This document shows, one piece after another, positions 1-64,000 of a stretch of 64,000 nucleotides of DNA. Position numbers and translations under genes: made by a program. Where the stretch lies: the IMG/VR virus record IMGVR_UViG_3300016478_000246, positions 1 through 64,000 of that record; one strand, written 5' to 3'. The DNA is from a virus. The notes beneath the pieces were generated by a model. It searched no databases. It had not been told where the DNA came from and saw nothing but the letters and a program-made list of their open reading frames with translations. Positions within the stretch are counted from its first letter, which is position 1. The number at the start of each line of letters is the position of its first letter.

Positions 1-246
1 GTATCTTTTTCATTTGGATTAACGTGATGAAAATCTAAAGAAGCTATACTTTTATTATATCCACAAATAACACATTTACCACCGAGATATTTAACTGCTT
101 CTTCTTTTACACTCTTCTTTGTTCAATATTGTATTCTAAAATACAAGATTTACATAATCCATGTGTTATTTTCTTTTTACCATTTGAATTATAAAAATCT
201 AATTCTTTATTTTTTATAATTCCACATTTTGGGCACTTTTTTTCAT
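1..246 (-). pseudogene. Frameshifted zinc-binding HNH-type endonuclease, truncated by the window edge
   Basis: Minus-strand pieces KCPKCGIIK...GLCKSC and KEEAVKYLGGKCVICGYNKSIASLDFHHVNPNEKD lie in different frames. Joining them to ATG 246 needs one base restored in each of two A-rich runs (~240, ~118). Confidence 0.6.
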
Positions 247-274
247 AATAGTAATTTAAAAGAAAGTTTTATAC

Positions 275-655
275 ATTATGGATAACTTTCAACCATCCAG
301 GATTACTCCGTAAAATAACACAGTCTATAGGGAACCGATTTTACAATATTAAAGCACGCCTATGCTACTTCTTTAATAAGGTTTACATCCTGTTAAATCA
401 GGATTGGCATCATTGTTTAAACTCGTATCAATGTTTAACGAGTACATTTGTACAAGGATTTCTCCGATTAATTATAGGTATTTTTATCCACTAGGCAAGA
501 ACGAATCTACTTAAGCCTATGAACTAATTAGTCCTACATCGTTTACCGACTCACATTTTTTAAAGTGAATACTGTTAATTCAGTGCATTTCAGGGGGTCC
601 TATTTTCCCTCCTACGATTAATTAATCACCCTGTCAATTCAGGGGTTGTATTTTT
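275..655 (-). ncRNA. Unidentified multi-hairpin structured RNA
   Basis: No ORF. At least 8 stems; mismatches on + become G-U pairs on - (e.g. UGGAUGGU/GUUAUCCA, CGGUU/GACUG, AGCAU/GUGCU). Confidence 0.45.
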
Positions 656-740
656 ATGTAAATTAAGTAGGACAAGCACAGAAAGGAGGTTTTTAAAATA
701 TGCTTATTAATTTACAAAGGAATCAATGTTTAACCTTAAA

Positions 741-890
741 TGCAAATTAAGTGTGTTGTTACACCAAAATGGGATGCATTTATCCAGCGCGCATAACCTT
801 CTATTCTGTTACCAAATAGGGTATTTCGCTTGCTGGTGGTCCATACTCCTTAGATGATGGCTACTTCCAAGCCTACATTCTTAATATGCA
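741..890 (-). ncRNA. 23S rRNA uL11-binding domain (H42 top-H43-H44) mimic with ~80-nt inserted arm
   Basis: Minus strand reads AAGAAUGUAGGCUUGGAAGUAGCCAUCAUCUAAGGAG...GUGUAACAACACACUU, colinear with 23S nt ~1053-1106, and is closed by UGCAUAUUAAG/CUUAAUUUGCA. Confidence 0.8.
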
Positions 891-892
891 AA

Positions 893-1101
893 AACAAAAC
901 TACCTTGGGAAATGTTACGACACCCTACGCATTATTTGAAGTTGGTGTTCAGATTGCAAGCTCTTAAACTCTTGCTACGATAACATCAATCAACATTTTC
1001 TCTCACTTCCCCAGTTGATTTATAGTACATTCTCTGACGCCAGACTTTCTGGATAGTTTCTTCGGGACATACTATTTGAAAACTTGATTAGTAGTTTTGT
1101 T
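893..1101 (-). ncRNA. Unidentified multi-stem RNA with predicted pseudoknot
   Basis: Perfect 11-bp terminal stem AACAAAACUAC/GUAGUUUUGUU, three internal arms, and a loop UGGGGAA complementary to UUCCCA near the 3' end. Confidence 0.55.
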
Positions 1102-1499
1102 TATTCGTTGAGTAACCTGTTTAGATGATTAATTCTTGCTTGCCTATCACCAGGGCAGAACCAATAACCTCCATAATATTTTTCTTCACCATATCTTAAT
1201 GGAGAAAAGTTGTCATTACAAGTGATATTCATTAAAGATTTAGCCTCTTTTTTAGATATATCTTTTTCATCACAAAGCACTTGAATTGTGCGGCATAATC
1301 CCACAAAACATGCATCATAATTATCTACAATCTCAATAAGCCTTTTAATAAGCTCTTTTTCTCTTTTGCTGATAGGACGAATCTTTTTAGGCTTATTAAA
1401 CCACGCAGGCATCTTTTCAAGGAGCCAGTAAGTAGCCAGTAAGACTACATATATCCCTATTAATATGGGGATAAATTCAAGTTGTTCTTGTGTTATCAT
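1101..1499 (-). CDS. Hypothetical protein, paralog 3 of a YWF..GD.Q.RI family, with N-terminal TM helix
   Basis: 132-aa ORF; shares GLC and YWFxxGDxQxRI motifs with its two neighbours; hydrophobic residues ~9-27. Confidence 0.75.
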   Translation of the reverse strand: MITQEQLEFIPILIGIYVVLLATYWLLEKMPAWFNKPKKIRPISKREKELIKRLIEIVDNYDACFVGLCRTIQVLCDEKDISKKEAKSLMNITCNDNFSPLRYGEEKYYGGYWFCPGDRQARINHLNRLLNE

Positions 1500-1779
1500 A
1501 AAGTAATTTTCTCAAGTGATTAATTCGTGCTTGTTTGTCACCAATTTTAAACCAGTATGCGCTATATTGGTTTTTATTTGGATTATTATAGTATATAAAA
1601 CGCGAAACTTGCGAATATTGATTTGTATCTATATGGCATCTTCTGTATAAATTTCTTGCAAAAATACACAATCCAAGAACACTCCATTTTTCCCAAAGGT
1701 CAGTTTCTTCAAGAAACTTCAATAGAAGTTTCCCTCCTCTTATGTTTTTAACCTTTGGTTTTTTCGTCTTTGCTTCCAT
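1477..1779 (-). CDS. Hypothetical protein, paralog 2
   Basis: KNIRGGKLLLK...GLC.FA...AYWFKIGDKQARI shared with 1748..2050. Confidence 0.8.
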   Translation of the reverse strand: MEAKTKKPKVKNIRGGKLLLKFLEETDLWEKWSVLGLCIFARNLYRRCHIDTNQYSQVSRFIYYNNPNKNQYSAYWFKIGDKQARINHLRKLLYDNTRTT

Positions 1780-2050
1780 ACAATAATTGCTTTAAATAAT
1801 CAATCCTTACTTGTTTGTCACCAGGCTTAAACCAATAAGCCTCATTATAGGGCGTTTTTGGCTTATTCTCAAAAATAAAGTCTATAATTTCATCATATTG
1901 TTTGTCATTTATTCTCGAGTATTTTAATAAATGATAAGCAAAAGAACAAAGACCTCTAATGCCGCCTATTTCAAACAAATTGCTGCTTTCAAGATGTTTC
2001 AAGAGCAATTTCCCTCCCCTTATGTTCTTAATCTTCGACCTCGTCCCCAT
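1748..2050 (-). CDS. Hypothetical protein, paralog 1
   Basis: KNIRGGKLLLK...GLCSFA...AYWFKPGDKQVRI. Confidence 0.8.
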   Translation of the reverse strand: MGTRSKIKNIRGGKLLLKHLESSNLFEIGGIRGLCSFAYHLLKYSRINDKQYDEIIDFIFENKPKTPYNEAYWFKPGDKQVRIDYLKQLLYGSKDEKTKG

Positions 2051-2126
2051 CGAATATAGACTTAGAGGTGAATACTACAAAAATAATATATCCAACGATT
2101 AACGCTGCGTAACCTAATATTTCCAT
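2028..2126 (-). CDS. 32-aa single-TM microprotein (below ORF-track cutoff)
   Basis: MEILGYAALIVGYIIFVVFTSKSIFDGDEVED*; AT-rich leader; overlaps the next start as its neighbours do. Confidence 0.55.
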   Translation of the reverse strand: MEILGYAALIVGYIIFVVFTSKSIFDGDEVED

Positions 2127-2273
2127 GATAAAATGTTTTTGTGTTGTTATTCAAATTTATCTCTATAAGCCGACATTAATGTTCGATAGCTCTCTTGATA
2201 CTCTTTTGAGGTGAGTATGACATATACCTTATCTTTTGAATAAGATACTTCATACCCAGCCTCATTGAGTTTT

Positions 2274-2492
2274 TTAATCATTTGCTTTTGGGTCATAATA
2301 AGAGATATTTACTTGTTCATAATCTAAAGCATCAATTAGCTCTAATGAATGCACATGACCTGAGATTAACTCAGGATTGATTAGCCTTAACCAATACACA
2401 TTCAATAGATTCCTATCCGGTGCACAGGTGATGCTATCACAATGTATAATTGTAATGTCCTCTGTGAAGTGCGTGAGTTCAATTTTAATCAT
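2274..2492 (-). CDS. Hypothetical protein
   Basis: 72-aa ORF, ATGA-coupled to the upstream microprotein. Confidence 0.6.
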   Translation of the reverse strand: MIKIELTHFTEDITIIHCDSITCAPDRNLLNVYWLRLINPELISGHVHSLELIDALDYEQVNISYYDPKAND

Positions 2493-2611
2493 AAAATAAT
2501 TAAATTAACTATTAATATAATTATTAAAATCCCTACAGCCATAATCCCCCAGAGCGCTGTCATGGTAGGATAATCATTGTTTGGCCCTTGGTTGTTAGAT
2601 AATGCGCTCAT
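2489..2611 (-). CDS. 40-aa single-TM microprotein (below ORF-track cutoff)
   Basis: MSALSNNQGPNNDYPTMTALWGIMAVGILIIILIVNLIIL*; its stop overlaps the next start (ATGA). Confidence 0.6.
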   Translation of the reverse strand: MSALSNNQGPNNDYPTMTALWGIMAVGILIIILIVNLIIL

Positions 2612-2676
2612 AATGTAACATTTAAATTGTTTTATGCCCGCACCCTCCGAAGAGGGCTTGGACACAAAAACAAAGT

Positions 2677-2946
2677 TTATAATGAATTTACATCGCTATT
2701 ACTCCACAAATCAGGATTGTGAGGATACTCGACATCTTTGAATAAATTCAAAAATGGCATCATGTTCTGTAACACCTGAGCTGCAAGATAATGATCGTTT
2801 TCGTCAAGAGCTCTTTTAGCCACTTCTTGCCAGTCTTTGATACACCAAAGGTGTACTATAGATAGATTGAGTTGTGCCCCAACGACACCATAACCTTCGC
2901 GCATTTCTAATAAAGGTTGCGCACCCTTCTTAACGTTTTTTGTCAT
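2677..2946 (-). CDS. Hypothetical protein
   Basis: Likely start ATG 2946 (MTKNVKK) after an A-rich leader. Confidence 0.65.
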   Translation of the reverse strand: MTKNVKKGAQPLLEMREGYGVVGAQLNLSIVHLWCIKDWQEVAKRALDENDHYLAAQVLQNMMPFLNLFKDVEYPHNPDLWSNSDVNSL

Positions 2947-3510
2947 AATGATTTGTTTTTGTGTTAGTAAATGTGTTCCCAAGGACAGAATCAACTGAGC
3001 CTTGGGTGATAATCCTGCAAGATATTTAATCTCTTACGGAGTACCAGTGGTGGTGTGCAGTAGTTATCTGCAAAACCATTGAATAATTATATTGGCCAAT
3101 ATAATCTCTTCAAGATTGATTTAACTCCGAGATACGATCTCAAGCCCACCTGTCACAGTCTAATGTCTGCGCACATTTTTGGTCAACACATAGCAACGCT
3201 TTGCTTATATGTCAACAGTAAATCTAAGGACTGTCAGGTAGTAATTTTGTCCTTAGATGATTTAGGCTTTTATAAAAAAATAGTTAATAATACCACAATT
3301 ATCTCACGATAATATGGTATTTATGCACCTTTCACTAAGCTATTGTGGTGCATGTTTAAACTCCATACAGCTCTGGAGTGTATTTAAAAGTCATCATTGC
3401 CTATCAGTTACAAAAACTACAATTCTCTGATTAGTCTCAATGACAGGCAAATCGACCTTTGATGACGGTAAACTCTGGAAATTCCCCACAATCGTGGGGA
3501 AAATCCTGGG

Positions 3511-3801
3511 TTAGTCCTCAACGAAAACCACTTTGCAATACTTTTTGTCCGGGTTTTCGATAGTCTCGATAGTAAACACTTCGTTCCTGATTTCATCGGG
3601 AACGTCTACCATTTTTTGAACAATAGTAGAAAAGTTTTGAGTTTTATCCTTTGTATCAGTAGCTGATACCAATAAAAGCGTAAACTCTCTACCATCAGGA
3701 AGTACAAGTTTATCGAATTTGTCAAACTTACACTTGTACGTTTCTGTTGCGTTTGGAAACGCGCTGCTTTGCGAAGTAGCTAATAAAGCACCTAATTTCA
3801 T
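3511..3801 (-). CDS. Hypothetical protein, first gene of the minus-strand block
   Basis: 96-aa ORF with ATG and AT-rich leader, followed by hairpin TTCCCCAC/GTGGGGAA. Confidence 0.7.
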   Translation of the reverse strand: MKLGALLATSQSSAFPNATETYKCKFDKFDKLVLPDGREFTLLLVSATDTKDKTQNFSTIVQKMVDVPDEIRNEVFTIETIENPDKKYCKVVFVED

Positions 3802-3854
3802 AATGATGAATTTTTGGGGATTAATAAATATCCGATATAACCACTACCACAAAG

Positions 3855-4125
3855 AAGTGGGGAGGGGTCAGGGACCGGCGTAAGCCGGAGGGGGGGTTTG
3901 GTGGGGGTATTCCCCCATCTGACTGTGTTATATATTTTTAGGTAGCGGCAAGTGTATTCTCCCTCTCTAACCGTATTGTAATATTTCCAACAGCAGTATC
4001 TATATCCCCTCCCCCTCTAACTGTATGGAAATTTTTACTACGGGAACACACTTCTCTCCCCCTCTCTACCCTTGATATATGATAGGGGGGGGGGTATAAG
4101 CGGCCTTAATATAAAACCCCCGGGT
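3855..4125. repeat. Strand-switch region with G-runs and four ~49-bp-spaced imperfect direct repeats (candidate origin)
   Basis: C-rich tract plus TCT(A/G)(A/C)C cores at 3918, 3966, 4016, 4065; G-tracts at 3858-3907 and G10 at 4085-4094; lies between divergent gene blocks. Confidence 0.5.
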
Positions 4126-4186
4126 AGCATATCTGCTAAAAACAGTCATAGATAAGGCCAAAAAGTATAACTATTTTTGATTATAG

Positions 4187-4218
4187 TTTGTGTATGTCAA
4201 ATTTTTTACTTATCTTTG
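4187..4218 (+). promoter_or_regulatory. Bacteroidota primary-sigma promoter
   Basis: TTTG-N20-TATCTTTG matches the -33/-7 consensus TTTG/TAnnTTTG. Confidence 0.8.
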
Positions 4219-4626
4219 TAGTAATTCAAAATGTACCATACATTTTATTCATCCAGAAGCCACATTGTAGTAAGAGTGTGAGCGATGGATTAAGGGGGGT
4301 CTATTAACCGCCTAGAATTAAAAACAGCTTACGATATAAGTTATGGTGAGACGCCAATATGGTTGGGAAAAGGTTCAGGACAAAGGTCTCCACGGGGTAT
4401 AAAAGTTTTAGCAGTCTTATGACTGCCAGAATAATAAGACGGCCCTAACGAAGTTTGTATGCTAAGGCATTACGGAATACATAACGTATTGTCAAGCCTG
4501 CGGTAGAGATGCCGCAAGCCTAGGACTTACTATATCTATTAATATAATTTATTATTTTAACCTAGTATAATGTAGTTATACAGGACAGGACATCCTATAC
4601 CCTTTTTGGTAAGATATACATATAAT

Positions 4627-4698
4627 TGCGGGATGCAGCAGTGGTAGCTGGCGAGGCTCATATCCTCGAGGTCGTCCGTTCGAGTCGGACTCCCGCAA
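4627..4698 (+). tRNA. tRNA-Met (CAT)
   Basis: TGCGGGA/TCCCGCA acceptor stem, CGAGG-CTCATAT-CCTCG anticodon arm, TTCGAGT T-loop; CCA not encoded. Confidence 0.9.
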
Positions 4699-4832
4699 CA
4701 ATAGCCCTAAGTACACGGGAACGAAAAGCGCGAAGGCATAACATTGGCTCTGCTTACTTGTCGTCCGAATCGTATGTCGGCACAGTTTTTTATAGGTTTC
4801 TGGAGGCGTTGACAAAAAACCTATTACATTTT

Positions 4833-4904
4833 GCCCCCTTAGCTCAATGGTGGAGCTTTCGCTTTGTAAGCGAGGGGTTGCTGGTTCGAGTCCGGCAGGG
4901 GGCT
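4833..4904 (+). tRNA. tRNA-Thr (TGT)
   Basis: GCCCCCT/AGGGGGC acceptor stem, TCGC-TTTGTAA-GCGA anticodon arm, TTCGAGT T-loop. Confidence 0.9.
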
Positions 4905-4922
4905 CAAAATTAAATTTATTAT

Positions 4923-5129
4923 ATGCCAAAGTACAAATGTATTAACAAGGATTGTGTGGTATTTGGTGTTGAGGTCAATGTCCCTTTGACAAGGATTATT
5001 TATGATGCTGCTGGAAATAGAGAAGACTTTGCGGCCAGGTGCCCTGATTGTAATGAGGTGCGCGAGTTAGTGCCTTACGAGGGGATGACCACTCATATGA
5101 TGGGTAGTGATAATATCTGTAAAAAATAA
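4923..5129 (+). CDS. Small zinc-ribbon protein
   Basis: MPKYKC....C ... CPDC. Confidence 0.7.
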   Translation: MPKYKCINKDCVVFGVEVNVPLTRIIYDAAGNREDFAARCPDCNEVRELVPYEGMTTHMMGSDNICKK

Positions 5130-5144
5130 ATAATGTTAAATTAT

Positions 5145-5175
5145 TTTGCTATTCGGGATAATTTACTTATCTTTG
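5145..5175 (+). promoter_or_regulatory. Bacteroidota primary-sigma promoter
   Basis: TTTG-N19-TATCTTTG, 22 nt before ATG 5198. Confidence 0.75.
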
Positions 5176-5197
5176 CATCAGTTTAAAATTAAAAGTT

Positions 5198-5428
5198 ATG
5201 AGGCGTAGAAGATTAGCTGAGACTGAGGCCATGAGGCCCGATTGGAAGAGTGGTGAAGTTGAGGGCAATACCCTGACAAATCCAAACCTTATTAAGTCTA
5301 TTGGGTTTAGCCCTGAAGGTGAAGTGGTTAAACAATTATTCTCTGACAGAGTATCAGTAGTGGATATCAACAATAACTCTGTTAGGGTAGTGTATCACTC
5401 TGAAGTGGTTGATAATGATAGTCTATGA
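5198..5428 (+). CDS. Hypothetical protein
   Basis: ORF directly after the promoter; ATGA-coupled to the next gene. Confidence 0.7.
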   Translation: MRRRRLAETEAMRPDWKSGEVEGNTLTNPNLIKSIGFSPEGEVVKQLFSDRVSVVDINNNSVRVVYHSEVVDNDSL

Positions 5429-5718
5429 GGGTAATATTTAGATATGGTCAGTATAAATTGGCCGAGGTGGTCGACACCACCAGGAAGTCCCCTAAGGGCT
5501 GGTATTTGCCGGCGTTAGTGAATGATGATGTCAATGGTGATGCGTTGTATCTGTATTATCTCCCTGACAGTGAGAACATGCAGAAGGTAATGGAGTTGTT
5601 TGATAGTGATGAGATTGATTTGGATACGCTGGATATATCATTTTTTGATGATAAGTGGATTTCAGAGAAGTTTGATCCTGGCGCAACAGTTACATCTGTA
5701 GAGGTGTTTAAGTGGTAA
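5425..5718 (+). CDS. Hypothetical protein
   Basis: 97-aa ORF within the operon. Confidence 0.7.
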   Translation: MRVIFRYGQYKLAEVVDTTRKSPKGWYLPALVNDDVNGDALYLYYLPDSENMQKVMELFDSDEIDLDTLDISFFDDKWISEKFDPGATVTSVEVFKW

Positions 5719-5730
5719 AATATTAATTAT

Positions 5731-5940
5731 ATGAGTGGAGAAGAACTAAGTAAGAAGGCTGAATACGAAAGTGAGCCTGTCTTTTATTGTAAGAGTTGTT
5801 TGTCGTTAGACATTCGCAATAACAATGATGAGGAGATACCTTGTTATTGCAATAAGTGTGGTAGTGCTGATATTGATGAGGTGCCGCACGATGAGTGGAA
5901 GTATATTTATAAGTTACGTTACAAAAAAGATTTTAAGTAA
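5731..5940 (+). CDS. Small zinc-finger protein
   Basis: CKSC...CNKCGS. Confidence 0.75.
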   Translation: MSGEELSKKAEYESEPVFYCKSCLSLDIRNNNDEEIPCYCNKCGSADIDEVPHDEWKYIYKLRYKKDFK

Positions 5941-5945
5941 TTGTT

Positions 5946-6224
5946 ATGGCGGAAGAGAAGAAATTAACCAGTCAGGAAATGAAAGAGGCACTGTCACAAA
6001 CGACAGACCAGAACAACCAAATGCGTGAGTATATTGGACAGTTACAACAGCAATTACAGCGCGTATCTGACGCTTCAATTTATAAGCGTATTGATTACTT
6101 ATTTGCGGTAATTGCCAACGAAAAAGTGTTCCCAAAAGATTTTGTAGGAGCGTGTGTTGATGAGTTAGTGCAGGTTTTAACGTTACCAGAAAAGGCGCAG
6201 AGTACGAACGAGGATAACGGATAA
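5946..6224 (+). CDS. Coiled-coil hypothetical protein
   Basis: Q-rich heptads; TAATG coupling to the next gene. Confidence 0.75.
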   Translation: MAEEKKLTSQEMKEALSQTTDQNNQMREYIGQLQQQLQRVSDASIYKRIDYLFAVIANEKVFPKDFVGACVDELVQVLTLPEKAQSTNEDNG

Positions 6225-6643
6225 TGAGCAAGACTAATATCAGTAAAAATGCCAATGTCGCCACGATACCAACAAAGCCTGGTATTAGTTTTTATTATAA
6301 GTGGTTGTCGTTTCTGATACCATTTCATAAGCTGACAGACCGGGAGAGGCAGGTATTAGCAGGGCTCCTTAATAAAAGGCATGAGTTGAAAAGGCTTATA
6401 TCTGATGATAATATGCTTGATAATCTTATGAAGCAACCAGAGGTCCGCAAGGAGGTTCGTGAGGAGCTTAACATAGGACCACAGCAGTTTAATGTTTTAT
6501 ATTCAAAGCTAAGGGCTGCGGGGGTTATCGTTGGTGATAAGATTAATAAGAAGTATATCCCGAACATTGAACATGGTTCCAAAGAATATAAGTTAGTACT
6601 TATTTTTGAAGTGAATGGAGGAGAGGCCGATATACCTAAATAA
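6224..6643 (+). CDS. Putative HTH DNA-binding protein
   Basis: LTDRERQVL...REELNI...FNVLYSKLRAAGVI resembles a winged-HTH pattern. Confidence 0.55.
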   Translation: MSKTNISKNANVATIPTKPGISFYYKWLSFLIPFHKLTDRERQVLAGLLNKRHELKRLISDDNMLDNLMKQPEVRKEVREELNIGPQQFNVLYSKLRAAGVIVGDKINKKYIPNIEHGSKEYKLVLIFEVNGGEADIPK

Positions 6644-6911
6644 GGAGCTTACTAGCCTTGTAAAGGTGGTTGCCAGGAAGCTAAGCATTCCACCAGAGCA
6701 AGTCATGCTGGCATATAAGACATATTTTGAGCATATGGCTCACGGCATAAAGACAGCAGATTTCTATAATGTGCCAGAAGGCGAGGAGTATTCTGTCGCC
6801 TATGGATTAAAGTATTTAGGCAAGTACGTAGCCGAGAAGAAAGTAATACGTGCAATTAATAAAACACTAAGGGAGAGAAATAGTGAAAATTTTAAACATA
6901 AAAAAGGCTAA
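6615..6911 (+). CDS. Hypothetical basic protein, possibly HU/IHF-like
   Basis: Helical N-terminus (LVKVVARKLSI) followed by GLKYLGKY; weak resemblance only. Confidence 0.45.
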   Translation: MEERPIYLNKELTSLVKVVARKLSIPPEQVMLAYKTYFEHMAHGIKTADFYNVPEGEEYSVAYGLKYLGKYVAEKKVIRAINKTLRERNSENFKHKKG

Positions 6912-7338
6912 GCCTTTATTTACAGGTATTGTAACCACAGCAGCTCGCTTTACAGAGGAAGAGTCAAAGCATGGTGGAATTATTGATTCAACTAAGGTTA
7001 ATCAGATTAAAGATATTCAGGAGGTCGTATCAGTATCAGAGCAGGCGTTACAACGAGGCATTAAGCCCGGGGATACATTGCTTTTAGATTTCAAGAGATA
7101 CGCCCAGATGAGGCAAAAGAAAGATTCACTTAAAAGTACTACTGATGAGTTTTATAACAACGTGGTATCGTACTCTATACCAACAATTCTATTGGACCAC
7201 CGAGAGCATCTGCTTGTTGACTTGGCTGATGTTTCATTAATTGTTGATGAATATGAATATGAAACAGAAGGAGAGGGCTTGATTACGGATTTAAGTAAGC
7301 CTATGGATATGGGAGAATCAAGGATTATTTTAAACTAA
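6883..7338 (+). CDS. GroES-like co-chaperonin with insertion
   Basis: KPLFTGIV..ESKHGGII..EVVSV..IKPGDTLL..LDHREHLLVDLADVSLIV parallels the GroES pattern KPL..GGII..VVAVG..VKVGD..IDGEEYLI..DILAIV. Confidence 0.65.
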   Translation: MKILNIKKAKPLFTGIVTTAARFTEEESKHGGIIDSTKVNQIKDIQEVVSVSEQALQRGIKPGDTLLLDFKRYAQMRQKKDSLKSTTDEFYNNVVSYSIPTILLDHREHLLVDLADVSLIVDEYEYETEGEGLITDLSKPMDMGESRIILN

Positions 7339-7344
7339 TATTAT

Positions 7345-7372
7345 AGCTCATCACTTTGTGGTGGGCTTTTTT
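7345..7372 (+). terminator. Intrinsic terminator
   Basis: AGCTCATCAC-ttt-GTGGTGGGCT followed by a T-tract. Confidence 0.7.
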
Positions 7373-7385
7373 AATTTATAGGAAA

Positions 7386-7925
7386 ATGAGATTATTTGAA
7401 TATAGGGATTACAGGCTTAATGTCTTACCAGAGATTTACACTATTAAGATTTTTAAGCAACTGGCAGCCAGGGATAGGACTGATAATAAAACCAAGTTTG
7501 AGAAAGAGCTGGCATATATATATTTCATGCATGACCCACGAAGTGATTTGCAGTACTTAATAGATGAGGATGAGCGAGCGGAAAGGACCAAAGAGCTTAT
7601 AGGGTTAGAGCACAATTTTAAGCCAGACAAGATGCTTGATGAGGCCATACGAATATATAAGGAGAATACCAAGACTACGTCTTCGTTGTTAATTGAAGAT
7701 ATTAAGATTGGGGCTAATAAGTTGCGTGAGTTCATTAAGACAGCAACTATTGATGACAACACTTTTGATAAATACACCAGGGCTCTCTCGTCTCTAATCC
7801 CTCTTGCAGAGCGACTCTCTGATGCCGAAAAGAAGGTTATAAGGGAGGTTGAAGAACTTAGCGATATGCGCGGTAACAAACAAAAGACATTACTTGATGG
7901 TGGTTTTGATAATTTATTTAAGTAA
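7386..7925 (+). CDS. Helical protein upstream of TerL (possible small terminase subunit)
   Basis: Start revised to ATG 7386 (MRLFEY), downstream of the terminator; the function call is positional only. Confidence 0.6.
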   Translation: MRLFEYRDYRLNVLPEIYTIKIFKQLAARDRTDNKTKFEKELAYIYFMHDPRSDLQYLIDEDERAERTKELIGLEHNFKPDKMLDEAIRIYKENTKTTSSLLIEDIKIGANKLREFIKTATIDDNTFDKYTRALSSLIPLAERLSDAEKKVIREVEELSDMRGNKQKTLLDGGFDNLFK

Positions 7926-7927
7926 CT

Positions 7928-10900
7928 ATGTGGGAATTTAATGAATATCAAACTCAGCTTACTGACAAAGTATTAGCCAGTCTTAATGATGAAGAGTTGG
8001 CTGAGCTTGAAGACGTCCTGACAAACGTTGAGTTTGTTAAAAGACTTGTCAGTAAGGATCGTAAGCGGGCTAAGGATTTAGATAGGGATTCCTCAGGAAG
8101 GATTATTGTCGACTTGTCAAATCCACACATTCTTGAAGATATGGATTATTTTAGGGAGTCGGCCATACACTTCCAAAAGTATGGATGCTATACAAAGCTC
8201 ATGCCAAACCCAAACCCACAGTCTGAATATGGGCAATGGCTAAAGCGTGAGGTTCGGAGAATATGGCAGGGGATGGTTAGGCCTTCTGATGGTGAGTGGA
8301 TACCGGGGGATATGTACTTTTACTTAAACTACTTCCCAATCGTCCAGACCAAGATTAAGAAAGGCACTAAGATTGGTGAACGCGTCACTGACCTGCCAGA
8401 GGTGTGGGAGGGGGTGTATTGGAGATTTCATTATATGCATCAAGCCAGGTTCGGAGGCCTTTATGATGACTTCAAGGGCGCACATCATGGTTGTGAGATT
8501 GCAAGACGCGGGGCAAGTAAGAGTTATTCGCTTGGGGCTGTACTGACAAAGACATTTTTGCTTGGAGAGAACGAGCTATCAAGGGCTAAAGTTAAAAGCT
8601 TAGCACTCGCATATCAAAAAGAATACTTGATTAAGGATGGTCTTATAAACAAATTTGTTGACGGACTGACGCATTGCGCTAAATACACGCAGTTTCCATC
8701 AAACAGGATTAAGAGTTCATGGACTGACATGCACTGGGTATTGGGTTTTAAGAACGATGATGATGATGACGATGGCCTGCTTAACGAGATGATTGGTGTT
8801 GCCATCAAAGATAACTCCGACAAAGCCCGTGGTAAGCGTAGTAGCAAGGTGTTTTATGAAGAGTTTGGTATGTTTCCAGGATTTCTTGACCTATGGCAGA
8901 CATCATTACCAAACGTCCAGGAGGGCGAGATTGTATTTGGTCAGGCATATAGTATTGGCACAGGGGGAACGGAGGGCTGCTTGACAGCCGGGAATCAAGT
9001 GATAACTGGAGATGGAAGAAGCATAGATATAAAAAATTTAAGAATCAATGACACGATAGTTGGGTATGACGTTAAATCCAAATCAATAGTTATTGAAGAT
9101 GTTAAATATTTAAATGTAACACCCGGCGTCAAATGCGTTCGGATAGAAACTTCTAATGGACGCAAGATAGAGTGCACAAGAAATCATCCAATATACTCAA
9201 GTAATAAATCCGATTGCAATGAAAGAAGGATTTTTCAGTGGATAGAATCTTCAGATCTAAAGGTTGGCGACTTAATCACCGTACCATCATCTATACCTTA
9301 TTTTGGCGACAAGAGCATATGGGATCCAAGGGCTGTTGGCCTGCTTATTGGCGATGGAAGTTACGGAGAAAAACAGAATGTAAGAATATGTTCTTGTGAT
9401 CATGAAATAATAGATTATTTTGAAAAGAATTATAAAACCACGACGCAAAATTCTTATTTAACTAAAGATGGAAAAGGGTTCAAGACTATAACAATAAAAG
9501 GAGTAAGAGATAAGTTGAGAGAAGTTGGCATATATGGGCAAACAAAAAATAACAAAAGACTCCCGCCAAATTATGGTAGTTTAAACAAGAACGACCTAAG
9601 GCTAATCATTGCTGGATTATTTGACACGGATGGTAATGTAAATGTGTCTTTAAACAAAAAAAGAGGGACGTATTCTCCGGTAATATCATTATCATCGGCA
9701 TACAAAGAACTCCTTGTCGAAGTTTTGCTTGTGCTGCAAAAATTTGGAATTCATGCAAACATACAGACAAAAAAACCAAATTTAAATAAAAAATCCGGCA
9801 TAATCGATAAAAGCAATTACTATTCTCTTGAAATATCTGATGTTGATAGTATAATAAACTTTTATAAAGAAATTCCATTACTTATTGGGTATAAAATTGA
9901 GGCGTTAAAGTTTGCATATGAAAAAGCATTGTTCAAAAAATCATTAAGGAGAAATAAAGAATTCTATTATGAAAAAATTATATCAATAGAAGATGCTGGA
10001 GAAAAAGACATATACAATCTAACAACGTCTGGTACTCATACTTATTTAGCTAATGGGATAATAACTCACAACTCGGACTTTAGCGGAGCTCTTGAAATGA
10101 TTAATTATCCGTCAGGATATAATGTGTATTCGCTTCCAAATGTTTATGATAGGGGGTCTGATGGTTCTAAAAGAACAATATTTTTCTTTCCTGGCTATGT
10201 AAACTCTAAAGGTTATTATAATAAAGATGGCGTTTCTGATGTCGTTGGAGCACTAATGTCTGAGATAAAATTTAGGGTGGTTCTTAAATACAACTCATCA
10301 GATCCAATGCAGTTGACCAGGCGTAAGGCTGAGACAGCGTTCACCTTGCAGGATGCTATTATGAGAAGCTCCGGTACTGCTTATCCAGCAGACATGCTTA
10401 ATGACCGGATTAATGAGTTAAATCTTGACCCTAAATATCCAGATAGCATGTGGATTGGCAGATTGTCAATGAATAACGAGGGCAATGTTGAATATAAGGT
10501 AACTCCTGAGTTAAAATACATCACTGAATTTCCACACAAAGATAATAAGAAGAGAGCCGCTATATGTATCAAAGAGCAGCCAAAGAAAGACTCTGCTGGT
10601 AAAATACCTTGGGGAAGATATATAGCCGGGGCGGATGTGTTAATTAGCACCTTTTAGTAGTAATGCTAATCGAATAAGTGGGCAAAATCGAAGAAGGTCT
10701 GGGAGCAACCAGAAAACATCGAGGTAACTTGCAGATTAAAGATCTACAAGAACTGTAACGCATAGTGGATGAAACTGATTATTCAGAATATAATTCCACC
10801 AAGAGTGTCCGCCATCCAGAAATGGATGATGATATATGCTGAGCTGGTCCGAATTGACGGAAGTATTCGCATCATGGAGCGATGCGATATGAGGGCGACC

Positions 10901-11603
10901 TCCAGAAGCGCAGGATAAAAAGCCTGCACGATAACAAACTGACGATGATGATGGCTCCAATACACTATCACTATTTAGCCTATTTATCCTTGACACATTC
11001 ACCGATGAATTAGTCTTTGAATACACTGGACGTAATGATTTTGCGGACGATGATTATGAGGTCGCAAGGCTTGCTTGTTTGTACTATAATGCCGAATTAA
11101 ACTATGAGAATAACAAGAAGGGCTTGTTTAAACACTTCTCAAAGCACGGATGCTTATACCTCCTCTCAGACACGCTTGAATATCTTAAAGACAAAGATGT
11201 TGTTAAGGGTAATCTGTATGGCAATAAAAGTAAGGGTACTGGCAATTATGGCAAAGTTGGGTACTATGCCCGAAGAGCTATCCGCGAATGGTTGCTGCAT
11301 GAGCAGGAGTTAATCACTGTAAAAGAAGAGAATGGCGTCCCATATGAAGACCGTAGAAACGTAACCATGATTAACAAACTGTGGAGCAAAGCTTTATGCC
11401 AGGAGCTTGCTATGTGGAATGTAGATGGCAACTTTGACCGACATGACGCCCTGGCAATGTTAATGCTTTTAAGAGAAGATAAGCTTCGTATGCGCGGAAC
11501 GCGCAGTATGCAGGACCTTGACAATGAACGTAGTGCTGGATATTTGGGGAATGATCCATTTTTCGAGAAAAATTACAAATCTTCAAAGAGAGATAATTAT
11601 TAA
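7928..11603 (+). CDS. terL: Terminase large subunit: join(7928..10640,10942..11603), 1124-aa precursor, ~759 aa after intein removal
   Basis: ARRGASKS Walker A, FYEEFG Walker B and GTGG motif. Splicing restores the nuclease motif YIAGADVYDDD and the frame to YENN...NFDRHDAL. Confidence 0.9.
8978..10072 (+). mobile_element. Intein (365 aa) with LAGLIDADG homing endonuclease in TerL
   Basis: Starts CLTAG; block B IECTRNHPI; LLIGDG and GLFDTDG motifs; ends IITHN with Ser at +1. Confidence 0.95.
10641..10941 (+). mobile_element. Group I intron in terL (301 nt, no ORF)
   Basis: P1 GUGU/GCAC places a U-G pair at the 5' site; terminal G; P7 GCAUA/UAUGC; the junction T|AC restores Tyr. Confidence 0.88.
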
Positions 11604-11651
11604 CTATAAATAAAAGAATCGTATATACACTATAACAATTCAAGTTGTAAT

Positions 11652-11683
11652 TTTGTTTATGCGATTTTTTTTTGTTATATTTG
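11652..11683 (+). promoter_or_regulatory. Bacteroidota primary-sigma promoter (portal)
   Basis: TTTG-N20-TATATTTG. Confidence 0.75.
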
Positions 11684-11708
11684 CCTTAATTTAAAAACTA
11701 TTAATATT

Positions 11709-14096
11709 ATGCAATCAGCATTATATAATTTTCCACGGCAAAAACTCCCGTGGACCCAAAAGAACAAGGAGTGGCGCAAGAAGGTGGTTGATTGGGCTGA
11801 TAACAAGTTTTTCTTAAACGACAATAGCATCCGCAAATCATTTGTGCGCAAGCGCATTAATTATAACCTGGTCAACGGATTTTTAGATATGGAGGATATA
11901 CAAGCAGTATTGAATCCTGACAATATTGATGCAAGCTATATTCCTGAAAACATTCAGCACTATCCTACCATCAATGCTAAGATGAACATTCTTAGAGGAG
12001 AGGAGTTTAAACGCAGGTATGATTTTAGGGCAATTGTGACTAATCCAAATGCTATAAGCGAGATTGAGGAAAATAAGCGTAAATTAATGATTGAAGAACT
12101 TAAGGGGCTTGTTGAGAACCAGGAGCTAAGCGAGGAGGAATACAATAAGCGTCTTGACGACATGCAATACTACTACACTTACGAGTGGCAGGATATGCGT
12201 GAAGAGCGCGCTAATATGATTGTTAAGCATTACTCAAAAGAGCTTGATTTCAGGGAGAAGTTTAATCATGGATTCCTTGATGTTATGACTGTTGGCGAAG
12301 AAATCTATCAGTGCGATATTGTTGGTGGAGAGCCGACCCTTGAGCGTATAACCCCAATGAAGCTGCATGTCTTTAAGAATGGTTATTCAAACAGAATAGA
12401 AGATGCGGACATTATTGTAAGCATTGACTATTGGAGTCCTGGCCGCGTTATAGACACATACTACGATGTGTTGACCCAGAAGGATATTGATTACATTGAT
12501 AATATGCCGGAGATGTATAATGCCGGAGCAATGGACAATATTGACGAGCGCAATGGGTTCTTTACGACATCAGACATTAATGCCTTTGACACCACCGGCA
12601 CATCTATTATAGACAACTATGCAATCTTTGGGCAAGTATATGGTTCGTCAGCGACAACCAACTACTATGACAATAATGGAAATATTCGAGTAACACGTGT
12701 TTACTGGAAGTCTAAGCGTAAAATTAAAAAGGTTAAATGGTTTAATCCCGAAACTGCCGAGGAGGAGTTTGATTTTTATAATGAGGATTTCAAAATTGAT
12801 AAAACGCTGGGCCAGGAAGAAACTATCTTTTGGATTAATGAGGCTTGGGAGGGCACAAAGATTGGTAAAGATATTTACGTAAATATGCGACCGCGCGTAG
12901 TTCAATATAACAGACTTAGTAATCCATCAAAATGTCACTTTGGATTTGTAGGATCAGTATATAATTTTAATGATAATAAGCCTTATTCTCTTGTAGACGT
13001 CATGAAGCCATATGCGTATCTGTATGATGTGTTACATGATAGGCTTAATAAGGCTATTGCTGCAAACTGGGGCAAGATTATAAAAGTCGACTTAGCACTG
13101 ATTCCTAAAGGCTGGGAGCTCGATAAGTGGTTATATTATGCTAAGGTAAATCACATGGCGGTTGTCGATTCATTCAAGGAGGGTAATTATGGGTCATCAA
13201 CAGGTAAGTTGGCAGGGATGCTCCAGCAGAACTCTCAAGTAATTGATGCAGAGACTGGCAATTATATCCAGCAGCACATTAACCTTTTGGAGTTTGTCAA
13301 GATGGAAATGTCCGAAGCTTCCGGAATATCTAAGCAACGTGAAGGCCAGGTATCTGCAAGTGAGACAGTTGGTGGTGTTGAGAGAGCTACAATGCAATCA
13401 TCGCATATCACAGAATGGTTGTTCTCAGTCCATGATAATGTTAAGAAAAGGGTTTTGGAGTGCTTCATAGAGACCGTTAAGGTGGCTATGAAAGGCAGGT
13501 CTAAGAAGTTCCAGTACATCCTTAATGACGGCTCTATCAAAATGGTCGATATTGACGGGGATGAGTTCTCAGAATGCGACTATGGTATTGTTATGGACAA
13601 TAGCACTGAGACCAACAATCTTGCCAACAATCTTGACCAACTTGCTCACGCAGCTATGCAAAACCAAACACTTTCATTCTCATCAATTATGAGGATATTA
13701 ACATCTCCATCATTGTCTGAAATACAAAGAATTATTGAGAGGGACGAAAAGAGTATGTTAGAGCGCAAGAGTCAAGAGATGCAGAATGAGTCTAAGTTAA
13801 GAGAGATGGATATCCAGGCACGGTCACAGGCTGAGGCTGAAAGATTGCAACAGGAAGATATGATTAATCTCCGTGACAATGAAACTAAAATCATGCTTAA
13901 GCAGATGGAGTTAGAGTTTGACAGTTCTACCGAAGCCTCAAAAGAGGAGTTGATGCAAAAGATTAAGGAATTTGATGAAAAGATACGACTTGACAGGGAG
14001 CGTTTGCAGCATCAAAAGGAAGTTGATAACAAAAAATTAGCTCTTGAAGACAAGAAAATAAAAGCGCAGTCTAAGGCTAAAGCAAAGACAGCTTAA
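11709..14096 (+). CDS. Portal protein
   Basis: 795 aa directly after terL; crAss-portal-like segments (IQHYP, WINEAWEGTKIG, GISKQREGQ..SETVGGVERA) and a coiled-coil C-terminus. Confidence 0.88.
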   Translation: MQSALYNFPRQKLPWTQKNKEWRKKVVDWADNKFFLNDNSIRKSFVRKRINYNLVNGFLDMEDIQAVLNPDNIDASYIPENIQHYPTINAKMNILRGEEFKRRYDFRAIVTNPNAISEIEENKRKLMIEELKGLVENQELSEEEYNKRLDDMQYYYTYEWQDMREERANMIVKHYSKELDFREKFNHGFLDVMTVGEEIYQCDIVGGEPTLERITPMKLHVFKNGYSNRIEDADIIVSIDYWSPGRVIDTYYDVLTQKDIDYIDNMPEMYNAGAMDNIDERNGFFTTSDINAFDTTGTSIIDNYAIFGQVYGSSATTNYYDNNGNIRVTRVYWKSKRKIKKVKWFNPETAEEEFDFYNEDFKIDKTLGQEETIFWINEAWEGTKIGKDIYVNMRPRVVQYNRLSNPSKCHFGFVGSVYNFNDNKPYSLVDVMKPYAYLYDVLHDRLNKAIAANWGKIIKVDLALIPKGWELDKWLYYAKVNHMAVVDSFKEGNYGSSTGKLAGMLQQNSQVIDAETGNYIQQHINLLEFVKMEMSEASGISKQREGQVSASETVGGVERATMQSSHITEWLFSVHDNVKKRVLECFIETVKVAMKGRSKKFQYILNDGSIKMVDIDGDEFSECDYGIVMDNSTETNNLANNLDQLAHAAMQNQTLSFSSIMRILTSPSLSEIQRIIERDEKSMLERKSQEMQNESKLREMDIQARSQAEAERLQQEDMINLRDNETKIMLKQMELEFDSSTEASKEELMQKIKEFDEKIRLDRERLQHQKEVDNKKLALEDKKIKAQSKAKAKTA

Positions 14097-14139
14097 TCCC
14101 AAATGGTTTCTGGGTGGTTCGATTCCACCCTGGGAGCAA
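14097..14139 (+). other. tRNA-like T-arm/acceptor minihelix
   Basis: TCCCA...GGGTGG-TTCGATT-CCACCC-TGGGA; no D or anticodon arm. Confidence 0.55.
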
Positions 14140-14154
14140 TTAATATCTATAAAT

Positions 14155-17100
14155 ATGATAAAATATATTAACGGCAAGGTTGAAATATGGTTCAGTGACT
14201 TGCCACCAACTAATATCAATTCTATCTGGATGTACAAGAATGTCACTGTGGGAGATCCTGATGACTATGTGTACGACTTTAGAGTTTACAACCGGCATAA
14301 AGACCTATGGGAGACTGTGGTTGATGCCGAGACTTATGAAATGGTTGATCAATATCCAACCATAAACGATTTCCCTGACGTAGGGGATCCTATCCCGCCA
14401 AGCGAGACAAAGCTGTATATTGACCAGGAGTTTAAAAATGCATACTTTTATAGCAACGGCAATTACTATAAAATAGTTCAGGACTCTCCAGATTATATGA
14501 ATACTGACGGGTCAAACTCAAATGTTAAGACTTTTGTTTTTAACACGGCTGTAGATGAAGTCACTGGATTGTCTGCTGGGATGATGCGCTGGTCGCAGGA
14601 TGATGGGACCTTAAACTTGGGCATGAATGGCGGAGATGTAGAGCAGTCTATTGGGCTTGAGCTTTACTATCGGGTAACAGCTAACGCACAGATTACAAAT
14701 GGTCGTCTTGTCGCAGCAGCAGGGACTCCTGGAAATTCAGGCACTATTTTGGCCTCACATGCCGGACCAGGTATAGACCCTAGATATATTCTTGGTATTG
14801 CAACACAGAATATAAACACTGGCGAAAGAGGGTTTGTTACATGGTTTGGTAAAATACGGCACATCAAGACTAATGGGAATGGTCGTGGAGAGGTGTGGGC
14901 GAATGGCGATTTGTTGTATCAAAGCCCGACTTATGTTGGAGAGCTAACAAAGACACAACCTCCAGCCCCGTATAACAAAGCTCCAATAGCAATAATTATA
15001 AGTGCCCATGCGACCAATGGTGCTATATTTGTCAGAATCCAGAGAAGCCTAAAGCTTGATAACATTAATGATGTTGACGTTGCAACAGCAGTTCCTGGGA
15101 ATCCTTTAGCAAAGGGATTTGACAATGTCTGGAGAGCTTACTCATCCATAATCCTCTCGCAAATCACCGGAGAGAATGGGGAGGTTGATGTCATAGGTGA
15201 TTTAAGAGCATCAAATTTATACACTGTAGGAGAAGTCCAGGCTGAAGAAATAACAGCAGTAGCGGCGGTTAACGCAGGTCCAGAGGGGTTTAAAAAGTTA
15301 GGCAAGACTGACGATGATTTGCTTTTAGCAGGGGGTGGAGATTTAGCCATTCAAGACCTTAAGGCTGGGATATATCAATTGTACAACCCATCTAATAATA
15401 CTCAAGTAGTATTGGAGATAAACGCTGCTGGACAAGTTCTTGTAACGGGGGATATAATCCAGAATGGAGATTCTTACATTGTAGACGCAGAAGAAATAAC
15501 CACAAAAGAGCAACAGATTACTTTACGTAGTGATGCTACTACTGGTATGCCTATTAACGACCTTGCTGGTTTTATCATTAAGTTGTATGATGGTGTTAAT
15601 GATGGAATGATTGTTATTGATAACACTGGCACTCTTCGTATTGGAGATGTAGGTGATTTACAACCTGTATTAACAAGAGAAGAAACTCCAGTAAACCAAT
15701 CCCCACTATTTTTTAATACTACAACTAAACGAGCTGAAACATTACCTGGAACTACTACAAAGTCTTTATTAGTTGATAATGATGCTGTAATGGTAAAAGA
15801 TAGTGCAGATACTTATAAACCTAAATGGTGGTCTTTCGCCAACATCAAGGCTAATCTTAAAAGTTACTTCGATACATTATACTTGCGTCTTGCTGATGTA
15901 TCACAAACAGTAGCTGGGACAATTACTTTCAGCAAATCTCCTGTTGTGCCTAATCCCACTACATCTGGGCAAGCACTAAATAAAGGTACTGGTGATAGTT
16001 CATATGTTGGACTAACTGGTAATCAGACTATTGCGAATGTGAAAACTTTCACCTCTCCTCCTGTTGTGCCCTCACCTGTAAACAATAACGATGCAGCTAA
16101 TAAAGCGTATGTGCAAAGTGTTATCACAGTCGGTAATGATACCTATCAGGAGAATAAGCTGATTACCGATGCAAGGGTTGCAACGCTCGAAAACGTAATC
16201 AATTCTGCCAATATCAATCAGGAGACTACCGCAACAGCAACTGGTGTCGACACGATAGCACTTCCAAAAACAGCTGCAAACGGAGGTATGCAGGTGCAGT
16301 TGTTTGGGCAGAGTGCGCAGAATTTGGTTACAAATGGTGATTTTAGGAATGGTACGACAGGGTGGAATATAGTTAATGCTACTGCAACAACACTACAACC
16401 AACTATAACTATAACAAATACCGCAGGAAGTGATTCGCAAATAAATCAAAACACTGGTATATCGGCTTTAACAGGGTTAAAGTTTTATTCCAGTGCAAAA
16501 TTTAAAGTTATTGGAGATTTATGTGCAAACATAGGAATAATTATACAGGGACAAACTTCAGGGCTTGACGCAATTGTACAGCAATTAAATCCAGTTAATG
16601 GTACAGAGTATAAATTAAGTGGTCTCTTTGCACTGACAAGCGCATACTCAGGAAATATATTTCTTAGATACCGTTTTGTATTTTCTAATTCAACAAATGC
16701 TATTGGGAAAAAGCTTGAAATATCTAACGTTATCGCCATCAACCTCACCGCAACCTTCGGAGCAGGCAACGAGCCTACCAAAGAGCAATGCGATGTTTTA
16801 TTTGCCAACTATTTTGAAGGTAGCGACAATGTACTGGGAACTGGACGGGTAAGGAGTGTTGGGAAGAATCTCTTAAATCTTAACACTCTCGGAAAAAAGA
16901 TTTACACTGGAACTTTAGACGGAATGACAGCTGCTCAGCGTTTATTGTATTATGACATTTTAATGCCGATTGCGCGAACAGGTGTTATTTCAAGCTCTCT
17001 TTCTGAATACGTTATTGAGCCTAACAGAGTTGAAGTAACCACATCACTTTCAAGCTATGGGATAGGGTTTAAAATAAAAGCAAAAGCAGGAGATATATTC

Positions 17101-18468
17101 ACAAGCAAAACAACTACATCAACTGGCTATATAGGATTTGGTTCATTTAATTCAAGTGGGGTTAATTTATCGAATGGTATAGGTACATTTACCTGTCCTG
17201 AAGGTACAGCATTTATTCTTGTGGCGTTAGTTACTAACACCGCAAATGTAAAAGCGGTTTTCATTGACAGTTTAATCGAGCGCGGTACAACCGCAACCAC
17301 CTACGAACCTTTCCGCCAATCAATCCTACAACTCACCACCCCACCACTCCGCTCCAACGGCCTTATCAAAGACGAAATCCGCAAGGGTGCGAATGGGTAT
17401 GAGCTGGTTAAACGGGTTGGAGTTGGGACGTTGGGAACTAACATAGTTATTAACGGAACATTTGATACAGATACAGGTTGGGCGAAAGCTTCTGATGTAA
17501 CTATTTCTGGTGGAACATTTAATATAAATTCAGCAGAAGGAATGACATCTAACTCAACATCTCAGGTAGGTTATTTAACAGCTGGTAAATGGTATAAAGT
17601 TATTTTTACTGTTGTTTCAATATCAAGAGGTTTAGTAACCGTGAGACCGGGTCATCTTGCAAATGTAACTGCCAGAAGTGCATCAGGAACATATTCTGAA
17701 TACATATTACAGTCAGGAAATAATTATATTTACATAACTGGAATGGCCGGAGCTGTTTGTTCAATAGATAATATATCATTTCAAGAGGTTTCTGCATCCG
17801 AAGCAATCGCAGCGACAAGCAAATTTACTGAACTCGGAAGCAACATCCACTACACCCTCGCCACCCCAACCATCACACCAATCCCTCACGCAGGACTGCT
17901 TAACAGCAACAGCAACGGAACAGCCTATTTTGAGCCCATAATTGCCGATGCAGGGGTTTACGCAAGTAACATAGCGGTACAGCTAACCGACTACCCGATT
18001 GCGTCGTTTGAATCAATCCGCAAGTACGCAAACGGAACTTATACGGAGCTATCCCTGACAACAGGATTGACCATTGCTCCTGATGGATTGAGTTTTACAC
18101 ATTCTGGATTGAACACTGGCGATTTGGTAATGTTTACCTACGCTTACAGCAAAGACAGTATCGGAAGGAGTATGACACTATCCTATGCTATAAGTAACTC
18201 TAATCCATACTACAATGTCACCAATTCAGTTCCATTGTCAACAGGTTACTACACTTCAACCACTGCTCGTGCAGCTGTACCCGAAGGAGTACGTAAGACA
18301 GGCTTGATTCTTACATATGAAACAGCGGCAGGAGTATGGTACACTGAAAGGTATATCGGTACAGCTACTGACACTACGAGCTGGACTACTTCAAGCAACT
18401 GGGAGGTAGGAGTTTTGAGAATCGCATCAGTAACTGACACAACAGAATACGCAGAAATAACAATCTAA
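14155..18468 (+). CDS. Tail fibre / receptor-binding protein (1437 aa)
   Basis: Fibre repeats (QTVAGTITFS, QTIANVKTFT, AANKAYV) and CBM-like modules starting NLVTNGDF and NIVINGTF. Confidence 0.7.
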   Translation: MIKYINGKVEIWFSDLPPTNINSIWMYKNVTVGDPDDYVYDFRVYNRHKDLWETVVDAETYEMVDQYPTINDFPDVGDPIPPSETKLYIDQEFKNAYFYSNGNYYKIVQDSPDYMNTDGSNSNVKTFVFNTAVDEVTGLSAGMMRWSQDDGTLNLGMNGGDVEQSIGLELYYRVTANAQITNGRLVAAAGTPGNSGTILASHAGPGIDPRYILGIATQNINTGERGFVTWFGKIRHIKTNGNGRGEVWANGDLLYQSPTYVGELTKTQPPAPYNKAPIAIIISAHATNGAIFVRIQRSLKLDNINDVDVATAVPGNPLAKGFDNVWRAYSSIILSQITGENGEVDVIGDLRASNLYTVGEVQAEEITAVAAVNAGPEGFKKLGKTDDDLLLAGGGDLAIQDLKAGIYQLYNPSNNTQVVLEINAAGQVLVTGDIIQNGDSYIVDAEEITTKEQQITLRSDATTGMPINDLAGFIIKLYDGVNDGMIVIDNTGTLRIGDVGDLQPVLTREETPVNQSPLFFNTTTKRAETLPGTTTKSLLVDNDAVMVKDSADTYKPKWWSFANIKANLKSYFDTLYLRLADVSQTVAGTITFSKSPVVPNPTTSGQALNKGTGDSSYVGLTGNQTIANVKTFTSPPVVPSPVNNNDAANKAYVQSVITVGNDTYQENKLITDARVATLENVINSANINQETTATATGVDTIALPKTAANGGMQVQLFGQSAQNLVTNGDFRNGTTGWNIVNATATTLQPTITITNTAGSDSQINQNTGISALTGLKFYSSAKFKVIGDLCANIGIIIQGQTSGLDAIVQQLNPVNGTEYKLSGLFALTSAYSGNIFLRYRFVFSNSTNAIGKKLEISNVIAINLTATFGAGNEPTKEQCDVLFANYFEGSDNVLGTGRVRSVGKNLLNLNTLGKKIYTGTLDGMTAAQRLLYYDILMPIARTGVISSSLSEYVIEPNRVEVTTSLSSYGIGFKIKAKAGDIFTSKTTTSTGYIGFGSFNSSGVNLSNGIGTFTCPEGTAFILVALVTNTANVKAVFIDSLIERGTTATTYEPFRQSILQLTTPPLRSNGLIKDEIRKGANGYELVKRVGVGTLGTNIVINGTFDTDTGWAKASDVTISGGTFNINSAEGMTSNSTSQVGYLTAGKWYKVIFTVVSISRGLVTVRPGHLANVTARSASGTYSEYILQSGNNYIYITGMAGAVCSIDNISFQEVSASEAIAATSKFTELGSNIHYTLATPTITPIPHAGLLNSNSNGTAYFEPIIADAGVYASNIAVQLTDYPIASFESIRKYANGTYTELSLTTGLTIAPDGLSFTHSGLNTGDLVMFTYAYSKDSIGRSMTLSYAISNSNPYYNVTNSVPLSTGYYTSTTARAAVPEGVRKTGLILTYETAAGVWYTERYIGTATDTTSWTTSSNWEVGVLRIASVTDTTEYAEITI

Positions 18469-18472
18469 GAAT

Positions 18473-21313
18473 ATGGCAAAGATTAAAAAAATAAAAGAGG
18501 GTACAGCAACAGTGTACCCTGCAACAATTCCTCAAGCTGTAATAGACCCAACTTCTGGCAAGTCTGTTAGAACTGAGTTGAATGAAAAAGAGGCTGTTGC
18601 TAATAAAAAGCAAACAGTAACAAACAGTGCTACAGATTATCCAAGTGGAGCTGCTGTGACTGCATCTCTTGCTTTAAAAACAGATATATCAGAACTAAAT
18701 AAAGTTTACCCTCTGTATAACTATAACGTAAGAGTTGGAGCTGATTCAGGTAGTATTGGTAATGTAGAAAAACTTACTAAACTCTACAATGAGAATTTAG
18801 CATTACTTGATTCAACCGTATTCCTGTGGTCAGGTGTTGCAGGTATGAAAACCCGTACATCAGGGAGTAATATCTTTGCTTCTAAGCTGTACAATATGGC
18901 TAACAAGGTGCAGCAGTTTGGTGCTGAATTGGTAACGAATGGAACGTTTACTACTAATACAACGGGGTGGTCGTCCGTCGCTGGGGCAGAATTGTTGGTT
19001 GATACGAATAGATTAAAGGTCACTGTTGGCTCAGCATTTGGAGGTGCATCTCAAATAGTAACTACGATTATCGGGAAAAGGTATCATTTTACAGCGTCGT
19101 ATGTTCGTGGAAACGCGGATGCAAGAATGGCTGTTGGAACAACTATAACAGGAAGAGAACTATGTGACACTGGTGTTTTGACAACAGATAAAACAGTAAC
19201 ACTTTCTTTTGTAGCAACAACTACTACATCATATATTTACATTAGTAATGCTTCGGCAAATATTGGAGATTATGTCTTTTTCGACAACATCTCCATCAAG
19301 CAAATGGACTGGGTAGAAGGAACAAACGATGCTATCCAAACCACAGGAGCCAATCAGCCGTATGTTGGTGGACTGATTGCACCAAATGAAGCTGCAAAAT
19401 TAAAATTTATGGGGAGCAATTTAACAAAAATACCATTCACGCCTGTTATTCTTTCCCCTAATAGTAATTTTACATTATCCGTTTGTGTAAAATTTTATAA
19501 AATAGGTGATTACACTCAAACACCGCTTTTCCCTGATAGGGGAAGTTCAGGATTGTATATTTCAAATGATAGTCAGCGTTTGTATGGATTTAGATTCCAC
19601 GACACAGATTTTCGGGACTTTTCATTTGGAGTATCTTCAATTCCGTACCGAAATAAATATGTTGCCATTTCTATGACTAAGGTAGGTGATGTTTTGTCAT
19701 TGTATATAAATGGAGAATTAAAATCATCTATAACAACAACAACATCTACAACAAATTTTGAATTTTATAATTTTCCATACTCAGGTGCGGCATCCATTCA
19801 AGGCTTGATGGATATATCTTATTATACTCTTCATTCCCGCGCCCTATCCGCTTCCGAAATTCAAGCACAGCACGACTACCTTCGCTTACAAATCCCTGAA
19901 ATTGAAGGAATAGCAATAGGTAATCAGTATTGGACAACTTCAAATTATGAAGGAGTTGTTGCTGGGGATGGGAGTGTGATACCGGAGGTGCAGGCTGCTG
20001 CAAACGTTAACACAATGACAAATGGTGATTTTGTTAGCAGTGATATTTCAGCTTGGACTAATAGAACTCGCTGTACTATGACATGGAACGTCGGAGAATA
20101 TGTTGAGGTTGTATCTACAGGTACTGGTGATTTTGCTATTGGTCGTGGTGCAATGTTGACAGATTATCAGAACAAATGGCACAAAATAACTTTCAGGGCA
20201 AAGTCGCCAAACAGTACAGATGTACCTAAGTTACTACAAACTACCCACTATACAAATATCTTATGGGTTAAACGACCTGCATTGTCAACTTCATGGCAAG
20301 AATATGAGGTATTGGCATATGCTTTCAATGCTGCTAATACTATTTTTTATCCGGTTTCGTCTGGCGCAATCATTGGAACTCAAGTTGATATAGATGATAT
20401 AGTCGACCAAACAGTCGGCTGGTCTGGTGCAACAGCACTATACGATGCTATCTACGCTCAAACCTCAGGCACAGCAGCAGCAAAAGAACTTGCAGCATTG
20501 AAGGCAGCAGCTATGTGGTGTTATTATAACAACGATGTAAATAATGGTGCGATTTATGGCAAGCTGTATAACTGGTATGCTGTTAAATTGATTTCATTGT
20601 ATCCACCGCAAGGATGGAGAGTTCCTACAAGTGCTGACTTTACACAACTTTCTAATTATTTAGGAGGTAGTACTGTTGCGGGCGGTAAGATTAAAAAAGA
20701 AGGTTTAGCTTACTGGGCGTCACCGAATACAGGAGCTACAAATGAAAGTGGATTAAGTCTTATCCCTAATGGTTACAGGTCTATTGTTGGAGTATTTACT
20801 TCACAAACAACACGTTCAGCTGCTTGGGGAGTAGATATAGCACCTGTATTAGTTGCACCTGCTATAGTTACATATGCTTCAGATGCAACAATTAATTTAG
20901 CATCAAATGATAACAAACTACAGGGGTTTGGCCTCCGCCTACTTCGCAACTCACCGGTAGGCCCGAATGAACGAATGGAAACAAGCGGAGTATTTGACAC
21001 TAACATTGCATCGACCGCAAAACAGGTTCCTATCAGCTTCGGTTATACGGTTGATTGTATTAGAATTACTAATCTGCAACCATCAGGAGGAACAAATCTT
21101 ACCAACGTAGAGGCAAAACTTCACAACGCATCCGGTACAGCAATCGCTACACTGATAACAGGTAAAACTGTGAACGTAGCTTCGACAATGGTTTATAACA
21201 TATCAGCCGAACACGCAGCGATGTTGCAGGATGGAACGATTCGAGTAACGGCAACAGGCAACTTATCTCCAGGTATGATTATAGAAGTAGTATTAAAGAA
21301 AGCAACATTTTAA
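18473..21313 (+). CDS. Fibre/adhesin with CBM-like, LamG-like and Fib_succ_major-like domains
   Basis: ELVTNGTF..FDNISIK; LYINGEL..RALSASEI; IGNQYW..YGKLYNWYAV..PQGWRVPT. Confidence 0.75.
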   Translation: MAKIKKIKEGTATVYPATIPQAVIDPTSGKSVRTELNEKEAVANKKQTVTNSATDYPSGAAVTASLALKTDISELNKVYPLYNYNVRVGADSGSIGNVEKLTKLYNENLALLDSTVFLWSGVAGMKTRTSGSNIFASKLYNMANKVQQFGAELVTNGTFTTNTTGWSSVAGAELLVDTNRLKVTVGSAFGGASQIVTTIIGKRYHFTASYVRGNADARMAVGTTITGRELCDTGVLTTDKTVTLSFVATTTTSYIYISNASANIGDYVFFDNISIKQMDWVEGTNDAIQTTGANQPYVGGLIAPNEAAKLKFMGSNLTKIPFTPVILSPNSNFTLSVCVKFYKIGDYTQTPLFPDRGSSGLYISNDSQRLYGFRFHDTDFRDFSFGVSSIPYRNKYVAISMTKVGDVLSLYINGELKSSITTTTSTTNFEFYNFPYSGAASIQGLMDISYYTLHSRALSASEIQAQHDYLRLQIPEIEGIAIGNQYWTTSNYEGVVAGDGSVIPEVQAAANVNTMTNGDFVSSDISAWTNRTRCTMTWNVGEYVEVVSTGTGDFAIGRGAMLTDYQNKWHKITFRAKSPNSTDVPKLLQTTHYTNILWVKRPALSTSWQEYEVLAYAFNAANTIFYPVSSGAIIGTQVDIDDIVDQTVGWSGATALYDAIYAQTSGTAAAKELAALKAAAMWCYYNNDVNNGAIYGKLYNWYAVKLISLYPPQGWRVPTSADFTQLSNYLGGSTVAGGKIKKEGLAYWASPNTGATNESGLSLIPNGYRSIVGVFTSQTTRSAAWGVDIAPVLVAPAIVTYASDATINLASNDNKLQGFGLRLLRNSPVGPNERMETSGVFDTNIASTAKQVPISFGYTVDCIRITNLQPSGGTNLTNVEAKLHNASGTAIATLITGKTVNVASTMVYNISAEHAAMLQDGTIRVTATGNLSPGMIIEVVLKKATF

Positions 21314-21357
21314 TTAATCAGGGGAGTTGAAATATACTCCCCATTAAAAGTACAAAT

Positions 21358-21597
21358 ATGATTAAGAAAAGCATTATACGAGAAGACGGATACAATATAG
21401 CTATTGTAAAAAGTATCTACATCGAGACAGGCGATTTGGTAGCTACACTACAAGAGGTTACAACTGATGAAGAAGGTAATGAAACCATTGTTAAAGAAGA
21501 CCATAATATTGTATTGCCGGCCGGAACAATCGAGTTAACACCAGAAGAGTCAGAAGAATTAAATCCACAACCTGTAACAGAACAAACGGAGATATAA
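21358..21597 (+). CDS. Acidic hypothetical protein (fibre-associated?)
   Basis: 79-aa ORF after the fibre genes. Confidence 0.65.
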   Translation: MIKKSIIREDGYNIAIVKSIYIETGDLVATLQEVTTDEEGNETIVKEDHNIVLPAGTIELTPEESEELNPQPVTEQTEI

Positions 21598-21598
21598 T

Positions 21599-21757
21599 AT
21601 GGAAGAGATGTTCATTCAAGCATTAGCTACAAGAAGTCATACAGAAGCAGGCTTACTTGACAAATTACCCGAAGATGTAAAGGTATTAGTAGAAGAAAAA
21701 CTTACAACTGAAATTCAAGATGCAGAAGTTATTACAGATAGTGAATTGGTTGAGTAA
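21599..21757 (+). CDS. 52-aa acidic protein (below ORF-track cutoff)
   Basis: MEEMFIQALATRSHTEAGLLDKLPEDVK...ELVE*; starts 1 nt after the previous stop and fills the gap. Confidence 0.6.
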   Translation: MEEMFIQALATRSHTEAGLLDKLPEDVKVLVEEKLTTEIQDAEVITDSELVE

Positions 21758-22040
21758 GCTAACAGGGATTAGAGGAGATTACATACTCCATTTTGGGGTG
21801 TGTTTTCTCTCTACCTCAATCATCGGGATTTTATCATTCTTAGTAGTTAATCACTTCTTGGGATATACTCCAGCTTTAGTGGCAAGTCTATTCGGAGCTG
21901 TATTTGCCCTTGGACTTGGAATAGGGAAGGAGTCTGGAGATAAGAATAATCCAGGTAGTGGCTGGAGCTGGGGAGATTTAGTGGCTGATGGATTGGGGAT
22001 TGTGGTTGGTATTTTAGTCAATCTGTTGATATTAATATAA
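21720..22040 (+). CDS. Three-TM membrane protein (VanZ/YfiM-like pattern; possible holin)
   Basis: DYILHF..GKE..D..WSWGDLVAD with three hydrophobic segments. Confidence 0.6.
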   Translation: MQKLLQIVNWLSKLTGIRGDYILHFGVCFLSTSIIGILSFLVVNHFLGYTPALVASLFGAVFALGLGIGKESGDKNNPGSGWSWGDLVADGLGIVVGILVNLLILI

Positions 22041-22052
22041 TAAACAATATAT

Positions 22053-22427
22053 ATGAGTTTAATACAAAGAATTGGCACTGATGCGTGGCGAAGATACGTA
22101 GAGAATAAGCCAAATTTTATAGATTTAGAAACGGTGCCACGTCAGCAAATAGGGACAGCAACAAATAACACCACATTTCAAGATGATGGAACAATGGTGT
22201 TAAACGGGACTGCAACAGTGTTTGACGACTTGACAGAAGATATTACGCGCACAAAAACAGTTGGCACCACTGTTACAGTAAACGATACTGAACTTTGCAT
22301 CGCAATGACCGATACATCAACTGCGTTTGCAGGGGCCGACACTTATTCGGGCACGGTTAATGTAACATCCGTGGATTGCCACTATGAAATAAATAGCATG
22401 GGCAGTAAGGAGGAGTATGTTAAGTAG
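22053..22427 (+). CDS. Hypothetical virion-associated protein
   Basis: 124 aa; DGT..GTATVFDDL..DTY..DCHY..GS.EEY. Confidence 0.6.
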   Translation: MSLIQRIGTDAWRRYVENKPNFIDLETVPRQQIGTATNNTTFQDDGTMVLNGTATVFDDLTEDITRTKTVGTTVTVNDTELCIAMTDTSTAFAGADTYSGTVNVTSVDCHYEINSMGSKEEYVK

Positions 22428-22440
22428 TTTTAGTTTAAAG

Positions 22441-23052
22441 ATGTATCGAGTGCTTGTGCCTTTATTTTTGGTGTTAGTACTCGGTATTTGGACTGCATGG
22501 ATTTCTGGCGAAAACAAGCGACTGGAGGAGCTCTATAAAATAAGTCAAAACAATGTAATCGCATATTCAATGGAGAACGATACTTTGAAAAATGAGAATG
22601 GGATATTTAAGCTAACGATAGATGAACTTAAAAATTCAAAAGACTCAACGATTCAACTAATTAATAAGTTAAGAAAAGAGGCTGGCATCAAAGATAAGCG
22701 TATAAAAGACTTAGAATACATTGTTTCTCAGTCAAGAAGGAATGACACTATAACTCTCAAGGATACCGTGTTTGTTGAAGACTTAGAGCTTGATACGGTG
22801 ATTGCTGACAAACACTCAAGACTTGAGTTGAAGCTTAAATACCCCAATATAATTGAAGTAGATAGGTCTTTCACCAATGAGTTTGTAATAATCAATCACC
22901 TTAAAAAAGAGTTTGCCTCTGAGCCAAGTAAAGTGTTTTTTATACGATGGTTTCAAAAGAAGATTGATGTTCTTACAACAACAATAAAAGACTTAAATCC
23001 ATACTCAACAATAAAACAATACAAACAAATTGAAATTATAAACAATGATTGA
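22441..23052 (+). CDS. N-terminal TM plus coiled-coil protein (spanin-like)
   Basis: Likely start ATG 22441; TM helix followed by heptad repeats. Confidence 0.55.
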   Translation: MYRVLVPLFLVLVLGIWTAWISGENKRLEELYKISQNNVIAYSMENDTLKNENGIFKLTIDELKNSKDSTIQLINKLRKEAGIKDKRIKDLEYIVSQSRRNDTITLKDTVFVEDLELDTVIADKHSRLELKLKYPNIIEVDRSFTNEFVIINHLKKEFASEPSKVFFIRWFQKKIDVLTTTIKDLNPYSTIKQYKQIEIINND

Positions 23053-23350
23053 ATACGCTATTAATGGGGTCATAACGCTTTCCGTGGCATATGCAAGCTA
23101 TCTTTTTGGCAGGCGAAAGATGCAGGCCGAGGTGAGAAAGATAGAGGCTGAGATTGAGTCTGAAGAGACTGACACGGCAGAGAGGATTGTTAAGTTCTAC
23201 AAGACTGAGATTGAATCTATGCTTAATACTATTGAGCAGCTCCGCCAGAAGATAAATGTCTTGGAGAAAATGGTTCATGATTTATCAGAGAAACAGTGCC
23301 AAATCTCGAACTGCCCAGCCAGGCTCGCATTTGATGATGATAAAAAATAG
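23045..23350 (+). CDS. TM plus coiled-coil protein (holin-like)
   Basis: N-terminal hydrophobic helix, RRK, coiled coil, C-terminal CxxxxC. Confidence 0.55.
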   Translation: MIEYAINGVITLSVAYASYLFGRRKMQAEVRKIEAEIESEETDTAERIVKFYKTEIESMLNTIEQLRQKINVLEKMVHDLSEKQCQISNCPARLAFDDDKK

Positions 23351-23392
23351 TCATAAGAGAGGGCATTTATTGTTAACAAATTGAATTACAAA

Positions 23393-23424
23393 TTTGCTAG
23401 TTAAGCTATTTTTACTTATCTTTG
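23393..23424 (+). promoter_or_regulatory. Bacteroidota primary-sigma promoter (capsid operon)
   Basis: TTTG-N20-TATCTTTG. Confidence 0.8.
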
Positions 23425-23453
23425 TTGTAATTTAATTTAGGGAGAAGATTAAA

Positions 23454-24644
23454 ATGAATAAAAATTACAAAGATTTTACACTGTCATTATTTGATGATGA
23501 TGACATTCCAGACATGGATGCTTTAGATATTTTTTCAGGAGCAGACGATGGGGCTGGAGATGATAATGATGATGCGTCAGGTAATGACGATAGTCTGTTT
23601 GACAAAGACAATGATAATGCCGATGCGGACGATGTAGACCCGGATAAAATATTCGACTCATCAAATCCGCAGGGGAACGTAGGCGATGGAGATGATAACG
23701 ACAAAAACGATCAGGGAGCCCCTAAGTCCAAAGACAAAGGTTCTTCTCCCACCAAGTCACAATTCTACTCTTCCGCCTTGAAAGCACTAAAGGACGAAGG
23801 GGTTCTTCCTGATCTTGATGATGAATTTATTAAAGATGCAACCGATCCAGACAAGTTTGCCGAAGCAATTGAGAAGCAAGTTGAGGCTCGTCTTGATGCT
23901 GCCACTAAGCGCGTCAAAGAGGCTCTTGACAGCAATGTTAGTACTGATGCTATTAAGCGTTATGAAAATGCAATTGCATATCTTAATGATATTAACGACG
24001 AGACTCTGGAGGCTGAAGATGAAGCAGCGATTGAGGTTCGCAAACAAGTAATCTATCAAGATTATATTAACAAAGGCTTTAAGCCCGAGCGTGCAGAGAA
24101 AGAGGTGGCCAAGTCGTTTAACGCTGGCACTGACATTGAAGACGCAAAGCTTGCCTTAGAAAGCAACAAGGAGTTTTTTACTGAGGAGTACAATAAAGTT
24201 GTTGAAGACAACAAAAATCGTGCTATTCAAGAGAAGACACTGAGGGAGCAAAAAGTCAAGGAGTTTCAAAAGAAAATTCTTGACACCAAAGACCCCTTTG
24301 GAATTAAGTTGGATAATAATACTATCCAGAAGATTTATGAAAATTCAGTAAAGCCTAAACACAAGGTTGATGGCAAAGTGCTGACAGAAGTTCAGAAATA
24401 CTCACATGATAATCCGAGTGATTCGGAGTATTACTTTGGGTTGTTTTACACCATGACTGATGGTTTCAAGAATATTGATAAATTTGTCGGTCAAAAGGTA
24501 AAGCAAAACACCCGTAGTGCATTGCGAGAGTTTGAGCATAAATTACAAAACCTTCCTCTTAATTCTGATGGTAGTGTGGACTTTGGCGATGACTCCAAAG
24601 ACCCTGAATCTTTCTTTGGTAAGGATTTCAAAATTGACATCTAA
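23454..24644 (+). CDS. Acidic scaffold-like protein preceding the MCP
   Basis: D-rich disordered N-terminus, helical body, position immediately before the MCP. Confidence 0.65.
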   Translation: MNKNYKDFTLSLFDDDDIPDMDALDIFSGADDGAGDDNDDASGNDDSLFDKDNDNADADDVDPDKIFDSSNPQGNVGDGDDNDKNDQGAPKSKDKGSSPTKSQFYSSALKALKDEGVLPDLDDEFIKDATDPDKFAEAIEKQVEARLDAATKRVKEALDSNVSTDAIKRYENAIAYLNDINDETLEAEDEAAIEVRKQVIYQDYINKGFKPERAEKEVAKSFNAGTDIEDAKLALESNKEFFTEEYNKVVEDNKNRAIQEKTLREQKVKEFQKKILDTKDPFGIKLDNNTIQKIYENSVKPKHKVDGKVLTEVQKYSHDNPSDSEYYFGLFYTMTDGFKNIDKFVGQKVKQNTRSALREFEHKLQNLPLNSDGSVDFGDDSKDPESFFGKDFKIDI

Positions 24645-24666
24645 CCAATTAAATTAGAATTATATT

Positions 24667-27595
24667 ATGGCAGGACAATTAGGGAAATTCCAAATGTTGG
24701 AGTTTCAGTCATTTCGCGGTCTTTCTAAAGCCAATCACATAGGAGCTTTATACCGCGCACAGCCGCAGAAAGCAACAGACGTAATGATTCAACTGTTGGC
24801 CACTCACCGTGGTAAAACACTGGAAAATTACCTTCGTCAATTCCCAGTCAAATATTTTGACACTGACGACGACTATACTTGGGAAGTAGTTGGTTCTTCG
24901 CGTCGTAACATTCCGCTTGTCGAAGCACGCCATGCAGATGGTAGTGTTGTTGATGGAAGCGAAATGGCAGGCGTCGCTGGAGCACCGTTTTATTTGGTAT
25001 TTGGGGAAGATTGGTTTGCTGACGGTGAAACTATCGTGGGTGAACTCAATGAAATTTACCCAATCCGCATTCTCGCTGAGCCTCGGATGGAGGGTAGCAA
25101 TGCTGTCTATAAAGTAGAAACTTCTGGCGGACTTACCACAGGTATTCCAGCAAGCGAGTTGGCTACTGGAAAACGTTTTAGCTGGGAGTATGCAGCCGTT
25201 GAATCATCTCGCTCTCGTGGTGTTGGTGGTGTTCGGTACTCAACCCCCGTTGCTATGCGTAACGAATGGACTACAGTTCGTATTAAAGAGCGCGTACCTG
25301 GCAATATGCTTAACCGCAAGCTTGCCGTTGGTATCCCCGTAGTAAATAAAGATGGTTCTAAACAGGTTCATTCACTCTGGATGCATCATGTAGACTATCA
25401 GTTGGAAAATACCTTTGCTGAATACAAAGCTAATGCAATTATGTACGGTCGTTCAAACCGTAATAGTAATGGCGAGTATATGAACTTTGGTAAATCTGGT
25501 GAAGTAATTAAGCAAGGAGATGGTCAAATTAAATCCCGAAAGGCCATCGCAGCGTAGTAATATGCTGCTAGAAAATTGAGCAAAAACGGTGAAAGCCTCC
25601 ATAATTGGCTAATACCGTGCTAAGCATAGTAGTTAAAATGACTATGCCAGTGTAACGCATACTGATTGAAAACTCTTAAAGAGAATATAATATCAGCACG
25701 AGTGCTCAACTCCTAATAAATTTAGGATGAAAATATATGCTGAACTCATTCGATGGAAAAGAATGAGAATTATAGGATAAAAAGCCTATAAGATAACAAA
25801 GTGCTTCGGGCGCAAATGGAGGTTGCTAACACAATCTATTACAATGATTTCTCATTGAAATTGATTGAGGACGCCCTCTTTGAACTGTCGGCATCTAAAC
25901 TTGATTATGGCGAACGTAAGTTTGTTCTTCGGACTGGGGAACGTGGGTCAGCCCTTTTCAACAAAGCTGTTAAAGATGTAGTGTCTGGTTGGTACGCAGT
26001 GGGCTTCTATGGCTCAAGCGCTAACAACCCCGCTGTAATCAGTAAGACTCAAAGCAAGCTGCATAGCAATGCCTTGAGCGCAGGATTCCAATTCACCGAG
26101 TACAAAGCTCCTAACGGGCTGGTTATCTCGATTGATGTGGACCCGTTAATTCGTATAGCGGCTTAATCCCGTGAGGGGTTATGAAAAATCAAGCAAAAAC
26201 GGTAAAATCTTTCAAAGTAATATGAGACAATACCGTGCTAAGTTACTCTTGTAAAATTGAGTAGCCAGTGTAACGCATAGGCTGTTGAACCTATAGAAAT
26301 ATAGAATATAATACTAGGCCCACGAGTGCTTGACATCTATTCGTAGATGATGATATATGCTGAACTTACACAATGATAAAGTGTAAGAATCTACTGATAA
26401 AAAGCAGTAGAGGTAACAATATGTATATGACGATCCTGTTCGCAATAAAATCCTCCACCCCTCTGGAGGTCCTGCAATGTCCTATCGTTTTGACATTCTG
26501 TATATCGGTACTTCTGAAGTTCCGAATATCCAGCTTTGCAAAATCAAAGGACAGGAAGAGGTTAAAGGCTATATGTGGGGCTTGAATAAAGTTGCTGCCT
26601 AAGTTTCTTAGGTCTCACATAAAAAATAATGTAGTGAATTGCTGGGAACTCTTTAGAGTCTCAAATACTTAAGTAAAAAAACTTCAATCATTTAGTTATG
26701 GAAGAAATTTGGAAAGACATTGAGGGATTTGAAAATAAATATCAAATCAGCAACCTCGGTAATGTCAAAAGTTTAGACAGATATGATAGTGTTGGCAGAT
26801 TTAAGAAATCTATGCCAAGAAAAAAATCCATTGAAAAAGATGGATATGAGTATATAACATTAATAGCAGACAACAGTAAGACTAAGTCGTTTTTTGTACA
26901 CAGGCTTGTTGCTAATGCTTTTTTAGAATACCCCGATAAAAATGATTTACAAATAAATCATAAAGATGGCAATAAACAAAATAACTCTTTGCCAAATCTT
27001 GAATGGGTAACTGCTAAGGAAAATGTTATTCACTCATGTGCTAATAGATTAAGGCCAATAGGGGAAGATCATCCTAATGCTATTCTAACAAACAAACAAG
27101 TTCTTGAAATACCAAACTTGTTAAAACTTGGATATAGTCAAAAGAAAATATCAGTAATCTATAACGTTTCATACTCTACTATAAAAAACATTTGCCAAAA
27201 GCGCAAATGGATATATTTAAGTAATAATTTTGAGAATTAGACAATCAGCAGCTAAGTCCTTGCGTGAGCAAGGAAAAGTTCAACGACTATTCCGAAAGGA
27301 AGTACGCATCAAGTGATGTGGAAGCGCTACACTTTGTATATAGCGATTATTTATAGCTTAGTTATATACAGGGAAGATATAGTCTGAACACCATCGAGAG
27401 GTGGTGGGGCAATGCCCACTATGATTAACGACCATAGTAAACACAAAAGTAAGAAATCCGTTCACAGGGCAACTTAACAACCCTCACATGTCGTTTGATA
27501 CCGACGAGGCCGAAATTCACAAAATGGCAACTCTTGGGGTGGTAGTGTTTGACCCTACCCGCACCATGAGTATCATCCCATCAATCTTGGGATAA
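24667..27595 (+). CDS. Major capsid protein: join(24667..25524,25804..26146,26424..26582,27450..27595), 501 aa
   Basis: Splicing gives IKQGDG|LRAQM, VDP-L|YDDPVRNK and MWG-L|RNPFTG as one continuous crAss-MCP-like frame of 1506 nt. Confidence 0.9.
25525..25803 (+). mobile_element. Group I intron MCP-I1 (279 nt, no ORF)
   Basis: P1 GAUGGU/GCCAUC with U-G; TGTAACGCATA..ATATATGCTGAAC core; terminal G. Confidence 0.88.
26147..26423 (+). mobile_element. Group I intron MCP-I2 (277 nt, no ORF)
   Basis: P1 CCGU/GCGG with U-G; same core as I1; terminal G. Confidence 0.88.
26583..27449 (+). mobile_element. Group I intron MCP-I3 (867 nt) carrying a homing endonuclease
   Basis: P1 UGUGGGGCU/GGUCUCACA; GAATTGCTGGGAA, AATCAGCAGC, GTTCAACGACTA and AAGATATAGTCTGAAC core motifs; terminal G. 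Confidence 0.9.
26698..27240 (+). CDS. NUMOD4-HNH homing endonuclease (intron-encoded)
   Basis: EIWKDIEGFENKYQISNLGNVKS; VHRLVA..INHKDGNKQNN..NLEW; C-terminal HTH. Confidence 0.92.
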   Translation: MEEIWKDIEGFENKYQISNLGNVKSLDRYDSVGRFKKSMPRKKSIEKDGYEYITLIADNSKTKSFFVHRLVANAFLEYPDKNDLQINHKDGNKQNNSLPNLEWVTAKENVIHSCANRLRPIGEDHPNAILTNKQVLEIPNLLKLGYSQKKISVIYNVSYSTIKNICQKRKWIYLSNNFEN

Positions 27596-27643
27596 AATAA
27601 ATAATCCAGGGGTGGACTTCACAGTCCCCCCCCCTGGTCTTAT

Positions 27644-27728
27644 GGAGAGGTGGCAGAGTGGCTTAATGCATCTGTCTTGAAAACAGACGTACCGCAAGGT
27701 ACCGGGGGTTCGACTCCCTCCTTCTCCG
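27644..27728 (+). tRNA. tRNA-Ser (TGA)
   Basis: GGAGAGG/CTTCTCC acceptor stem, TCTGT-CTTGAAA-ACAGA anticodon arm, long variable arm GTACCGCAAGGTAC. Confidence 0.93.
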
Positions 27729-27776
27729 CAACGTGGGATTAACCCATAAACTATTTTAAACATTTAAGGGAGAGAA

Positions 27777-28799
27777 ATGGCTAAAACTATTAAAAAAGAA
27801 ATTGACGCTGATTTTCCTATGGACATTAACATGGAAGAGATTAATGCCCAGGAGCAGGTTTATACGCCTATATCAGCAATTAACGAGATGGAAGAAGTTG
27901 GCTCTGAAAGACCAAGGACTGCTCCACGAAAACAAAACACATTGATTTCATGCTTACGTAATGAACGGGTAATTGTTCGGTATATTAACCGCCCAAACAC
28001 CAATATTCAGAACCCTAAGCACGTTCTCTATGGCGGCATGGCAGAGACGGCTACGCGCACATTCACTGTGCCAATGCTTCGCTCAGGAGGGCTTATAAAC
28101 GTTCTTACAGACACTGAGAAGGCGTTCCTAGAGCAATACATGGGATTAGAGCCAAATGCTCTTAGCGTGTATTTAAAGAAGGATAATTACTGGCATAATT
28201 ACTTTGTCAGATTAACTAAGACTGATACCTACCTAAACCTTAGCATTCCAGAAGACTATATTAAGTATAAGGTTTTACTGGCAAACAAAGACTACATCTG
28301 TCCAAGCCTTGAAGAACTTAATGACCGTCGTAAAGAAACTTATCAGTTTGTTTTAATTAATGAGGGTGATGAAGTTCGCCAAACCAATGAAAACATGACT
28401 GTCGCTATGGAGGCATCAGTATTACTCGGCACAATCCTTAATAACAAATCAGTTCTTAAACTGGTTGTTGAGACTGTTGAGAATCGGCCAATATCTAAGC
28501 AGTCTAAACTTGATTTTATCCAAGCCCAGGCCTATAAGGCAATGCAGGCTAACCCAAAACTATTTGTATCTATTGTAAAAGATCCATACTTGCAGACTAA
28601 AGTTCTGTTGGCAGAATGCCTGGAATATGGCGTTGTACGTAAGCGTAACGATTTGTACTATCTGTCAAGCAATAGTGAGCCATTATGTGAAATGGGTGAA
28701 GAATCTACACTGTCTGTTGCGGCTAAATATCTTAACAGTCCTAAGCGTCAAGAGGTGAAGCTAACTCTTGAGGCTAAAGTAAAAGCTCTTAAAGACTAA
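27777..28799 (+). CDS. Conserved crAss-type protein following the MCP
   Basis: 340 aa; position in the capsid module. Confidence 0.7.
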   Translation: MAKTIKKEIDADFPMDINMEEINAQEQVYTPISAINEMEEVGSERPRTAPRKQNTLISCLRNERVIVRYINRPNTNIQNPKHVLYGGMAETATRTFTVPMLRSGGLINVLTDTEKAFLEQYMGLEPNALSVYLKKDNYWHNYFVRLTKTDTYLNLSIPEDYIKYKVLLANKDYICPSLEELNDRRKETYQFVLINEGDEVRQTNENMTVAMEASVLLGTILNNKSVLKLVVETVENRPISKQSKLDFIQAQAYKAMQANPKLFVSIVKDPYLQTKVLLAECLEYGVVRKRNDLYYLSSNSEPLCEMGEESTLSVAAKYLNSPKRQEVKLTLEAKVKALKD

Positions 28800-28805
28800 C
28801 AATAA

Positions 28806-29492
28806 ATGGCAGATTTAACCATTAATGCAGATTGGGTCCGTGATAGATTCAATCTGCAATACAACTTTAGCAATTCAGCGCCAGGATTGGAAGATTCAGA
28901 AATCTCTATGTACTTAACAATGGCGCACATTGAGATTCTTGATGAATACTCTGCAACTGTCGACATGTTTGAAAAGAACCGCTCGATACTTTCGCCCTAC
29001 ATCTATGAAGATGAGATTTCTGGCGACATATCGGATGTTGTGAAATTCTACAAATTACATTACCAATCGTTTAAGTTTACAAAAAATTACTGGCGTATTA
29101 TCCGTGAGTATATAAAGACTGTCAAAAGAGATTGGATTAAGGTAAAGCCAACGCAATACGACACATTCAATAAAATGGTTGACAATCCTTATAGATGGCC
29201 AACCACGGAAAAAGCTCTTAGGCTGGATGTGAAGAAGGATATTAATACTGATGCAAATGTAAAGATATTCTTTAAGCGAGAGGATAGCACTGATTATATC
29301 ATAACCTATAATGTCACCTACCTTACATCGCCAGAAATATTTGACTTAGAAAATAGCGTTATCCCATCACAAATAGTTGGTAATTCATTCATGTCTGAAA
29401 AAGTAATTAACAGGGCAGTTGAGTTGGCTACAAGGGATATTAAAGAAAATTCTTTGCAAAATCAAGTTCAGATTAATTCAAGATCAAAATAA
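28806..29492 (+). CDS. Head-tail ring/adaptor protein
   Basis: APGLEDSEISMYLT..KVINRAVELA resembles crAss ring proteins; synteny. Confidence 0.55.
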   Translation: MADLTINADWVRDRFNLQYNFSNSAPGLEDSEISMYLTMAHIEILDEYSATVDMFEKNRSILSPYIYEDEISGDISDVVKFYKLHYQSFKFTKNYWRIIREYIKTVKRDWIKVKPTQYDTFNKMVDNPYRWPTTEKALRLDVKKDINTDANVKIFFKREDSTDYIITYNVTYLTSPEIFDLENSVIPSQIVGNSFMSEKVINRAVELATRDIKENSLQNQVQINSRSK

Positions 29493-29524
29493 TCACAATT
29501 TATTAACTTAACCGTTTTAAACAA

Positions 29525-30478
29525 ATGGCTACATTTTCTTCAAACTCCGTTCGGCACTTATATGTCGCCAACGGTTTCGATGCTAACGCTACTTCAGCTA
29601 ACGTTGGTTACTTCAAAACTGCTGATGTTGTTGATGGCAATCTATTCCTGACCTACATTAACACCGAAGGTAAAGAGTATAAGACTGATGCAATTCCAGT
29701 AAAAAACATTCGCAAGGCTACTGCCACTAAATCGTCACCAAAAGTACTTCGTCAAGACACAATCACTTTTTCTGCGCTTGTACCCGGTGAGACTTATATC
29801 CTGCGCTTCTTGATTCGTCAGTGGGGTAGTGGTTCTGCAGAAGACCAGTATTTCAAACATATTGGTTCATACAAAGCTAAAACTGGTGATACCCAGGAAA
29901 CTCTTGTTGATGCCCTGATTGCAAATGCTGCTAAAAGCATGGCTCGTGAGGCATTCCCAATGTTTACCTTCACAAAGTCTGGCTCTGGCACATCAGCCAA
30001 ATTGGTTGTTAAAGAAAACGAACAACCCTGGGTTCTTGGTAAGCAGCAAGGCCGCAACCTGGATTACACAATTCAGTTTGTTGAAATCACAAGCAATGGC
30101 GCAACAACTACTTCATGGGGAACTGTTGCATCTAACGCTAAGCCTTACATGGGCGTTGGGACTCCCAAGCTAACTGCTGATATGGAGTATTTCTACCTTG
30201 GTGAACGTGGCGATATTTATCGTCAAGTTGGATTCCCTTACACCTGGGACACTAAGTATTTGACCAATCTCAATGCTTACGGCTACACCGCAATTGACAT
30301 TGCTTACTTCACTACCGAAGAAAGTCATGGTTACGACCAGGCTGAAAAGCAATTGACTATTATGGCTATTGAGACACAATCTGGTGAGCCGCTGGAAACC
30401 GACTACACCGTTGTTAATGCTATCATCGGAGCAATTAATACTGCGACTGGAGAGACTACAATCGCAACAGTATCTTAA
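29525..30478 (+). CDS. Auxiliary capsid protein-like
   Basis: MATFSSNSVRHLYVA..DMEYFYLGERGDIYR; codon usage of a highly expressed gene; followed by a terminator. Confidence 0.6.
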   Translation: MATFSSNSVRHLYVANGFDANATSANVGYFKTADVVDGNLFLTYINTEGKEYKTDAIPVKNIRKATATKSSPKVLRQDTITFSALVPGETYILRFLIRQWGSGSAEDQYFKHIGSYKAKTGDTQETLVDALIANAAKSMAREAFPMFTFTKSGSGTSAKLVVKENEQPWVLGKQQGRNLDYTIQFVEITSNGATTTSWGTVASNAKPYMGVGTPKLTADMEYFYLGERGDIYRQVGFPYTWDTKYLTNLNAYGYTAIDIAYFTTEESHGYDQAEKQLTIMAIETQSGEPLETDYTVVNAIIGAINTATGETTIATVS

Positions 30479-30504
30479 TTATTAAATTAATGTCATAACC
30501 AATA

Positions 30505-30539
30505 GGGGCATGTAGGGGTTTCCCTGCGTGCCCTTTTTT
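30505..30539 (+). terminator. Intrinsic terminator
   Basis: GGGCATGTAGGG/CCCTGCGTGCCC stem followed by a T-tract. Confidence 0.8.
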
Positions 30540-30550
30540 ATTATAAAAAT

Positions 30551-30931
30551 ATGAAATGTAAAGAAATGATTTTAAACCTGGTAAATTGCATTGAAGGCTC
30601 ATGCCTGCGGATTAAAGAGATTCATTGGAACACTCACAATCAAGCAACACACAACCTCTCAAGCGATATTATGCCAGAGTTGGCAGAGCACATGGATACT
30701 TTGCTGGAACTATTAATGGGTGTTATGTCGGACGAGCGTCCTGGCTTTGATATTTTAAAGCCAATGATTCCTGCCACCAAGAATCTTAAAGATATTCTTA
30801 AAGCCCTTGTGATGAAGGTTGAGGCCACCAAGATGATGGCCACTGAACCAATGCACAACGGCATTGCTGCTCAGCTTGATGAGCTGACAATTGACTTAAA
30901 TAAATGGATTTATTTATCAGATAACTTTTAA
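30551..30931 (+). CDS. Ferritin/Dps-like four-helix protein
   Basis: IHWNT....HNL.......MDTLLE pattern resembles the Dps ferroxidase helices. Confidence 0.6.
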   Translation: MKCKEMILNLVNCIEGSCLRIKEIHWNTHNQATHNLSSDIMPELAEHMDTLLELLMGVMSDERPGFDILKPMIPATKNLKDILKALVMKVEATKMMATEPMHNGIAAQLDELTIDLNKWIYLSDNF

Positions 30932-30933
30932 TA

Positions 30934-32532
30934 ATGGACGAATACAAAAAACTTAGTGAATACCCTTCGTTGACAACTCAAGAGCTTGATGAAACACTGC
31001 ACCTTGTAACATTAAACGGGTCTACCCTATCAAACTCAAAGCTGCCAATAAATGTGGCATTTTACGACGGGCTTGATTCTACATCGGCATTTATGGCTTT
31101 AACTGCCAAGCAGGGGAAAATCCTTGAAGACTCAAAAGCAAGTCTTGTCGGCAACAATGTGTTTACTGGTAATCAAAATATTTCTGGCACTATTTATGCA
31201 AGCGGGACTATCCAGACAAATAATGATTTTGCTATAAGAAAAGATAAGTACATATCCGTTATTGATGAAAATGGAGTTAGTTCATTTGCTTTTTTGACTG
31301 ATAATTTTAAATATTTTGACGGAATAGCGTCAAACGTTCAGTCGCAAATAAATGCAAAGGCCCCAATTGCATCCCCAACTTTTAGTGGTAATATATCACT
31401 TTCCACTATCGCTGGAAATTTTATATGCAATAGCGTAAATACTCCGTATGCAAAGCTTCAGTATTTAAACAACGTTACGTCGGACATAAACGCTTCTTTG
31501 ACAGATAAAGTATCTTCGTCTCAGCTGACCAGTGCTCTATCTTTAAAAGCAAACGTTTCTGGGCAGTTGTTTACTGGCCTTGTGTCCGGGCCGTCAGCAT
31601 CTTTTGATACTATTGCCGCCAACAGTTCAATCACCGTACCAACAGCTACTCTTCCAAGTCAGGCAGTCAACCTAAGTCAGTTGAATGGGCGCGCACTGCT
31701 TGATGGCGGCAACTCTTTTACCGGAAACCAATATTTTGGTGGGGCTATAACTGCACTTAATGCCAGCTGGTTCCAGAATGACGTAAGGGTTGACGGTAGC
31801 TTTTTACTGAATAAAGACCAGGACGTTGAGTTTAGTGATGCAACCTCAATGAAAATGTCTAAACTCTTTATGCTTAAAGATGTGACCAGCGATATTCAAG
31901 CGCAGTTAAATGGGAAATTATCTACAGTTGGTGATAACGTAATCACTGGATCTTTAACTGTTTATGGGGCCCTGTCGGCAGCTTCAATGGCAACTCCGTC
32001 TATAAATATATCGGATAACTTATCTATTCAAAGTTCGGCAGACATAGAAATGCAATCAACTTCCGATATAGTTGTTCAAGACCCAAATGCATTCAATGGT
32101 GAATTCACTGTTCCGTCAAGGAATTTAAGAGAGCTTAGCGATTGGACTGGAAGCCTTACTCTTATTGTCACCCAATCAGGGACTTCTGATGGTGGGGCAA
32201 ACGTCATAAGAGATACAGTAAGAACAAATTCTGACACCCTTTACTTTGTCAGGACTGGGGTTGGAACTTACACACTACAGATTCAAGGTCTCGCCCCTGG
32301 AGATTATCCTCAATTTATTCCAGCAGGTAAGTTTCCAAGGCTAATGAACCAAGGCAATATTATAATGGATTCAGGCTCTGCCGGAACGATAAGAATTACT
32401 GACTTTGCTCCTGGATATATCGAATTCCAAACAAACCTTGTAGTTGCGAGCACCACTACTGGAGAAATTTCCGTTGGTGCCCCTGCCGATGGAATTTTAG
32501 TTGACACTTTGCTGGATATAAAATTCTATTAA
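30934..32532 (+). CDS. Fibre-like virion protein with internal repeats
   Basis: Three repeats (GIASNVQSQINAK, NVTSDINASLTDK, DVTSDIQAQLNGK) and N.FTGNQ motifs. Confidence 0.6.
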   Translation: MDEYKKLSEYPSLTTQELDETLHLVTLNGSTLSNSKLPINVAFYDGLDSTSAFMALTAKQGKILEDSKASLVGNNVFTGNQNISGTIYASGTIQTNNDFAIRKDKYISVIDENGVSSFAFLTDNFKYFDGIASNVQSQINAKAPIASPTFSGNISLSTIAGNFICNSVNTPYAKLQYLNNVTSDINASLTDKVSSSQLTSALSLKANVSGQLFTGLVSGPSASFDTIAANSSITVPTATLPSQAVNLSQLNGRALLDGGNSFTGNQYFGGAITALNASWFQNDVRVDGSFLLNKDQDVEFSDATSMKMSKLFMLKDVTSDIQAQLNGKLSTVGDNVITGSLTVYGALSAASMATPSINISDNLSIQSSADIEMQSTSDIVVQDPNAFNGEFTVPSRNLRELSDWTGSLTLIVTQSGTSDGGANVIRDTVRTNSDTLYFVRTGVGTYTLQIQGLAPGDYPQFIPAGKFPRLMNQGNIIMDSGSAGTIRITDFAPGYIEFQTNLVVASTTTGEISVGAPADGILVDTLLDIKFY

Positions 32533-32554
32533 TTTAATAAAATAAACATAAGCC

Positions 32555-32586
32555 CTTGCAGATATGAAAATTTTTTATTATATTTG
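32555..32586 (+). promoter_or_regulatory. Bacteroidota primary-sigma promoter
   Basis: CTTG-N20-TATATTTG; implies the gene starts at ATG 32617. Confidence 0.7.
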
Positions 32587-32616
32587 CATGGGTTTATTTT
32601 ATTAAAAATATATAAT

Positions 32617-33537
32617 ATGACTAAAGAGGAGATTATAGAGAGGTTTAAATCAAAGCCTTATTTGATTGAAATGGGCGCTGGCAAATTATCACGATGGTTT
32701 GGCGTTAGTGAAGATATTATTCGTGAAGCCAAAGATGCTGCGAGGGGCAGGAAGAGCAAGATTGTTGACCATCAAAAAGTGCTATTTATAGACATAGAGA
32801 CGGCGCCAATGACCGCTTATGTGTGGGGCAGATGGAAGCAAAATATTGGTCTTAGCCAGTCAATCAGTGAGTGGTTCTGCCTGTCGTACGCAGCCAAATG
32901 GGCTAATGACGATGTAATGTATTCAGAGGTATTAACTCCTGAAGAGGCTTTAAATCAAGACGACTCTCGTATAATGAAAACCTTGTGGTTATTACTTAAC
33001 AAAGCGGATACTGTTATTGCTCACAACGGGCTGCAATTTGACAATAAGAAGATTAACACAAGATTCTTACTGCATGGGTTTAAGCCTACAAGGCCGTTCA
33101 GGGTAATTGACACTCTTAAAGTGGTTAAGGACGGATTCTCATTTTCATCCAATAAGCTGGACCATATTCTTAAAGAGTTTGGACTTGAGCGTAAACTTGA
33201 CACCGATTTTTCATTATGGAAAGGCTGCATGAATGGAGATTTGGAATCACTGCAATATATGAGGCAATATAATGAAATGGATGTTTACCAATTAGAAAAG
33301 GCTTTCTTAAGACTTAAGCCCTGGATTAAAAACTTTCCAAACTTTACCTTATTCAATTCTATTGCTGATGGAGAGTATGTGTGCCCAACATGCGGTGGCA
33401 AGCATATCTATCAGGATGGATATTACACCACATGGACTTATAAGTATAAGTTATTCAGGTGTGATGACTGTGGCTCCATATCAAGGCTTAGAAAGGCTGA
33501 AAAAACTGACGTAAAATTAATTAACAATATTAGGTAA
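32617..33537 (+). CDS. DEDD-type 3'-5' exonuclease (RNase H-like) with C-terminal zinc ribbon
   Basis: FIDIET, IAHNGLQFD, IDTL, YNEMDV; CPTCG..CDDCG. Confidence 0.85.
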   Translation: MTKEEIIERFKSKPYLIEMGAGKLSRWFGVSEDIIREAKDAARGRKSKIVDHQKVLFIDIETAPMTAYVWGRWKQNIGLSQSISEWFCLSYAAKWANDDVMYSEVLTPEEALNQDDSRIMKTLWLLLNKADTVIAHNGLQFDNKKINTRFLLHGFKPTRPFRVIDTLKVVKDGFSFSSNKLDHILKEFGLERKLDTDFSLWKGCMNGDLESLQYMRQYNEMDVYQLEKAFLRLKPWIKNFPNFTLFNSIADGEYVCPTCGGKHIYQDGYYTTWTYKYKLFRCDDCGSISRLRKAEKTDVKLINNIR

Positions 33538-34271
33538 TGAAGACATACCGAGACATGATTTTCATCGTATTAGATGAGTTAAAGATTATGTCCGACGACT
33601 CTGTGTGGGAGTATGAGCATATAGTAGCCCTGTTAAATAAATACAGGGCTATGCTCATAAAGCAGAGATACTTGGACAAAAAAGTTCCTATGCCATCGGC
33701 ATTCTATCAGCGACTAAAACTGTCATTTGACATAAATTTTTATCGTGGCAGGATATTTAAATCAACCAAAAAATTGCCAGCTATAACTGGGAACTCAATG
33801 CTTAATTTGCATACATTCCTATTTATGGATAATGGGTATCAACTAAATGTAAATTTAATTAATAGTCAGCAATTTAGAGTTATATCATATAGCAGATGGC
33901 CATTAAAAGAAACGTGCGGAGCGATAGCAAATGATGGATATATGTATATTTATTCTCCTGCCGGCGCTGTCATTCCAGCATTTATGGATAACAACGGTGA
34001 TATAATTGTAGAAGAAGATGCTGCAGAAAAAATACTCGTATCAGAAGTTTTTAAAAACCAAATTTTATATTACGACACCATCCTTGATAATCCATTAGAT
34101 ATAATTGAATTTAACAAGTTGACAGTTGATTCGTTTTTAGACGTTGAGTTCCCATGTGATGAATCATTGAGCCAGGTTATCGTTAGTTTATGTCTTGACG
34201 AGCTATCCAAAGCAATGGCAATACCAAGGGACGAGGTTAACAATGCAAATGACGATATATCAAAGCAATAA
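33537..34271 (+). CDS. Tail ring protein-like
   Basis: TYRDMIFIVLDELKIMSDDS..P.DEVNNAND; synteny with the crAss tail module. Confidence 0.6.
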   Translation: MKTYRDMIFIVLDELKIMSDDSVWEYEHIVALLNKYRAMLIKQRYLDKKVPMPSAFYQRLKLSFDINFYRGRIFKSTKKLPAITGNSMLNLHTFLFMDNGYQLNVNLINSQQFRVISYSRWPLKETCGAIANDGYMYIYSPAGAVIPAFMDNNGDIIVEEDAAEKILVSEVFKNQILYYDTILDNPLDIIEFNKLTVDSFLDVEFPCDESLSQVIVSLCLDELSKAMAIPRDEVNNANDDISKQ

Positions 34272-34274
34272 TTA

Positions 34275-34847
34275 ATGAGCGACTTTGAACAATTTAGCAC
34301 CGAGATAAGAAAGGCCGTTGGTCCTCGCGGCCGTGGTAATCGACCAGATATAACCCATAATCTTAAAGATGGCTATAAATACTATAATGAGAAAATACCA
34401 TCTGACAGCAAAAATAAAGTTAGCAAGATTATGTTTAATAAGATAATTAGCGAAGTGAACCTTGCGGTAATGAACGAAGTTATCAATGGCAAAACCATAA
34501 CGCTTCCAGCGGGCTTTGGAACCCTATCTATTGAAAAGCAATCCACTAAAGTATGGATTGATGATGATGGTAGGTTGCAAGCAACAAAGCCTGTTAATAT
34601 GCGCGAGACGCTAAAGCTATGGCACGAGGACGAAGAGGCCAGGCTTAAGAAAATATTTGTAAGGTATGATGAAGATTTTGTGTTTAGAATCACAAGTCAT
34701 CGTAAAAATGTTGGGTTCACCAACATGAGATATATAAGATTTAGGCCTTGCAGATATTTTAGACAAGCATTAAAAAATAAAATTATTAACGATAAAAATT
34801 ACGATACGTATGAGCGTGGTAAAGTGGACAAGTTTGAAGGTTATTGA
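34275..34847 (+). CDS. IHF/HU-like DNA-binding protein
   Basis: ITLPAGFGTLSIEK..IRFRPCR HU/IHF-type signature. Confidence 0.7.
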   Translation: MSDFEQFSTEIRKAVGPRGRGNRPDITHNLKDGYKYYNEKIPSDSKNKVSKIMFNKIISEVNLAVMNEVINGKTITLPAGFGTLSIEKQSTKVWIDDDGRLQATKPVNMRETLKLWHEDEEARLKKIFVRYDEDFVFRITSHRKNVGFTNMRYIRFRPCRYFRQALKNKIINDKNYDTYERGKVDKFEGY

Positions 34848-35505
34848 GAATCGACTCCTTAGGGATGAGACGTTTATAGGTATCAATTTTGAGGCCATTA
34901 TAGACTACTTTCTTGACTTTATAAGTATAGTTGGTACGCCAGAGTTATTTGATGATAAGATCACGGCAGAACTTGATATAGTGGATTACAGAGCACCTCT
35001 CCCAGCAGATTTTGTTGAGGAGATTTTTGTGCATATGGACAATAAGCCCGCCAAAGAATCTACTGATATTTCAGCAATTCATCGCAAGGCATTAATGGAT
35101 ATTGCCAAGGATGAGTTTTACGATAGAGAGCAGTCTATTACTTATAAAATAGGCGGCGGATACATTTACACATCCTACGAAACCGGCAAACTAATATTGC
35201 AATATAAGTCAATTAAAGTCGATGAGGATGGCTATCCTATGGTGCCTGACGATGCGGTGTTTATGCTGGCCTTACAGAGCTATATAGAGCTACAATTCCT
35301 TAAGATATTATATCGCGCAGGTAAGATTGCCGGCACAATCTATGATGAGGCCAAGCAACAATACGCATGGAATGTGGGACGTTATGAAACGCATGCAAAA
35401 CGATTAACTCCAGCCAAGATGGAATCTATTTCTGCGATGTTTAAAAACATTCATCATCGCCGAAACGAGTTTGGCCAGAGATATAAAAATCTTTCAAGTC
35501 AATAA
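34810..35505 (+). CDS. Tail tubular / ring protein
   Basis: YRAPLPADF..DEDGYPMVPD..QQYAWNVG; precedes the muzzle gene. Confidence 0.7.
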   Translation: MSVVKWTSLKVIENRLLRDETFIGINFEAIIDYFLDFISIVGTPELFDDKITAELDIVDYRAPLPADFVEEIFVHMDNKPAKESTDISAIHRKALMDIAKDEFYDREQSITYKIGGGYIYTSYETGKLILQYKSIKVDEDGYPMVPDDAVFMLALQSYIELQFLKILYRAGKIAGTIYDEAKQQYAWNVGRYETHAKRLTPAKMESISAMFKNIHHRRNEFGQRYKNLSSQ

Positions 35506-35507
35506 TT

Positions 35508-38500
35508 ATGCAAAATAAAAGCCAAACTTATAAGATTAAAGGCATGAATAGGGACTTATCCTATTCAGCCTTTAACCCTGATTTCTCATACGAAAACTAC
35601 AATATAAGGATTACCACCACCGACAGTAATTCAATGCTTAGGGTATCAAATGAGAAGGGTAATCGAGAAATTACCTTGTATGATACCGAAGGGTCTATTA
35701 CAAGTCTCGCGGGAGAAATTATTGGTTACTGTGAGATTGATAACAAGCTGGTTGTCTTTACGTACTCAGAGACGATAGATAGGATATATTTGCTGTATGA
35801 CTATGACGATGGGCAAGCAAATGTTAAAACGCTGTTTGAAGCAGGCAGCCTTAATTTTAGCCCAGACCATCAAATACAAGCAATACCATTCTATGAGAGC
35901 GAAGTCATTCAAAAAGTTTATTGGATTGACGGATTAAACGAGCCGCGCTTTATTAATGTAATGGCAGAGAACCAATCTTACAATGTAGATTCATTTAACT
36001 TCTATAGTGACTTAAATCTAAACGAAGTAGTTACTATTACAAAAGAATATGGTGATGGCTTGTTTAAGTCAGGAACTGTTCAGTACGGATTTTCATATTT
36101 TAACACTAATGGGTCTGAAACTGGGTTGGTGTTTTTGAGCGAGCCGCAATCAGTTTCTCCGATAGATAGGGGCGGCCAGCCTGACGAAATAATCCCAAAC
36201 TCTTTCAGAATAAATATTGACAGTGTAGATTCAAAATTTGACTTTGTAAGACTATACTCAGTGTTTAGGGAGTCGCTGGATGGAGTGCCGGTAGTTAAGC
36301 GTATAGCAGACTTAAGCTCAAAAGGCATTAGCCAGGTTACTTACATTGATAAAAATATTGTTGGCGATACGCTTGATGCCGACATGCTGCTAACATTATA
36401 CTCTGACAGAATAGTCCCGCAGTGTATGGAGCAAAAATACAATACGCTATTTTTTGGTAATATCAAGATTGAAGAAAATTCAACTCTTGGTATATACAAT
36501 CTTGAGGATTTAGACCCTCTAACCCCAATTTTTAACTGGGAATTGGATTCAAAGGGTGAGATTATCGAATCTTCCCTAACAAGCACTTCATACCCATACA
36601 GGCCGGCGTTAAATACTCGCAGCATACAAACACCGTCAGGCCCTCAAATTTCAAAAATAGCCAGGCATTTTAAATATGGAGAGACTTATAGACTTGGGCT
36701 GCAAGGGCAATATAAAGATGGCTCATGGTCTGCCCCAATTTGGATTGGCAAAGATTTTACTGTCGACAAAAGGTATTCTCAAGAGTTTATAGAGAATTAT
36801 TCTGCCATAAAAATACAGAAGGTAATCGGCAGATTTTTGCTAACACAATATAAAAAATGGTTTCAAGATAACGGGTTTGTAAGGGTCAGGCCATTGATGG
36901 TTCCATTGTCATACTCTGACAGACACATTATAGCTCAAGGCATTGGTACAAATACTCTTGGAGTTATGAGTCATAGGGTTGGCACCAATAAAAACTCCCA
37001 AGTATTTTCTATGCCAGACTACTTGGTAAGGAGCAATGGACGAACATCTCCCAATACCCAATTTAATGACGGAACGTATTTTCATTTTGACCTGCTAAAA
37101 CTTAACAATGTTCACGGGTTAAGTGGAACTTCAATGCCAAGCAGTCAAAAGTATAAGTTTATTGAGAATATGGGGACCTGCTCTGAAAATCCAGTAAGCG
37201 GCGAATATGGTGAGCCTGACTATTTAAATATAAATAGCACATTTAGGTATATAAGTGGTGCCGGGTTTAGGTCAAAATTCCAGAAGAGTGATACTCCACA
37301 AGACAGAGATTATTTCTTTATAGATAATAACACTGTAAACATTTGGAGTCCTGAGTTTATGTATGATTATGACAACATTAACCCATACATGAACTCTGTC
37401 AGCCAATTAGGATTATATGGATTTTCCATAATAACTGGCGGAAATGATTCATTCTCTATTGATGGGACTTTCGCCAATAGAACAGAATTCGGGTCATATG
37501 ATAGGATAATATCAGTTGCTAATTATAATTATAAATTTCCACTAGTCAGTGACACGTCTATTCCTGATAGAAATTATAGGGCTATTCTTTTAAACTACAA
37601 GTGCGGAGAAGAATCCATTGATGAATTTGTTAATCACATAGTTGTACCAATATGGACTCCTGGTAAAATGCATCTGCAAAATTTAAAGCTAATCCCAGGA
37701 CATGAAGCGTTTCCAGAGATAGAAATAGACTTTTCATCAATTAAAAAGGTTATGAATGTTTATTGCGGATATAATTTTATCTTAAATGACGATAAAAACG
37801 CAATATATAGCATCAATAATCCAAAAATATTTTACGATGACTCAACATCTTACTACAAAAGTAATGAGTATGACAATGAATTAAATGCTGGAAATATATT
37901 GTATTCAAAAAGGGTTAGCAAAGATTTTTCTCCTTTAGGGTATATTGCTTGTAGAGCGTCTGATAAGGACTCAAAGTTTTTGTACACATATGTCACGGGG
38001 GTGCCTGCGAGTGACCTGAGAGAAGACAATAGTGCAATAGACTGGAATCTTGAAGGATTTACTATGGAGTATTCATCATCTCCACACGCATTGTTTTCGT
38101 TTAAAGAGAACAATTCGCTTACGCACTGCCTGCCAACGTTTTCACCTAATTCTACTTCGCTAACAACAGTACCGGTTGGCACTGCTTTATGGTATCGTGG
38201 AAGTAGAAGTGGGGCGGCAGATAAGTTTATCACAGAAATTCACCCTTATAGTGTCTTTAAGAATCAAATACAAATTGGTGATTTGAATCCATTTCATCCG
38301 ATAAATTATAATTCATTTCCAATCTTTGATGTGATTAAGCCGGTAGCAGAGGGTTCGCAATATGGCGGAAAGTCTAAGAGTGCATTGCTTAATAACCAGT
38401 GGATCCCATGTGGCCCAGCAGTATCAATTGATGACGAGTATTTGTACTTCTCTGAAGGCGACACCTATATCACACGGTTTGATTTCTTAAAATCATATGT

Positions 38501-39716
38501 TGATAATCTTGAAGCAGTTAACAATGTCGCATCAACCATGTCTTTTATATGTGAATCATTTATTAATCTTGATGGACGATATGATGCTAATAGATATAGG
38601 ACTGATGTGTCAGTCATGCAGCCAACAAATTATGGCTTAATGAACAAGGCCTACACGCAGAAAGACAATTACTTTACTTATGGAATTGTTGACCCTGACC
38701 GCACCAAGGCCAACTCATTTAAAAGCACTATAACATGGACAGGCACTAAACGCAATAATGAAACGACCGATAGCTGGACAAAGATTAATCTCATAAACAC
38801 TATGGATTTAGATGGTACTTATGGACCAGTAAATTCAATTAATCTCGTGCAAAACAATTTGTACGCGTTTCAGGATAAGGCAATAGCCTCAATACTATTT
38901 AAAGAGCGCTCACAGCTATCAGACCAGCTTGGAAGCATATCATTAGGCACTGGGTATTTAACACCTGAATATAACTATCTGACCAATCAATATGGCACTA
39001 CAAGCAAGTGGTCAGTTGTTTCGTCAAAAAGCGGACTGTACTTTGTGGACTATGAAAACAAGCTTTTGGCTAATATTGGGAATGGGATAACCCCGGTATC
39101 AACCCTTAATGGATTTAAGAGTTGGTTTACTGAGAATACCGACAGAAACGCCCCTCTAAGGCTTTCTTACGACAAAGCTAATAGTGACATCCACATACAC
39201 AATAAAACGTCGTCATTGGCCTATTCTGAGCTTCTGGGAGGCTTTACATCATTCTATGAGTATAAGACTAATCTGCCGATGATTAACGCATGGGAACGCT
39301 TCTTATCAACCAAAGGCAGTTCATTATGGTCTGCATTTGATGGGGACTATAACTCGTTCTACGGGACTATAAATGGCTTTAGTATTGAGTATGTGACCAA
39401 CCCAGACCCGTTGTTTGATAAGGTATTTAACAACATTGATTATAGGCTTGACAATGACAATATCAATTGGAATTACCTTGATATATCAAATCACTATCAG
39501 CATGGAGAGCTGGACTCAACCAAATACAATAAGTCCACCATTAAGAAGTTTAATGTGTATAGGACTATACTGCCGAGAGATAATTTTTATAATCCAAAGT
39601 CTCTTGACAGAATACGATCAACATGGGCTAATTTAAAATTAAGTTGGAGGCCTCCTGAGAGCAACATAAACGAGCTATTTAGCATGCAAGATTTAACTTT
39701 GTATTACTTCATTTAA
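35508..39716 (+). CDS. Tail stabilisation / muzzle protein
   Basis: 1402 aa, beta-rich; GMNRDLS, VYWIDG..PRFIN, GDTYI, RIRSTW. Confidence 0.8.
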   Translation: MQNKSQTYKIKGMNRDLSYSAFNPDFSYENYNIRITTTDSNSMLRVSNEKGNREITLYDTEGSITSLAGEIIGYCEIDNKLVVFTYSETIDRIYLLYDYDDGQANVKTLFEAGSLNFSPDHQIQAIPFYESEVIQKVYWIDGLNEPRFINVMAENQSYNVDSFNFYSDLNLNEVVTITKEYGDGLFKSGTVQYGFSYFNTNGSETGLVFLSEPQSVSPIDRGGQPDEIIPNSFRINIDSVDSKFDFVRLYSVFRESLDGVPVVKRIADLSSKGISQVTYIDKNIVGDTLDADMLLTLYSDRIVPQCMEQKYNTLFFGNIKIEENSTLGIYNLEDLDPLTPIFNWELDSKGEIIESSLTSTSYPYRPALNTRSIQTPSGPQISKIARHFKYGETYRLGLQGQYKDGSWSAPIWIGKDFTVDKRYSQEFIENYSAIKIQKVIGRFLLTQYKKWFQDNGFVRVRPLMVPLSYSDRHIIAQGIGTNTLGVMSHRVGTNKNSQVFSMPDYLVRSNGRTSPNTQFNDGTYFHFDLLKLNNVHGLSGTSMPSSQKYKFIENMGTCSENPVSGEYGEPDYLNINSTFRYISGAGFRSKFQKSDTPQDRDYFFIDNNTVNIWSPEFMYDYDNINPYMNSVSQLGLYGFSIITGGNDSFSIDGTFANRTEFGSYDRIISVANYNYKFPLVSDTSIPDRNYRAILLNYKCGEESIDEFVNHIVVPIWTPGKMHLQNLKLIPGHEAFPEIEIDFSSIKKVMNVYCGYNFILNDDKNAIYSINNPKIFYDDSTSYYKSNEYDNELNAGNILYSKRVSKDFSPLGYIACRASDKDSKFLYTYVTGVPASDLREDNSAIDWNLEGFTMEYSSSPHALFSFKENNSLTHCLPTFSPNSTSLTTVPVGTALWYRGSRSGAADKFITEIHPYSVFKNQIQIGDLNPFHPINYNSFPIFDVIKPVAEGSQYGGKSKSALLNNQWIPCGPAVSIDDEYLYFSEGDTYITRFDFLKSYVDNLEAVNNVASTMSFICESFINLDGRYDANRYRTDVSVMQPTNYGLMNKAYTQKDNYFTYGIVDPDRTKANSFKSTITWTGTKRNNETTDSWTKINLINTMDLDGTYGPVNSINLVQNNLYAFQDKAIASILFKERSQLSDQLGSISLGTGYLTPEYNYLTNQYGTTSKWSVVSSKSGLYFVDYENKLLANIGNGITPVSTLNGFKSWFTENTDRNAPLRLSYDKANSDIHIHNKTSSLAYSELLGGFTSFYEYKTNLPMINAWERFLSTKGSSLWSAFDGDYNSFYGTINGFSIEYVTNPDPLFDKVFNNIDYRLDNDNINWNYLDISNHYQHGELDSTKYNKSTIKKFNVYRTILPRDNFYNPKSLDRIRSTWANLKLSWRPPESNINELFSMQDLTLYYFI

Positions 39717-39724
39717 AATCTAAG

Positions 39725-39767
39725 AATAGGGTATGTATATTTTTGTTATACATATCCTATTTTTTTT
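39725..39767 (+). terminator. Intrinsic terminator
   Basis: AATAGGGTATGTATA/TATACATATCCTATT stem followed by a T-tract. Confidence 0.75.
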
Positions 39768-39776
39768 AGTTATTAA

Positions 39777-39808
39777 TTTGGATAAATCAAAAAAATATTG
39801 TATATTTG
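39777..39808 (+). promoter_or_regulatory. Bacteroidota primary-sigma promoter (cargo operon)
   Basis: TTTG-N20-TATATTTG; implies the gene starts at ATG 39830. Confidence 0.75.
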
Positions 39809-39829
39809 CCTATATTTAAAAACATTGCA

Positions 39830-41755
39830 ATGAAAAATATATTTCCAAAATCATTTGGGCAAGCAAATAAGTCACTGGGAACGATTGGCCAAGTCGCAGG
39901 TGGGTTACAAATGCTTACCGGAATGGCTGGTCAGGCGTCCAAATATATGGATACCTCTGGCATTACCCAACAAGGGTCAGAATACGAAGATATTACCAGG
40001 GGTAATATCGGTCAAGCAATTGACATCCAACAAGATCAGGCATCATTTGGCACTATCGCTACTGATGCTGCATCATCCGCTATTTCAGGCATGGCTACAT
40101 TTGGGCCCCTTGGTGCTATTGCGGGCTTAGCCCCAATCATCACCGGCGTACTTGGCAACGACGCAAAGAAGAAGGCGTGGAATGACACTATGAATAGCGA
40201 GCGTTCATTACGCATGACAAAGCAACGACAGTTTAACGAGCAAGACTTACGCACTGGCATGGCTAATCAATTTGCTTATGGTGGACAATTTAACTCACCT
40301 CTGACAGAGTTTAATGCCGGAGGAACTCACGAGCAGAATCCAAACAACGGCATTATGCAAGGCATGGGGTCTAATGGTCAACCAAACTTCGTTGAAGAAG
40401 GGGAGACTAAATATAATGATTATATATACTCTAACAGATTAAGCATAGATGATTCTATTGTTAAGGCTTATAATTTGCCTACTAAAGTTAAAGGAAAGAC
40501 TTTTGCGGAAGCTACTAAAATACTTAATGAGCAAGTAAAAGAACGCCCTAACGATCCAATCAGTTTAAAGACGCTTGAAGCTAATATGTCTAAATTGGCG
40601 CAGGCGCAAGATGATTTAAAAGCCACCATAGAGCAGGACGCCGGTGTCAATGAAGCCATAGATAATCTTGGCTTTAGCGAAGAAATATTTGCCAAGGGTG
40701 GCTCTCTCAATTTCAAGTCTAATGCTGCTTATAAGAAATGGCTTGGCTATGTGCACGCCACTGGCAAAGCTGAAAGCACGCCCGGGCATCAATCAGTATC
40801 AATTAAAGGTAAAAGTCACGAAGTGAAACATCAATTAGGTGGCGCACTGTACAATGAACTTGATGCGCTAAAAAATTCAGGGATATTTGCATACGGTGGT
40901 AATATGTATGCTACAAGGGGTCAATTAGATCTGCCTAAAACCTCTGCTGGAGATGACGATGAAATAGCCAAAGAAATTAATTTAAACGAAATTACAATTA
41001 CCCCAGAAATACCAATCTATCATGCCGAAAGTGATTATGGTGTTGAAGAGTTTACCCCAAAACCCCTGTCTGATAGCGAAATTATGGATAGGACAGAATA
41101 CTTGCCAGACGAAGAAGAATTGCAGCCAATTAAAGTTGAAAGGGGCGGTGATAATAATGGCCAATTAAACTACGCCATGTTCGCTCCCATCTTTGCCAAC
41201 GCAATGCAGGGTATTAGCACAGCATTTGAAAAGCCTGCTGTTGAGAAGTATGGGCGTGTTGCTCCTGAGTTAATCACAAGCCGTATGTCTTACAGACCAC
41301 TATCAACCGAGTATCTATCAAATCAAATTCAATCACAAGGTGCTGGTGTTAGACGGTCTATTCAGGAGTCTGCACCAACAGGCGGGTCTGCAATGAGAGG
41401 TATTTTAGCTTCTAACAGAGCAACCTCTGACGCCTTATCACAAGCATACTTTCAGGCAGAAGCAGCTCGTGAAGCGCGTCGTGCAGCAGTTGAGTCTGGC
41501 AATATAAGAATACAAGGGCAAAATGTTGCTTCAAAAAATGCAGCAGCATCGCAAAACGCACAAATACGAATGGCAGAAGTAATTGCCAACATGCAAAATA
41601 GGGCTGCGCGCAATAACGCATTGCGGGGATTTGCAGCAACAATGGGTAATGACTTGGGACAAATAGGCCGCATGATGTACGCCTCTAAAACAGGGCAAGC
41701 AATGACAGGATATGACACGGACCCATTTGGTACTGGTAAAGTTAAATATAGATAA
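39830..41755 (+). CDS. Virion cargo/ejection protein 1
   Basis: G/A-rich hydrophobic segment, GGTHEQNP.NG motif, FAxGG repeats, no Cys; position after the muzzle gene. Confidence 0.7.
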   Translation: MKNIFPKSFGQANKSLGTIGQVAGGLQMLTGMAGQASKYMDTSGITQQGSEYEDITRGNIGQAIDIQQDQASFGTIATDAASSAISGMATFGPLGAIAGLAPIITGVLGNDAKKKAWNDTMNSERSLRMTKQRQFNEQDLRTGMANQFAYGGQFNSPLTEFNAGGTHEQNPNNGIMQGMGSNGQPNFVEEGETKYNDYIYSNRLSIDDSIVKAYNLPTKVKGKTFAEATKILNEQVKERPNDPISLKTLEANMSKLAQAQDDLKATIEQDAGVNEAIDNLGFSEEIFAKGGSLNFKSNAAYKKWLGYVHATGKAESTPGHQSVSIKGKSHEVKHQLGGALYNELDALKNSGIFAYGGNMYATRGQLDLPKTSAGDDDEIAKEINLNEITITPEIPIYHAESDYGVEEFTPKPLSDSEIMDRTEYLPDEEELQPIKVERGGDNNGQLNYAMFAPIFANAMQGISTAFEKPAVEKYGRVAPELITSRMSYRPLSTEYLSNQIQSQGAGVRRSIQESAPTGGSAMRGILASNRATSDALSQAYFQAEAAREARRAAVESGNIRIQGQNVASKNAAASQNAQIRMAEVIANMQNRAARNNALRGFAATMGNDLGQIGRMMYASKTGQAMTGYDTDPFGTGKVKYR

Positions 41756-41757
41756 TT

Positions 41758-43692
41758 ATGGCAGTAAGTAGATTTGACACAATGAATGTATCGCAGTTCA
41801 ACCCTCTATCAATGGAGGAGATTTGGAAGCCATCAATGATGCTGCGAGAACAACACGATAGACTCCAGGAGGAGTATGACCAAGCCGCTATATTATCGGC
41901 ACAAGGGTTATCAGGACTAAACCCTGAGCAAGACGCTGCTGCGTTAACAGCGCATCAGACATATCAGCAAGAGCTCGAAAAGGCTGCCAATGATTTGTCA
42001 TCAAAAGGATTTATAGATTCAGGGCGCAGGCAAAATTTAAGCAAACTAAAGACTATGTATTCCACGCAGGTAATGCCCTATGAAAAGCAATTAGCTGAGC
42101 GTAAGCGCGCAGCAGAGATGCTTTGGGAGCGCAAACTTGCTGACCCATCATACCAAGAAACATTTGACCCGTCATCAGTATCGCTCGACAGGGGGCTTAA
42201 AGACCCAAATGCTTTTAAATTTCAAGGAGTTAGTAAAAGCGCTATTGAGAAAGAAGTTGCAAGCAAAGCGGTGTTACTCAAAGACTATGCTGACAAACAA
42301 CCTGAAATTGGCAAAGCAATATTGCCATTCCAAAGATTAATGAAAACAATGCAGGGGGCCAGTCTTGAAGACATACAAAAGGCATTAGCTTTAGAAGTTG
42401 GGGAGCAACCAGCAAATGCATTGATTGGCGCTTTGAACACAATAGTTAAAGACACTGTTGGAAAATATAATGTTGATGAAATGTTTGCCGGAAGAGCTGA
42501 TGTTGTTGAAGACATTTATAAAGCTGCTGGCGCAGGCCTCATAGCCGCTATCGGAGGGCCTAAGTATAGTGTTATTACAGATAGCTACGGCATGAACAAG
42601 CAGCTTGCTGATGATGCTCATGCAAGACAGATGGCTCAAATAAAGGCACAGAAGGAGGCCGAGGCAGAAGCTATGAAGGCTAAGTATTCGGTAGCATTTG
42701 CACAGCAGCCAACACAAAATACTGTTGACGAGGGTAAGAGATTATCAAGTGATTTGTTAACTAAAAAATTTTTATTTGACCCTTCAGGCAAGCTGCTCGG
42801 AGAAGAGGTTATTAAGGCTGGATCCATACCAAGAGGAATGTCTGGGCTTGGGGTCTCTCCCAAATCCAAAGGCGTGGTAAAATCTGAAAGCATGAATGCT
42901 ATTGTAAACTCTGCAAGACAGATACTTATATCTCAAAATCCTAAAAACAAAAACTTGTCGGACAAGCAGGTTTATGAATCTTTGAGGCAGAATGAACAGC
43001 TAAGAGCAGAATCATACAAAGCTCTTAATCACACCTACTATGCCGTAAAAGATAAGAATATGGCTGAGAACATCTATAATGATGCGTTCCTTGAAATGAC
43101 TGGGAATAAATCATTTGTCTTGTATGATGAATACAATCAGTCAATTGCTGGTGGACAAAGCTTAAATGCTACACTAAAGAACACTGATATAACGGCAGAT
43201 AAAGTTCAGCGTTATATCAAAGACAATAACATCAAACCGTCATTTGATGCCACCTCTGGAATGTGGGTGTATCAGGTACCAAACAAAATGTCTGAGTCAA
43301 AGAATGGCGTACTATCCCCAGCAAGTGATTCAGACCGATATTATACCATTGGTGTTGCTACTGACGCTGAACAAACCGCCAGGGTACAACAAGTTGAGGC
43401 TGTTAGAAATGCAAAATTTTCTGGCGCTACAGCCCCTGTCAAAATTAATAAAGGCCAATTAAGCGCCGTTGTTAATGACGGTGGCCAACGAAAGACGATA
43501 CCTTACGATATTTATTATGACCCAGCATCAGGCACTGTTAATAAAGTTGCTATACACAACGGCAAGCAAGCAGTTCTTGAGTCGGTGGATAGTGACGCAT
43601 ACATCAATGAATTAAACTCTTATACAACCGGCCTTGACAGGCCTGGCACACAAGGGCATACATACTATCATTCAAACAGAAAGAGTGATTAA
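41758..43692 (+). CDS. Virion cargo/ejection protein 2
   Basis: FNPLSMEEIWKP N-terminus, helical, no Cys. Confidence 0.65.
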   Translation: MAVSRFDTMNVSQFNPLSMEEIWKPSMMLREQHDRLQEEYDQAAILSAQGLSGLNPEQDAAALTAHQTYQQELEKAANDLSSKGFIDSGRRQNLSKLKTMYSTQVMPYEKQLAERKRAAEMLWERKLADPSYQETFDPSSVSLDRGLKDPNAFKFQGVSKSAIEKEVASKAVLLKDYADKQPEIGKAILPFQRLMKTMQGASLEDIQKALALEVGEQPANALIGALNTIVKDTVGKYNVDEMFAGRADVVEDIYKAAGAGLIAAIGGPKYSVITDSYGMNKQLADDAHARQMAQIKAQKEAEAEAMKAKYSVAFAQQPTQNTVDEGKRLSSDLLTKKFLFDPSGKLLGEEVIKAGSIPRGMSGLGVSPKSKGVVKSESMNAIVNSARQILISQNPKNKNLSDKQVYESLRQNEQLRAESYKALNHTYYAVKDKNMAENIYNDAFLEMTGNKSFVLYDEYNQSIAGGQSLNATLKNTDITADKVQRYIKDNNIKPSFDATSGMWVYQVPNKMSESKNGVLSPASDSDRYYTIGVATDAEQTARVQQVEAVRNAKFSGATAPVKINKGQLSAVVNDGGQRKTIPYDIYYDPASGTVNKVAIHNGKQAVLESVDSDAYINELNSYTTGLDRPGTQGHTYYHSNRKSD

Positions 43693-43706
43693 TTAAATAA
43701 AATTTT

Positions 43707-46700
43707 ATGGCTAAAACAATTGAAGATAAAGCATTAGGACTTGAATTTGTGAGTGATGATCCTTTAAAATCATATAACCCAAGCATTGCCGTTAAACAAA
43801 CCGGGGACTTTAATGTCCCTGGTATCGGCACTGTGTCACGCGAATCCTTGGCTCCGGTAAACTTATGGCAAGCAGACCCTACTCGTCAAGAAGCAGTTGG
43901 TCAATATATGCAGGGCATTGACATGGCTGATAAATACTTATCACGCGAGAATATCACTCCTGAAGATTTGGATGATATTAATGAAGTGATGTATCGCAAT
44001 CAGTCGACAGTAGAGGCTGTTGCTAATGGTTTTGTTTCACGGGCAATTTCAATACTCCCAAAAACGCTTAACACTATTGGCTCAATCGGTGGACTTGGCT
44101 ATGGAATGATGGATTACATGTTTGATGCAATTAATCCAAATGAAGAAGCTGACTTAGGTCGTTCATTAAACCAAGGTCTTGATAATTTCTGGGTACGCGG
44201 TATGAACCATTGGGATGAAAGTCTTAAAGAGCTAATGCCGGTGTTTGGAAGCAAATATGGATATTACTCAGACTCATTGATGGATAATCTTTCATCAGCT
44301 AAGTTTTGGGCCGAAGATGGGTTTGATGGCTTGGCATTTACAGCATCAGCATTTGTCCCCGGGGCTGGATGGGCCAAAGCATTAGATGCAATGTCTAAGA
44401 CGGCTAAGGGCGCAAACTTTTTTGCCCAGACAGCTAAGTTTGCTAAATATGGCAAGGCTGCCCAAGCTATGAATGCTATGTCTAAAGAGCAATTAGTGGC
44501 GTCGGGGGTTGATAAGCTTACAAATATATTAACTACTGCCACCAACGTAATTAACGAGTCAGCTCTTGAAGCATATGAAGCTACAAAAAATTTTGATAAG
44601 GATACCTTCATAGCCAAGAGGTTGCAAGAAAGCCCTGAGGCTAAACGGATAATGCAGCTTGAAGAGCAGGTATCAATGATGCGGGACGACTCTGAAATAG
44701 CTGGCTTAATTAACCCTGAAGAAGGGCCCAAGGCTATGAAGATGCGTGAACTGCAAGAGGCCAAGGACAACTTGCTTAACCAGCTTGATGAAGAGTATCT
44801 TGAGGCTAAGGGACAGTTAGGTCTTAATGTATTTAGGGCGAACAATATGGTCCTGATTCTGCCGGATTATCTACAGTCTAAATTATTTACCAAGGCTTTT
44901 GGCAATGCATCAAAGTCTATCCGCGCAGAAGCAAGACAGGCGGCTAATAAAGCTATCCGCACCACCGCTCTTAAAGAAGGATTTAAACAGGCTGGCTATG
45001 CAATTGGTCGAGAAGGATTTTGGGAGGAAAATGCTCAGACCGCAGCATCAACATACTATCAAGAAAAAGCGTTTGGGACTCCACGGATTGATAACGATGT
45101 TGTTGGTATTCTTGATAACATGGTTAAGAACGCTACATTTCAAGACAAAGAAGGCGCTAAGTCAATCATACTTGGTGCAGCCGCAGGTGGCTTGTCGTCA
45201 TTTGGGTTAGGAGCGTACGCTCAGAAGCAAAAGAATAAAGAGTTTGATAAAGAAGAAAAACTCTGGCAAAATATATTAAACATCGCCGGGGCATCAGTTA
45301 AGACCGCTGTGGACGATTGGCGGGCACTGGCTGATGAAAATGGCAATATCTCAACTGAAAACTTTATCAAAGCATTTACGTTTGCCAAGGATAAAAAGGA
45401 CGCCATTGAATCGCAGCAGGTAGCATTACTTCTTGGCAACGAGATAGCTCACGAGCTTGGCCGTAATGACGAAATAACTAAGTTGTTTTGGGGCGAAGTA
45501 AGTTCGGTTAATGGCAGTAAATATATAAGCCAGGAAGAAGCTATTGAAGTAATCAAGGGCAAACTCACTGCTCTTAAAGAGGTAGATGGTGCTGACAACG
45601 AAACAATCGCTATGGCTGATGGGTTCATAGCCAAGGTTGATAAATTGTCAGAGAACTTAAAGAATGCCGAAGAAACTATTAATAGAGTGATTGATTCTGA
45701 GGATAAAAATGCAGCTGATAACAAAGATGTTTTAACCAGGTCACTGTTCTTTGCGATGAACAAGCTCGCTGAAGTTAATGACCTTATAGAAAACGGTGAG
45801 ACTATTTCAGACAGACAAAAAGAAGCTCTTGGTGCTCTCGCAGAAGAATATCAAGAGGCTATTGACGCTCTATCAGATAAGAACAAGGTTAAAGGCTTGG
45901 TGCAAAAATTTACTAATGATGCCAACTATCATTTAGCACTGCAAAATCAAATTGCAGAAGAGACTGCCAAGCCTAAAGAAACTCAAGACCCAACAAAGTT
46001 AAAAGTATTAAAATATCAGCTTGAAGAGTTTTATGAAATCTATGGCTTTCAAACCAATGCTGATAAGAAATCAAGACGTGCATGGGGTACTAATGGATTA
46101 CGTTTAGGATTTGCCCCAACAGACGTTGTTAACCGTGGCACACTTGGGTTACGTGATAAATACTTCTATGACTTGGGCCGTGATGCATTAGCGCGCAATG
46201 AAGTTGAAAGACTTATGGCTGATGTTAATGGAGATGTTACAGCAGCGGAGATTGTATCATTTGTTGAAAGCGAAAACTTTCATTACCTGACAAAAGAAGA
46301 GGCTGATAGGCTGTCAGCAATTGCAGATTCAAAGGCTCAGGCTTTAAAAGAGGCCAAAGATAATGCTATAGTTATAAGAGATGATTTCTCTATTGACACA
46401 ACGGCTTTTGATGAACTAAGCAAATCGCCAGACAATATCTTTACAGAGGCAACCTCATCAAAGCCAAGTGAGTTAATTGGTAATGCTTATGCCAAAAAAT
46501 CTCAAGAAAGAACTGAGTTTATTGGCTCAGAAGACAAAGAAATGTCTTTTGCAAATAATATACGTCGTAGACTTGCAACTAAGTTTAAACGCGACACAGA
46601 TACTATGATTGAGAAGATTAATGAAGATATTGATAGTTATTCAAACATTGAAGCTATTAACGAACGCATTAATGCCACCCAAGATAGAATTGATGTATTT

Positions 46701-49700
46701 GAGCAGAGCGAGGACCATAAAGATTTGTTTAAGGATGATTCGGCGAAATTTATTGAATCTCTTAAAGAACAAAAGGTTGTACTTGAACAGTTAAAAGGTG
46801 CTGCGCTCAACAACAAGGGTAACAAGGAAGCACTTGACACTAAACTCAAAAACATTGAGAGCCAATCAATGATGAGCGCATTTGGACTTATGCTCGATGG
46901 CAATAAGGTTAAGATTTCTAACATGGCCTTGATTGAAAAAATTAAAGCTATTGTTGGTGTTGACGTTTTAAATAAGCTAATCTCAAACCTTGAGACTGAT
47001 GGGATGGTGGGTGATTATGTCTTTATAGACAAGTTCATGCACGACCTGACAGCGGACCAACGTACGCAGATTTCTGAGGCTATCAAGGCTGAGCATGCCG
47101 TCGTTAAAGACAGATTATCTAAGAGCGTATTTAGGCTCAAAGTCGCTGATGGAAGACTTGATAAGTATGCAGCTATTCTTGAAAACCCTCAAAAGATTTT
47201 GACGGTATTCCTTGGTTCTAAGAAGATGTTTAAAAAGGGCGCTGATGGATATATTTTCCTAACGTCCACGACTAATAAAAAGAACATTATTGATAGATAT
47301 ATGATTCATGGCAATTTAGATTTGTTGCTTGAGGAAATAACTATTGACAATGGCAAAACACTGATGGCTGAAAATGTTAAATTAACAGCCCAGGATGTTA
47401 CTGATGTGGTAGAGTTTTTGAAGGATATGATTCAGATGCGTAACAACGCACGAATCCTTAGCGACCTGGCATCAACGTCTGATATGAGTAAGTTTGCAAA
47501 GGCTGAAAAAGACTTGTTGACTTCAACAACTATTGGACCATCACAACAACAGCGTTCAACTATTAAGCGCATATATAAGTGGCTTGGTGATTTCAGCGAC
47601 ACTAAGAATAGCGGCTTCTCAGACATGTTAATTGCTAATGGTATAGCTGGTACCGGTAAGACAATGATAGTGGCTAAAATGCTGTTTAAATTGCTTGCAA
47701 AGACTGCTGGTATCAATGTCAATAAGAATATTATGGTATTAGGTGCAACCAAAGAGGTGGCAGACAATTTATCAAACTCTATCGGCAAGACTATTGGCGC
47801 GACAAGCAAAGCTGTTGAAGATTTAAAGGAAGAAGATCTTAATGACAATATATCAATCATAGCAGTCGATGAAATCGGTGTTCTTAATATTGTAAGACTG
47901 GGAGAACTGGCTGTTAAGTTACGCAACGTTAATGCTAAGCGAATCGAAAAAGGCTTAAATCCAATTAAATTGATTGGATTTGGGGACCCTAACCAGGTGA
48001 CTGAGGTTGAAGGAGATAACGCCTCGCGTATTACAGAGCTTGAGGGGAAGGTTAATGAAGTTCAAACGACAGACTTAGTTGATATTAAGTTTGCCCCAAC
48101 ATTAATGGTTCAGTACCGAAGCGATATTGATGCAATCAACGAAGCAGCGGATGAGTTTAGTGGCCGCAAAAAGCCAGTTAAAAACATCAGCGCGGTATCA
48201 AATGTAAAGAGTGATGAGTACGAAGCTAAAGATGCTAAAGGCGTTCATGCTTACGATAATATCAACTCATTTATTCAGCGCATCGAAGGATTCTTAAAAG
48301 CTAACGAAAAGAAAACTATCACGCTGGCATATAATCTGCCTGAAAACAAGGAAGAGATCTACAAGCGTCTTTCAGACGAGGCTCGCAAAAGAGTTGTATT
48401 TAAAAACTTCTTTGAGTTGCAGGGTTTAACGATTGACAACTTGTTTATCAATGTTAAAGTTAAAGGCACTGACCAGAAAAGGTTCAACTCATCAATGTAT
48501 ATGCTTTTATCTCGCGCAACTAATTATGTGGCTATTAACGATAATCATAGAAATTTTGAGCAGAAGGTAGACCCAATATCTATGGAGAAGGTTGCCGATA
48601 GAAATGTTGAGCAAAAATCCAAGAGCAAAGATGCTTATGATAAAGTTGTTGAAGAAGAACTCGCTGTGATGGGTGATGTTGTTATAGCAAAACAACCAAC
48701 GCTTAAAAAGACACCAAAAGTCAGCACTCCGCCAACACAAAACGATAAGCCTGAGCTAAATCCCGTAAATCATCAGCCTGAATCTCCAGTAGAAGAAGAA
48801 GTTGATGATACCGATGACCGCGAAATAACCCCAGAGGGAAAAGCTGAGCTTGCAGCAAAAGAAGCTGAGCGTGTTAAAGACAAGCCTGATGATGCTAAGA
48901 TTGGTGATATAATCGAAGATACGTGGGAGCCAGGTCAGGTTAAGGTAGAAAATCCAAGAGGAGCTAACTTTAAAACTGCCGATTTAAAAGACGGAGATAA
49001 ACTTTTTGTTCTTAAAATTACCCCAGGCCAAATCAAGGGCGGTCCTAAAGAGGTTGCTATACTTGTAAAAGAAATTGAAGTTGCTGGAGAAAAGAAATAC
49101 ATTGAAGTTGCATGGCTCAATAAAAAAGAGGTCAAAGACCTTGGTCTTGAAGACCACCCATTGTTTAAGTCAAAGAAGGGTGTGGACCGAAGCAATGATA
49201 ATGATATGTACTCTGATGTTGAGCACGCAATGTTCAAAGATGAGGATGGCAATTTAGTTCAAGTTAATGTTGACGCTGCAAGAGGATTTAAAGTTAAGTA
49301 CGACCCAAATATCAAAGCTACTGGTAATATAATTAGCGATACTGCTGGATATATTGCAGATAAATTTAAGGTTTTGACAGGCAAGCTTAATGTTGAGTAC
49401 TTTTTGCCGACACGTTCCACTATGGATAAAACAAATCCTAAGAACGCTTATAGCAATTTACCACTTGATTTGGGGGTGCCGTATTTGATCTTCACCTTGC
49501 CAAACGGTAAAACAATTCATGTCCGCTTAAATCCAAAGCCTTTTACTAAAGATAATTCATGGACAATCAATGGAGTATCTGCTTTTGAAAGACTAAGATT
49601 ATTCACTGAAGGGTCAGCAGCTATTATTAAGTGGCTGGAAGAGAATTCAATTGCAACATCAATAGGCTCTTTTTCGTACAGAGATTTGTTGCACGCAATA

Positions 49701-52700
49701 GGCTCTGACAAAGAACTGATGATAGCCCCTGATGGTGATAAGCGATTTAAACTCATAGAGGGATTATCTGCGACCACATTTGAAGGAGCTTTTAATAATA
49801 GCATTGACGCACAAAAAATGTCAGCATTCTTTGGTGGGGATATTGATTTGTTCAATAGATTTATCACTGAAAACAGAGCCGCCCTTGAAAATGTATTAAA
49901 TCAATACTTCTCTGTTAAGGAGGAGACTGAGATTATCAATATCACAAATTCTATCAAAGAGGGAGACCCGTATAAATTAGGTGGTGCATTTGAAGTGTTT
50001 GCAGATGTTGTTAATAACAAATTTGCAGAAATGATTTCAGGACCACTTGCTGCTGAGCTGGCCAAAAATAATCCATCAAGAGAAGCTGTACTTGAAATAT
50101 TTGGAATAGAGCTCGAATTAACCAAAGATGGCGTCCCATCTGAAAGTGAGTCAAATAAAGAAAAGCTTGCCGCTGCTGAAAAATTTTCAAAAGAGTTTGA
50201 AAAGCTTCATAGGGTCCACATAACAAAAGAAAAGCTTGCCGAAATAGCTTTTAAATCATGGACTGCGTTTGAAGAAGGCCAAATGTTTCCAAAAGGCTCA
50301 TCAAAGAAAATATCAAGCAATGGAAGCGAACAGAATGCCTTTAAGATAATCCGTGACTTATACAAGCAAATGTTGGTGTTTAGTCCAATAGAGCATGAAG
50401 ATGAGAACGGTATTATATACAAATGGCATGCGGAATTTAACAACAAAAAAATTGATGGCAAACATGTTATTACCAGGGCGTACCCAGGAGAAGAAGATAG
50501 GCCGTTCATAGTTCAGGGGCGTACAACTCAAAATTCTCCAATACAAGCTATCCTCAACAACGTAGCGCGCTCCAACAAAACTATCAATGGTAAAAACCTG
50601 CGCAAGTACGCTCCTAAGAAAAGAGTGCTTGTAACACACTATGAGAGTGATGCTGTAACGTTGCTATGGGAGAAACGCATTGATAAGACAACCGTTGATC
50701 ATCCAGTGGTAGAAAATATGCACCTTGATGCAAGGGCTCATGGAGTTAATGAAGAGGCTCTCGTGAAGTACATATCTATCAGAGATGCTGCTATTGCTGA
50801 ATACAATAAAGCCAAGGGTTACGCATCAAACAAAGACCATACTGATGAAGACAGGGTTGCTATCCAGTCAGTATTACAAGAGTCTATCGAAGAAGAGTTG
50901 ATTGATAGTCTCGTTAAAAATGAGGCTGACACCAACTGGGCAATGGATGATCTTGATGAAATACTTTCAGGGAATACTCGTCGTCAGATTGTAAGCAACG
51001 AAATCCGTGATGCTAATAAAAACGGTCTTGCTGCTATGCGAGAATATCAGGAAAACTTCTCATCAGACTTTGCTGGCATCCAGGAAAGTACTTTAATTAT
51101 CAAAAGAGATGTGCCTTCCGCTAAGCCAGAGCAAGCTCCTGCTGAAGCCGCCGCAGCTCCACAAGAACAAATTGATGTAGTTCCTGAAGAGGAAACTGAG
51201 GCTGGTGTCGGATTACTTGATATTGGTGGAAGCCTTAGCGATATTGGTATGCCCAAAGATGATTTTGATGACGCGTTCTTAGTCAAAGAGGGTACATCTC
51301 AAGAGCAACTTGGTAGGGTTATTAATGTAAACACAGCATTGGCTTATTTAAGGCGCTTATTTCCTAACGCAGACATTAACACATTTAGATTCTTAGAGTC
51401 TGTTAGAGGGCAAGGAAAAGATGTTTTTGGGCGTTTTGTTGACGGTATAATTGAAGTTGAAAAAATTGCTAAATCAGATAACCTCTATGAGAACATAGTT
51501 CGTCATGAAGCATTCCATAAAGTGTGGCGTGAGTTCATGACCGCATCGGATAGAAAGATAGTTGTTGAGGCTTACCTTAAAACACTTCCTAAAGATGAGC
51601 AAGCTAAATATAGCAATATGAGTTATGCTTATTTGGCTATGGAACTTGAAGAGCACATAGCAAGGGCTTATCAGGTCTATAATAAAAACCAGGATATTAA
51701 ACCAGGACCAATGCGCAAAGCCATGTTATTCTTAAAGAGAATATTTAGAGACTTGATGCACTTCCTAACTGGCAATCCGGCAGAGTTAAACCATTATTTC
51801 AACTTGATTGACTATGGATTCTTTAATACTCAGTTTGATCAGTTTAGAGGCTCCAAAGGATACTATGGTATTATTAAAGACTTTCAGAGTGTTGATAACT
51901 ATATCTACGCTAAAGAGTTTGTTGCAGAGACTTACAAGTATTTCTTGTTTAATGGACGCGGGCCTTCAAAAATCCCAATGTCTCAGCAAGAAATGAACGC
52001 AGCAGTTATTTTAGTGGCTCAAGATAGACTCAATAAGCGCAAAGCGTTTCTTAACGCCAATGCTCAAAAGTATATGGACAAGGAGCTTACTAAAGAGCAG
52101 GTTGAAAAATATGAACAAGCTGAGAAGGAAGCTAAGGCTTATGAGATGTTATTACTATCTGACAAGGTTTTAAAAGACACTGAGAAGTTAAATGATTACA
52201 AAAAGATACTTGATGACGAAGCTATTGATAAAGAGTCTAAGGAATACAAGGAGGCTAAAGAGGCGTATGACAAAACTATTACACGAATCAATAAGGCTAA
52301 AAACCAGGACTTCCCAAGATTCTCAAAAATACTTGATGAGATTTTACCAGGCCGTGCAGACAATAAACTGGCCGCTGGTGTTTTAACGGTTGGGGATAAA
52401 GTTGAAGACACTGAAATCGACTACGAGGATGAAGAAGAGTTTAAAGACCCATCTGCCGACTCTGGCGTAACAGCATTATCTCCGTTTGAAGCCAACTCTG
52501 ACAAGCACGATAGGGAGACTAAAATGTTTGCAAGCGTTAAACACGCTTTATCAACTGCAAGAAATCTCCAATATAATACATTTATTGATGGTGGTTTGGC
52601 GTTTAGGATGGTGTTTAAGTGGTTTGAAGGATTGAACAATGATTCAAACGAAATCCTATTGCAAGTGCGCAACAGAATGATTAATGACGTTTTCAAAGGC

Positions 52701-55700
52701 GACCATAAAATTACTGATACTGAACTGATTAAAGATTATGGCAATAGGGAGGATGTGTCAATGTATTTTGCCCTTAAAGAAATATATGACATTGCATCGT
52801 CAAACTTTTATAGCAAAAGGTATTATGATGCAAATCCTGAACTGAAAGGCAGTAGGCTTGAGGATAATATCGCAGTAATCCTTGACAGCAAGGGTGACGT
52901 CGCTCATCTTGCAGTTCATAAAAAGGGTGAGGATATTAGCAAGGCTTTGTTGCAGGACTTAAAGAACAATGCTGATGTTATATTAATATCTGCAAAAGAC
53001 CTTAAGCTTGATAAAAACAACAAACATTTATTGCTCGTTCAAGAAATGATTGCTAAGGCAGCAAAAGAAGGGCTTACCCTTAAAGACTATGAAATCTCTG
53101 CGGTAATGCAAAAGGAGATATTTAGAAATACCTGGGTTGAAATACAAAACACTTTCTCCTCAATGAAAGAGTCGAACCTAATAGTTGTTAAACGAAAAGA
53201 TTCTTTTAAAGGTATTGAATACTCAGTTTCATCCGGGGCGAGCACTGAAAAGCAACAGTTGGTTATTAATAATGTCAAAGACGAGATTGCTAAGAAGTTT
53301 AAAACTAAGTCTGAGTTTATGGCATGGATTAAAACTCAGGCAACAACTTTTGATTTAAAGTCCGCAGACATTGATGCGATGACCGATGAGCAGCTTAAAG
53401 AAACTATCAAAGCATTCTTTAAGAGTATCGGCATAACAAGCAAGCCTGACTTTAAGAACACTACAAGAGTTGTTTGGGACTCAGTTGTGAGAGAATTAAA
53501 TTGGTTTAGCTCTGCGAACATGGTTAAATGGGCGGAGTCACAAGAGGCTAAAGCCGTCGACAAGGCTGCTGATGAAAACGACATGATTGCTGGTCGCAAG
53601 GATGAAGAAGATGCTGATTATATTGATGAGGTATTTGAAGAAGAGGGAACTATTCTTAACAAACTCGCGTCTGTAATATCAGCAGAAAATACTAAAAGAC
53701 GCGCAGGCTCATTCAGAGGCGCTGACGACAGAAAGCGATATACTATTGTTATGTCGGAGTTTGCGACTAAGGTTATAACCCAACTCAAGTCGCATGAGTT
53801 TGGAGTGAGAGGCGGCAACATTAAGCTACCAGATTACTTAAAGACTGACTTCATGCGTGCTAACCCAATTCTTGCGGGATTGCAAAAGATTCACAAATTC
53901 CACTTGCATGGTGGTAATAAATACTCAAACAATTATAGTGAAGATAAAGTAATTGACTACAATAAAGAAGGATTCCAGCAGTACATGGAAAGGTCATTTA
54001 TGGCCTACTTCATGCGTGGATTTAAAAAGGGTGGAAGTTCTGTTGAATACTTCCAGCCAGTGTATGTAAAATCTAACAGAAAAGATACTACTCCCGCAAA
54101 GATGAATGTCTTGACATCTGAAAAGATTATAAACACAATTTATCCACAGATATTTAATCAGCAATTATTACAAGACCCAGACTTGGGAGACAAATGGAAT
54201 GTTGATGATGAAGGAACTCCGGTAGATGTATTTAAGTTTGTTAACATGGGGCCGTTAAAACAGGCTGTCATAGATGCAACTGGCAATAAATTTACCAAAG
54301 AAAAGTTTATTGAAATGATGCGTCAGGGTAAGACCTGGAATGATTTAGACTCCATATTTGGTGAAGGCACTATAAACAAGGTCAAAGAAAATCTCAACAA
54401 ATACTTTGATGGTATTGCAAAACAGCTTGCTCAGCGCATGGTTACGGAAGGGGTTAAATTGCATGTTGATATGGCACAGATGGTTGAAAACTTGCTTGTG
54501 TTTGATGGCATGGACCCAAAGGTTGCTAAAGAAACTGTTGAAAAAGAGTTTAAAGACTTTGGTACTAATTTATTTCAGAGTGCAAGTGCTAATGCTAAAA
54601 AAGAAGGCAAAGGTATATACTCTAACAAAGCATCAATGCTTGAGGCCGCAGTAAGATTATTTGCTATGAACAACGAAGTTAATTCATATGCGCTTAATCA
54701 AATATTCACTGGTAATCAAAATGTGTTTGGCAAAGGAGTTTCGATACTTAAGCGTATGTCTGTCATCTTTGGTCCTGGTATGGGTATAGCTGTTGGACCT
54801 ATGGGTGCAAAAGTTAAATCAAACGTGCTTGTGCTTAAAGACCCAACCTATGGTAGCGAATATAGGAAGTTAATTTATGGGCAAGTAGGATTGACTGAGA
54901 GCGAAATAAGTGAGCTTCTTTCAAAGAACTCCAGAGGTGCAATAAATTACGCTGATGGACAGGGTTATATAACTCCTAAAAGAGCACAAGAGCTTAGACG
55001 GGCTGTTGGAGCATCCTACAATCTATCAACAGTTGGTAAGCCTTTGTGGTATGATATTGATGAAAATGGCGTTGCCCATGCAATTAAATACTCATGGATT
55101 GAGCTTACTGACGAGATTGTAAATAGTGACAGCACGGGAGGGTTAAAGGCCCTTAGGGAGCTTATGGAGAAGCATGATGTTGATGAAGCAGTATTTGCAT
55201 CAGCCGTTAAGGTTGGATTGCCAAAAGGCGTTGTTGACTGGGATGCCGTTATGAACAAGACTGCTGATGACGACATGGTTTCAAAAGCGATGCTTCAAAT
55301 GAAAAATGCTAACTATCGCTTGCAGCTTAACCCTGAGCATGGATTTGGTGATAATAACACCACCGTTCCATCACAGTTAATGTTTATCCTCAATATTTTA
55401 AACAACAATGTTGAAGAAGCTGATAAAGCTTATGATGCATTAATGAATTTATATAAGATTGGATTTAAGGAGCTTTCAGAGAAAATCAAGAAACATGGTA
55501 AGCTTAGTGAAGAGAAGGTTTTAGACACCCTTAAGACTAAGTTTAAATCATCTCCATCAGCAGAGATTGAATCTAATCTTTTGGATGAAGGTGTGACCAC
55601 CGATTGGCCAGCAATCACTAATAAAGCATTTAGCCAGATGACATCGTTATTCTCAAAGAACACTATTAACCAAAGGCTTAAAGGTGGTAAGACGGTATTG

Positions 55701-58700
55701 ATGGCGTCAAATGGCGTTACTGTCAATGGCAGAGAATTGTCTTATAGCGTTGAAGTTGATGCTGATGGAAGAAAGACGATAATGTCGGAAGCCGTTTTAA
55801 CAAGAGAAGCTGCCAAACAAATATTAACTCCTGAAGAATATAAAGAGTTGAATGATGCTATTGCAAAAGGCAGGACTCCTAATCTTATATTTACTAATGG
55901 TAATTTATTTGGCTATCGTATCCCATCTTCTGAATTGCACAGTGGTGTAGCTCTTAAGATAGTTGGACTTATTGATGGACCAGGAGTTAACATTGTTGTT
56001 CCTAAATACATTGTAGAGGTTCATGGTAGTGACTTTGACGTTGACTCGTTATTTGTTATTGGACGTGAAGTGGTTTATAATAAAGAAGGAGTTCTTATCA
56101 ATTACGATTGGGATAAAAAGAATAATCGCTATGAATTAAGAATTGCAACTGAGGATGAAATCGAAGCATTGCCTATTAAAGACAAGAAGCGCTACTATAA
56201 AAACATTGTAACAGAAATGCTTTTAAAAGCTATCTCAAAGCGTGAAAACTTTGTTCGTACCAACTCGGCCATCTCCCTTGCAGCCCTTGAAGGACTAAGG
56301 GTTAAGATTGCCAGAGAGACCGGTGGCAGCGTTGTAAAGAGTGAAAAGAACTTATCAAATGTTTTAGAGGCATTTGAAGTTCACCAATCATCACACAACG
56401 GTAGTGATGGTGTAGGTATCTTTGCAAGCTCATTTAAAGCCATAGCTTACGCTATGAGGGCTGGTCTCAACAAAGCAATCCCAAGAGTGACCATCAATGA
56501 TAATGATGATAGACAGAAGATTGTGTTTAATGGCAAATTAATTGATTTGTTGTCAAACAAGATAACAACTTTTGAAATGATTGATGCGCTTGTAAATGCT
56601 GCGGTTGATAACGTTAAGGAGCAAATACTTCCGTATTTTAATCTTAATGCAAACACCATGTCATCATTTGTTGGAATGCTGGCATTAGATGCAGGTGAAA
56701 CTAATGGCATCAGCAATTCAAATGAATTGGCTGGGCGTATGGCAAGACAGTTGTTCTTTAAGAATATCGCTGACTATAAATCTGGTAATAGCTTCATGGC
56801 GACTGCCGGAGTTATCAATGACATTGCAGAAGCGCTTAAAAAACTTGGCAAAGATATTCCTGAAAGTTACGAAGACTTGACCACCGAAGAGTTGACAAAA
56901 GCTTTAGCGTTTAACGAAAAGGCTGGTATTAACTCTTTAAATGAGCTGTATGAAAAACTTAAAAATACAACCGATGCAGAACTTATTGATTTTGCAGCAC
57001 AACAAGTTAAATTCTTTGAGTTTTACAAGAGCTTTAATAAAGTGGGTGAGGATTTGTCTAAGTTGTCTGGATTGATGTCGATACTAAGAGAGTTTCCATC
57101 TGATGCAATTGCCCTTGAAACTAAAGTAAAAGATTTTGGCTCAGTGTTTGAAGAAGTTGATGAAAAGATTGCTAAGCCTATAGATGGGGATTTAGAGAGA
57201 ACTATTGATTATTCAAAAGTAAAATCTAAAGATTCATTTAGCATAGATCTGCAAGAGCTGTTTATTACCGCACCGCACTTAGCTGAGGCGCACAAAGTAT
57301 TAACAGAGCTGTATTTAGCGACAGAGTTTTATTTCTTTAAACATAGCAAGGAGGTTAAAGCATTTGTTGAACAAGTATCTGGGATTACTGGTAAAATTCT
57401 TAACGAGACCAGCAACGAAGAAATTGCCGAGGGTGACAAAGAAGAAGGTGAAAGTAAATCATCCATGAAGCAAGACGTTAAGACTAAAGTCTCTATGCGT
57501 GATGATGTTATTAAGTTCTTAATTAATGCCATTAATTGGGACCCAGCATTTCCTGGGTACAACAATTTACCACCGGCAGAGATTGAGGTTAATAAAGAGA
57601 AGCGTACAGTTGCTGGTGTTGATGCGTTTAAAAAGCACTTTGGCGAAAAGATATATGCTCTGAAAGAGCACTTAAAAACTGTTTCATCAGAGCAGGGTGT
57701 TAACAAGAAAATCCTTATCAACAAGTTCATTAATGAACTATCACCACGCGTCGGTTGGGGTGGTATCACTGAGTGGTCTATGCCGCGCTCGGTTGATTTT
57801 AAATCTGAGGATTTAATACGTCTTAAGGCTGATTTTGAAAAGCTTAACAAGTATGATATTAAATACAACGAAGAAACTAAAAAATGGGAGGTTTCTGAAA
57901 CTGATGATTTAAGTTACAAAGAGTGGCAAAAAGATTTTGTTAGATATGGAACTATTGTTAATGGTATGTCTTTTGGGGCATCAAGCTTTTCACTTGCTTT
58001 ACCATCTGACTTGTACATGGGGCTTTCTGATGGGCTGAGGGCTATGGTTGAAGTTATTAAAAACAATCCAAAAATGCTTTATAATAACAAACATAGATTC
58101 TTTATTCAATACGCTTTTAACAACATATTAAAAGTTAAGTCTATTGACACCAAGGCTGAGAAAGAAGGAGCGTCATACTCCGGGTTTGTTGAGATTCAGG
58201 ACAAGGAACATTTCTTTAATTTAAAATTCCCTCTTGAAGTTACCAAGGATAAGGATAACAATGAAGTTGTTCATGACAACATGCCATCGTTAATTCGTAG
58301 GACTGGTAATAAAATCTCCGACATATTCATGCTTGTTGGTACTAAAGATAAGCATGCATATTATATAAGGCTTGGAGCACAACGCCCAACAATGACTTAC
58401 AATACAACTGAAGAAGAGTTTGTGGCAGCAGCCAGCACTGAATTTAAAGATAACAAAGACACTATTATGAGTCTTAATGAGTTTAAAGGAATGTCTGAAA
58501 TTGATGCTGAGGCTGTATGGTCCACCCTAAACGAACAAGTTAGGGCTGAAAGATTATTCTCGGTTAAAGTTGATACAACCATGCCGCATATTATAGTACC
58601 AAACACTCTTGAAGATAAATTTAAGGTGCAACCAGATTTAGTTGAAATGCTTGCTAAAAAATATGGTTCTGAACCATTTATGGCAATTGTTAGAAATCAG

Positions 58701-58916
58701 TCTGACATCACAATATCAAATCCAAGAGTTGTTATGCTTAAAAAGCGGTCAAGTGACTCGTTGGCGGTGGTTGGAACAAAAGAAGATGTAGTTGACAATA
58801 CATCATGGGAAGCTGTTAAAGATAATAATGTTATCAAGAGCAGCGGCTGGACTAAAGAAGACTGGGATGCAAAGTCACAGGAAGAAAAGGATCAATTTAT
58901 TAAATGTTACGTATAA
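43707..58916 (+). CDS. Giant virion RNA polymerase polyprotein (5069 aa): SF1-helicase-like, zincin and two-barrel RNAP domains
   Basis: GIAGTGKT (47640), VDEIG, GDPNQ, QGLT; HEAFH (51504); ADGQG, YRIP, GSDFDVD (56031-56045). Confidence 0.88.
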   Translation: MAKTIEDKALGLEFVSDDPLKSYNPSIAVKQTGDFNVPGIGTVSRESLAPVNLWQADPTRQEAVGQYMQGIDMADKYLSRENITPEDLDDINEVMYRNQSTVEAVANGFVSRAISILPKTLNTIGSIGGLGYGMMDYMFDAINPNEEADLGRSLNQGLDNFWVRGMNHWDESLKELMPVFGSKYGYYSDSLMDNLSSAKFWAEDGFDGLAFTASAFVPGAGWAKALDAMSKTAKGANFFAQTAKFAKYGKAAQAMNAMSKEQLVASGVDKLTNILTTATNVINESALEAYEATKNFDKDTFIAKRLQESPEAKRIMQLEEQVSMMRDDSEIAGLINPEEGPKAMKMRELQEAKDNLLNQLDEEYLEAKGQLGLNVFRANNMVLILPDYLQSKLFTKAFGNASKSIRAEARQAANKAIRTTALKEGFKQAGYAIGREGFWEENAQTAASTYYQEKAFGTPRIDNDVVGILDNMVKNATFQDKEGAKSIILGAAAGGLSSFGLGAYAQKQKNKEFDKEEKLWQNILNIAGASVKTAVDDWRALADENGNISTENFIKAFTFAKDKKDAIESQQVALLLGNEIAHELGRNDEITKLFWGEVSSVNGSKYISQEEAIEVIKGKLTALKEVDGADNETIAMADGFIAKVDKLSENLKNAEETINRVIDSEDKNAADNKDVLTRSLFFAMNKLAEVNDLIENGETISDRQKEALGALAEEYQEAIDALSDKNKVKGLVQKFTNDANYHLALQNQIAEETAKPKETQDPTKLKVLKYQLEEFYEIYGFQTNADKKSRRAWGTNGLRLGFAPTDVVNRGTLGLRDKYFYDLGRDALARNEVERLMADVNGDVTAAEIVSFVESENFHYLTKEEADRLSAIADSKAQALKEAKDNAIVIRDDFSIDTTAFDELSKSPDNIFTEATSSKPSELIGNAYAKKSQERTEFIGSEDKEMSFANNIRRRLATKFKRDTDTMIEKINEDIDSYSNIEAINERINATQDRIDVFEQSEDHKDLFKDDSAKFIESLKEQKVVLEQLKGAALNNKGNKEALDTKLKNIESQSMMSAFGLMLDGNKVKISNMALIEKIKAIVGVDVLNKLISNLETDGMVGDYVFIDKFMHDLTADQRTQISEAIKAEHAVVKDRLSKSVFRLKVADGRLDKYAAILENPQKILTVFLGSKKMFKKGADGYIFLTSTTNKKNIIDRYMIHGNLDLLLEEITIDNGKTLMAENVKLTAQDVTDVVEFLKDMIQMRNNARILSDLASTSDMSKFAKAEKDLLTSTTIGPSQQQRSTIKRIYKWLGDFSDTKNSGFSDMLIANGIAGTGKTMIVAKMLFKLLAKTAGINVNKNIMVLGATKEVADNLSNSIGKTIGATSKAVEDLKEEDLNDNISIIAVDEIGVLNIVRLGELAVKLRNVNAKRIEKGLNPIKLIGFGDPNQVTEVEGDNASRITELEGKVNEVQTTDLVDIKFAPTLMVQYRSDIDAINEAADEFSGRKKPVKNISAVSNVKSDEYEAKDAKGVHAYDNINSFIQRIEGFLKANEKKTITLAYNLPENKEEIYKRLSDEARKRVVFKNFFELQGLTIDNLFINVKVKGTDQKRFNSSMYMLLSRATNYVAINDNHRNFEQKVDPISMEKVADRNVEQKSKSKDAYDKVVEEELAVMGDVVIAKQPTLKKTPKVSTPPTQNDKPELNPVNHQPESPVEEEVDDTDDREITPEGKAELAAKEAERVKDKPDDAKIGDIIEDTWEPGQVKVENPRGANFKTADLKDGDKLFVLKITPGQIKGGPKEVAILVKEIEVAGEKKYIEVAWLNKKEVKDLGLEDHPLFKSKKGVDRSNDNDMYSDVEHAMFKDEDGNLVQVNVDAARGFKVKYDPNIKATGNIISDTAGYIADKFKVLTGKLNVEYFLPTRSTMDKTNPKNAYSNLPLDLGVPYLIFTLPNGKTIHVRLNPKPFTKDNSWTINGVSAFERLRLFTEGSAAIIKWLEENSIATSIGSFSYRDLLHAIGSDKELMIAPDGDKRFKLIEGLSATTFEGAFNNSIDAQKMSAFFGGDIDLFNRFITENRAALENVLNQYFSVKEETEIINITNSIKEGDPYKLGGAFEVFADVVNNKFAEMISGPLAAELAKNNPSREAVLEIFGIELELTKDGVPSESESNKEKLAAAEKFSKEFEKLHRVHITKEKLAEIAFKSWTAFEEGQMFPKGSSKKISSNGSEQNAFKIIRDLYKQMLVFSPIEHEDENGIIYKWHAEFNNKKIDGKHVITRAYPGEEDRPFIVQGRTTQNSPIQAILNNVARSNKTINGKNLRKYAPKKRVLVTHYESDAVTLLWEKRIDKTTVDHPVVENMHLDARAHGVNEEALVKYISIRDAAIAEYNKAKGYASNKDHTDEDRVAIQSVLQESIEEELIDSLVKNEADTNWAMDDLDEILSGNTRRQIVSNEIRDANKNGLAAMREYQENFSSDFAGIQESTLIIKRDVPSAKPEQAPAEAAAAPQEQIDVVPEEETEAGVGLLDIGGSLSDIGMPKDDFDDAFLVKEGTSQEQLGRVINVNTALAYLRRLFPNADINTFRFLESVRGQGKDVFGRFVDGIIEVEKIAKSDNLYENIVRHEAFHKVWREFMTASDRKIVVEAYLKTLPKDEQAKYSNMSYAYLAMELEEHIARAYQVYNKNQDIKPGPMRKAMLFLKRIFRDLMHFLTGNPAELNHYFNLIDYGFFNTQFDQFRGSKGYYGIIKDFQSVDNYIYAKEFVAETYKYFLFNGRGPSKIPMSQQEMNAAVILVAQDRLNKRKAFLNANAQKYMDKELTKEQVEKYEQAEKEAKAYEMLLLSDKVLKDTEKLNDYKKILDDEAIDKESKEYKEAKEAYDKTITRINKAKNQDFPRFSKILDEILPGRADNKLAAGVLTVGDKVEDTEIDYEDEEEFKDPSADSGVTALSPFEANSDKHDRETKMFASVKHALSTARNLQYNTFIDGGLAFRMVFKWFEGLNNDSNEILLQVRNRMINDVFKGDHKITDTELIKDYGNREDVSMYFALKEIYDIASSNFYSKRYYDANPELKGSRLEDNIAVILDSKGDVAHLAVHKKGEDISKALLQDLKNNADVILISAKDLKLDKNNKHLLLVQEMIAKAAKEGLTLKDYEISAVMQKEIFRNTWVEIQNTFSSMKESNLIVVKRKDSFKGIEYSVSSGASTEKQQLVINNVKDEIAKKFKTKSEFMAWIKTQATTFDLKSADIDAMTDEQLKETIKAFFKSIGITSKPDFKNTTRVVWDSVVRELNWFSSANMVKWAESQEAKAVDKAADENDMIAGRKDEEDADYIDEVFEEEGTILNKLASVISAENTKRRAGSFRGADDRKRYTIVMSEFATKVITQLKSHEFGVRGGNIKLPDYLKTDFMRANPILAGLQKIHKFHLHGGNKYSNNYSEDKVIDYNKEGFQQYMERSFMAYFMRGFKKGGSSVEYFQPVYVKSNRKDTTPAKMNVLTSEKIINTIYPQIFNQQLLQDPDLGDKWNVDDEGTPVDVFKFVNMGPLKQAVIDATGNKFTKEKFIEMMRQGKTWNDLDSIFGEGTINKVKENLNKYFDGIAKQLAQRMVTEGVKLHVDMAQMVENLLVFDGMDPKVAKETVEKEFKDFGTNLFQSASANAKKEGKGIYSNKASMLEAAVRLFAMNNEVNSYALNQIFTGNQNVFGKGVSILKRMSVIFGPGMGIAVGPMGAKVKSNVLVLKDPTYGSEYRKLIYGQVGLTESEISELLSKNSRGAINYADGQGYITPKRAQELRRAVGASYNLSTVGKPLWYDIDENGVAHAIKYSWIELTDEIVNSDSTGGLKALRELMEKHDVDEAVFASAVKVGLPKGVVDWDAVMNKTADDDMVSKAMLQMKNANYRLQLNPEHGFGDNNTTVPSQLMFILNILNNNVEEADKAYDALMNLYKIGFKELSEKIKKHGKLSEEKVLDTLKTKFKSSPSAEIESNLLDEGVTTDWPAITNKAFSQMTSLFSKNTINQRLKGGKTVLMASNGVTVNGRELSYSVEVDADGRKTIMSEAVLTREAAKQILTPEEYKELNDAIAKGRTPNLIFTNGNLFGYRIPSSELHSGVALKIVGLIDGPGVNIVVPKYIVEVHGSDFDVDSLFVIGREVVYNKEGVLINYDWDKKNNRYELRIATEDEIEALPIKDKKRYYKNIVTEMLLKAISKRENFVRTNSAISLAALEGLRVKIARETGGSVVKSEKNLSNVLEAFEVHQSSHNGSDGVGIFASSFKAIAYAMRAGLNKAIPRVTINDNDDRQKIVFNGKLIDLLSNKITTFEMIDALVNAAVDNVKEQILPYFNLNANTMSSFVGMLALDAGETNGISNSNELAGRMARQLFFKNIADYKSGNSFMATAGVINDIAEALKKLGKDIPESYEDLTTEELTKALAFNEKAGINSLNELYEKLKNTTDAELIDFAAQQVKFFEFYKSFNKVGEDLSKLSGLMSILREFPSDAIALETKVKDFGSVFEEVDEKIAKPIDGDLERTIDYSKVKSKDSFSIDLQELFITAPHLAEAHKVLTELYLATEFYFFKHSKEVKAFVEQVSGITGKILNETSNEEIAEGDKEEGESKSSMKQDVKTKVSMRDDVIKFLINAINWDPAFPGYNNLPPAEIEVNKEKRTVAGVDAFKKHFGEKIYALKEHLKTVSSEQGVNKKILINKFINELSPRVGWGGITEWSMPRSVDFKSEDLIRLKADFEKLNKYDIKYNEETKKWEVSETDDLSYKEWQKDFVRYGTIVNGMSFGASSFSLALPSDLYMGLSDGLRAMVEVIKNNPKMLYNNKHRFFIQYAFNNILKVKSIDTKAEKEGASYSGFVEIQDKEHFFNLKFPLEVTKDKDNNEVVHDNMPSLIRRTGNKISDIFMLVGTKDKHAYYIRLGAQRPTMTYNTTEEEFVAAASTEFKDNKDTIMSLNEFKGMSEIDAEAVWSTLNEQVRAERLFSVKVDTTMPHIIVPNTLEDKFKVQPDLVEMLAKKYGSEPFMAIVRNQSDITISNPRVVMLKKRSSDSLAVVGTKEDVVDNTSWEAVKDNNVIKSSGWTKEDWDAKSQEEKDQFIKCYV

Positions 58917-58918
58917 TA

Positions 58919-61900
58919 ATGAATAACTGTGTAAATATGAACCATAAGGATTTTAAAGACCTGGCAGAAATGTCAGGTCTAAATCCTTTGGATTTGGCGC
59001 TCAAGATGGGCGTATGGATGAATAATAACAATACGACAGAATGGCCAACATTAGAGCAATTAGGAATTAAAGCTGTAAAACAAATTGAATTGGTCCAAAG
59101 ACAAGGCTTACAAGCATCTGAGCCTAAAACCTTTAAGGCTCCAATATTTAAAAAATGGACCGCTCAATTTAAGGGTGAAAGGTTTGGGCTTAAGTCTATT
59201 CTCAAAGATATTACAGGGCTTTCAAAAAACATGAGTTCTCTATTGAACTTTTTATTGAAAAATGTCAATGGCGATGTTCAATTCCAGATAATCTCAAGAG
59301 AGCAGATTATTAAAAAGTTTGGGCAAAAGATGGCTAATTCAAGGGGGTTTTATGATACTGATTCAAACACAATCTACTTAAGCTCTGACAGCAAAAACAA
59401 TCTTGACAATAAAGATTTGCTAACAACAATTCTACATGAGTTAGTCCATAACGTATCAGTCAGTAAAATTAAAGCTATTCAGTCTGAGTTAAGGCGGGGA
59501 GTGATGAAAAATTCTGGAGTATATACGGAGCTGCAAGACTTATACAATAAGCTAAAACCGCTCTTGCAAAATAGATTCCCTGAGTATTTTCAAGATGAAC
59601 TTGGGAATGACTCATTGATTGAATTTATTGTGGCATTATCAGATGAAAAGTTCACAAAGGCCCTTAATGCTCTTGAAGAAGATAAAGTATCGTTCTTTAA
59701 AAAGATTATCAATTGGTTTAAGAATCTGTTGGGAATCAAAGCAAATACCTTGCATGATAGATTGATGGACGCTTTATACCAATTATCTTCAATGACTATC
59801 AGCGAAATTGATAACGTTCAACTCAACAAAACCTTTGCACGCGTTCAGAATTTTTATGAATTCAATGAAACAACCAAAAAGATTTTAGCTGAAAGCGAGG
59901 ATTTATCAGTTCAAATGGTTAAGGATGAAGATGGTAATGAAGTTGAGGGTGAAGTGTATGAAGACGTAAGAAGCGGTAAATTATATAATCGTATCACTTA
60001 TGGAGCCAAGTCACTATTAAAAGCGTTTGTGCCCAAAAAGTTTGATGGAGATTTTTCTCAAAACAAGGCTGATGAAATATGGAAAAACCTTGACCATGAT
60101 TTTAAAATCAATATAGAGGGGACGTCTTATACTTATGATGAATATCTGTCCAAGTTGAGAGATAGTTTTAAATTTGGCACCACTCGCGGTCGAATTATGG
60201 ACCATATCAATCAGTTAATTAATGAGACTGACCCTATGGAACAGTCCAGAATTAAAGCATTAATTGCTAAAGAAGCTGCAAAAGGAGGTGTTGAAGAATC
60301 AAGGTATAACTGGTTATTTGATGATGTACTCGACCATAAAGGTGCTAAAACCGGTCAGCAAGTTTATGAGAAAATGTATGAACAGCTTGGCGTTAATAAA
60401 TTTAAAAAATATGTCAAGGCAGAACTGCGTGACAAGGTTACTACTCAGGTGACTGTTGCTTCGGATTTATTAGGATACGCGGGGTCTATAGACATGCTTG
60501 TAGAGCACCAAGAAAACTTTTATGGCAAGGATGGAGAGATAGCTGGTAAATACCTAAGTATTTATGACTTGAAATCCGGTAAGTCGCAGCTTAACGAAAT
60601 AGGTATGCATTTGCTGCACTATGGAGAGCAGAACAAATGGATTACCAATGGTGGGTTAGATATGGCTAAATTACAGATTGCAATTTATGCAATGATGATT
60701 AAGCTAAACAATCCTGAGCAGCGATTTAAAAACCTGCAAGTGGTATCAGTGCAAAATAAATATGAAGCTATGCGCTTTAATAAGCACACCCTGGTTGAAG
60801 TTGAATCATTTATCCCCATGATGGAGGCCTTCTTTAAAGATAAAGGCTTAATGAAAGAGCTTGGTCTTGACCCCAACATAGCAGCAGATATGGTGCGGCA
60901 AAGCCCTGATGTGTTTAATTACAACCATTATCAACATGTTGAGTTCGTTGAAGATGAAATAAATACTCTTGAAAAAATCAACTTTAAAATAGCTTTAAAC
61001 GAGCAAATACGCAGGGAGTCTAACATATCAAATGAAGAGAAGTATCGCCTTGAGAAGGAGATGCAAGAGCTCTTGAAGAAAAAGATTATGTACGAGGAGG
61101 ATGAGAGTACTGCGTCAGAGTTTTTAAGCCAAAAGAAAACCCCATCAACATCATTTGTTGCAAGATGGCTTGGCGGTCTTGGTGATTCAAACCACCCTCT
61201 TGTGAAGGCTTTTAAATCAGCGTGGGACAGGGCTTATAATAGGCATACTATTAATATGCTCGCTAAAGGTGATGAGATTGAAGTAGTTGTGGATGCGCTT
61301 AGAAACGATTATAAGAAGCGCAAGACTATTTCTGAAATGGTTGAGGGCGATAATCTCACAATGTATGATGAGTTATTAAAAGATGATTTTGTTGAAGGCG
61401 TAGGTAATGTTGAACGACTAATCCTCGAAAAAGATGCTGAGTGGTCAAGACTGAGTGACGCGCAACAAAATTTTATCAAACTTCATGAGAAAATGATGAA
61501 AGAGTATTTTGTTGGTAAGGGAGCATATCTCAACACCCAGGCTTCACAAGACATTCGTAAAAAGTCAGTATCTCATCTGCAACTACAAGCGCCAGGTTTT
61601 ACATATTACGAAGGATTCTTTCCAAAGACTGCTCCATCAGATATGGATCTAAAGCGTCGATATGGCAAAGGAAATGCCCTTACAGGTGCTATTTTAAGTC
61701 TTGAATATAAGAAAGCCCTGCTTGCAAGAAAGTTTAGCTTTGCTGAAGAGTTTATGTTTGAAAACTATGGTAACGAGCGCATAGCTCTTCCAATTAAATA
61801 CTTAGGCTCAAGAAAAAATGATGATGAAAAGTATTATTCACATGACTTGGGGGCATCATTAACTAAATTTGTTGAGTGGTTAGAGTATAAAAAAGAGATG

Positions 61901-63514
61901 GACCCGGTTTACGCTATGGGCAAAGCTATTAATTATACAGTCCTGGCTGAAACTGCAAGGCTTAGAAATCAAGATAAAGATAAGGAGGCTGATAAGGTTT
62001 TGGCCGAAATGGATATTCTTAAAGGATTTTTAAGAAAAGGTGTGCAACGAATTTCAAAAGACGATACAATGTGGTTTGGTGAGTTTAATATGAAAATCAC
62101 TAATCCAGCCACTGGCAAGCCAATATTTTTTGCCCCTGAAAAGTTTTTACGCGCCCTATCAAAGTGGGCCAGAGACACTACTATGTGGTTTAAGCCTTTT
62201 GCCGCTGCTGGTAACACTGTGCAGCAACAGTGGCTGCTTAATCGTAAAGCAATTGATGACGCATGGGCAAATAAATGGTTTGGGGATTCTAATAGCCAAA
62301 CAGACATGGGGCCTAAAGATATGGCATTTGCGACAGAAATATTTATTGGTATTGGTCGCGACATAATTCTTGGCAAGCTTAAAGAAAATAAAGCCTGGGC
62401 TATGATGGAGCAATTTAACTATATTGACGGCAACACTATGGCTGCTTTAGAACGCAGATACCATACTATGAGAGAGCGTACGTCGTTTGACGAGGCAGCT
62501 CTTATAATGCATACTATGGGTGAATTTTATGCTCTTACATCAACAATGTTTGCGCAAATGAACCACATGAAGCTTAAAGACGGTCGTTCATTTTATGACG
62601 CTTATGAATACAAGGATGGTAAATTAACATGGACTGGCGGAGTGCGCGCCAAAATTAAAATGGGTAATGGTCAATATAAAGATTTGATGGGCTTAGACTC
62701 AAAAGAAATAGCCAGGTTTAAAAGAATCCATGAAAGAATGCTTGGCAACTACCGCTCTGATGAGTTTTCAGGGCTTGAGTTATATGCTTTTGGACAGTTC
62801 TTTGTGACTCTTAAAAAATACTTCCAGCGTATTGTGTTAAACCTTGTTGACTCAAAAACCATAGATCCTCTATTAGGCGAATACAGGCCAACAGGGACCA
62901 TGAGAGATGCCGGGATGGAGTACGATGTGGTTGTGTGGCAAGGGCGCCATATTGAGGCTAAATTTACGTCTGCAATGAGATTGTTTGCGCTACCATTTTG
63001 GTTCTTTAAAGGGCAATATAAAGACAAAATAAATGCTCTTACGTTTGAGCAAAAACGTAACATGCTTGAGTTTGCACATACTTACATTGAATTAGCTGTT
63101 TTAGCCATATTATTTTCAACATTCTTTTCAGATGTTCCAGATGATGATGCCACAAAGAAATGGGCTAAGATGTATCTTATAGACAACCTGGCGCAACAGT
63201 ATAACCCTGTGGATATATTGAGAACTATGAGCAACTTAACACCGGTTGGATTCACCAAGTCTTTTAGGACTATGGAAAATATGGTATTGTTTAGCGGCTC
63301 GTTAATAGCTCTTGGAGAAGGCGATAGAGATAGGGCGTTCACGCAGCAAGGCAATTTGCGAGGATTTATTGAAATGCAAAAATCAATTCCTGGATTAGCA
63401 GCATATTACGACCTTACGAGAAAACTTGATTCTATTGAATTCTTAAACCCTGACAACGAGACGAGTAATTATATGACTCAAATGTTTAATGAAAAGGGTA
63501 TGATTTTCAGATAA
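58919..63514 (+). CDS. Large cargo protein with zincin and PD-(D/E)XK nuclease-like domains
   Basis: Likely start ATG 58919; GFYD..TIYL..HELVH..EF; AGSIDML..IYDLKSG..QIAIYA; hydrophobic C-terminal segments. Confidence 0.8.
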   Translation: MNNCVNMNHKDFKDLAEMSGLNPLDLALKMGVWMNNNNTTEWPTLEQLGIKAVKQIELVQRQGLQASEPKTFKAPIFKKWTAQFKGERFGLKSILKDITGLSKNMSSLLNFLLKNVNGDVQFQIISREQIIKKFGQKMANSRGFYDTDSNTIYLSSDSKNNLDNKDLLTTILHELVHNVSVSKIKAIQSELRRGVMKNSGVYTELQDLYNKLKPLLQNRFPEYFQDELGNDSLIEFIVALSDEKFTKALNALEEDKVSFFKKIINWFKNLLGIKANTLHDRLMDALYQLSSMTISEIDNVQLNKTFARVQNFYEFNETTKKILAESEDLSVQMVKDEDGNEVEGEVYEDVRSGKLYNRITYGAKSLLKAFVPKKFDGDFSQNKADEIWKNLDHDFKINIEGTSYTYDEYLSKLRDSFKFGTTRGRIMDHINQLINETDPMEQSRIKALIAKEAAKGGVEESRYNWLFDDVLDHKGAKTGQQVYEKMYEQLGVNKFKKYVKAELRDKVTTQVTVASDLLGYAGSIDMLVEHQENFYGKDGEIAGKYLSIYDLKSGKSQLNEIGMHLLHYGEQNKWITNGGLDMAKLQIAIYAMMIKLNNPEQRFKNLQVVSVQNKYEAMRFNKHTLVEVESFIPMMEAFFKDKGLMKELGLDPNIAADMVRQSPDVFNYNHYQHVEFVEDEINTLEKINFKIALNEQIRRESNISNEEKYRLEKEMQELLKKKIMYEEDESTASEFLSQKKTPSTSFVARWLGGLGDSNHPLVKAFKSAWDRAYNRHTINMLAKGDEIEVVVDALRNDYKKRKTISEMVEGDNLTMYDELLKDDFVEGVGNVERLILEKDAEWSRLSDAQQNFIKLHEKMMKEYFVGKGAYLNTQASQDIRKKSVSHLQLQAPGFTYYEGFFPKTAPSDMDLKRRYGKGNALTGAILSLEYKKALLARKFSFAEEFMFENYGNERIALPIKYLGSRKNDDEKYYSHDLGASLTKFVEWLEYKKEMDPVYAMGKAINYTVLAETARLRNQDKDKEADKVLAEMDILKGFLRKGVQRISKDDTMWFGEFNMKITNPATGKPIFFAPEKFLRALSKWARDTTMWFKPFAAAGNTVQQQWLLNRKAIDDAWANKWFGDSNSQTDMGPKDMAFATEIFIGIGRDIILGKLKENKAWAMMEQFNYIDGNTMAALERRYHTMRERTSFDEAALIMHTMGEFYALTSTMFAQMNHMKLKDGRSFYDAYEYKDGKLTWTGGVRAKIKMGNGQYKDLMGLDSKEIARFKRIHERMLGNYRSDEFSGLELYAFGQFFVTLKKYFQRIVLNLVDSKTIDPLLGEYRPTGTMRDAGMEYDVVVWQGRHIEAKFTSAMRLFALPFWFFKGQYKDKINALTFEQKRNMLEFAHTYIELAVLAILFSTFFSDVPDDDATKKWAKMYLIDNLAQQYNPVDILRTMSNLTPVGFTKSFRTMENMVLFSGSLIALGEGDRDRAFTQQGNLRGFIEMQKSIPGLAAYYDLTRKLDSIEFLNPDNETSNYMTQMFNEKGMIFR

Positions 63515-63554
63515 TCAGGGGCGTTAAATTTTTTCAAATATCACATAAAGAAGC

Positions 63555-63589
63555 AAATAGGGGATTACTCACGTAGTCCCCTATTTTTG
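63555..63589. terminator. Terminator between convergent gene blocks (possibly bidirectional)
   Basis: AAATAGGGGATTAC-tcac-GTAGTCCCCTATTT with A/T flanks. Confidence 0.8.
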
Positions 63590-63609
63590 TTTAAATTAAT
63601 AATCCCCTA

Positions 63610-64000
63610 TTAGTTTAAATTCTCCACGACAGTTAATAAGTCGGAGTTACCATCCTTCTCTATGAAGTATGGTAGTGTCCGCATGTACGTTAAGTCATCG
63701 TGATCCATAACGTATTGTTGAGTTGCTCGTATTATAAGCATCTCATCGCTAATGCCATATTTTTCAATAAAACGCATTAGTTTATTTTTAACAAGTTCTT
63801 TGTTTCCTCTCCAATAAATACCCGTATCTTGCTTGACCCCCTCAGGGAACAAGTTTTGTAATGACTCTGCAAGAGATAGAACCTTCTGTTCATTGTAATA
63901 TAAATCTCTGCTTAAATCAAGGGTATTTAGTAATTTTGTTCTGCCAGCCTCAGTGATAGAACACGCCCCGTTATTGAACGAGACGTATTCTTTTGATAAT
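63610..64000 (-). CDS. Hypothetical protein, 5' end outside the window
   Basis: The frame of ORF 63610..63852 stays open to base 64000; LFPEGVK..YMRTLPYFIEK. Confidence 0.7.
   Translation of the reverse strand, partial: LSKEYVSFNNGACSITEAGRTKLLNTLDLSRDLYYNEQKVLSLAESLQNLFPEGVKQDTGIYWRGNKELVKNKLMRFIEKYGISDEMLIIRATQQYVMDHDDLTYMRTLPYFIEKDGNSDLLTVVENLN

Follow-up and report, generated by a model that had tools for sequence, protein, structure and literature searches.

The stretch between positions 250 and 1101 of this viral DNA is most likely a row of structured-RNA genes, at least three and most likely four in number. The leading reading, held with a probability of roughly 65%, is an array of four independent minus-strand non-coding RNA genes, consisting of an orphan (Unit A), a minimal copy of the GTPase-associated centre (GAC) of 23S rRNA (Unit B), and a tandem pair of the type carried by phage phi14:2 (Units C1 and C2). 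The units exist, fold as conserved structures, and move, duplicate and exchange as separate modules, which supports the cassette of separately working non-coding RNAs proposed in an earlier, sequence-only reading. Three folded modules in about 850 nt had been described there; the units are indeed separately folded in a gene-free stretch, and their number rises to four, the supposed third module being two tandem C members. Judged by sequence, the two families to which B and C belong appear neither in Rfam 15 nor, as far as found, in the searchable literature.

The window, meaning the whole stretch of DNA analysed, comprises the initial 64 kb of a virus record 98,352 bp long, which originates from a freshwater sample and has close relatives in aquatic and wastewater runs. 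Since its portal protein is 55-58% identical to the portals of cr108_1, DAC15 and other Crassvirales, the source is a crAss-like phage. The record is a circular permutation, in which an HNH gene leaves at position 1 and is completed at the record's final bases, and from about 4000 down to 1, continuing into the record end, only small minus-strand genes without a known family are encountered. The modules had been assigned to the strand of these small orphan genes, an assignment confirmed by the minus-strand neighbours in the list of open reading frames (ORFs). The 132-aa gene upstream, which determines the strand of the RNA array and bounds it on the 5' side, has no Pfam or PHROGs family and no IMG/VR relatives; Pfam matched nothing on ten neighbouring ORFs, and the neighbouring proteins, tried as a route to relatives, led to none in IMG/VR. 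Positions 250-1101 contain no ORF longer than 45 aa under table 11, nor any longer than 62 aa with TAG read as Q or 56 aa with TGA read as W, and a recoded reading of either kind was discarded because it did not lengthen the ORFs. The GC content of this stretch rises slightly, to 33-38% compared with 25-32% in the flanks, and the nearest tRNAs, at 4627-4905, lie on the strand opposite to the array.

Searches of 250-1101 with Rfam 15, at the gathering threshold and at E values up to 10, matched no family. The same library was also run on the record end, a long member of the GAC family and the C-family loci, and the searches returned only tRNA, tmRNA and GOLLD, all outside the array stretch. Relative to shuffles, the fold of the whole region has a z-score of -1.2 and its parts score -2.1, -1.1 and -1.5, so that thermodynamic stability by itself is not above chance and the case rests on comparisons of homology and covariation. 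The features of the locus are collected in Table 1.

Table 1. Features of the RNA array and its borders, from high to low coordinates.
Feature	Position	Strand	Basis
Orphan gene upstream of the array, 132 aa, in a set of three paralogous small genes (1101-2050)	1101..1499	minus	ORF list
Unit A, orphan structured-RNA candidate, 13-bp closing stem (1090-1102 with 892-904)	892..1102	minus	inverted repeat and fold
Unit B, free-standing copy of 23S GAC (E. coli 1051-1108)	741..890	minus	blastn against rrlH and fold
Unit B closing stem	880-890/741-751	minus	11 positions: 10 pairs and one U.U
Unit B H43-like hairpin, loop UUGGAAGU	854-878	minus	fold and pattern
Unit B insert at rRNA position 1089/1090, 81-nt hairpin domain	765-846	minus	fold
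Unit B H44-like hairpin GUGUAACAAC	753-764	minus	fold and pattern
Unit C1, first of two tandem phi14:2-type members	442..737	minus	blastn, ordered blocks, paired stems
C1 hairpin, loop UAAACAUUGA	712-735	minus	block match
C1 long helix	~645-709	minus	block match
C1 CCUGAAUUGACAGG hairpin, then variable part	627-643	minus	block match
Sigma-70-like promoter match (TTGCCT, 16 nt, TATAAT) inside C1	498->471	minus	consensus scan, 10/12
C1 UCGGAGAAAUCC block	455-466	minus	block match
Unit C2, 5' part	270..441	minus	blastn, ordered blocks
C2 hairpin, loop UAAACAUUGA as in C1	415-437	minus	block match
C2 CCUGAUUUAACAGG hairpin, then variable part	387-401	minus	block match
C2 ACGGAGUAAUCCUGG block	296-310	minus	block match
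Decayed HNH endonuclease gene, 5' part, inserted in variable middle of C2	1..246	minus	DNA matches
C2 3' block CAACACAAAUGAGUGCUAAGC, beyond HNH gene at other record end	L002 ~9750-9770	minus	19/21

The 23S region 1051-1108, comprising the tip of H42 together with H43 and H44, is the domain that binds uL11 and thiostrepton. The proposal that one unit mimics rRNA is borne out by Unit B, which agrees with E. coli 23S 1054-1088 at 29 of 35 positions over 881->847 (37.4 bits, E 1e-5, blastn against rrlH), compared with at most 26.5 bits in 200 shuffles. The 3' part, 764->747, picks up at 23S 1091-1108, and the terminal stem 1051-1055/1104-1108 is built from other bases that are still complementary; the fold of Unit B reproduces the same GAC architecture as the rRNA alignment. 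Like the rRNA domain, Unit B presents its helices in the same order and retains A1095 and a U.U-A triple; it differs in being a 150-nt stand-alone phage gene with an 81-nt insert, in carrying G1067, and in lacking the other parts of 23S. When tested as a ribosomal RNA gene, only the 58-nt domain matched, the other matches being noise, and no Rfam LSU model matched. The closing stem begins 1-2 nt past the end of the Unit A stem, so that the adjoining stems of the earlier reading are real, with lengths other than the 11 bp given there for both: 13 bp in Unit A, and 10 pairs plus a U.U in Unit B. In relatives, U886>A pairs up this sole mismatch, and in the RNA-library contig of one relative, two pairs of the insert hairpin (798-820 and 802-818) are each altered by a compensatory double change. 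The 14-nt loop sequence of the sarcin-ricin hairpin was not matched within 3 mismatches anywhere in the window. Unit B had first come to notice when the stretch was compared by blastn with 20 related crAss records.

The suggestion that the other units mimic further host RNAs was not upheld, because the rest of 250-1101 and the C-family blocks match E. coli 16S and 23S at shuffle level only and Rfam yields nothing; the comparison was confined to E. coli 16S and 23S. Three candidates were rejected on this basis. Further rRNA copies at 23S 1024-1039 and in pieces near 1923-1953 are second-best matches at shuffle level; an anti-Shine-Dalgarno-like ACCUCCUUUCU at 681-691 is likewise at shuffle level and is altered in one relative; and the CCUGAAUUGACAGG hairpin resembles 16S 914-930 no more closely than shuffles do.

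Relatives of Unit B are found in many other phages. A 17-nt pattern derived from the H43-like hairpin occurs at 47 places in IMG/VR, 35 of which have an extended GAC and an H44-like motif 135-411 nt past the start of the H43 pattern, while four more show the H43 context alone, being cut by the contig end or carrying a variant H44 motif. Covariation was assessed on 32 distinct family sequences, including the Unit B of the window. Pairing holds in 76% of the cells of the closing stem, compared with 50% (maximum 59% in 1000 trials) after partner shuffling, and most positions of the stem show 4-6 pair types. Pair 1058-1080 occurs as four pair types and pair 1062-1076 as two, each paired in 32/32 sequences, and all 32 carry G1067 (A in E. 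coli), A1095 and a U.U-A/G form of the 1072.(1092-1099) triple. Neither the short nor the long form of the family matches Rfam. In cellular genomes, a GAC-like context accompanies the pattern in 4 of the 120 matches listed, and the others look like chance.

Among the members seen here of this phage family of GAC mimics, Unit B is the shortest, its 81-nt insert comparing with inserts of 91-369 nt elsewhere. With the phage RNAs that combine a GAC with a sarcin-ricin loop (SRL) (L097-L143), it shares both GAC halves, the covarying stem and the insertion point; it differs in having no SRL hairpin, in having the shortest insert, and in lying among small protein genes rather than in a tRNA array. 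Long family members hold a sarcin-ricin-type hairpin within the insert, and as inspection by eye reveals none in several of the other short members, not every member of the family has it. Most of the other phages carry their family member inside a tRNA array, on the tRNA strand and in some cases a few bases from tRNAs on both sides, which fits release from a longer precursor. In three crAss relatives (G011, G014 and G018), a family member is situated among small genes.

Units C1 and C2 can, from their ordered blocks, be placed as tandem short members of a family that includes the abundant early RNA of phi14:2. A duplication was first suggested by internal repeats, and the 17-nt hairpin CCUGAAUUGACAGGGUG led to contigs sharing the blocks in order. 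The family order is a hairpin with the UAAACAUUGA loop, a long helix ending in ACAUAAA.AUAC, the CCUGAAUUGACAGG hairpin, ACGGAGUAAUCC and CAACACAAAUGAGU. C1 consists of blocks 1-4, the fourth at 10/12, and C2 of blocks 1, 3 and 4 plus block 5, which lies about 130 nt past the HNH gene, across the circular junction of the record, and matches both phi14:2 3185-3205 and L263 at 19/21 (CAACACAAAUGAGUGCUAAGC). To the left, C2 continues past 250, through the broken HNH gene and over the circular junction. Collinear blastn matches of C1 were obtained with L168 (E 5e-9 and 8e-7), L263 (8e-7) and L266 (3e-6). Three collinear matches were obtained with phi14:2 (E 1e-4, 4e-4 and 0.007), those of C1 falling at 2912-2941 (4e-4) and 3018-3058 (1e-4). 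For C2, the matches are with L245 (60 nt at 82%, E 3.5e-11) and, in the ACGGAGUAAUCC block, with L263.

Between members of the C family, pairing is kept in the stem of the first hairpin (AGG/CCU and UCG/CGA), in the stems of the long helix (GUGAAU/AUUCAC, GUAAAUUAA/UUAAUUUAC and UAUAAAU/AUUUAUA) and in the stem of the third hairpin (CCUG/CAGG and CUUG/CAAG). The 3' domain (CUACGUGACCCUACUCUUAUUAG ... GCUAAUAAGAAAGAGGGUGCUAA) is present in phi14:2 and L263; after block 5 it is absent here, as it is in the short form L245. A helix uniting both halves of C2 was not found in other members. The C family has no match in Rfam. Two candidate leads were discarded: matches to the UAAACAUUGA hairpin pattern in IMG/VR lack the hairpin context and are chance, and a 19-nt match to 647-665 that recurs in relatives is non-syntenic, being located there a few kb upstream of their portal gene, and has an E value of about 0.7 in each case.

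The family copy in phi14:2, at 2910-3370, coincides with the g004-g005 junction. Drobysheva et al. (bioRxiv 10.1101/2020.03.07.982082) reported that transcription at this junction exceeds that of most protein genes already at the earliest time point and does not fall off afterwards, described a "long non-coding RNA" of unexplained function, and found the small-gene arm of phi14:2 to be read by the injected virion RNA polymerase. Among family members, such abundance is known for phi14:2 alone. C1 and C2 resemble this RNA in carrying the conserved blocks in order, in a comparable small-gene arm of a crAss-like phage, and differ in forming two tandem short forms without the 3' domain, the second of them split by the HNH gene. 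A further difference is that the next junction of phi14:2 looks tmRNA-like by its end sequences, whereas ARAGORN detected no tmRNA here in the 74 kb of phage scanned (the window and L002).

The gene that interrupts C2 matches, at the DNA level, annotated HNH endonuclease genes of other phages. Its HNH motifs, CxxC...CxxC and HH..N...CANCH, are spread over two frames and its ATG lies in a third; with at least two frame breaks, one of them within seven consecutive A at about 236-242, the gene is decayed, and C2 may be inactivated by the insertion. An HNH gene with non-coding DNA on either side could suggest that the whole locus is a mobile intron-like element built around it. This is highly improbable, because neither flank of the HNH gene matches a group I or II model, including Intron_gpI, at E values up to 10, nothing resembling an interrupted exon of a protein or an RNA can be discerned apart from the C2 RNA itself, and the flanking blocks belong to an RNA family that normally has no ORF, in addition to the decay of the HNH gene.

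Unit A stays at the level of a candidate structured RNA. Its ends form a perfect 12-nt inverted repeat (892-903/1091-1102) that extends to 13 pairs when folded, and its fold is closed by this stem, with a z-score of only -1.1; on the 5' side it starts at the codon that terminates the 132-aa ORF upstream. Runs X2, X5 and X18 contain close relatives that cover the unit at about 90-95% identity, and in X2 and X5 the hairpin at 1022-1076 is swapped for an unrelated 20-nt hairpin at unchanged position, as would be expected of a variable stem-loop in a structured RNA. On the predicted fold, the variants of relatives fall mostly in loops, three break pairs, and no covariation signal is present. Homologues were absent from 1.9 Mb of related phage loci, Rfam and JGI contigs. 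Both matches of a Unit A 20-mer in JGI metagenome contigs are unrelated coding DNA, and an apparent match in the closest complete relative (G001) falls within a coding gene.

These properties of the flanking units bear on whether only Unit B works, the rest being decaying or regulatory DNA made up of RNA-gene remnants, promoters and a dead homing-endonuclease insertion. Such an explanation draws on the splitting of C2 by the broken HNH gene with no evident helix joining its halves, the lack in C1 of the 3' blocks of full-length members, the absence of relatives of Unit A, the promoter-like site within C1, and the weak fold z-scores. It is nevertheless unlikely, given that C1 and C2 preserve the blocks specific to their family well (identity with a distant contig reaches 97% over 31 nt), that short forms without the 3' domain exist elsewhere (L245), and that A and C are kept at 90-99% identity in relatives, with hairpins replaced by hairpins.

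The units are linked loosely in close relatives and unlinked in distant phages. Contigs of close relatives show A followed by 174 unrelated nt and then C, Unit B joined directly to C2 with C1 skipped, and 106 nt in place of 311-620. Farther away, the C-family signature is missing from 24 of the 25 records searched, nearly all of which have a Unit B relative, which indicates that the B and C families are independent; phi14:2, L245, L263 and L266 conversely carry the C family without B nearby. In the human-gut crAss phages cr108_1 and cr111_1, the syntenic gap holds other small hairpin units and no B insert. The co-occurrence anticipated by the earlier reading therefore extends to close relatives, where the modules are loosely together, and breaks down in distant phages, where they are apart. 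Contigs from RNA libraries also cover parts of the stretch, with DNA carry-over possible, and show neither ends nor strand; gaps in the coverage by these runs carried no weight in the analysis.

Independent modules collected at one locus argue for separate molecules over one large RNA. A single composite RNA of about 1 kb, with domains working together in the manner of GOLLD or ROOL, would account for the gaps of only 1-3 nt between units, and the C-family hairpin CCUGAAUUGACAGGGUG, found at 17/17 inside the insert of a B relative in L111, means that the families share at least one building block. Several observations render this arrangement quite unlikely. Units are found alone elsewhere, including B relatives directly flanked by tRNAs, and each of the two families occurs without the other's signature in the records named above; single units are dropped or swapped in close relatives; and the Rfam models of GOLLD and ROOL are unmatched at E values up to 10, although GOLLD was detected elsewhere in L266.

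Under the preferred reading of four separate RNA genes, the units would be transcribed with the flanking small genes, perhaps also from the internal promoter-like site, and the RNAs would be trimmed back to their closing stems, surviving as stable units. Such trimming would parallel the release of the same RNA, that of the Unit B family, from tRNA arrays elsewhere. In phage tRNA arrays, RNase P and RNase Z cut the polycistronic precursor. The present array is similar to them in having abutting, separately folded and exchangeable units on one strand, and relatives of Unit B are actual members of such arrays; it differs in that the stretch contains no tRNA or tRNA-like end, so that the known processing signals are missing. 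Processing from one precursor, as the sequence-only reading envisaged, is inferred.

It is Unit B, and among the units Unit B alone, that suggests an action on translation or defence. Off the ribosome, it could serve as a decoy for whatever recognises that rRNA domain, the simplest candidate target being free uL11 and the alternative a host factor or defence toxin that docks there. Neither a uL11 gene (PF00298 search) nor a TROVE/Ro gene was found in the phage; any partner of Unit B would therefore be derived from the host or be an unrecognised phage protein. Leaders of ribosomal-protein operons, such as the L10 leader (RF00557), are mRNA mimics of rRNA sites that regulate their operons. By analogy, Unit B may resemble the L10 leader and the phage pseudo-ToxI in copying a cellular site in RNA and thereby capturing its binding protein; there is no sequence relation to either, and the likeness is one of mechanism only.

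This established mode of control also raises the question of whether the units are cis-acting parts of an mRNA, with Unit B as an rRNA-mimic operator through which a GAC-binding protein controls the neighbouring genes at the level of translation or stability. The start of Unit A right at a stop codon would suit such a role. It is very unlikely all the same, since the PF00298 search found no ribosomal-protein gene in the phage and the neighbours belong to no known family, the same RNA stands between tRNA genes in other phages with no ORF there to regulate, and Rfam leader families are unmatched.

A bolder extension of the four-gene reading, which is offered tentatively and at a low probability, is that the array forms a co-expressed early toolkit of ribosome-directed decoys, in which B captures uL11 or the docking factor and C acts on a related step of ribosome rescue. 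Unit B would then blunt a translation-linked host response, for example stringent signalling or abortive infection that targets rRNA, and the phi14:2-type units, which lie beside tmRNA genes in other phages, would act on the related rescue step. If this were true, a member without the SRL would show the GAC half alone to be the working core of the family.

At 150 nt and without an SRL hairpin, Unit B is the smallest mimic of the rRNA GTPase centre seen so far, which narrows what the common function of its family may rest on and makes it a convenient construct for binding and structural work. The mimic adjoins a family with a cultured member whose transcriptome has been characterised (phi14:2), and part of the cassette is thereby experimentally accessible. 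More broadly, exchangeable structured-RNA genes of uncatalogued families appear to gather in the small-gene arm of crAss-like phages, a virus group that is among the most abundant in guts and waters. The insertion of a homing-endonuclease gene in a non-coding RNA gene is in itself unusual.

As to the promoter-like match inside C1, this sigma-70-like motif pair occurs once in the window, and sigma-70-like sites are no more numerous in the region than in shuffles. It is preceded by a AGGCTTAAGT block that recurs, as seen in L091, L094 and L095, where cr108_1, cr111_1 and related crAss phages have the matching gap.

The hairpin CCUGAAUUGACAGGGUG, located at window positions 627-643 in a unit of the phi14:2-type family, the structured RNAs that include the g004-g005 junction RNA of Cellulophaga phage phi14:2, is letter-identical at positions 8444-8460 of L111, a locus of IMGVR_UViG_3300020180_000017. 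There it sits within the variable insert of that phage's GAC-mimic RNA, which copies 23S rRNA 1051-1108. The hairpin is thus a building block common to the phi14:2-type and GAC-mimic RNA families, perhaps serving in both as a common protein-binding site. Additionally, the mimic signature bases G1067 and U1072 (23S numbering) are present in three contigs assigned to bacteria (L318, L325, and L339), where H43 and H44 are contiguous, with no insert between them; these loci may be insert-free mimics or else unusual real 23S genes.

Coordinates of further features in the window and in compared phage loci
Feature	Locus	Positions	Remark
HNH endonuclease gene, broken	window; L002 (other end of the record)	1-246; about 9896-10000	spans the record's junction
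Strong Shine-Dalgarno-like stretch and the short ORF after it	window	681-750	plus strand; 9 nt ahead of the ATG of a 16-codon ORF
Three small paralogous orphan genes	window	1101-2050	132, 100, and 100 aa
phi14:2 g005-g006 junction	L271	3911-4601	second highly transcribed 'long non-coding' junction
Syntenic gene-free gaps, human-gut crAss phages	L094 (cr108_1)	1605-2287	
	L095 (cr111_1)	2291-2878	
	L091	1250-1902	

The g005-g006 junction of phi14:2 looks like a putative tmRNA gene, as judged by its end sequences GGGGUCGACUGG ... GGGGGUUCGAAUCCCCCCGACUCCAC. No standard tRNA or tmRNA was detected by ARAGORN in L002, including about 93.2-93.8 kb of the record (L002 about 4800-5500).

The complement of the Shine-Dalgarno-like stretch, AAAGGAGG, resembles the 3' end of 16S rRNA; since the stretch is changed in one close relative, it was taken as chance. 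The three orphan genes, which matched no family in Pfam or PHROGs and had no relatives in IMG/VR, share the C-terminal motif YWF.PGD.Q.RI..L. In the HNH gene, the first zinc-finger motif is out of frame with the ATG, with the break at a seven-A run (about 236-242), and a second frame change lies upstream of the HNH core. These breaks may mark the gene as a dead homing endonuclease; alternatively, they may reflect homopolymer assembly errors.

The gaps of the crAss phages contain small units in repeat, without annotation, in which a AGGCUUAAGU block is conserved. The 11-bp hairpin GACUAUAGGAG/CUCCUAUAGUC is also present in these gaps, likewise unannotated. Their units further carry terminator-like hairpins with a conserved loop, AAUGACUURGUAARGA, and a stem that varies among UCUCCUC/GAGGAGA, CCUAUUC/GAAUAGG, and CCUACUC/GAGUAGG.

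Follow-up and report, generated by a model that had tools for sequence, protein, structure and literature searches.

The window analysed here is a stretch of 64,000 nucleotides from the IMG/VR virus record IMGVR_UViG_3300016478_000246, which in full measures 98,352 bp and is rated 97% complete. Near the left end of the record a stretch poor in open reading frames (approximately 250-1100 of the window) houses, on the minus strand, a non-coding element of 150 bases with the layout of a closed H42-H43-H44 domain of the 23S rRNA type, i.e. of the GTPase-associated centre (GAC). Its parts, given by window position and by E. coli 23S nucleotide, are:

741-890, minus strand: the whole GAC-mimic RNA element, as matched by covariance model R1; no Rfam family is found at the site.
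880-890, minus strand: 5' strand of H42, the closing stem, pairing with 741-751; base 880 corresponds to G1055.
741-751, minus strand: 3' strand of H42, complement of 880-890; base 751 corresponds to C1104.
854-878, minus strand: H43 (nt 1057-1081), placed by alignment to E. coli 23S, with loop 1066-1072 including G1067 (868) and U1072 (863).
845-853, minus strand: junction strand (nt 1082-1090) with C1082 (853), G1086 (849), G1087, A1088 (847), G1089 and U1090; 1082 and 1086 covary, and G1087 and A1088 are invariant in 78 members.
769-844, minus strand: inserted arm, an irregular hairpin with a CCAGC/GCUGG stem and an apical hairpin, common only to the element of one other phage locus (L112).
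765-768, minus strand: conserved UUUG linker leading from the arm to G1091; YUUUG stands 5' of G1091 in nearly all members.
753-764, minus strand: H44, with G1091-C1100 at 764-755 and loop GUAACA, followed by A1101 and C1102; the triple has the U.U-A form, U1092-A1099 with U1072.
895-902, minus strand: TAGTTTTG, tentatively read from the sequence as a possible Bacteroidota-type -7 promoter box (TAnnTTTG), 5 nt upstream of the start of H42.

Boxes of this last type are common in the window (94 matches observed, 78 expected), and the one upstream of the element is not conserved in L112. The closing stem (890-880/751-741) consists of 11 pairs with one U.U mismatch.

Three tandem paralogous genes (1101-2050; 132, 100 and 100 aa) are found on the same strand immediately upstream of the element, and the next minus-strand coding sequence is approximately 500 nt away. 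The window carries tRNAs for Met, Thr and Ser, and its copy of the element stands alone, the nearest tRNAs (Met and Thr) being 3.7 kb off on the opposite strand. The three small proteins have the common pattern G-L-C ... Y-W-F-x-P-G-D-K/R-Q-x-R-I ... L-L; neither Pfam, PHROGs nor the ESM Atlas gave a match for them and a related-locus search with the 132-aa neighbour found no relative, while homologues of the 100-aa neighbour exist. A family of approximately 110 aa with a collinear G-M-C ... F-W-W ... R-L pattern is encoded approximately 350 nt upstream of elements in phages of about 185 kb (L004, L008, L049 and L090), and one member lies downstream of the L125 element; its relation to the tandem proteins is only suggestive (hhalign probability 24%, E = 8e-4).

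A portal protein 57-58% identical to those of the crAss-like cr108_1, Kolpuevirus and Bacteroides phage DAC15, together with crAss-type portal, head and terminase proteins recognised in the source genome with PHROGs, places the source phage, as judged from these proteins, in the Crassvirales, and its host is probably a member of the Bacteroidota. No uL11 gene was found in this Crassvirales genome.

The resemblance to the ribosome was originally noticed in a sequence-only reading of the window, which had aligned it to 23S nt 1051-1108. The 1051-1108 sequence used there is correct, and the coordinates and identity counts all hold against the E. coli rrlH sequence: bases 881-846 of the minus strand are identical to nt 1054-1089 at 29 of 36 positions, and bases 764-750 to nt 1091-1105 at 11 of 15. 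Bases 863, 763 and 756 are U, U and A at positions 1072, 1092 and 1099, bases 853 and 849 are C and G at 1082 and 1086, U1060, A1088 and A1095 are retained, and positions 1061 and 1067 are A and G, respectively. When the whole 23S sequence was compared with the 64-kb window by blastn, the element stretch (nt 1054-1088) was the sole match (E = 0.001, with everything else at E >= 0.5), and it follows that the element is without flanking rRNA and is not part of an rRNA gene. In addition, the Rfam model LSU_rRNA_bacteria gave no match to the element or elsewhere in window 400-1300 even at E <= 10, so that the locus does not hold a complete 23S rRNA. Taken alone the sequence match is modestly significant, a binomial estimate multiplied by the search space giving approximately 0.03, and the evidential weight for the window element comes from its family rather than from this match. 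Covariance model R1, comprising 18 members, scores the window element at 108.1 bits (E = 7e-22; match span 739-893) and finds it as a single copy in the 98-kb genome.

More than 100 self-closed copies of the GAC domain were found in other phage contigs, and the family counts are lower bounds, since divergent members such as L112 escape R1 when it is run with its default filters. In IMG/VR, 62 contigs match an IUPAC pattern made for the H43 core; of these, 61 align to 23S only at approximately nt 1055-1088 and one is true rRNA. Between 42 and 360 nt downstream of the core a second conserved block is found, YUUUG and then G[C/U]GUARNA[G/A]CACAC, and 3' of this block a strand complementary to the bases just 5' of the core; the 3' half and closing stem are present in every complete copy examined, and a scan with the 3' block only yielded further members with different 5' cores. 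Complete elements are recognised by R1 in four cultured phages, namely Pseudomonas pf16, Cronobacter GAP32, Aeromonas 4_4572 and Xanthomonas XacN1, where they occupy unannotated gaps, in pf16 between tRNA-Asn and tRNA-Pro. Among genome-bin contigs, 13 of the 80 matches to a 3'-half pattern are real copies according to R1, from bins of at least six phyla, and most of the others are chance matches. A covariance search for homologues in other phages, of the kind that had been suggested, returned a family with covariation (see below). The element is a stand-alone RNA outside any rRNA, and its family occurs widely among phages. Nothing useful came from blastn searches of E. coli genomes with the element or of the phage collection with window 500-1100, because the conserved core is too short for databases of those sizes.

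Some further observations concern individual contigs. In XacN1 (L070:831-1735) a gene with the annotation 2'-5' RNA ligase stands immediately upstream of the element. In some phages there are two GAC-mimic elements (L104:3842-4341, in tandem; L111:1114-2366; L086:2696-5058), and the paired elements within one phage differ in their arms and in the covariant states at 1072/1092/1099 and 1082/1086. A contig of the wastewater run X1 aligns to window 489-707 and 891-951 with approximately 174 unaligned letters in between, compared to 183 in the window, which points to a relative whose element, at the same position, has diverged; the other contigs from this run, whose RNA status is a guess, are short and come from relatives and from the conserved core. 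A match in Paenibacillus phage Pd_22F was rejected as an element, since it is nearly a whole 23S rRNA: approximately 2.6 kb in an unannotated gap of MZ092003 (L069:397-3036) align to 23S nt 1-2605, and this stretch is host DNA, a chimera or contamination.

As for genomic context, 49 of the 95 elements considered have a tRNA gene no more than 500 nt away, all but one of these 49 on the same strand and 30 within 50 nt, and tmRNA genes and group I introns are found near the element in some loci. The copies have in common a short covarying H42 closing stem, a near-invariant H43/H44, an arm between nt 1090 and 1091 and the UUUG linker, and the window element displays all five features of the family: a self-closed covarying H42, the 1090/1091 arm, the UUUG linker, A1101 and a phage as carrier. 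The arm site, the linker, A1101 and the short closing stem are common to the family and absent from rRNA, and as far as can be read from the sequences these shared traits argue for a single origin followed by spread among phages rather than for repeated capture from hosts. Family cores often differ at paired positions from E. coli-type rRNA, the reference used for this comparison, as with G1058-C1080 in pf16, and this points in the same direction.

In 78 aligned members 90.9% of the cells pair and 16 of 20 pairs change on both sides, in an alignment that was fitted to the model and is therefore biased toward structure; an independent MAFFT alignment (A1) gives the same picture. None of 500 shuffles reached the observed values for pairing and covariation, and sliding the partners against each other drops pairing to 31-51%. 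All ten modelled pairs of H42 change on both sides across the family, with all pair types in use and no conserved sequence. The lower and upper stems of H43 and the H44 hairpin are present at their rRNA positions, with 98.5-100% of the cells pairing, and compensatory changes are seen at 1058/1080 (UA in 49 members, GC in 12, AU in 11 and CG in three) and at 1063-1064/1074-1075; in a few members, such as L081 and L112, the upper H43 stem is rebuilt altogether, e.g. as GCAU/AUGC. Furthermore, the tertiary pair 1082/1086 covaries (UA 50, CG 16, AU 5), and the triple 1072/1092/1099 is either C/C/G (34) or U/U/A (30) with one exception. In the first set of members, where the 3' block was outside the search pattern and the count hence is pattern-independent, positions 1072/1092 are C/C in 31 cases and U/U in 13, without exception. 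Conn, Gutell and Draper are said to have described both the 1082-1086 and the 1072.(1092-1099) covariation in rRNA in 1998, and the U.U-A triple and C-G tertiary pair of the window, which had been read as natural covariations, are indeed states that covary across the phage family. Since the secondary pairs and two tertiary contacts covary, it is strongly supported that this RNA is selected for the three-dimensional GAC fold, as had been surmised from the window by itself.

Other positions do not vary at all. No exception occurs among the 78 members at G1059, U1060, G1062, U1066, G1087 and A1088, nor at G1093, U1094, A1095 and A1098 among the 66 members aligned at H44, the other 12 of the 78 being gapped there. 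U1060, A1088 and A1095 are the bases to whose retention attention had been drawn in the window, and as these three do not vary they give no covariation signal. Position 1067 is A in 47 members, G in 29 and U in two, and position 1101 is A in nearly all members, as opposed to U in rRNA. Position 1061 varies freely (A 35, U 27, G 12, C 4), and the earlier proposal that A1061 stabilises the fold is unsafe, since in rRNA, too, position 1061 lacks conservation and the U1061A change is destabilising in monovalent ions (PMC6239185).

The arm is the most variable part of the element. We find 96 unique arms of 38-356 nt that fall into approximately 59 unrelated classes, every one of them inserted between nt 1090 and 1091, and no k-mers are shared among them beyond the expectation from shuffles. 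In the window the sequence-only reading had correctly seen an irregular hairpin, which it took to span 81 nt (765-845) and to replace nt 1090; G1089 (846) and U1090 (845) are however both present, as in most members, and the insert is better described as an arm (844-769) followed by the UUUG linker (768-765), between 1090 and 1091. Within a class the arm is conserved. That of the window is common only to L112, a different phage whose flanks have no detectable protein similarity to the window, and there the CCAGC/GCUGG stem has become CCACU/AGUGG by two compensated pairs, with one more compensated pair in the apical hairpin. Scans of viral and metagenome contigs with motifs of the window arm returned only L112 (the same contig again) and chance matches. 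A hairpin, CCUGAAUUGACAGG, common to window 630-643 and the L026 arm was treated as chance (17-nt match, E = 0.25). Just 5' of the UUUG linker a module, CACCCC-GUAAYU-GGUAAGG, recurs in the arms of otherwise unrelated phages (L066:1490-1691, which is pf16; L068:1490-1786, which is Aeromonas 4_4572; L015, L050, L053, L104 and L086), with GGAGAC in place of GUAAYU in pf16, and the hairpin of this module, a CC/GG stem topped by a GUAAYU loop, is similar to H44.

Among known RNAs the closest is the bacterial 23S GAC itself (H43, H44 and the upper part of H42; E. coli nt 1051-1108, known as the 58-nt fragment that binds uL11 and thiostrepton), with which the element shares the secondary structure, the tertiary contacts 1082-1086 and 1072.(1092-1099), the bases U1060 and A1088 of a further contact, and a near-identical core in which G1093, U1094, A1095 and A1098 are kept by the family. 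It differs, however, in being phage-encoded and outside rRNA, in being closed by a short stem of free sequence without the lower H42 and kink-turn, in having an arm and UUUG linker between 1090 and 1091, in A1101 instead of U and, in the window, in G1067. Ribosomal protein mRNA leaders (the L10 leader RF00557 and those of L1, S8, S15 and L20) are likewise non-ribosomal RNAs that mimic an r-protein's rRNA site, but they are cellular, consist of a small local motif and act in cis on r-protein operons, whereas the phage element copies a whole tertiary domain, is self-closed and occurs in phage tRNA arrays or alone; in the window its neighbours are small phage ORFs, and there is no Rfam match to L10_leader. 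In its proposed imitation of the natural nucleic-acid ligand of a cellular machine so as to compete for it, the element resembles protein-sequestering or mimic RNAs such as 6S RNA, CsrB/RsmZ and tRNA-like structures, all stable RNAs, but what it imitates is a functional centre of the ribosome, and it is viral and has an inserted arm lacking any counterpart. Finally, the fragmented organellar rRNAs of apicomplexan and green-algal mitochondria also encode the GAC as a small separate gene, but those pieces become part of the ribosome and pair with further fragments of rRNA, whereas H42 of the phage element is self-closed and therefore leaves no strand free to join it.

No description of such an RNA was known to the sequence-only reading, and we have come upon none: Rfam 15 has no family over the element, either at gathering score in the window and 18 related loci or at E <= 10 in window 400-1300, a full-text literature search gave no description of a phage GAC-mimic RNA, and an rRNA-like motif is mentioned in neither of the two large surveys that report candidate structured RNAs from phages and microbiomes. 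As far as Rfam 15 and the literature searched go, this large family of phage GAC-mimic RNAs is previously undescribed. The absence of ribosomal RNA is part of what defines a virus, and a widespread phage gene for a copy of one of the ribosome's functional centres, tertiary base triples included, would constitute a new kind of host mimicry.

With regard to function, we believe on balance that the element acts as an off-ribosome mimic of the GAC, one to which host uL11 is bound and which presents a factor- or toxin-binding surface to a competing ligand. The RNA would be transcribed alone or together with neighbouring tRNAs and would then fold with Mg2+, and host uL11, the C-terminal domain of which reads exactly such a tertiary fold, would bind to it. 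We infer this binding because uL11 recognises the folded GAC, a fold it indeed requires for binding (PMC6239185), and because the phage genome is without a uL11 gene of its own. The resulting particle would present the H43/H44 loop surface, with an invariant A1095 and A or G at 1067, and would compete with ribosomes for a ligand, candidates for which are uL11 in its free form, one of the translational GTPases and a host effector directed against the GAC, while the variable arm would add a lineage-specific second function or partner. Munishkin and Wool reportedly observed in 1997 that EF-G binds to GAC oligonucleotides in isolation. Effectors directed against this surface do exist, since the bacterial toxin Tre23 ADP-ribosylates nt 1095-1098 of H44 and impairs the GTPase activity of EF-G (PMC8661411). 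The sequence-only reading had proposed, as possible functions, a sponge for uL11 or stalk proteins, a blunted RelA response, a decoy for translation GTPases or for nucleases that target rRNA, and a tether by which the arm would be held to the translation machinery.

Several properties of the element are less favourable to the mimic reading. A1101 and the arm at the base of H44 may change the geometry, which counts against it. To our knowledge A1067 is universal in bacterial rRNA, and as the window has G at this position, like 29 of the 78 members, the mimicked surface is imperfect and would not suit a ligand that requires A1067. Little of the uL11 in cells is free, and a sponge would therefore need high expression. 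The site of uL10 comprises a nearly complete H42 (nt 1029-1125) with its lower stem and kink-turn (PMC1635324), and as only approximately 11 pairs of unconserved sequence close the phage domain, with lower H42 and kink-turn absent, the full uL10 site is missing. uL10 also contacts the upper stem and junction loops (PMC1635324), and these are present in the element, so weak binding of uL10 may be possible.

It may furthermore be the arm rather than the mimic that carries the function, because each class of arms is conserved and because two copies in the same phage have different arms. On a further reading, phages of diverse lineages and hosts would carry a modular RNA platform, in which the faithful GAC copy would recruit host uL11 and perhaps translational GTPases and the interchangeable arm would direct this mini-stalk particle to lineage-specific partners. 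We put this forward tentatively, as a possibility with the odds against it; if true, it would represent a new class of viral ribonucleoprotein manipulating or protecting host translation, for instance by decoying effectors aimed at the GAC.

The main rival of the mimic explanation takes the arm to be the working part and the GAC fold to be a compact, nuclease-resistant handle, perhaps coated with uL11, in the manner of tRNA scaffolds; the arm might then be, for instance, a module for base pairing or for binding a protein, different in each phage. The large number of unrelated arms at one fixed site agrees well with such a role, and so do the conservation and covariation of arms within a class, as between the window and L112, the recurrence of CACCCCGUAAYUGGUAAGG in several phages and the presence of two copies with different arms in one phage. 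A scaffold is nonetheless rather unlikely, since the arms have no common motif beyond chance, since very short arms (38-47 nt) exist and since it leaves invariant exposed bases such as A1095 unexplained. A1095 is not needed by the GAC fold itself.

An anti-defence decoy, i.e. an RNA that absorbs an abortive-infection or competitor toxin modifying or cutting the GAC and thereby spares ribosomes for the phage, appears improbable to us. It would fit that the H44 target of Tre23 (nt 1095-1098) is invariant in the family except for 1096 and 1097 and that elements sit in tRNA arrays, phage tRNAs being known to counter tRNA-targeting defences. However, such a decoy would have to outcompete tens of thousands of ribosomes, it leaves the variable arm without explanation, and no antiphage system directed against the GAC is known to us. 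Interference with the stringent response, in which titration of uL11 would lower activation of RelA or shift RF1/RF2 termination during infection, has in our judgement a still poorer chance. RelA activity depends on uL11 and the fold that uL11 recognises is conserved, but ribosome-bound uL11 would need to be stripped off, and with regard to termination the window has no suppressor tRNA and no recoding among its Met, Thr and Ser tRNAs and its long ORFs, which are open in table 11.

It is very improbable that the element is a cis-acting leader, e.g. a uL11-responsive switch, or part of a short coding gene (plus-strand ORFs 726-857 and 854-967). R-protein leaders are known to mimic rRNA sites and the element follows three small genes on its own strand, but the distance to the next minus-strand coding sequence and the location of half the family between tRNA genes are at odds with a leader, and the plus-strand ORFs are short and antisense to conserved paired regions. 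That the element is debris captured from rRNA, a chimera of the assembly or contamination from the host, as the high rRNA identity over 35 nt and the nearly whole 23S in the Pd_22F record might suggest, is refuted by the family, for only nt 1054-1105 are present inside a non-rRNA closing stem, the arm and derived features are common to more than 100 phage copies and maintained by covariation, and the cores often differ at paired positions from E. coli-type rRNA, with which they were compared.

The GAC mimic would open a direct route to the ways in which phages deal with uL11, with the stalk and the translation GTPases, with the stringent response or with toxins acting at the GAC, and since cultured carriers exist in pf16, GAP32, 4_4572 and XacN1 the question is testable now. 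The family is moreover a natural experiment on the GAC fold, in which approximately 100 independent sequences outside the ribosome show which bases are needed by the fold or its ligands (A1095 is, A1067 is not). Two further observations were made in the window. At 1-250 of the minus strand, running off the end of the record, a gene has by eye the look of an HNH-type endonuclease (CxxC pairs and an L-D-F-H-H-V-N-P motif), with an apparent frame break near 105-115. At 43707-58916 of the plus strand an ORF of 5069 aa is followed by one of 1536 aa, and very large proteins do occur in crAss-like phages.

Follow-up and report, generated by a model that had tools for sequence, protein, structure and literature searches.

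Paired terminal cysteines at a split in the virion RNA polymerase cargo of a crass-like phage and a putative end-to-end disulfide link

Genes of the virion cargo block

The window analyzed here, a stretch of 64,000 nucleotides (positions 1 to 64,000 of IMG/VR virus record IMGVR_UViG_3300016478_000246), carries a block of large virion genes on one strand. Its relevant features are as follows.

39806..41755, + strand: cargo protein 1, without cysteine (Pfam crAss_CARG1)
41758..43692, + strand: cargo protein 2, 644 aa, without cysteine (Pfam crAss_CARGO2)
43707..58916, + strand: giant virion protein of 5069 aa with the single cysteine Cys5067, a fusion of gp47-like and gp50-like (RNAP) parts
56031..56045, + strand: RNAP catalytic motif DFDVD from the motif scan, giant residues 4109-4113
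58875..58913, + strand: C-terminal tail motif SQEEKDQFIKCYV, consensus S-x-E-E-x-x-x-[FIL]-[IL]-x-C-x0-3
58905..58907, + strand: TGT codon of Cys5067 (TGT and TGC are both used at this site in relatives)
58919..63514, + strand: gp49-like protein of 1531 aa, last gene of the virion block, assigned by alignment to fused giants
58919..59068, + strand: N-terminal head module of about 50 aa, M-x-x-C-[VI]-N-x-N-H-x-D-F ... EWPTLEQLG
58928..58930, + strand: TGT codon of Cys4 of the 1531-aa protein

Cargo protein 1 comprises 649 aa when read from TTG 39806 and 641 aa from ATG 39830, and it matched crAss001 gp45 with 42% identity (BLASTP, E = 2e-28); cargo protein 2 matched crAss001 gp46 (BLASTP, E = 1e-14). 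Both Pfam assignments (PF25725, E = 7.5e-43; PF25712, E = 1.9e-37) were past the Pfam cut-offs, and both genes lie directly upstream of the giant genes. In the giant itself, residues 2459-2658 matched crAss001 gp47 residues 2031-2203 and residues 3810-4118 matched crAss001 gp50 residues 1166-1492 (BLASTP). The DFDVD motif starting at giant residue 4109 aligned with residue 1483 of crAss001 gp50, and the same motif was found by the scan in crAss001 gp50 (1483) and DAC15 gp076 (1362); D151, F152, D153, and D155 were invariant in the RNAP alignment (A3). We take the window polymerase to be of the two-barrel type. Residues 166-1505 of the 1531-aa protein aligned to the C-terminal third of fused giants of related phages (L055, E = 1e-135; L049, E = 2e-125), to which crAss001 gp49 also maps. 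This protein has a zincin-like HELVH motif at residue 173 and weak Pfam matches to DUF6782 and SprT-like, and its residues 85-343 resemble the N-terminal region of an N4-like Vibrio phage vRNAP (E = 1e-6). PDB sequence searches with both giant halves, the 1531-aa protein, and the head profile gave nothing better than E = 1.5, the junction matched nothing in the phage collection by blastn, and a single-protein IMG/VR scan with the 1531-aa protein was equally without a match. The cargo 1 and cargo 2 domains upstream of the giant genes and the gp50-type DxDxD motif in the giant, collinear with gp47-like and gp49-like parts, place this block in the Crassvirales cargo/RNAP module.

The module order of the window (cargo 1, cargo 2, gp47-like, gp50-like RNAP, gp49-like) is shared with crAss001, in which the counterparts are gp45, gp46, gp47, gp50, and gp49. 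The cargo is invisible in the cryo-EM maps of crAss001. All five crAss001 proteins were found in virions by mass spectrometry in a study whose text is silent on cargo cysteines (Bayfield et al., 2023; PMC10172136).

Cysteine content and the facing pair

A script recount found 2 cysteines in the 7,885 residues of cargo 1, cargo 2, the 5069-aa giant, and the 1531-aa protein, as the original prediction had stated from a manual scan; cargo 1 and cargo 2 had none, and the additional internal cysteines that would have spoken against that scan were absent from all four proteins. Their cysteine frequency was 0.025%, compared with 0.54% in the other window ORFs of at least 150 aa (51 cysteines in 9,485 aa). 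At this background about 42 cysteines are predicted for 7,885 residues, and the probability of seeing 2 is 3.6e-16 (Poisson). A cysteine content so far below the window background groups these proteins with the cysteine-suppressed ejection proteins of the N4 gp50 type.

Both remaining cysteines were at the predicted sites. The sole cysteine of the giant is Cys5067 of 5069, third from the C-terminus (...DQFIKCYV*), and that of the 1531-aa protein is Cys4 when translation starts at ATG 58919 (MNNCVN), only 2 nt beyond the end of the giant gene. Given one cysteine per protein, the chance that both lie so near the facing termini is approximately 1.5e-6, a figure calculated post hoc. With ATG 58904 as the start the cysteine would be residue 9 (MLRIIMNNC), and alignment with 18 relatives (A5) placed M1 at 58919. 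The start ATG 58937, which would exclude the cysteine, is disfavored because homologous heads all open with M-x-x-C.

Tail motif and head module

In an alignment of 19 tails/lineages (A4), the mean column identity was 18% and the cysteine was the only invariant column. Searching 1.8 billion representatives by phmmer with the C-terminal 150 aa of the giant recovered a copy of the same giant at 97% identity and, apart from it, just two weak repeats that are unrelated; no other relative was found, so the tail region is otherwise free to drift, and the giant's tail cannot be traced by sequence. Among proteins that cannot otherwise be aligned, the head module was 57-62% identical, and it was found again at different split positions. 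M1, C4, L15, and P43 were invariant in the head alignment, and C4 was present in 28 of the 28 heads recovered with the N-terminal module. In the AF2 model, head residues 1-50 (pLDDT 89-96) formed an extended N-terminus and two helices, and a Foldseek search of this model against the PDB gave nothing with E ≤ 0.001. Head-module HMMs detected no internal, cysteine-less copy in fused giants, and when the window tail and head were locally aligned with four related loci (L049, L055, L052, L050) at the site expected for the junction, only noise resulted.

The existence of a conserved head module and a tail motif would also be consistent with non-covalent docking only, in which the cysteines are interface packing residues that never oxidize. 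Split polyketide and non-ribosomal peptide synthases are re-ordered in this non-covalent manner by docking domains, short C- and N-terminal modules that restore the order of polypeptides that are single chains in relatives; the sequences are unrelated, and the likeness is one of analogy. Co-folding of the tail (120 aa) with the head (110 aa) gave weak support both to this reading and to a disulfide-linked pair: the score was 0.60 against 0.01 for the best control, the runs agreed in at least 34% of contacts, and the partner pLDDT was at least 63. Of 80 solved complexes 58 passed the mark, as did 2 of 110 mismatched pairs; passes at 0.60 or under comprised only 7 of those solved complexes and both of the passing mismatches. 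However, cysteine amounted to 0.147% of 333,306 residues in 118 related giant ORFs, with a quarter of these cysteines terminal, and no other interface residue was invariant. Packing residues that are cysteine at every junction are hard to explain because cysteine is otherwise purged from these proteins, and docking without a covalent bond therefore seems very improbable.

Junctions in related crass-like phages

The pattern was examined in 80 crass-like loci collected through the cysteine-free RNAP pattern G[SLF]DFD[IV]D[KS]. As anticipated by the original prediction for split junctions in Crassvirales, terminal cysteines recurred: among 72 unique junctions between adjacent large ORFs, 61 had cysteine on both sides, 10 on neither, and 1 only at the N-terminus, and these counts come from related lineages and are not independent events. 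The N-terminal cysteine was at position 3-6, and the C-terminal one was followed by 0-4 residues, once by 9. Two of the junctions counted as having both cysteines do so only if translation is taken to begin at an internal M-S-C (L089, and likewise crAss002 gp33). The 10 cysteine-less junctions were those between cargo 2 and a giant or between the last gene and an unrelated gene, and the outer ends of the protein series had no cysteine.

The expected loss of cysteine where the genes are fused was also borne out. The fully fused giants L077 (5636 aa), L124 (5472 aa), and L049 (more than 5883 aa) contained no cysteine, and L049 is collinear with the two window proteins in turn, the giant (E = 2e-123) followed by the 1531-aa protein. 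Similarly, there is no cysteine at the window's own fusion point between the gp47-like and gp50-like parts, at which the split relatives crAss001, DAC15, cr85_1, cr111_1, and cr106_1 have a cysteine pair. Mapped on the fused reference L077, splits occurred at no fewer than four separated positions, each with its own cysteine pair. In crAss001 the terminal cysteines are C2339 of 2341 in gp47, C5 and C2404 of 2412 in gp50, and C5 in gp49, which gives three polypeptides and two cysteine pairs, with gp47 on the other strand; one pair is left in the window because the gp47-like and gp50-like parts form one 5069-aa ORF.

Each terminal cysteine could instead be a separate anchor, bonding another virion part (portal, inner capsid, cargo 1 or 2) or serving its own chemistry. 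The head cysteine persists in L070 and in the G001-type lineage even though no terminal partner lies beside it, which favors this explanation and counts against a disulfide between neighbors. L070 belongs to a lineage that is not cysteine-poor (19 cysteines in 2505 aa). The G001/L003 lineage still carries a tail-motif cysteine (..EKKERAIYCY), followed by 62 more residues, and has two cysteine-free ORFs between the tail protein and the head protein. The strict co-occurrence (61 junctions with both cysteines against 1 with one), the cysteine-free outer ends, and the loss of both cysteines in fused forms argue against independent anchoring, and in this phage neither cargo 1 nor cargo 2 offers a cysteine to bond. 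Separate anchors are thus unlikely.

At the nucleic-acid level, the TGT codons could be a scar of the split, part of an overlapping start, or a translation-coupling signal. ATG 58904 overlaps the codon of Cys5067 in the window (AAATGT), and deletion of 23 nt would fuse the two frames into FIKC-VNMNH. On the other hand, TGT and TGC alternate in relatives, the junctions vary in gene gap between -8 and +131 nt and use every frame, and the rule holds in TAG- and TGA-recoded genomes. In addition, crAss001, DAC15, crAss002, and Suoliviridae phages obey the rule, including where partner genes lie on opposite strands; in crAss001, DAC15, cr85_1, and cr106_1, the gp47 tail cysteine and the gp50 head cysteine are on opposite strands approximately 11-12 kb apart. 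Because the pair spans opposite strands, both codons occur, and spacing and frame vary, selection acts on the protein. On these sequence comparisons, a nucleic-acid or historical artefact is already contradicted, and its probability is close to negligible.

Other candidate functions were rejected on the layout of the junction. A split intein has no room for a Hint domain, with only 0-4 residues (once 9) after the tail cysteine and 2-5 before the head cysteine. A frameshift or readthrough fusion conflicts with the three stops (TAA TAA TGA) after the giant ORF, and in the downstream frame a TAA lies directly 5' of ATG 58904. Lipobox and CaaX modifications were discarded in view of the absence of a signal peptide and the variable length after the tail cysteine.

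Comparison with known ejection proteins

The cryo-EM structure of Anabaena phage A-4L (A4), a cyanopodophage, provides a solved analogue: the C-terminal helix of gp27 is inserted in gp26, and the two proteins are joined by a Cys1715-Cys5 disulfide (PNAS 2025; PMC12002296). Our sequence check confirmed a single cysteine at 1715 in A-4L gp27 (1717 aa) and at 5 in gp26 (1114 aa). Like the window, A-4L has two consecutive large ejection proteins that are otherwise cysteine-free; the gp27 cysteine is third from the C-terminus (..NPCQF*), exactly as in the window giant (..KCYV*), and the gp26 cysteine is at residue 5 (MSKHC), compared with residue 4 in the downstream protein of the window. The positions of the only cysteines (5067/5069 and 4/1531 versus 1715/1717 and 5/1114), gene adjacency, and gene order thus put the window pair with the A-4L type. 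A-4L is, however, a 42-kb Saffermanviridae phage without a virion RNAP, and its proteins of 1.1-1.7 kaa, present in five copies, are unlike the window proteins of 5,069 and 1,531 aa with an RNAP. BLASTP comparison of A-4L gp27 and gp26 with the crass protein sets gave no match at E ≤ 0.01, and only noise came from the head HMM. The window pair would work like the A-4L pair by analogy rather than by demonstrated kinship. The A-4L report describes one bond and no rule, and leaves cysteine scarcity and fission/fusion unmentioned (PMC12002296).

The A-4L structure also bears on a metal clasp, in which the terminal thiols, possibly from two copies of each chain, would share Zn or another metal. The Rad50 zinc hook and the CD4-Lck zinc clasp are models for such a site. 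A clasp would give the same pairing and loss on fusion as a disulfide and, unlike a disulfide, would assemble under reducing cytoplasmic conditions; His9 and Asp/Glu11 often follow Cys4 in the window's clade. Nevertheless, conservation is confined to the cysteine: many heads have S, L, N, or K in place of H9, the tails lack any conserved His, Asp, or second cysteine, and the at least 3-4 conserved ligands typical of an inter-chain zinc clasp or hook were not found around the junction. A single thiol from each chain could not supply enough ligands without dimerization, and the solved analogue has a disulfide rather than a metal. A metal clasp accordingly appears improbable.

Schitoviridae, the N4-like phages, whose ejection proteins include the vRNAP N4 gp50 and DEV gp71, gp72, and gp73, likewise inject a giant virion RNAP. 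The N4-type vRNAP is T7-like. It is a single chain without any cysteine, for which no terminal pairs are reported, in contrast to the paired termini of the window. Suppression of cysteine in the Schitoviridae ejection operon has been described, at 0.00075% in gp71 homologues against 0.865% proteome-wide (PMC11445570).

A putative disulfide between consecutive cargo proteins

Sequence comparison and the analogy with A-4L indicate that an inter-chain disulfide probably joins the tail of the giant to the head of the 1531-aa protein in the virion. The link is strongly supported by comparative evidence, namely the conservation of the pair, its co-variation with fission and fusion, and the place of the cysteines among the few invariant residues. 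From this pattern we infer that the bond forms in the window phage, and also what purpose it has. The Cys5067-Cys4 disulfide would tie the gp47-like and gp50-like giant to the gp49-like head module, and the two linked polypeptides would then act as a single thread some 6,600 residues long; in relatives that encode the same two polypeptides as a single ORF, they are literally one chain. The thread would stay linear because the link is end to end, the only cross-link geometry that would still be able to pass a narrow tail channel, and no wrong disulfide could form because the remaining cargo is kept cysteine-free. The likely benefit would be packaging of all parts of the virion RNA polymerase in a 1:1 ratio and their delivery together.

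The tail-to-head link of the original prediction is thus retained, with the comparative pattern and the A-4L precedent added to it; between the two chemistries it had named, the disulfide is favored over the metal clasp, as the alignments show no second conserved ligand. Ejection of the cargo in order, also proposed there, is plausible. By contrast, a redox-gated activation step, with the proteins released once they reach the reducing cytoplasm, is unsupported: since relatives carry the same parts as one uncleavable, cysteine-free polypeptide, separation cannot be required for function.

The likely redox setting speaks against such a bond. Gut samples of human or animal origin account for many of the recovered relatives, which points to anoxic habitats and to assembly in a reducing cytoplasm. 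In favor of the bond are several inter-subunit disulfides present in the tail and portal vertex of crAss001 virions (PMC10172136); those of the tail could have formed during aerobic purification. A search for a glutaredoxin found none. A sulfhydryl oxidase (Erv/Alr, PF04777) was found neither in the phage nor in the control genomes, so that this negative carries no weight.

Extended to Crassvirales, the data raise an evenly balanced possibility that fission of a giant virion-RNAP polyprotein is repaired after translation. Each break would gain a C-terminal cysteine tail and an N-terminal cysteine head, often a portable module of about 50 aa that recurs at different breaks, and the fragments would be re-joined by disulfides into one linear thread of about 0.7-0.9 MDa (here 5069 + 1531 residues) that is packaged and injected as a unit.

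Such a terminal-cysteine rule would explain how these genes can fuse and split freely in evolution, and it would tie the single bond of A-4L to a wider principle, that injected proteins shun cysteine except at linear, threadable links. The M-x-x-C rule may also help annotation, as it suggests that the true start of crAss002 gp33 is 32 codons downstream of the annotated one. Crassviruses are the most abundant phages of the human gut. The protein load that they package and inject, their RNA polymerase included, exceeds half a megadalton, and the terminal cysteines may offer a handle on the stoichiometry and ejection order of this cargo.

Cysteines in the cargo genes

The crass-like virus record is 98,352 bp long, and the window covers its first 64 kb; four genes close the plus-strand block.

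Cargo genes of the window and their cysteines
39806/39830-41755, plus strand: cargo 1, Pfam crAss_CARG1 (E=7.5e-43), 0 Cys
41758-43692, plus strand: cargo 2, Pfam crAss_CARGO2 (E=1.9e-37), 0 Cys
43707-58916, plus strand: the giant, 5069-aa ORF, 1 Cys
58919-63514, plus strand: the downstream protein, 1531-aa ORF, 1 Cys
58905-58907, plus strand: TGT, Cys5067 of the giant (...DQFIKCYV*)
58928-58930, plus strand: TGT, Cys4 of the downstream protein (MNNCVN)

A script recount (0, 0, 1 and 1 Cys) reproduced the counts, positions and coordinates of the original prediction. At the Cys rate of the window's other ORFs (51 in 9,485 residues), about 42 Cys would be expected in the 7,885 residues of the four proteins, against 2 seen (P=3.6e-16). 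The Cys avoidance in N4-type injected proteins that had been cited as a precedent is also documented, since N4-like phages suppress Cys in these proteins (PMC11445570). Candidate starts of the downstream gene are the ATGs at 58904, 58919 and 58937, and Met1 was set at 58919 by aligning 18 relatives; a start at 58904 would make the Cys residue 9, and one at 58937 alone would leave it out. Further Cys-free ORFs lie in the structural block (22417-25557, 28806-30478, 34810-35505 and 6224-7925; 211, 396, 296, 228, 317, 231, 139 and 179 aa), and the muzzle-like 1402-aa protein (35508-39716, PHROG 28748) has 9 Cys.

The sequence comparisons indicate that the giant is a fusion of gp47-like and gp50-like (RNAP) parts, because its residues 2459-2658 and 3810-4118 match crAss001 gp47 2031-2203 and gp50 1166-1492 (BLASTP), and its catalytic motif DFDVD (residue 4109) corresponds to gp50 residue 1483 and DAC15 gp076 residue 1362. 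The gp47-like half contains an AAA_30/PIF1-like P-loop NTPase (residues 1307-1439, window 47625-48023; Pfam E=4e-7, barely above the cut-off), a domain that accounts for the labels 'DNA helicase' and 'exonuclease V' in relatives, and a zincin-like HEAFH (residue 2600, window 51504-51518) shared with crAss001 gp47 (residue 2157). A second zincin-like HExxH, HELVH, lies at residue 173 of the downstream protein (window 59435-59449), in a region where DUF6782/SprT-like matches are weak and where a Vibrio N4-like virion RNAP (OP745480, E=1e-6) is 26% identical over its N-terminal part. Fully fused giants carry, in their C-terminal third, a region that aligns with residues 166-1505 of the downstream protein (L055, E=1e-135; L049, E=2e-125), and crAss001 gp49 maps there too. 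Mass spectrometry of crAss001 virions detected all of gp45, gp46, gp47, gp49 and gp50, which are believed to leave the particle partly unfolded (PMC10172136).

Paired cysteines at gene junctions

The RNAP catalytic region was aligned and IMG/VR was scanned with G[SLF]DFD[IV]D[KS], a pattern without Cys, giving 80 loci; listing the adjacent large ORFs in each yielded 72 unique junctions. TAG was read as Gln in 17 loci and TGA as Trp in 2, because table 11 gave no long frame there. Many of the recovered relatives came from gut samples, and many gut relatives (L073, L081, L099-L125) required TAG as Gln, with 20-60 such codons in each giant; the closest relatives, L047 and L048 (IMG/VR, 35-45% identity), needed TGA as Trp (2-15 codons), and the window's giant genes are open under table 11.

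Cys occurred on both sides of 61 of the 72 junctions, 2 of which (L089/L092) depend on shifting the start to an internal M-S-C, bearing out the expectation of terminal Cys at split junctions. The head Cys was at position 3 (n=30), 4 (n=19), 5 (n=10) or 6 (n=2), and after the tail Cys came 0-4 residues, in one case 9. The 10 junctions with Cys on neither side were all cargo2|giant or last gene|unrelated gene. A head Cys alone was seen once, in L070; this lineage is not poor in Cys, and its gp47-like gene does not adjoin. At its outer ends the gene series had no Cys; where one seemed to occur, its partner was always past a gap of >160 nt or past the contig end. Cys made up 0.147% of the 333,306 residues in 118 unique giant ORFs, and one quarter of these Cys were terminal.

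Distant homologues resemble the downstream protein over the first ~50 residues only (57-62% identity), and all begin M-x-x-C. Scanning metagenomes for this head module gave 26 loci, all with the head Cys; one of the two search patterns included that Cys, yet most loci do not match that pattern, and the tail Cys was in neither. Wherever a giant ORF adjoined upstream in this set, it ended in Cys plus 0-3 residues. Tail endings included KCL*, NCY*, ACYGI*, DCNGI*, ECLGK*, NNC*, DCR*, ECN*, NCPPK* and NCAF*, among others. Across the 19 lineages of the tail alignment, whose columns average 18% identity, Cys was the sole invariant column. A phmmer search of the full library with the giant's last 150 residues returned a near-identical giant copy and no other relative; thus, the tail Cys sits in a region otherwise free to drift.

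The same rule holds in cultured and classified phages, including cr85_1, cr111_1 and cr106_1 (Steigviridae) and cr50_1, cr52_1 and cr118_1 (three Suoliviridae subfamilies).

Terminal cysteines in two cultured phages (gp47; gp50; gp49, same order for DAC15)
crAss001: C2339 of 2341; C5 and C2404 of 2412; C5
DAC15: C2220 of 2222; C5 and C2265 of 2265; C4

In crAss002 (Intestiviridae), the gp32 tail is ..SFVCS*, and the annotated gp33 start (MN917146; L128 7624-7722) is probably 32 codons too far upstream, because M33-S-C35, further in, conforms to the M-x-C head rule and lies opposite the gp32 tail Cys. The gp50-like gene of the IAS virus record is broken beside runs of N.

As predicted, Cys was lost on gene fusion. 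Three fully fused giants, L077 (5636 aa), L124 (5472 aa) and L049 (>5883 aa), contain 0 Cys; along L049, collinearity runs from the window's giant (E=2e-123) on into the downstream protein. The window's own gp47|gp50 fusion point is also Cys-free. Where the RNAP and gp49-like parts are fused (L082, L087, L091, L098, L114), the protein opens with a head Cys opposite a gp47-like tail Cys, and its end has none. Besides L070, one relative genome, G001 (locus L003), is an exception to the junction rule: its tail motif, which includes the Cys (..EKKERAIYCY), is followed by 62 more residues, and two Cys-free ORFs (333 and 117 aa; G001 60140-61840 = L003 8300-10004) separate the giant from the head protein. 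The 117-aa ORF ends LYKLKFLK*, and the same ~120-aa ORF sits before the head gene in L015, L023, L024 and L028. They could be additional cargo or a cassette that was inserted.

Nature of the proposed link

The simplest reading of the Cys pair is a predicted disulfide between the two chains, which would join the giant's tail Cys to the head Cys of the downstream protein. Such a bond has been solved between gp27 Cys1715 and gp26 Cys5 of cyanopodophage A4, where cryo-EM shows the gp27 C-terminal helix inserted into gp26 (PMC12002296). In the record of this phage (Anabaena phage A-4L), these are the sole Cys of gp27 (1717 aa, ..NPCQF*) and gp26 (1114 aa, MSKHC); the signature is that of the window pair, although no sequence similarity is detectable. 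Inter-subunit disulfides also occur in the tail and portal vertex of crAss001 virions (PMC10172136).

Support from co-folding the window's tail with its head was weak, with a score of 0.60 versus 0.01 for the best control; of the 80 solved complexes 58 reached the mark, as did 2 of the 110 mismatches, and passes at ≤0.60 comprised only 7 of the 80 solved complexes and both passing mismatches. The runs agreed in at least 34% of contacts, with partner pLDDT of at least 63. The predicted head structure is confident over residues 1-50, with an extended Cys-bearing N-terminus followed by two helices.

The original prediction had allowed a disulfide or a metal clasp. The tail-head Cys pairing is conserved across relatives; a metal bridging tail and head is less likely, as neither alignment shows a conserved second ligand. 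Redox-gated activation on release is unsupported, because fused relatives never separate. A thioredoxin gene (G000:C1:64133-64375, minus strand; PF00085, E=1e-20, 70 bits, above the cut-off) lies just outside the window, ~620 nt beyond the downstream gene, among the first genes of the opposite-strand block, and cr111_1 also has a 'thioredoxin domain' gene. The phage thioredoxin may simply serve ribonucleotide reduction; that it reduces incoming cargo is speculation.

Within the incomplete coverage of our literature search, no paper mentioned cysteines in crass cargo, and 'cysteine' has 0 occurrences in the crAss001 atlas (PMC10172136). The principle of disulfide-tied ejection proteins has one published instance, phage A4, while in print there appears to be no report of the order-wide terminal-Cys rule or of the way it tracks gene fission and fusion.

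At the junctions, TGT and TGC interchange, gene gaps vary between -8 and +131 nt, with every frame represented, and crAss001, DAC15, cr85_1 and cr106_1 use opposite strands for gp47 and gp50, whose tail and head lie ~11-12 kb apart, so selection acts on the protein. Mapped on the fused reference L077, there are at least four well-separated split positions (~750-900, ~1500-2070, ~3160 and ~3900-4400); therefore, a single inherited split cannot account for the Cys pairs. Different split positions carry a related ~45-aa head module (C-[PVI]-N-x-[NS]-x-x-E-[WF]-K-x-L ...), of which no internal copy was found in fused proteins. One head family, C-P-N-x-N-x-x-E-W-K-x-L-V..G-E..A-Y-x-L-W (L063_2, L076_0, L078_1, L079_1, L097_1, L100_1, L125_1 and others), opens piece two in some lineages but piece three in others, in the manner of a portable docking cassette.
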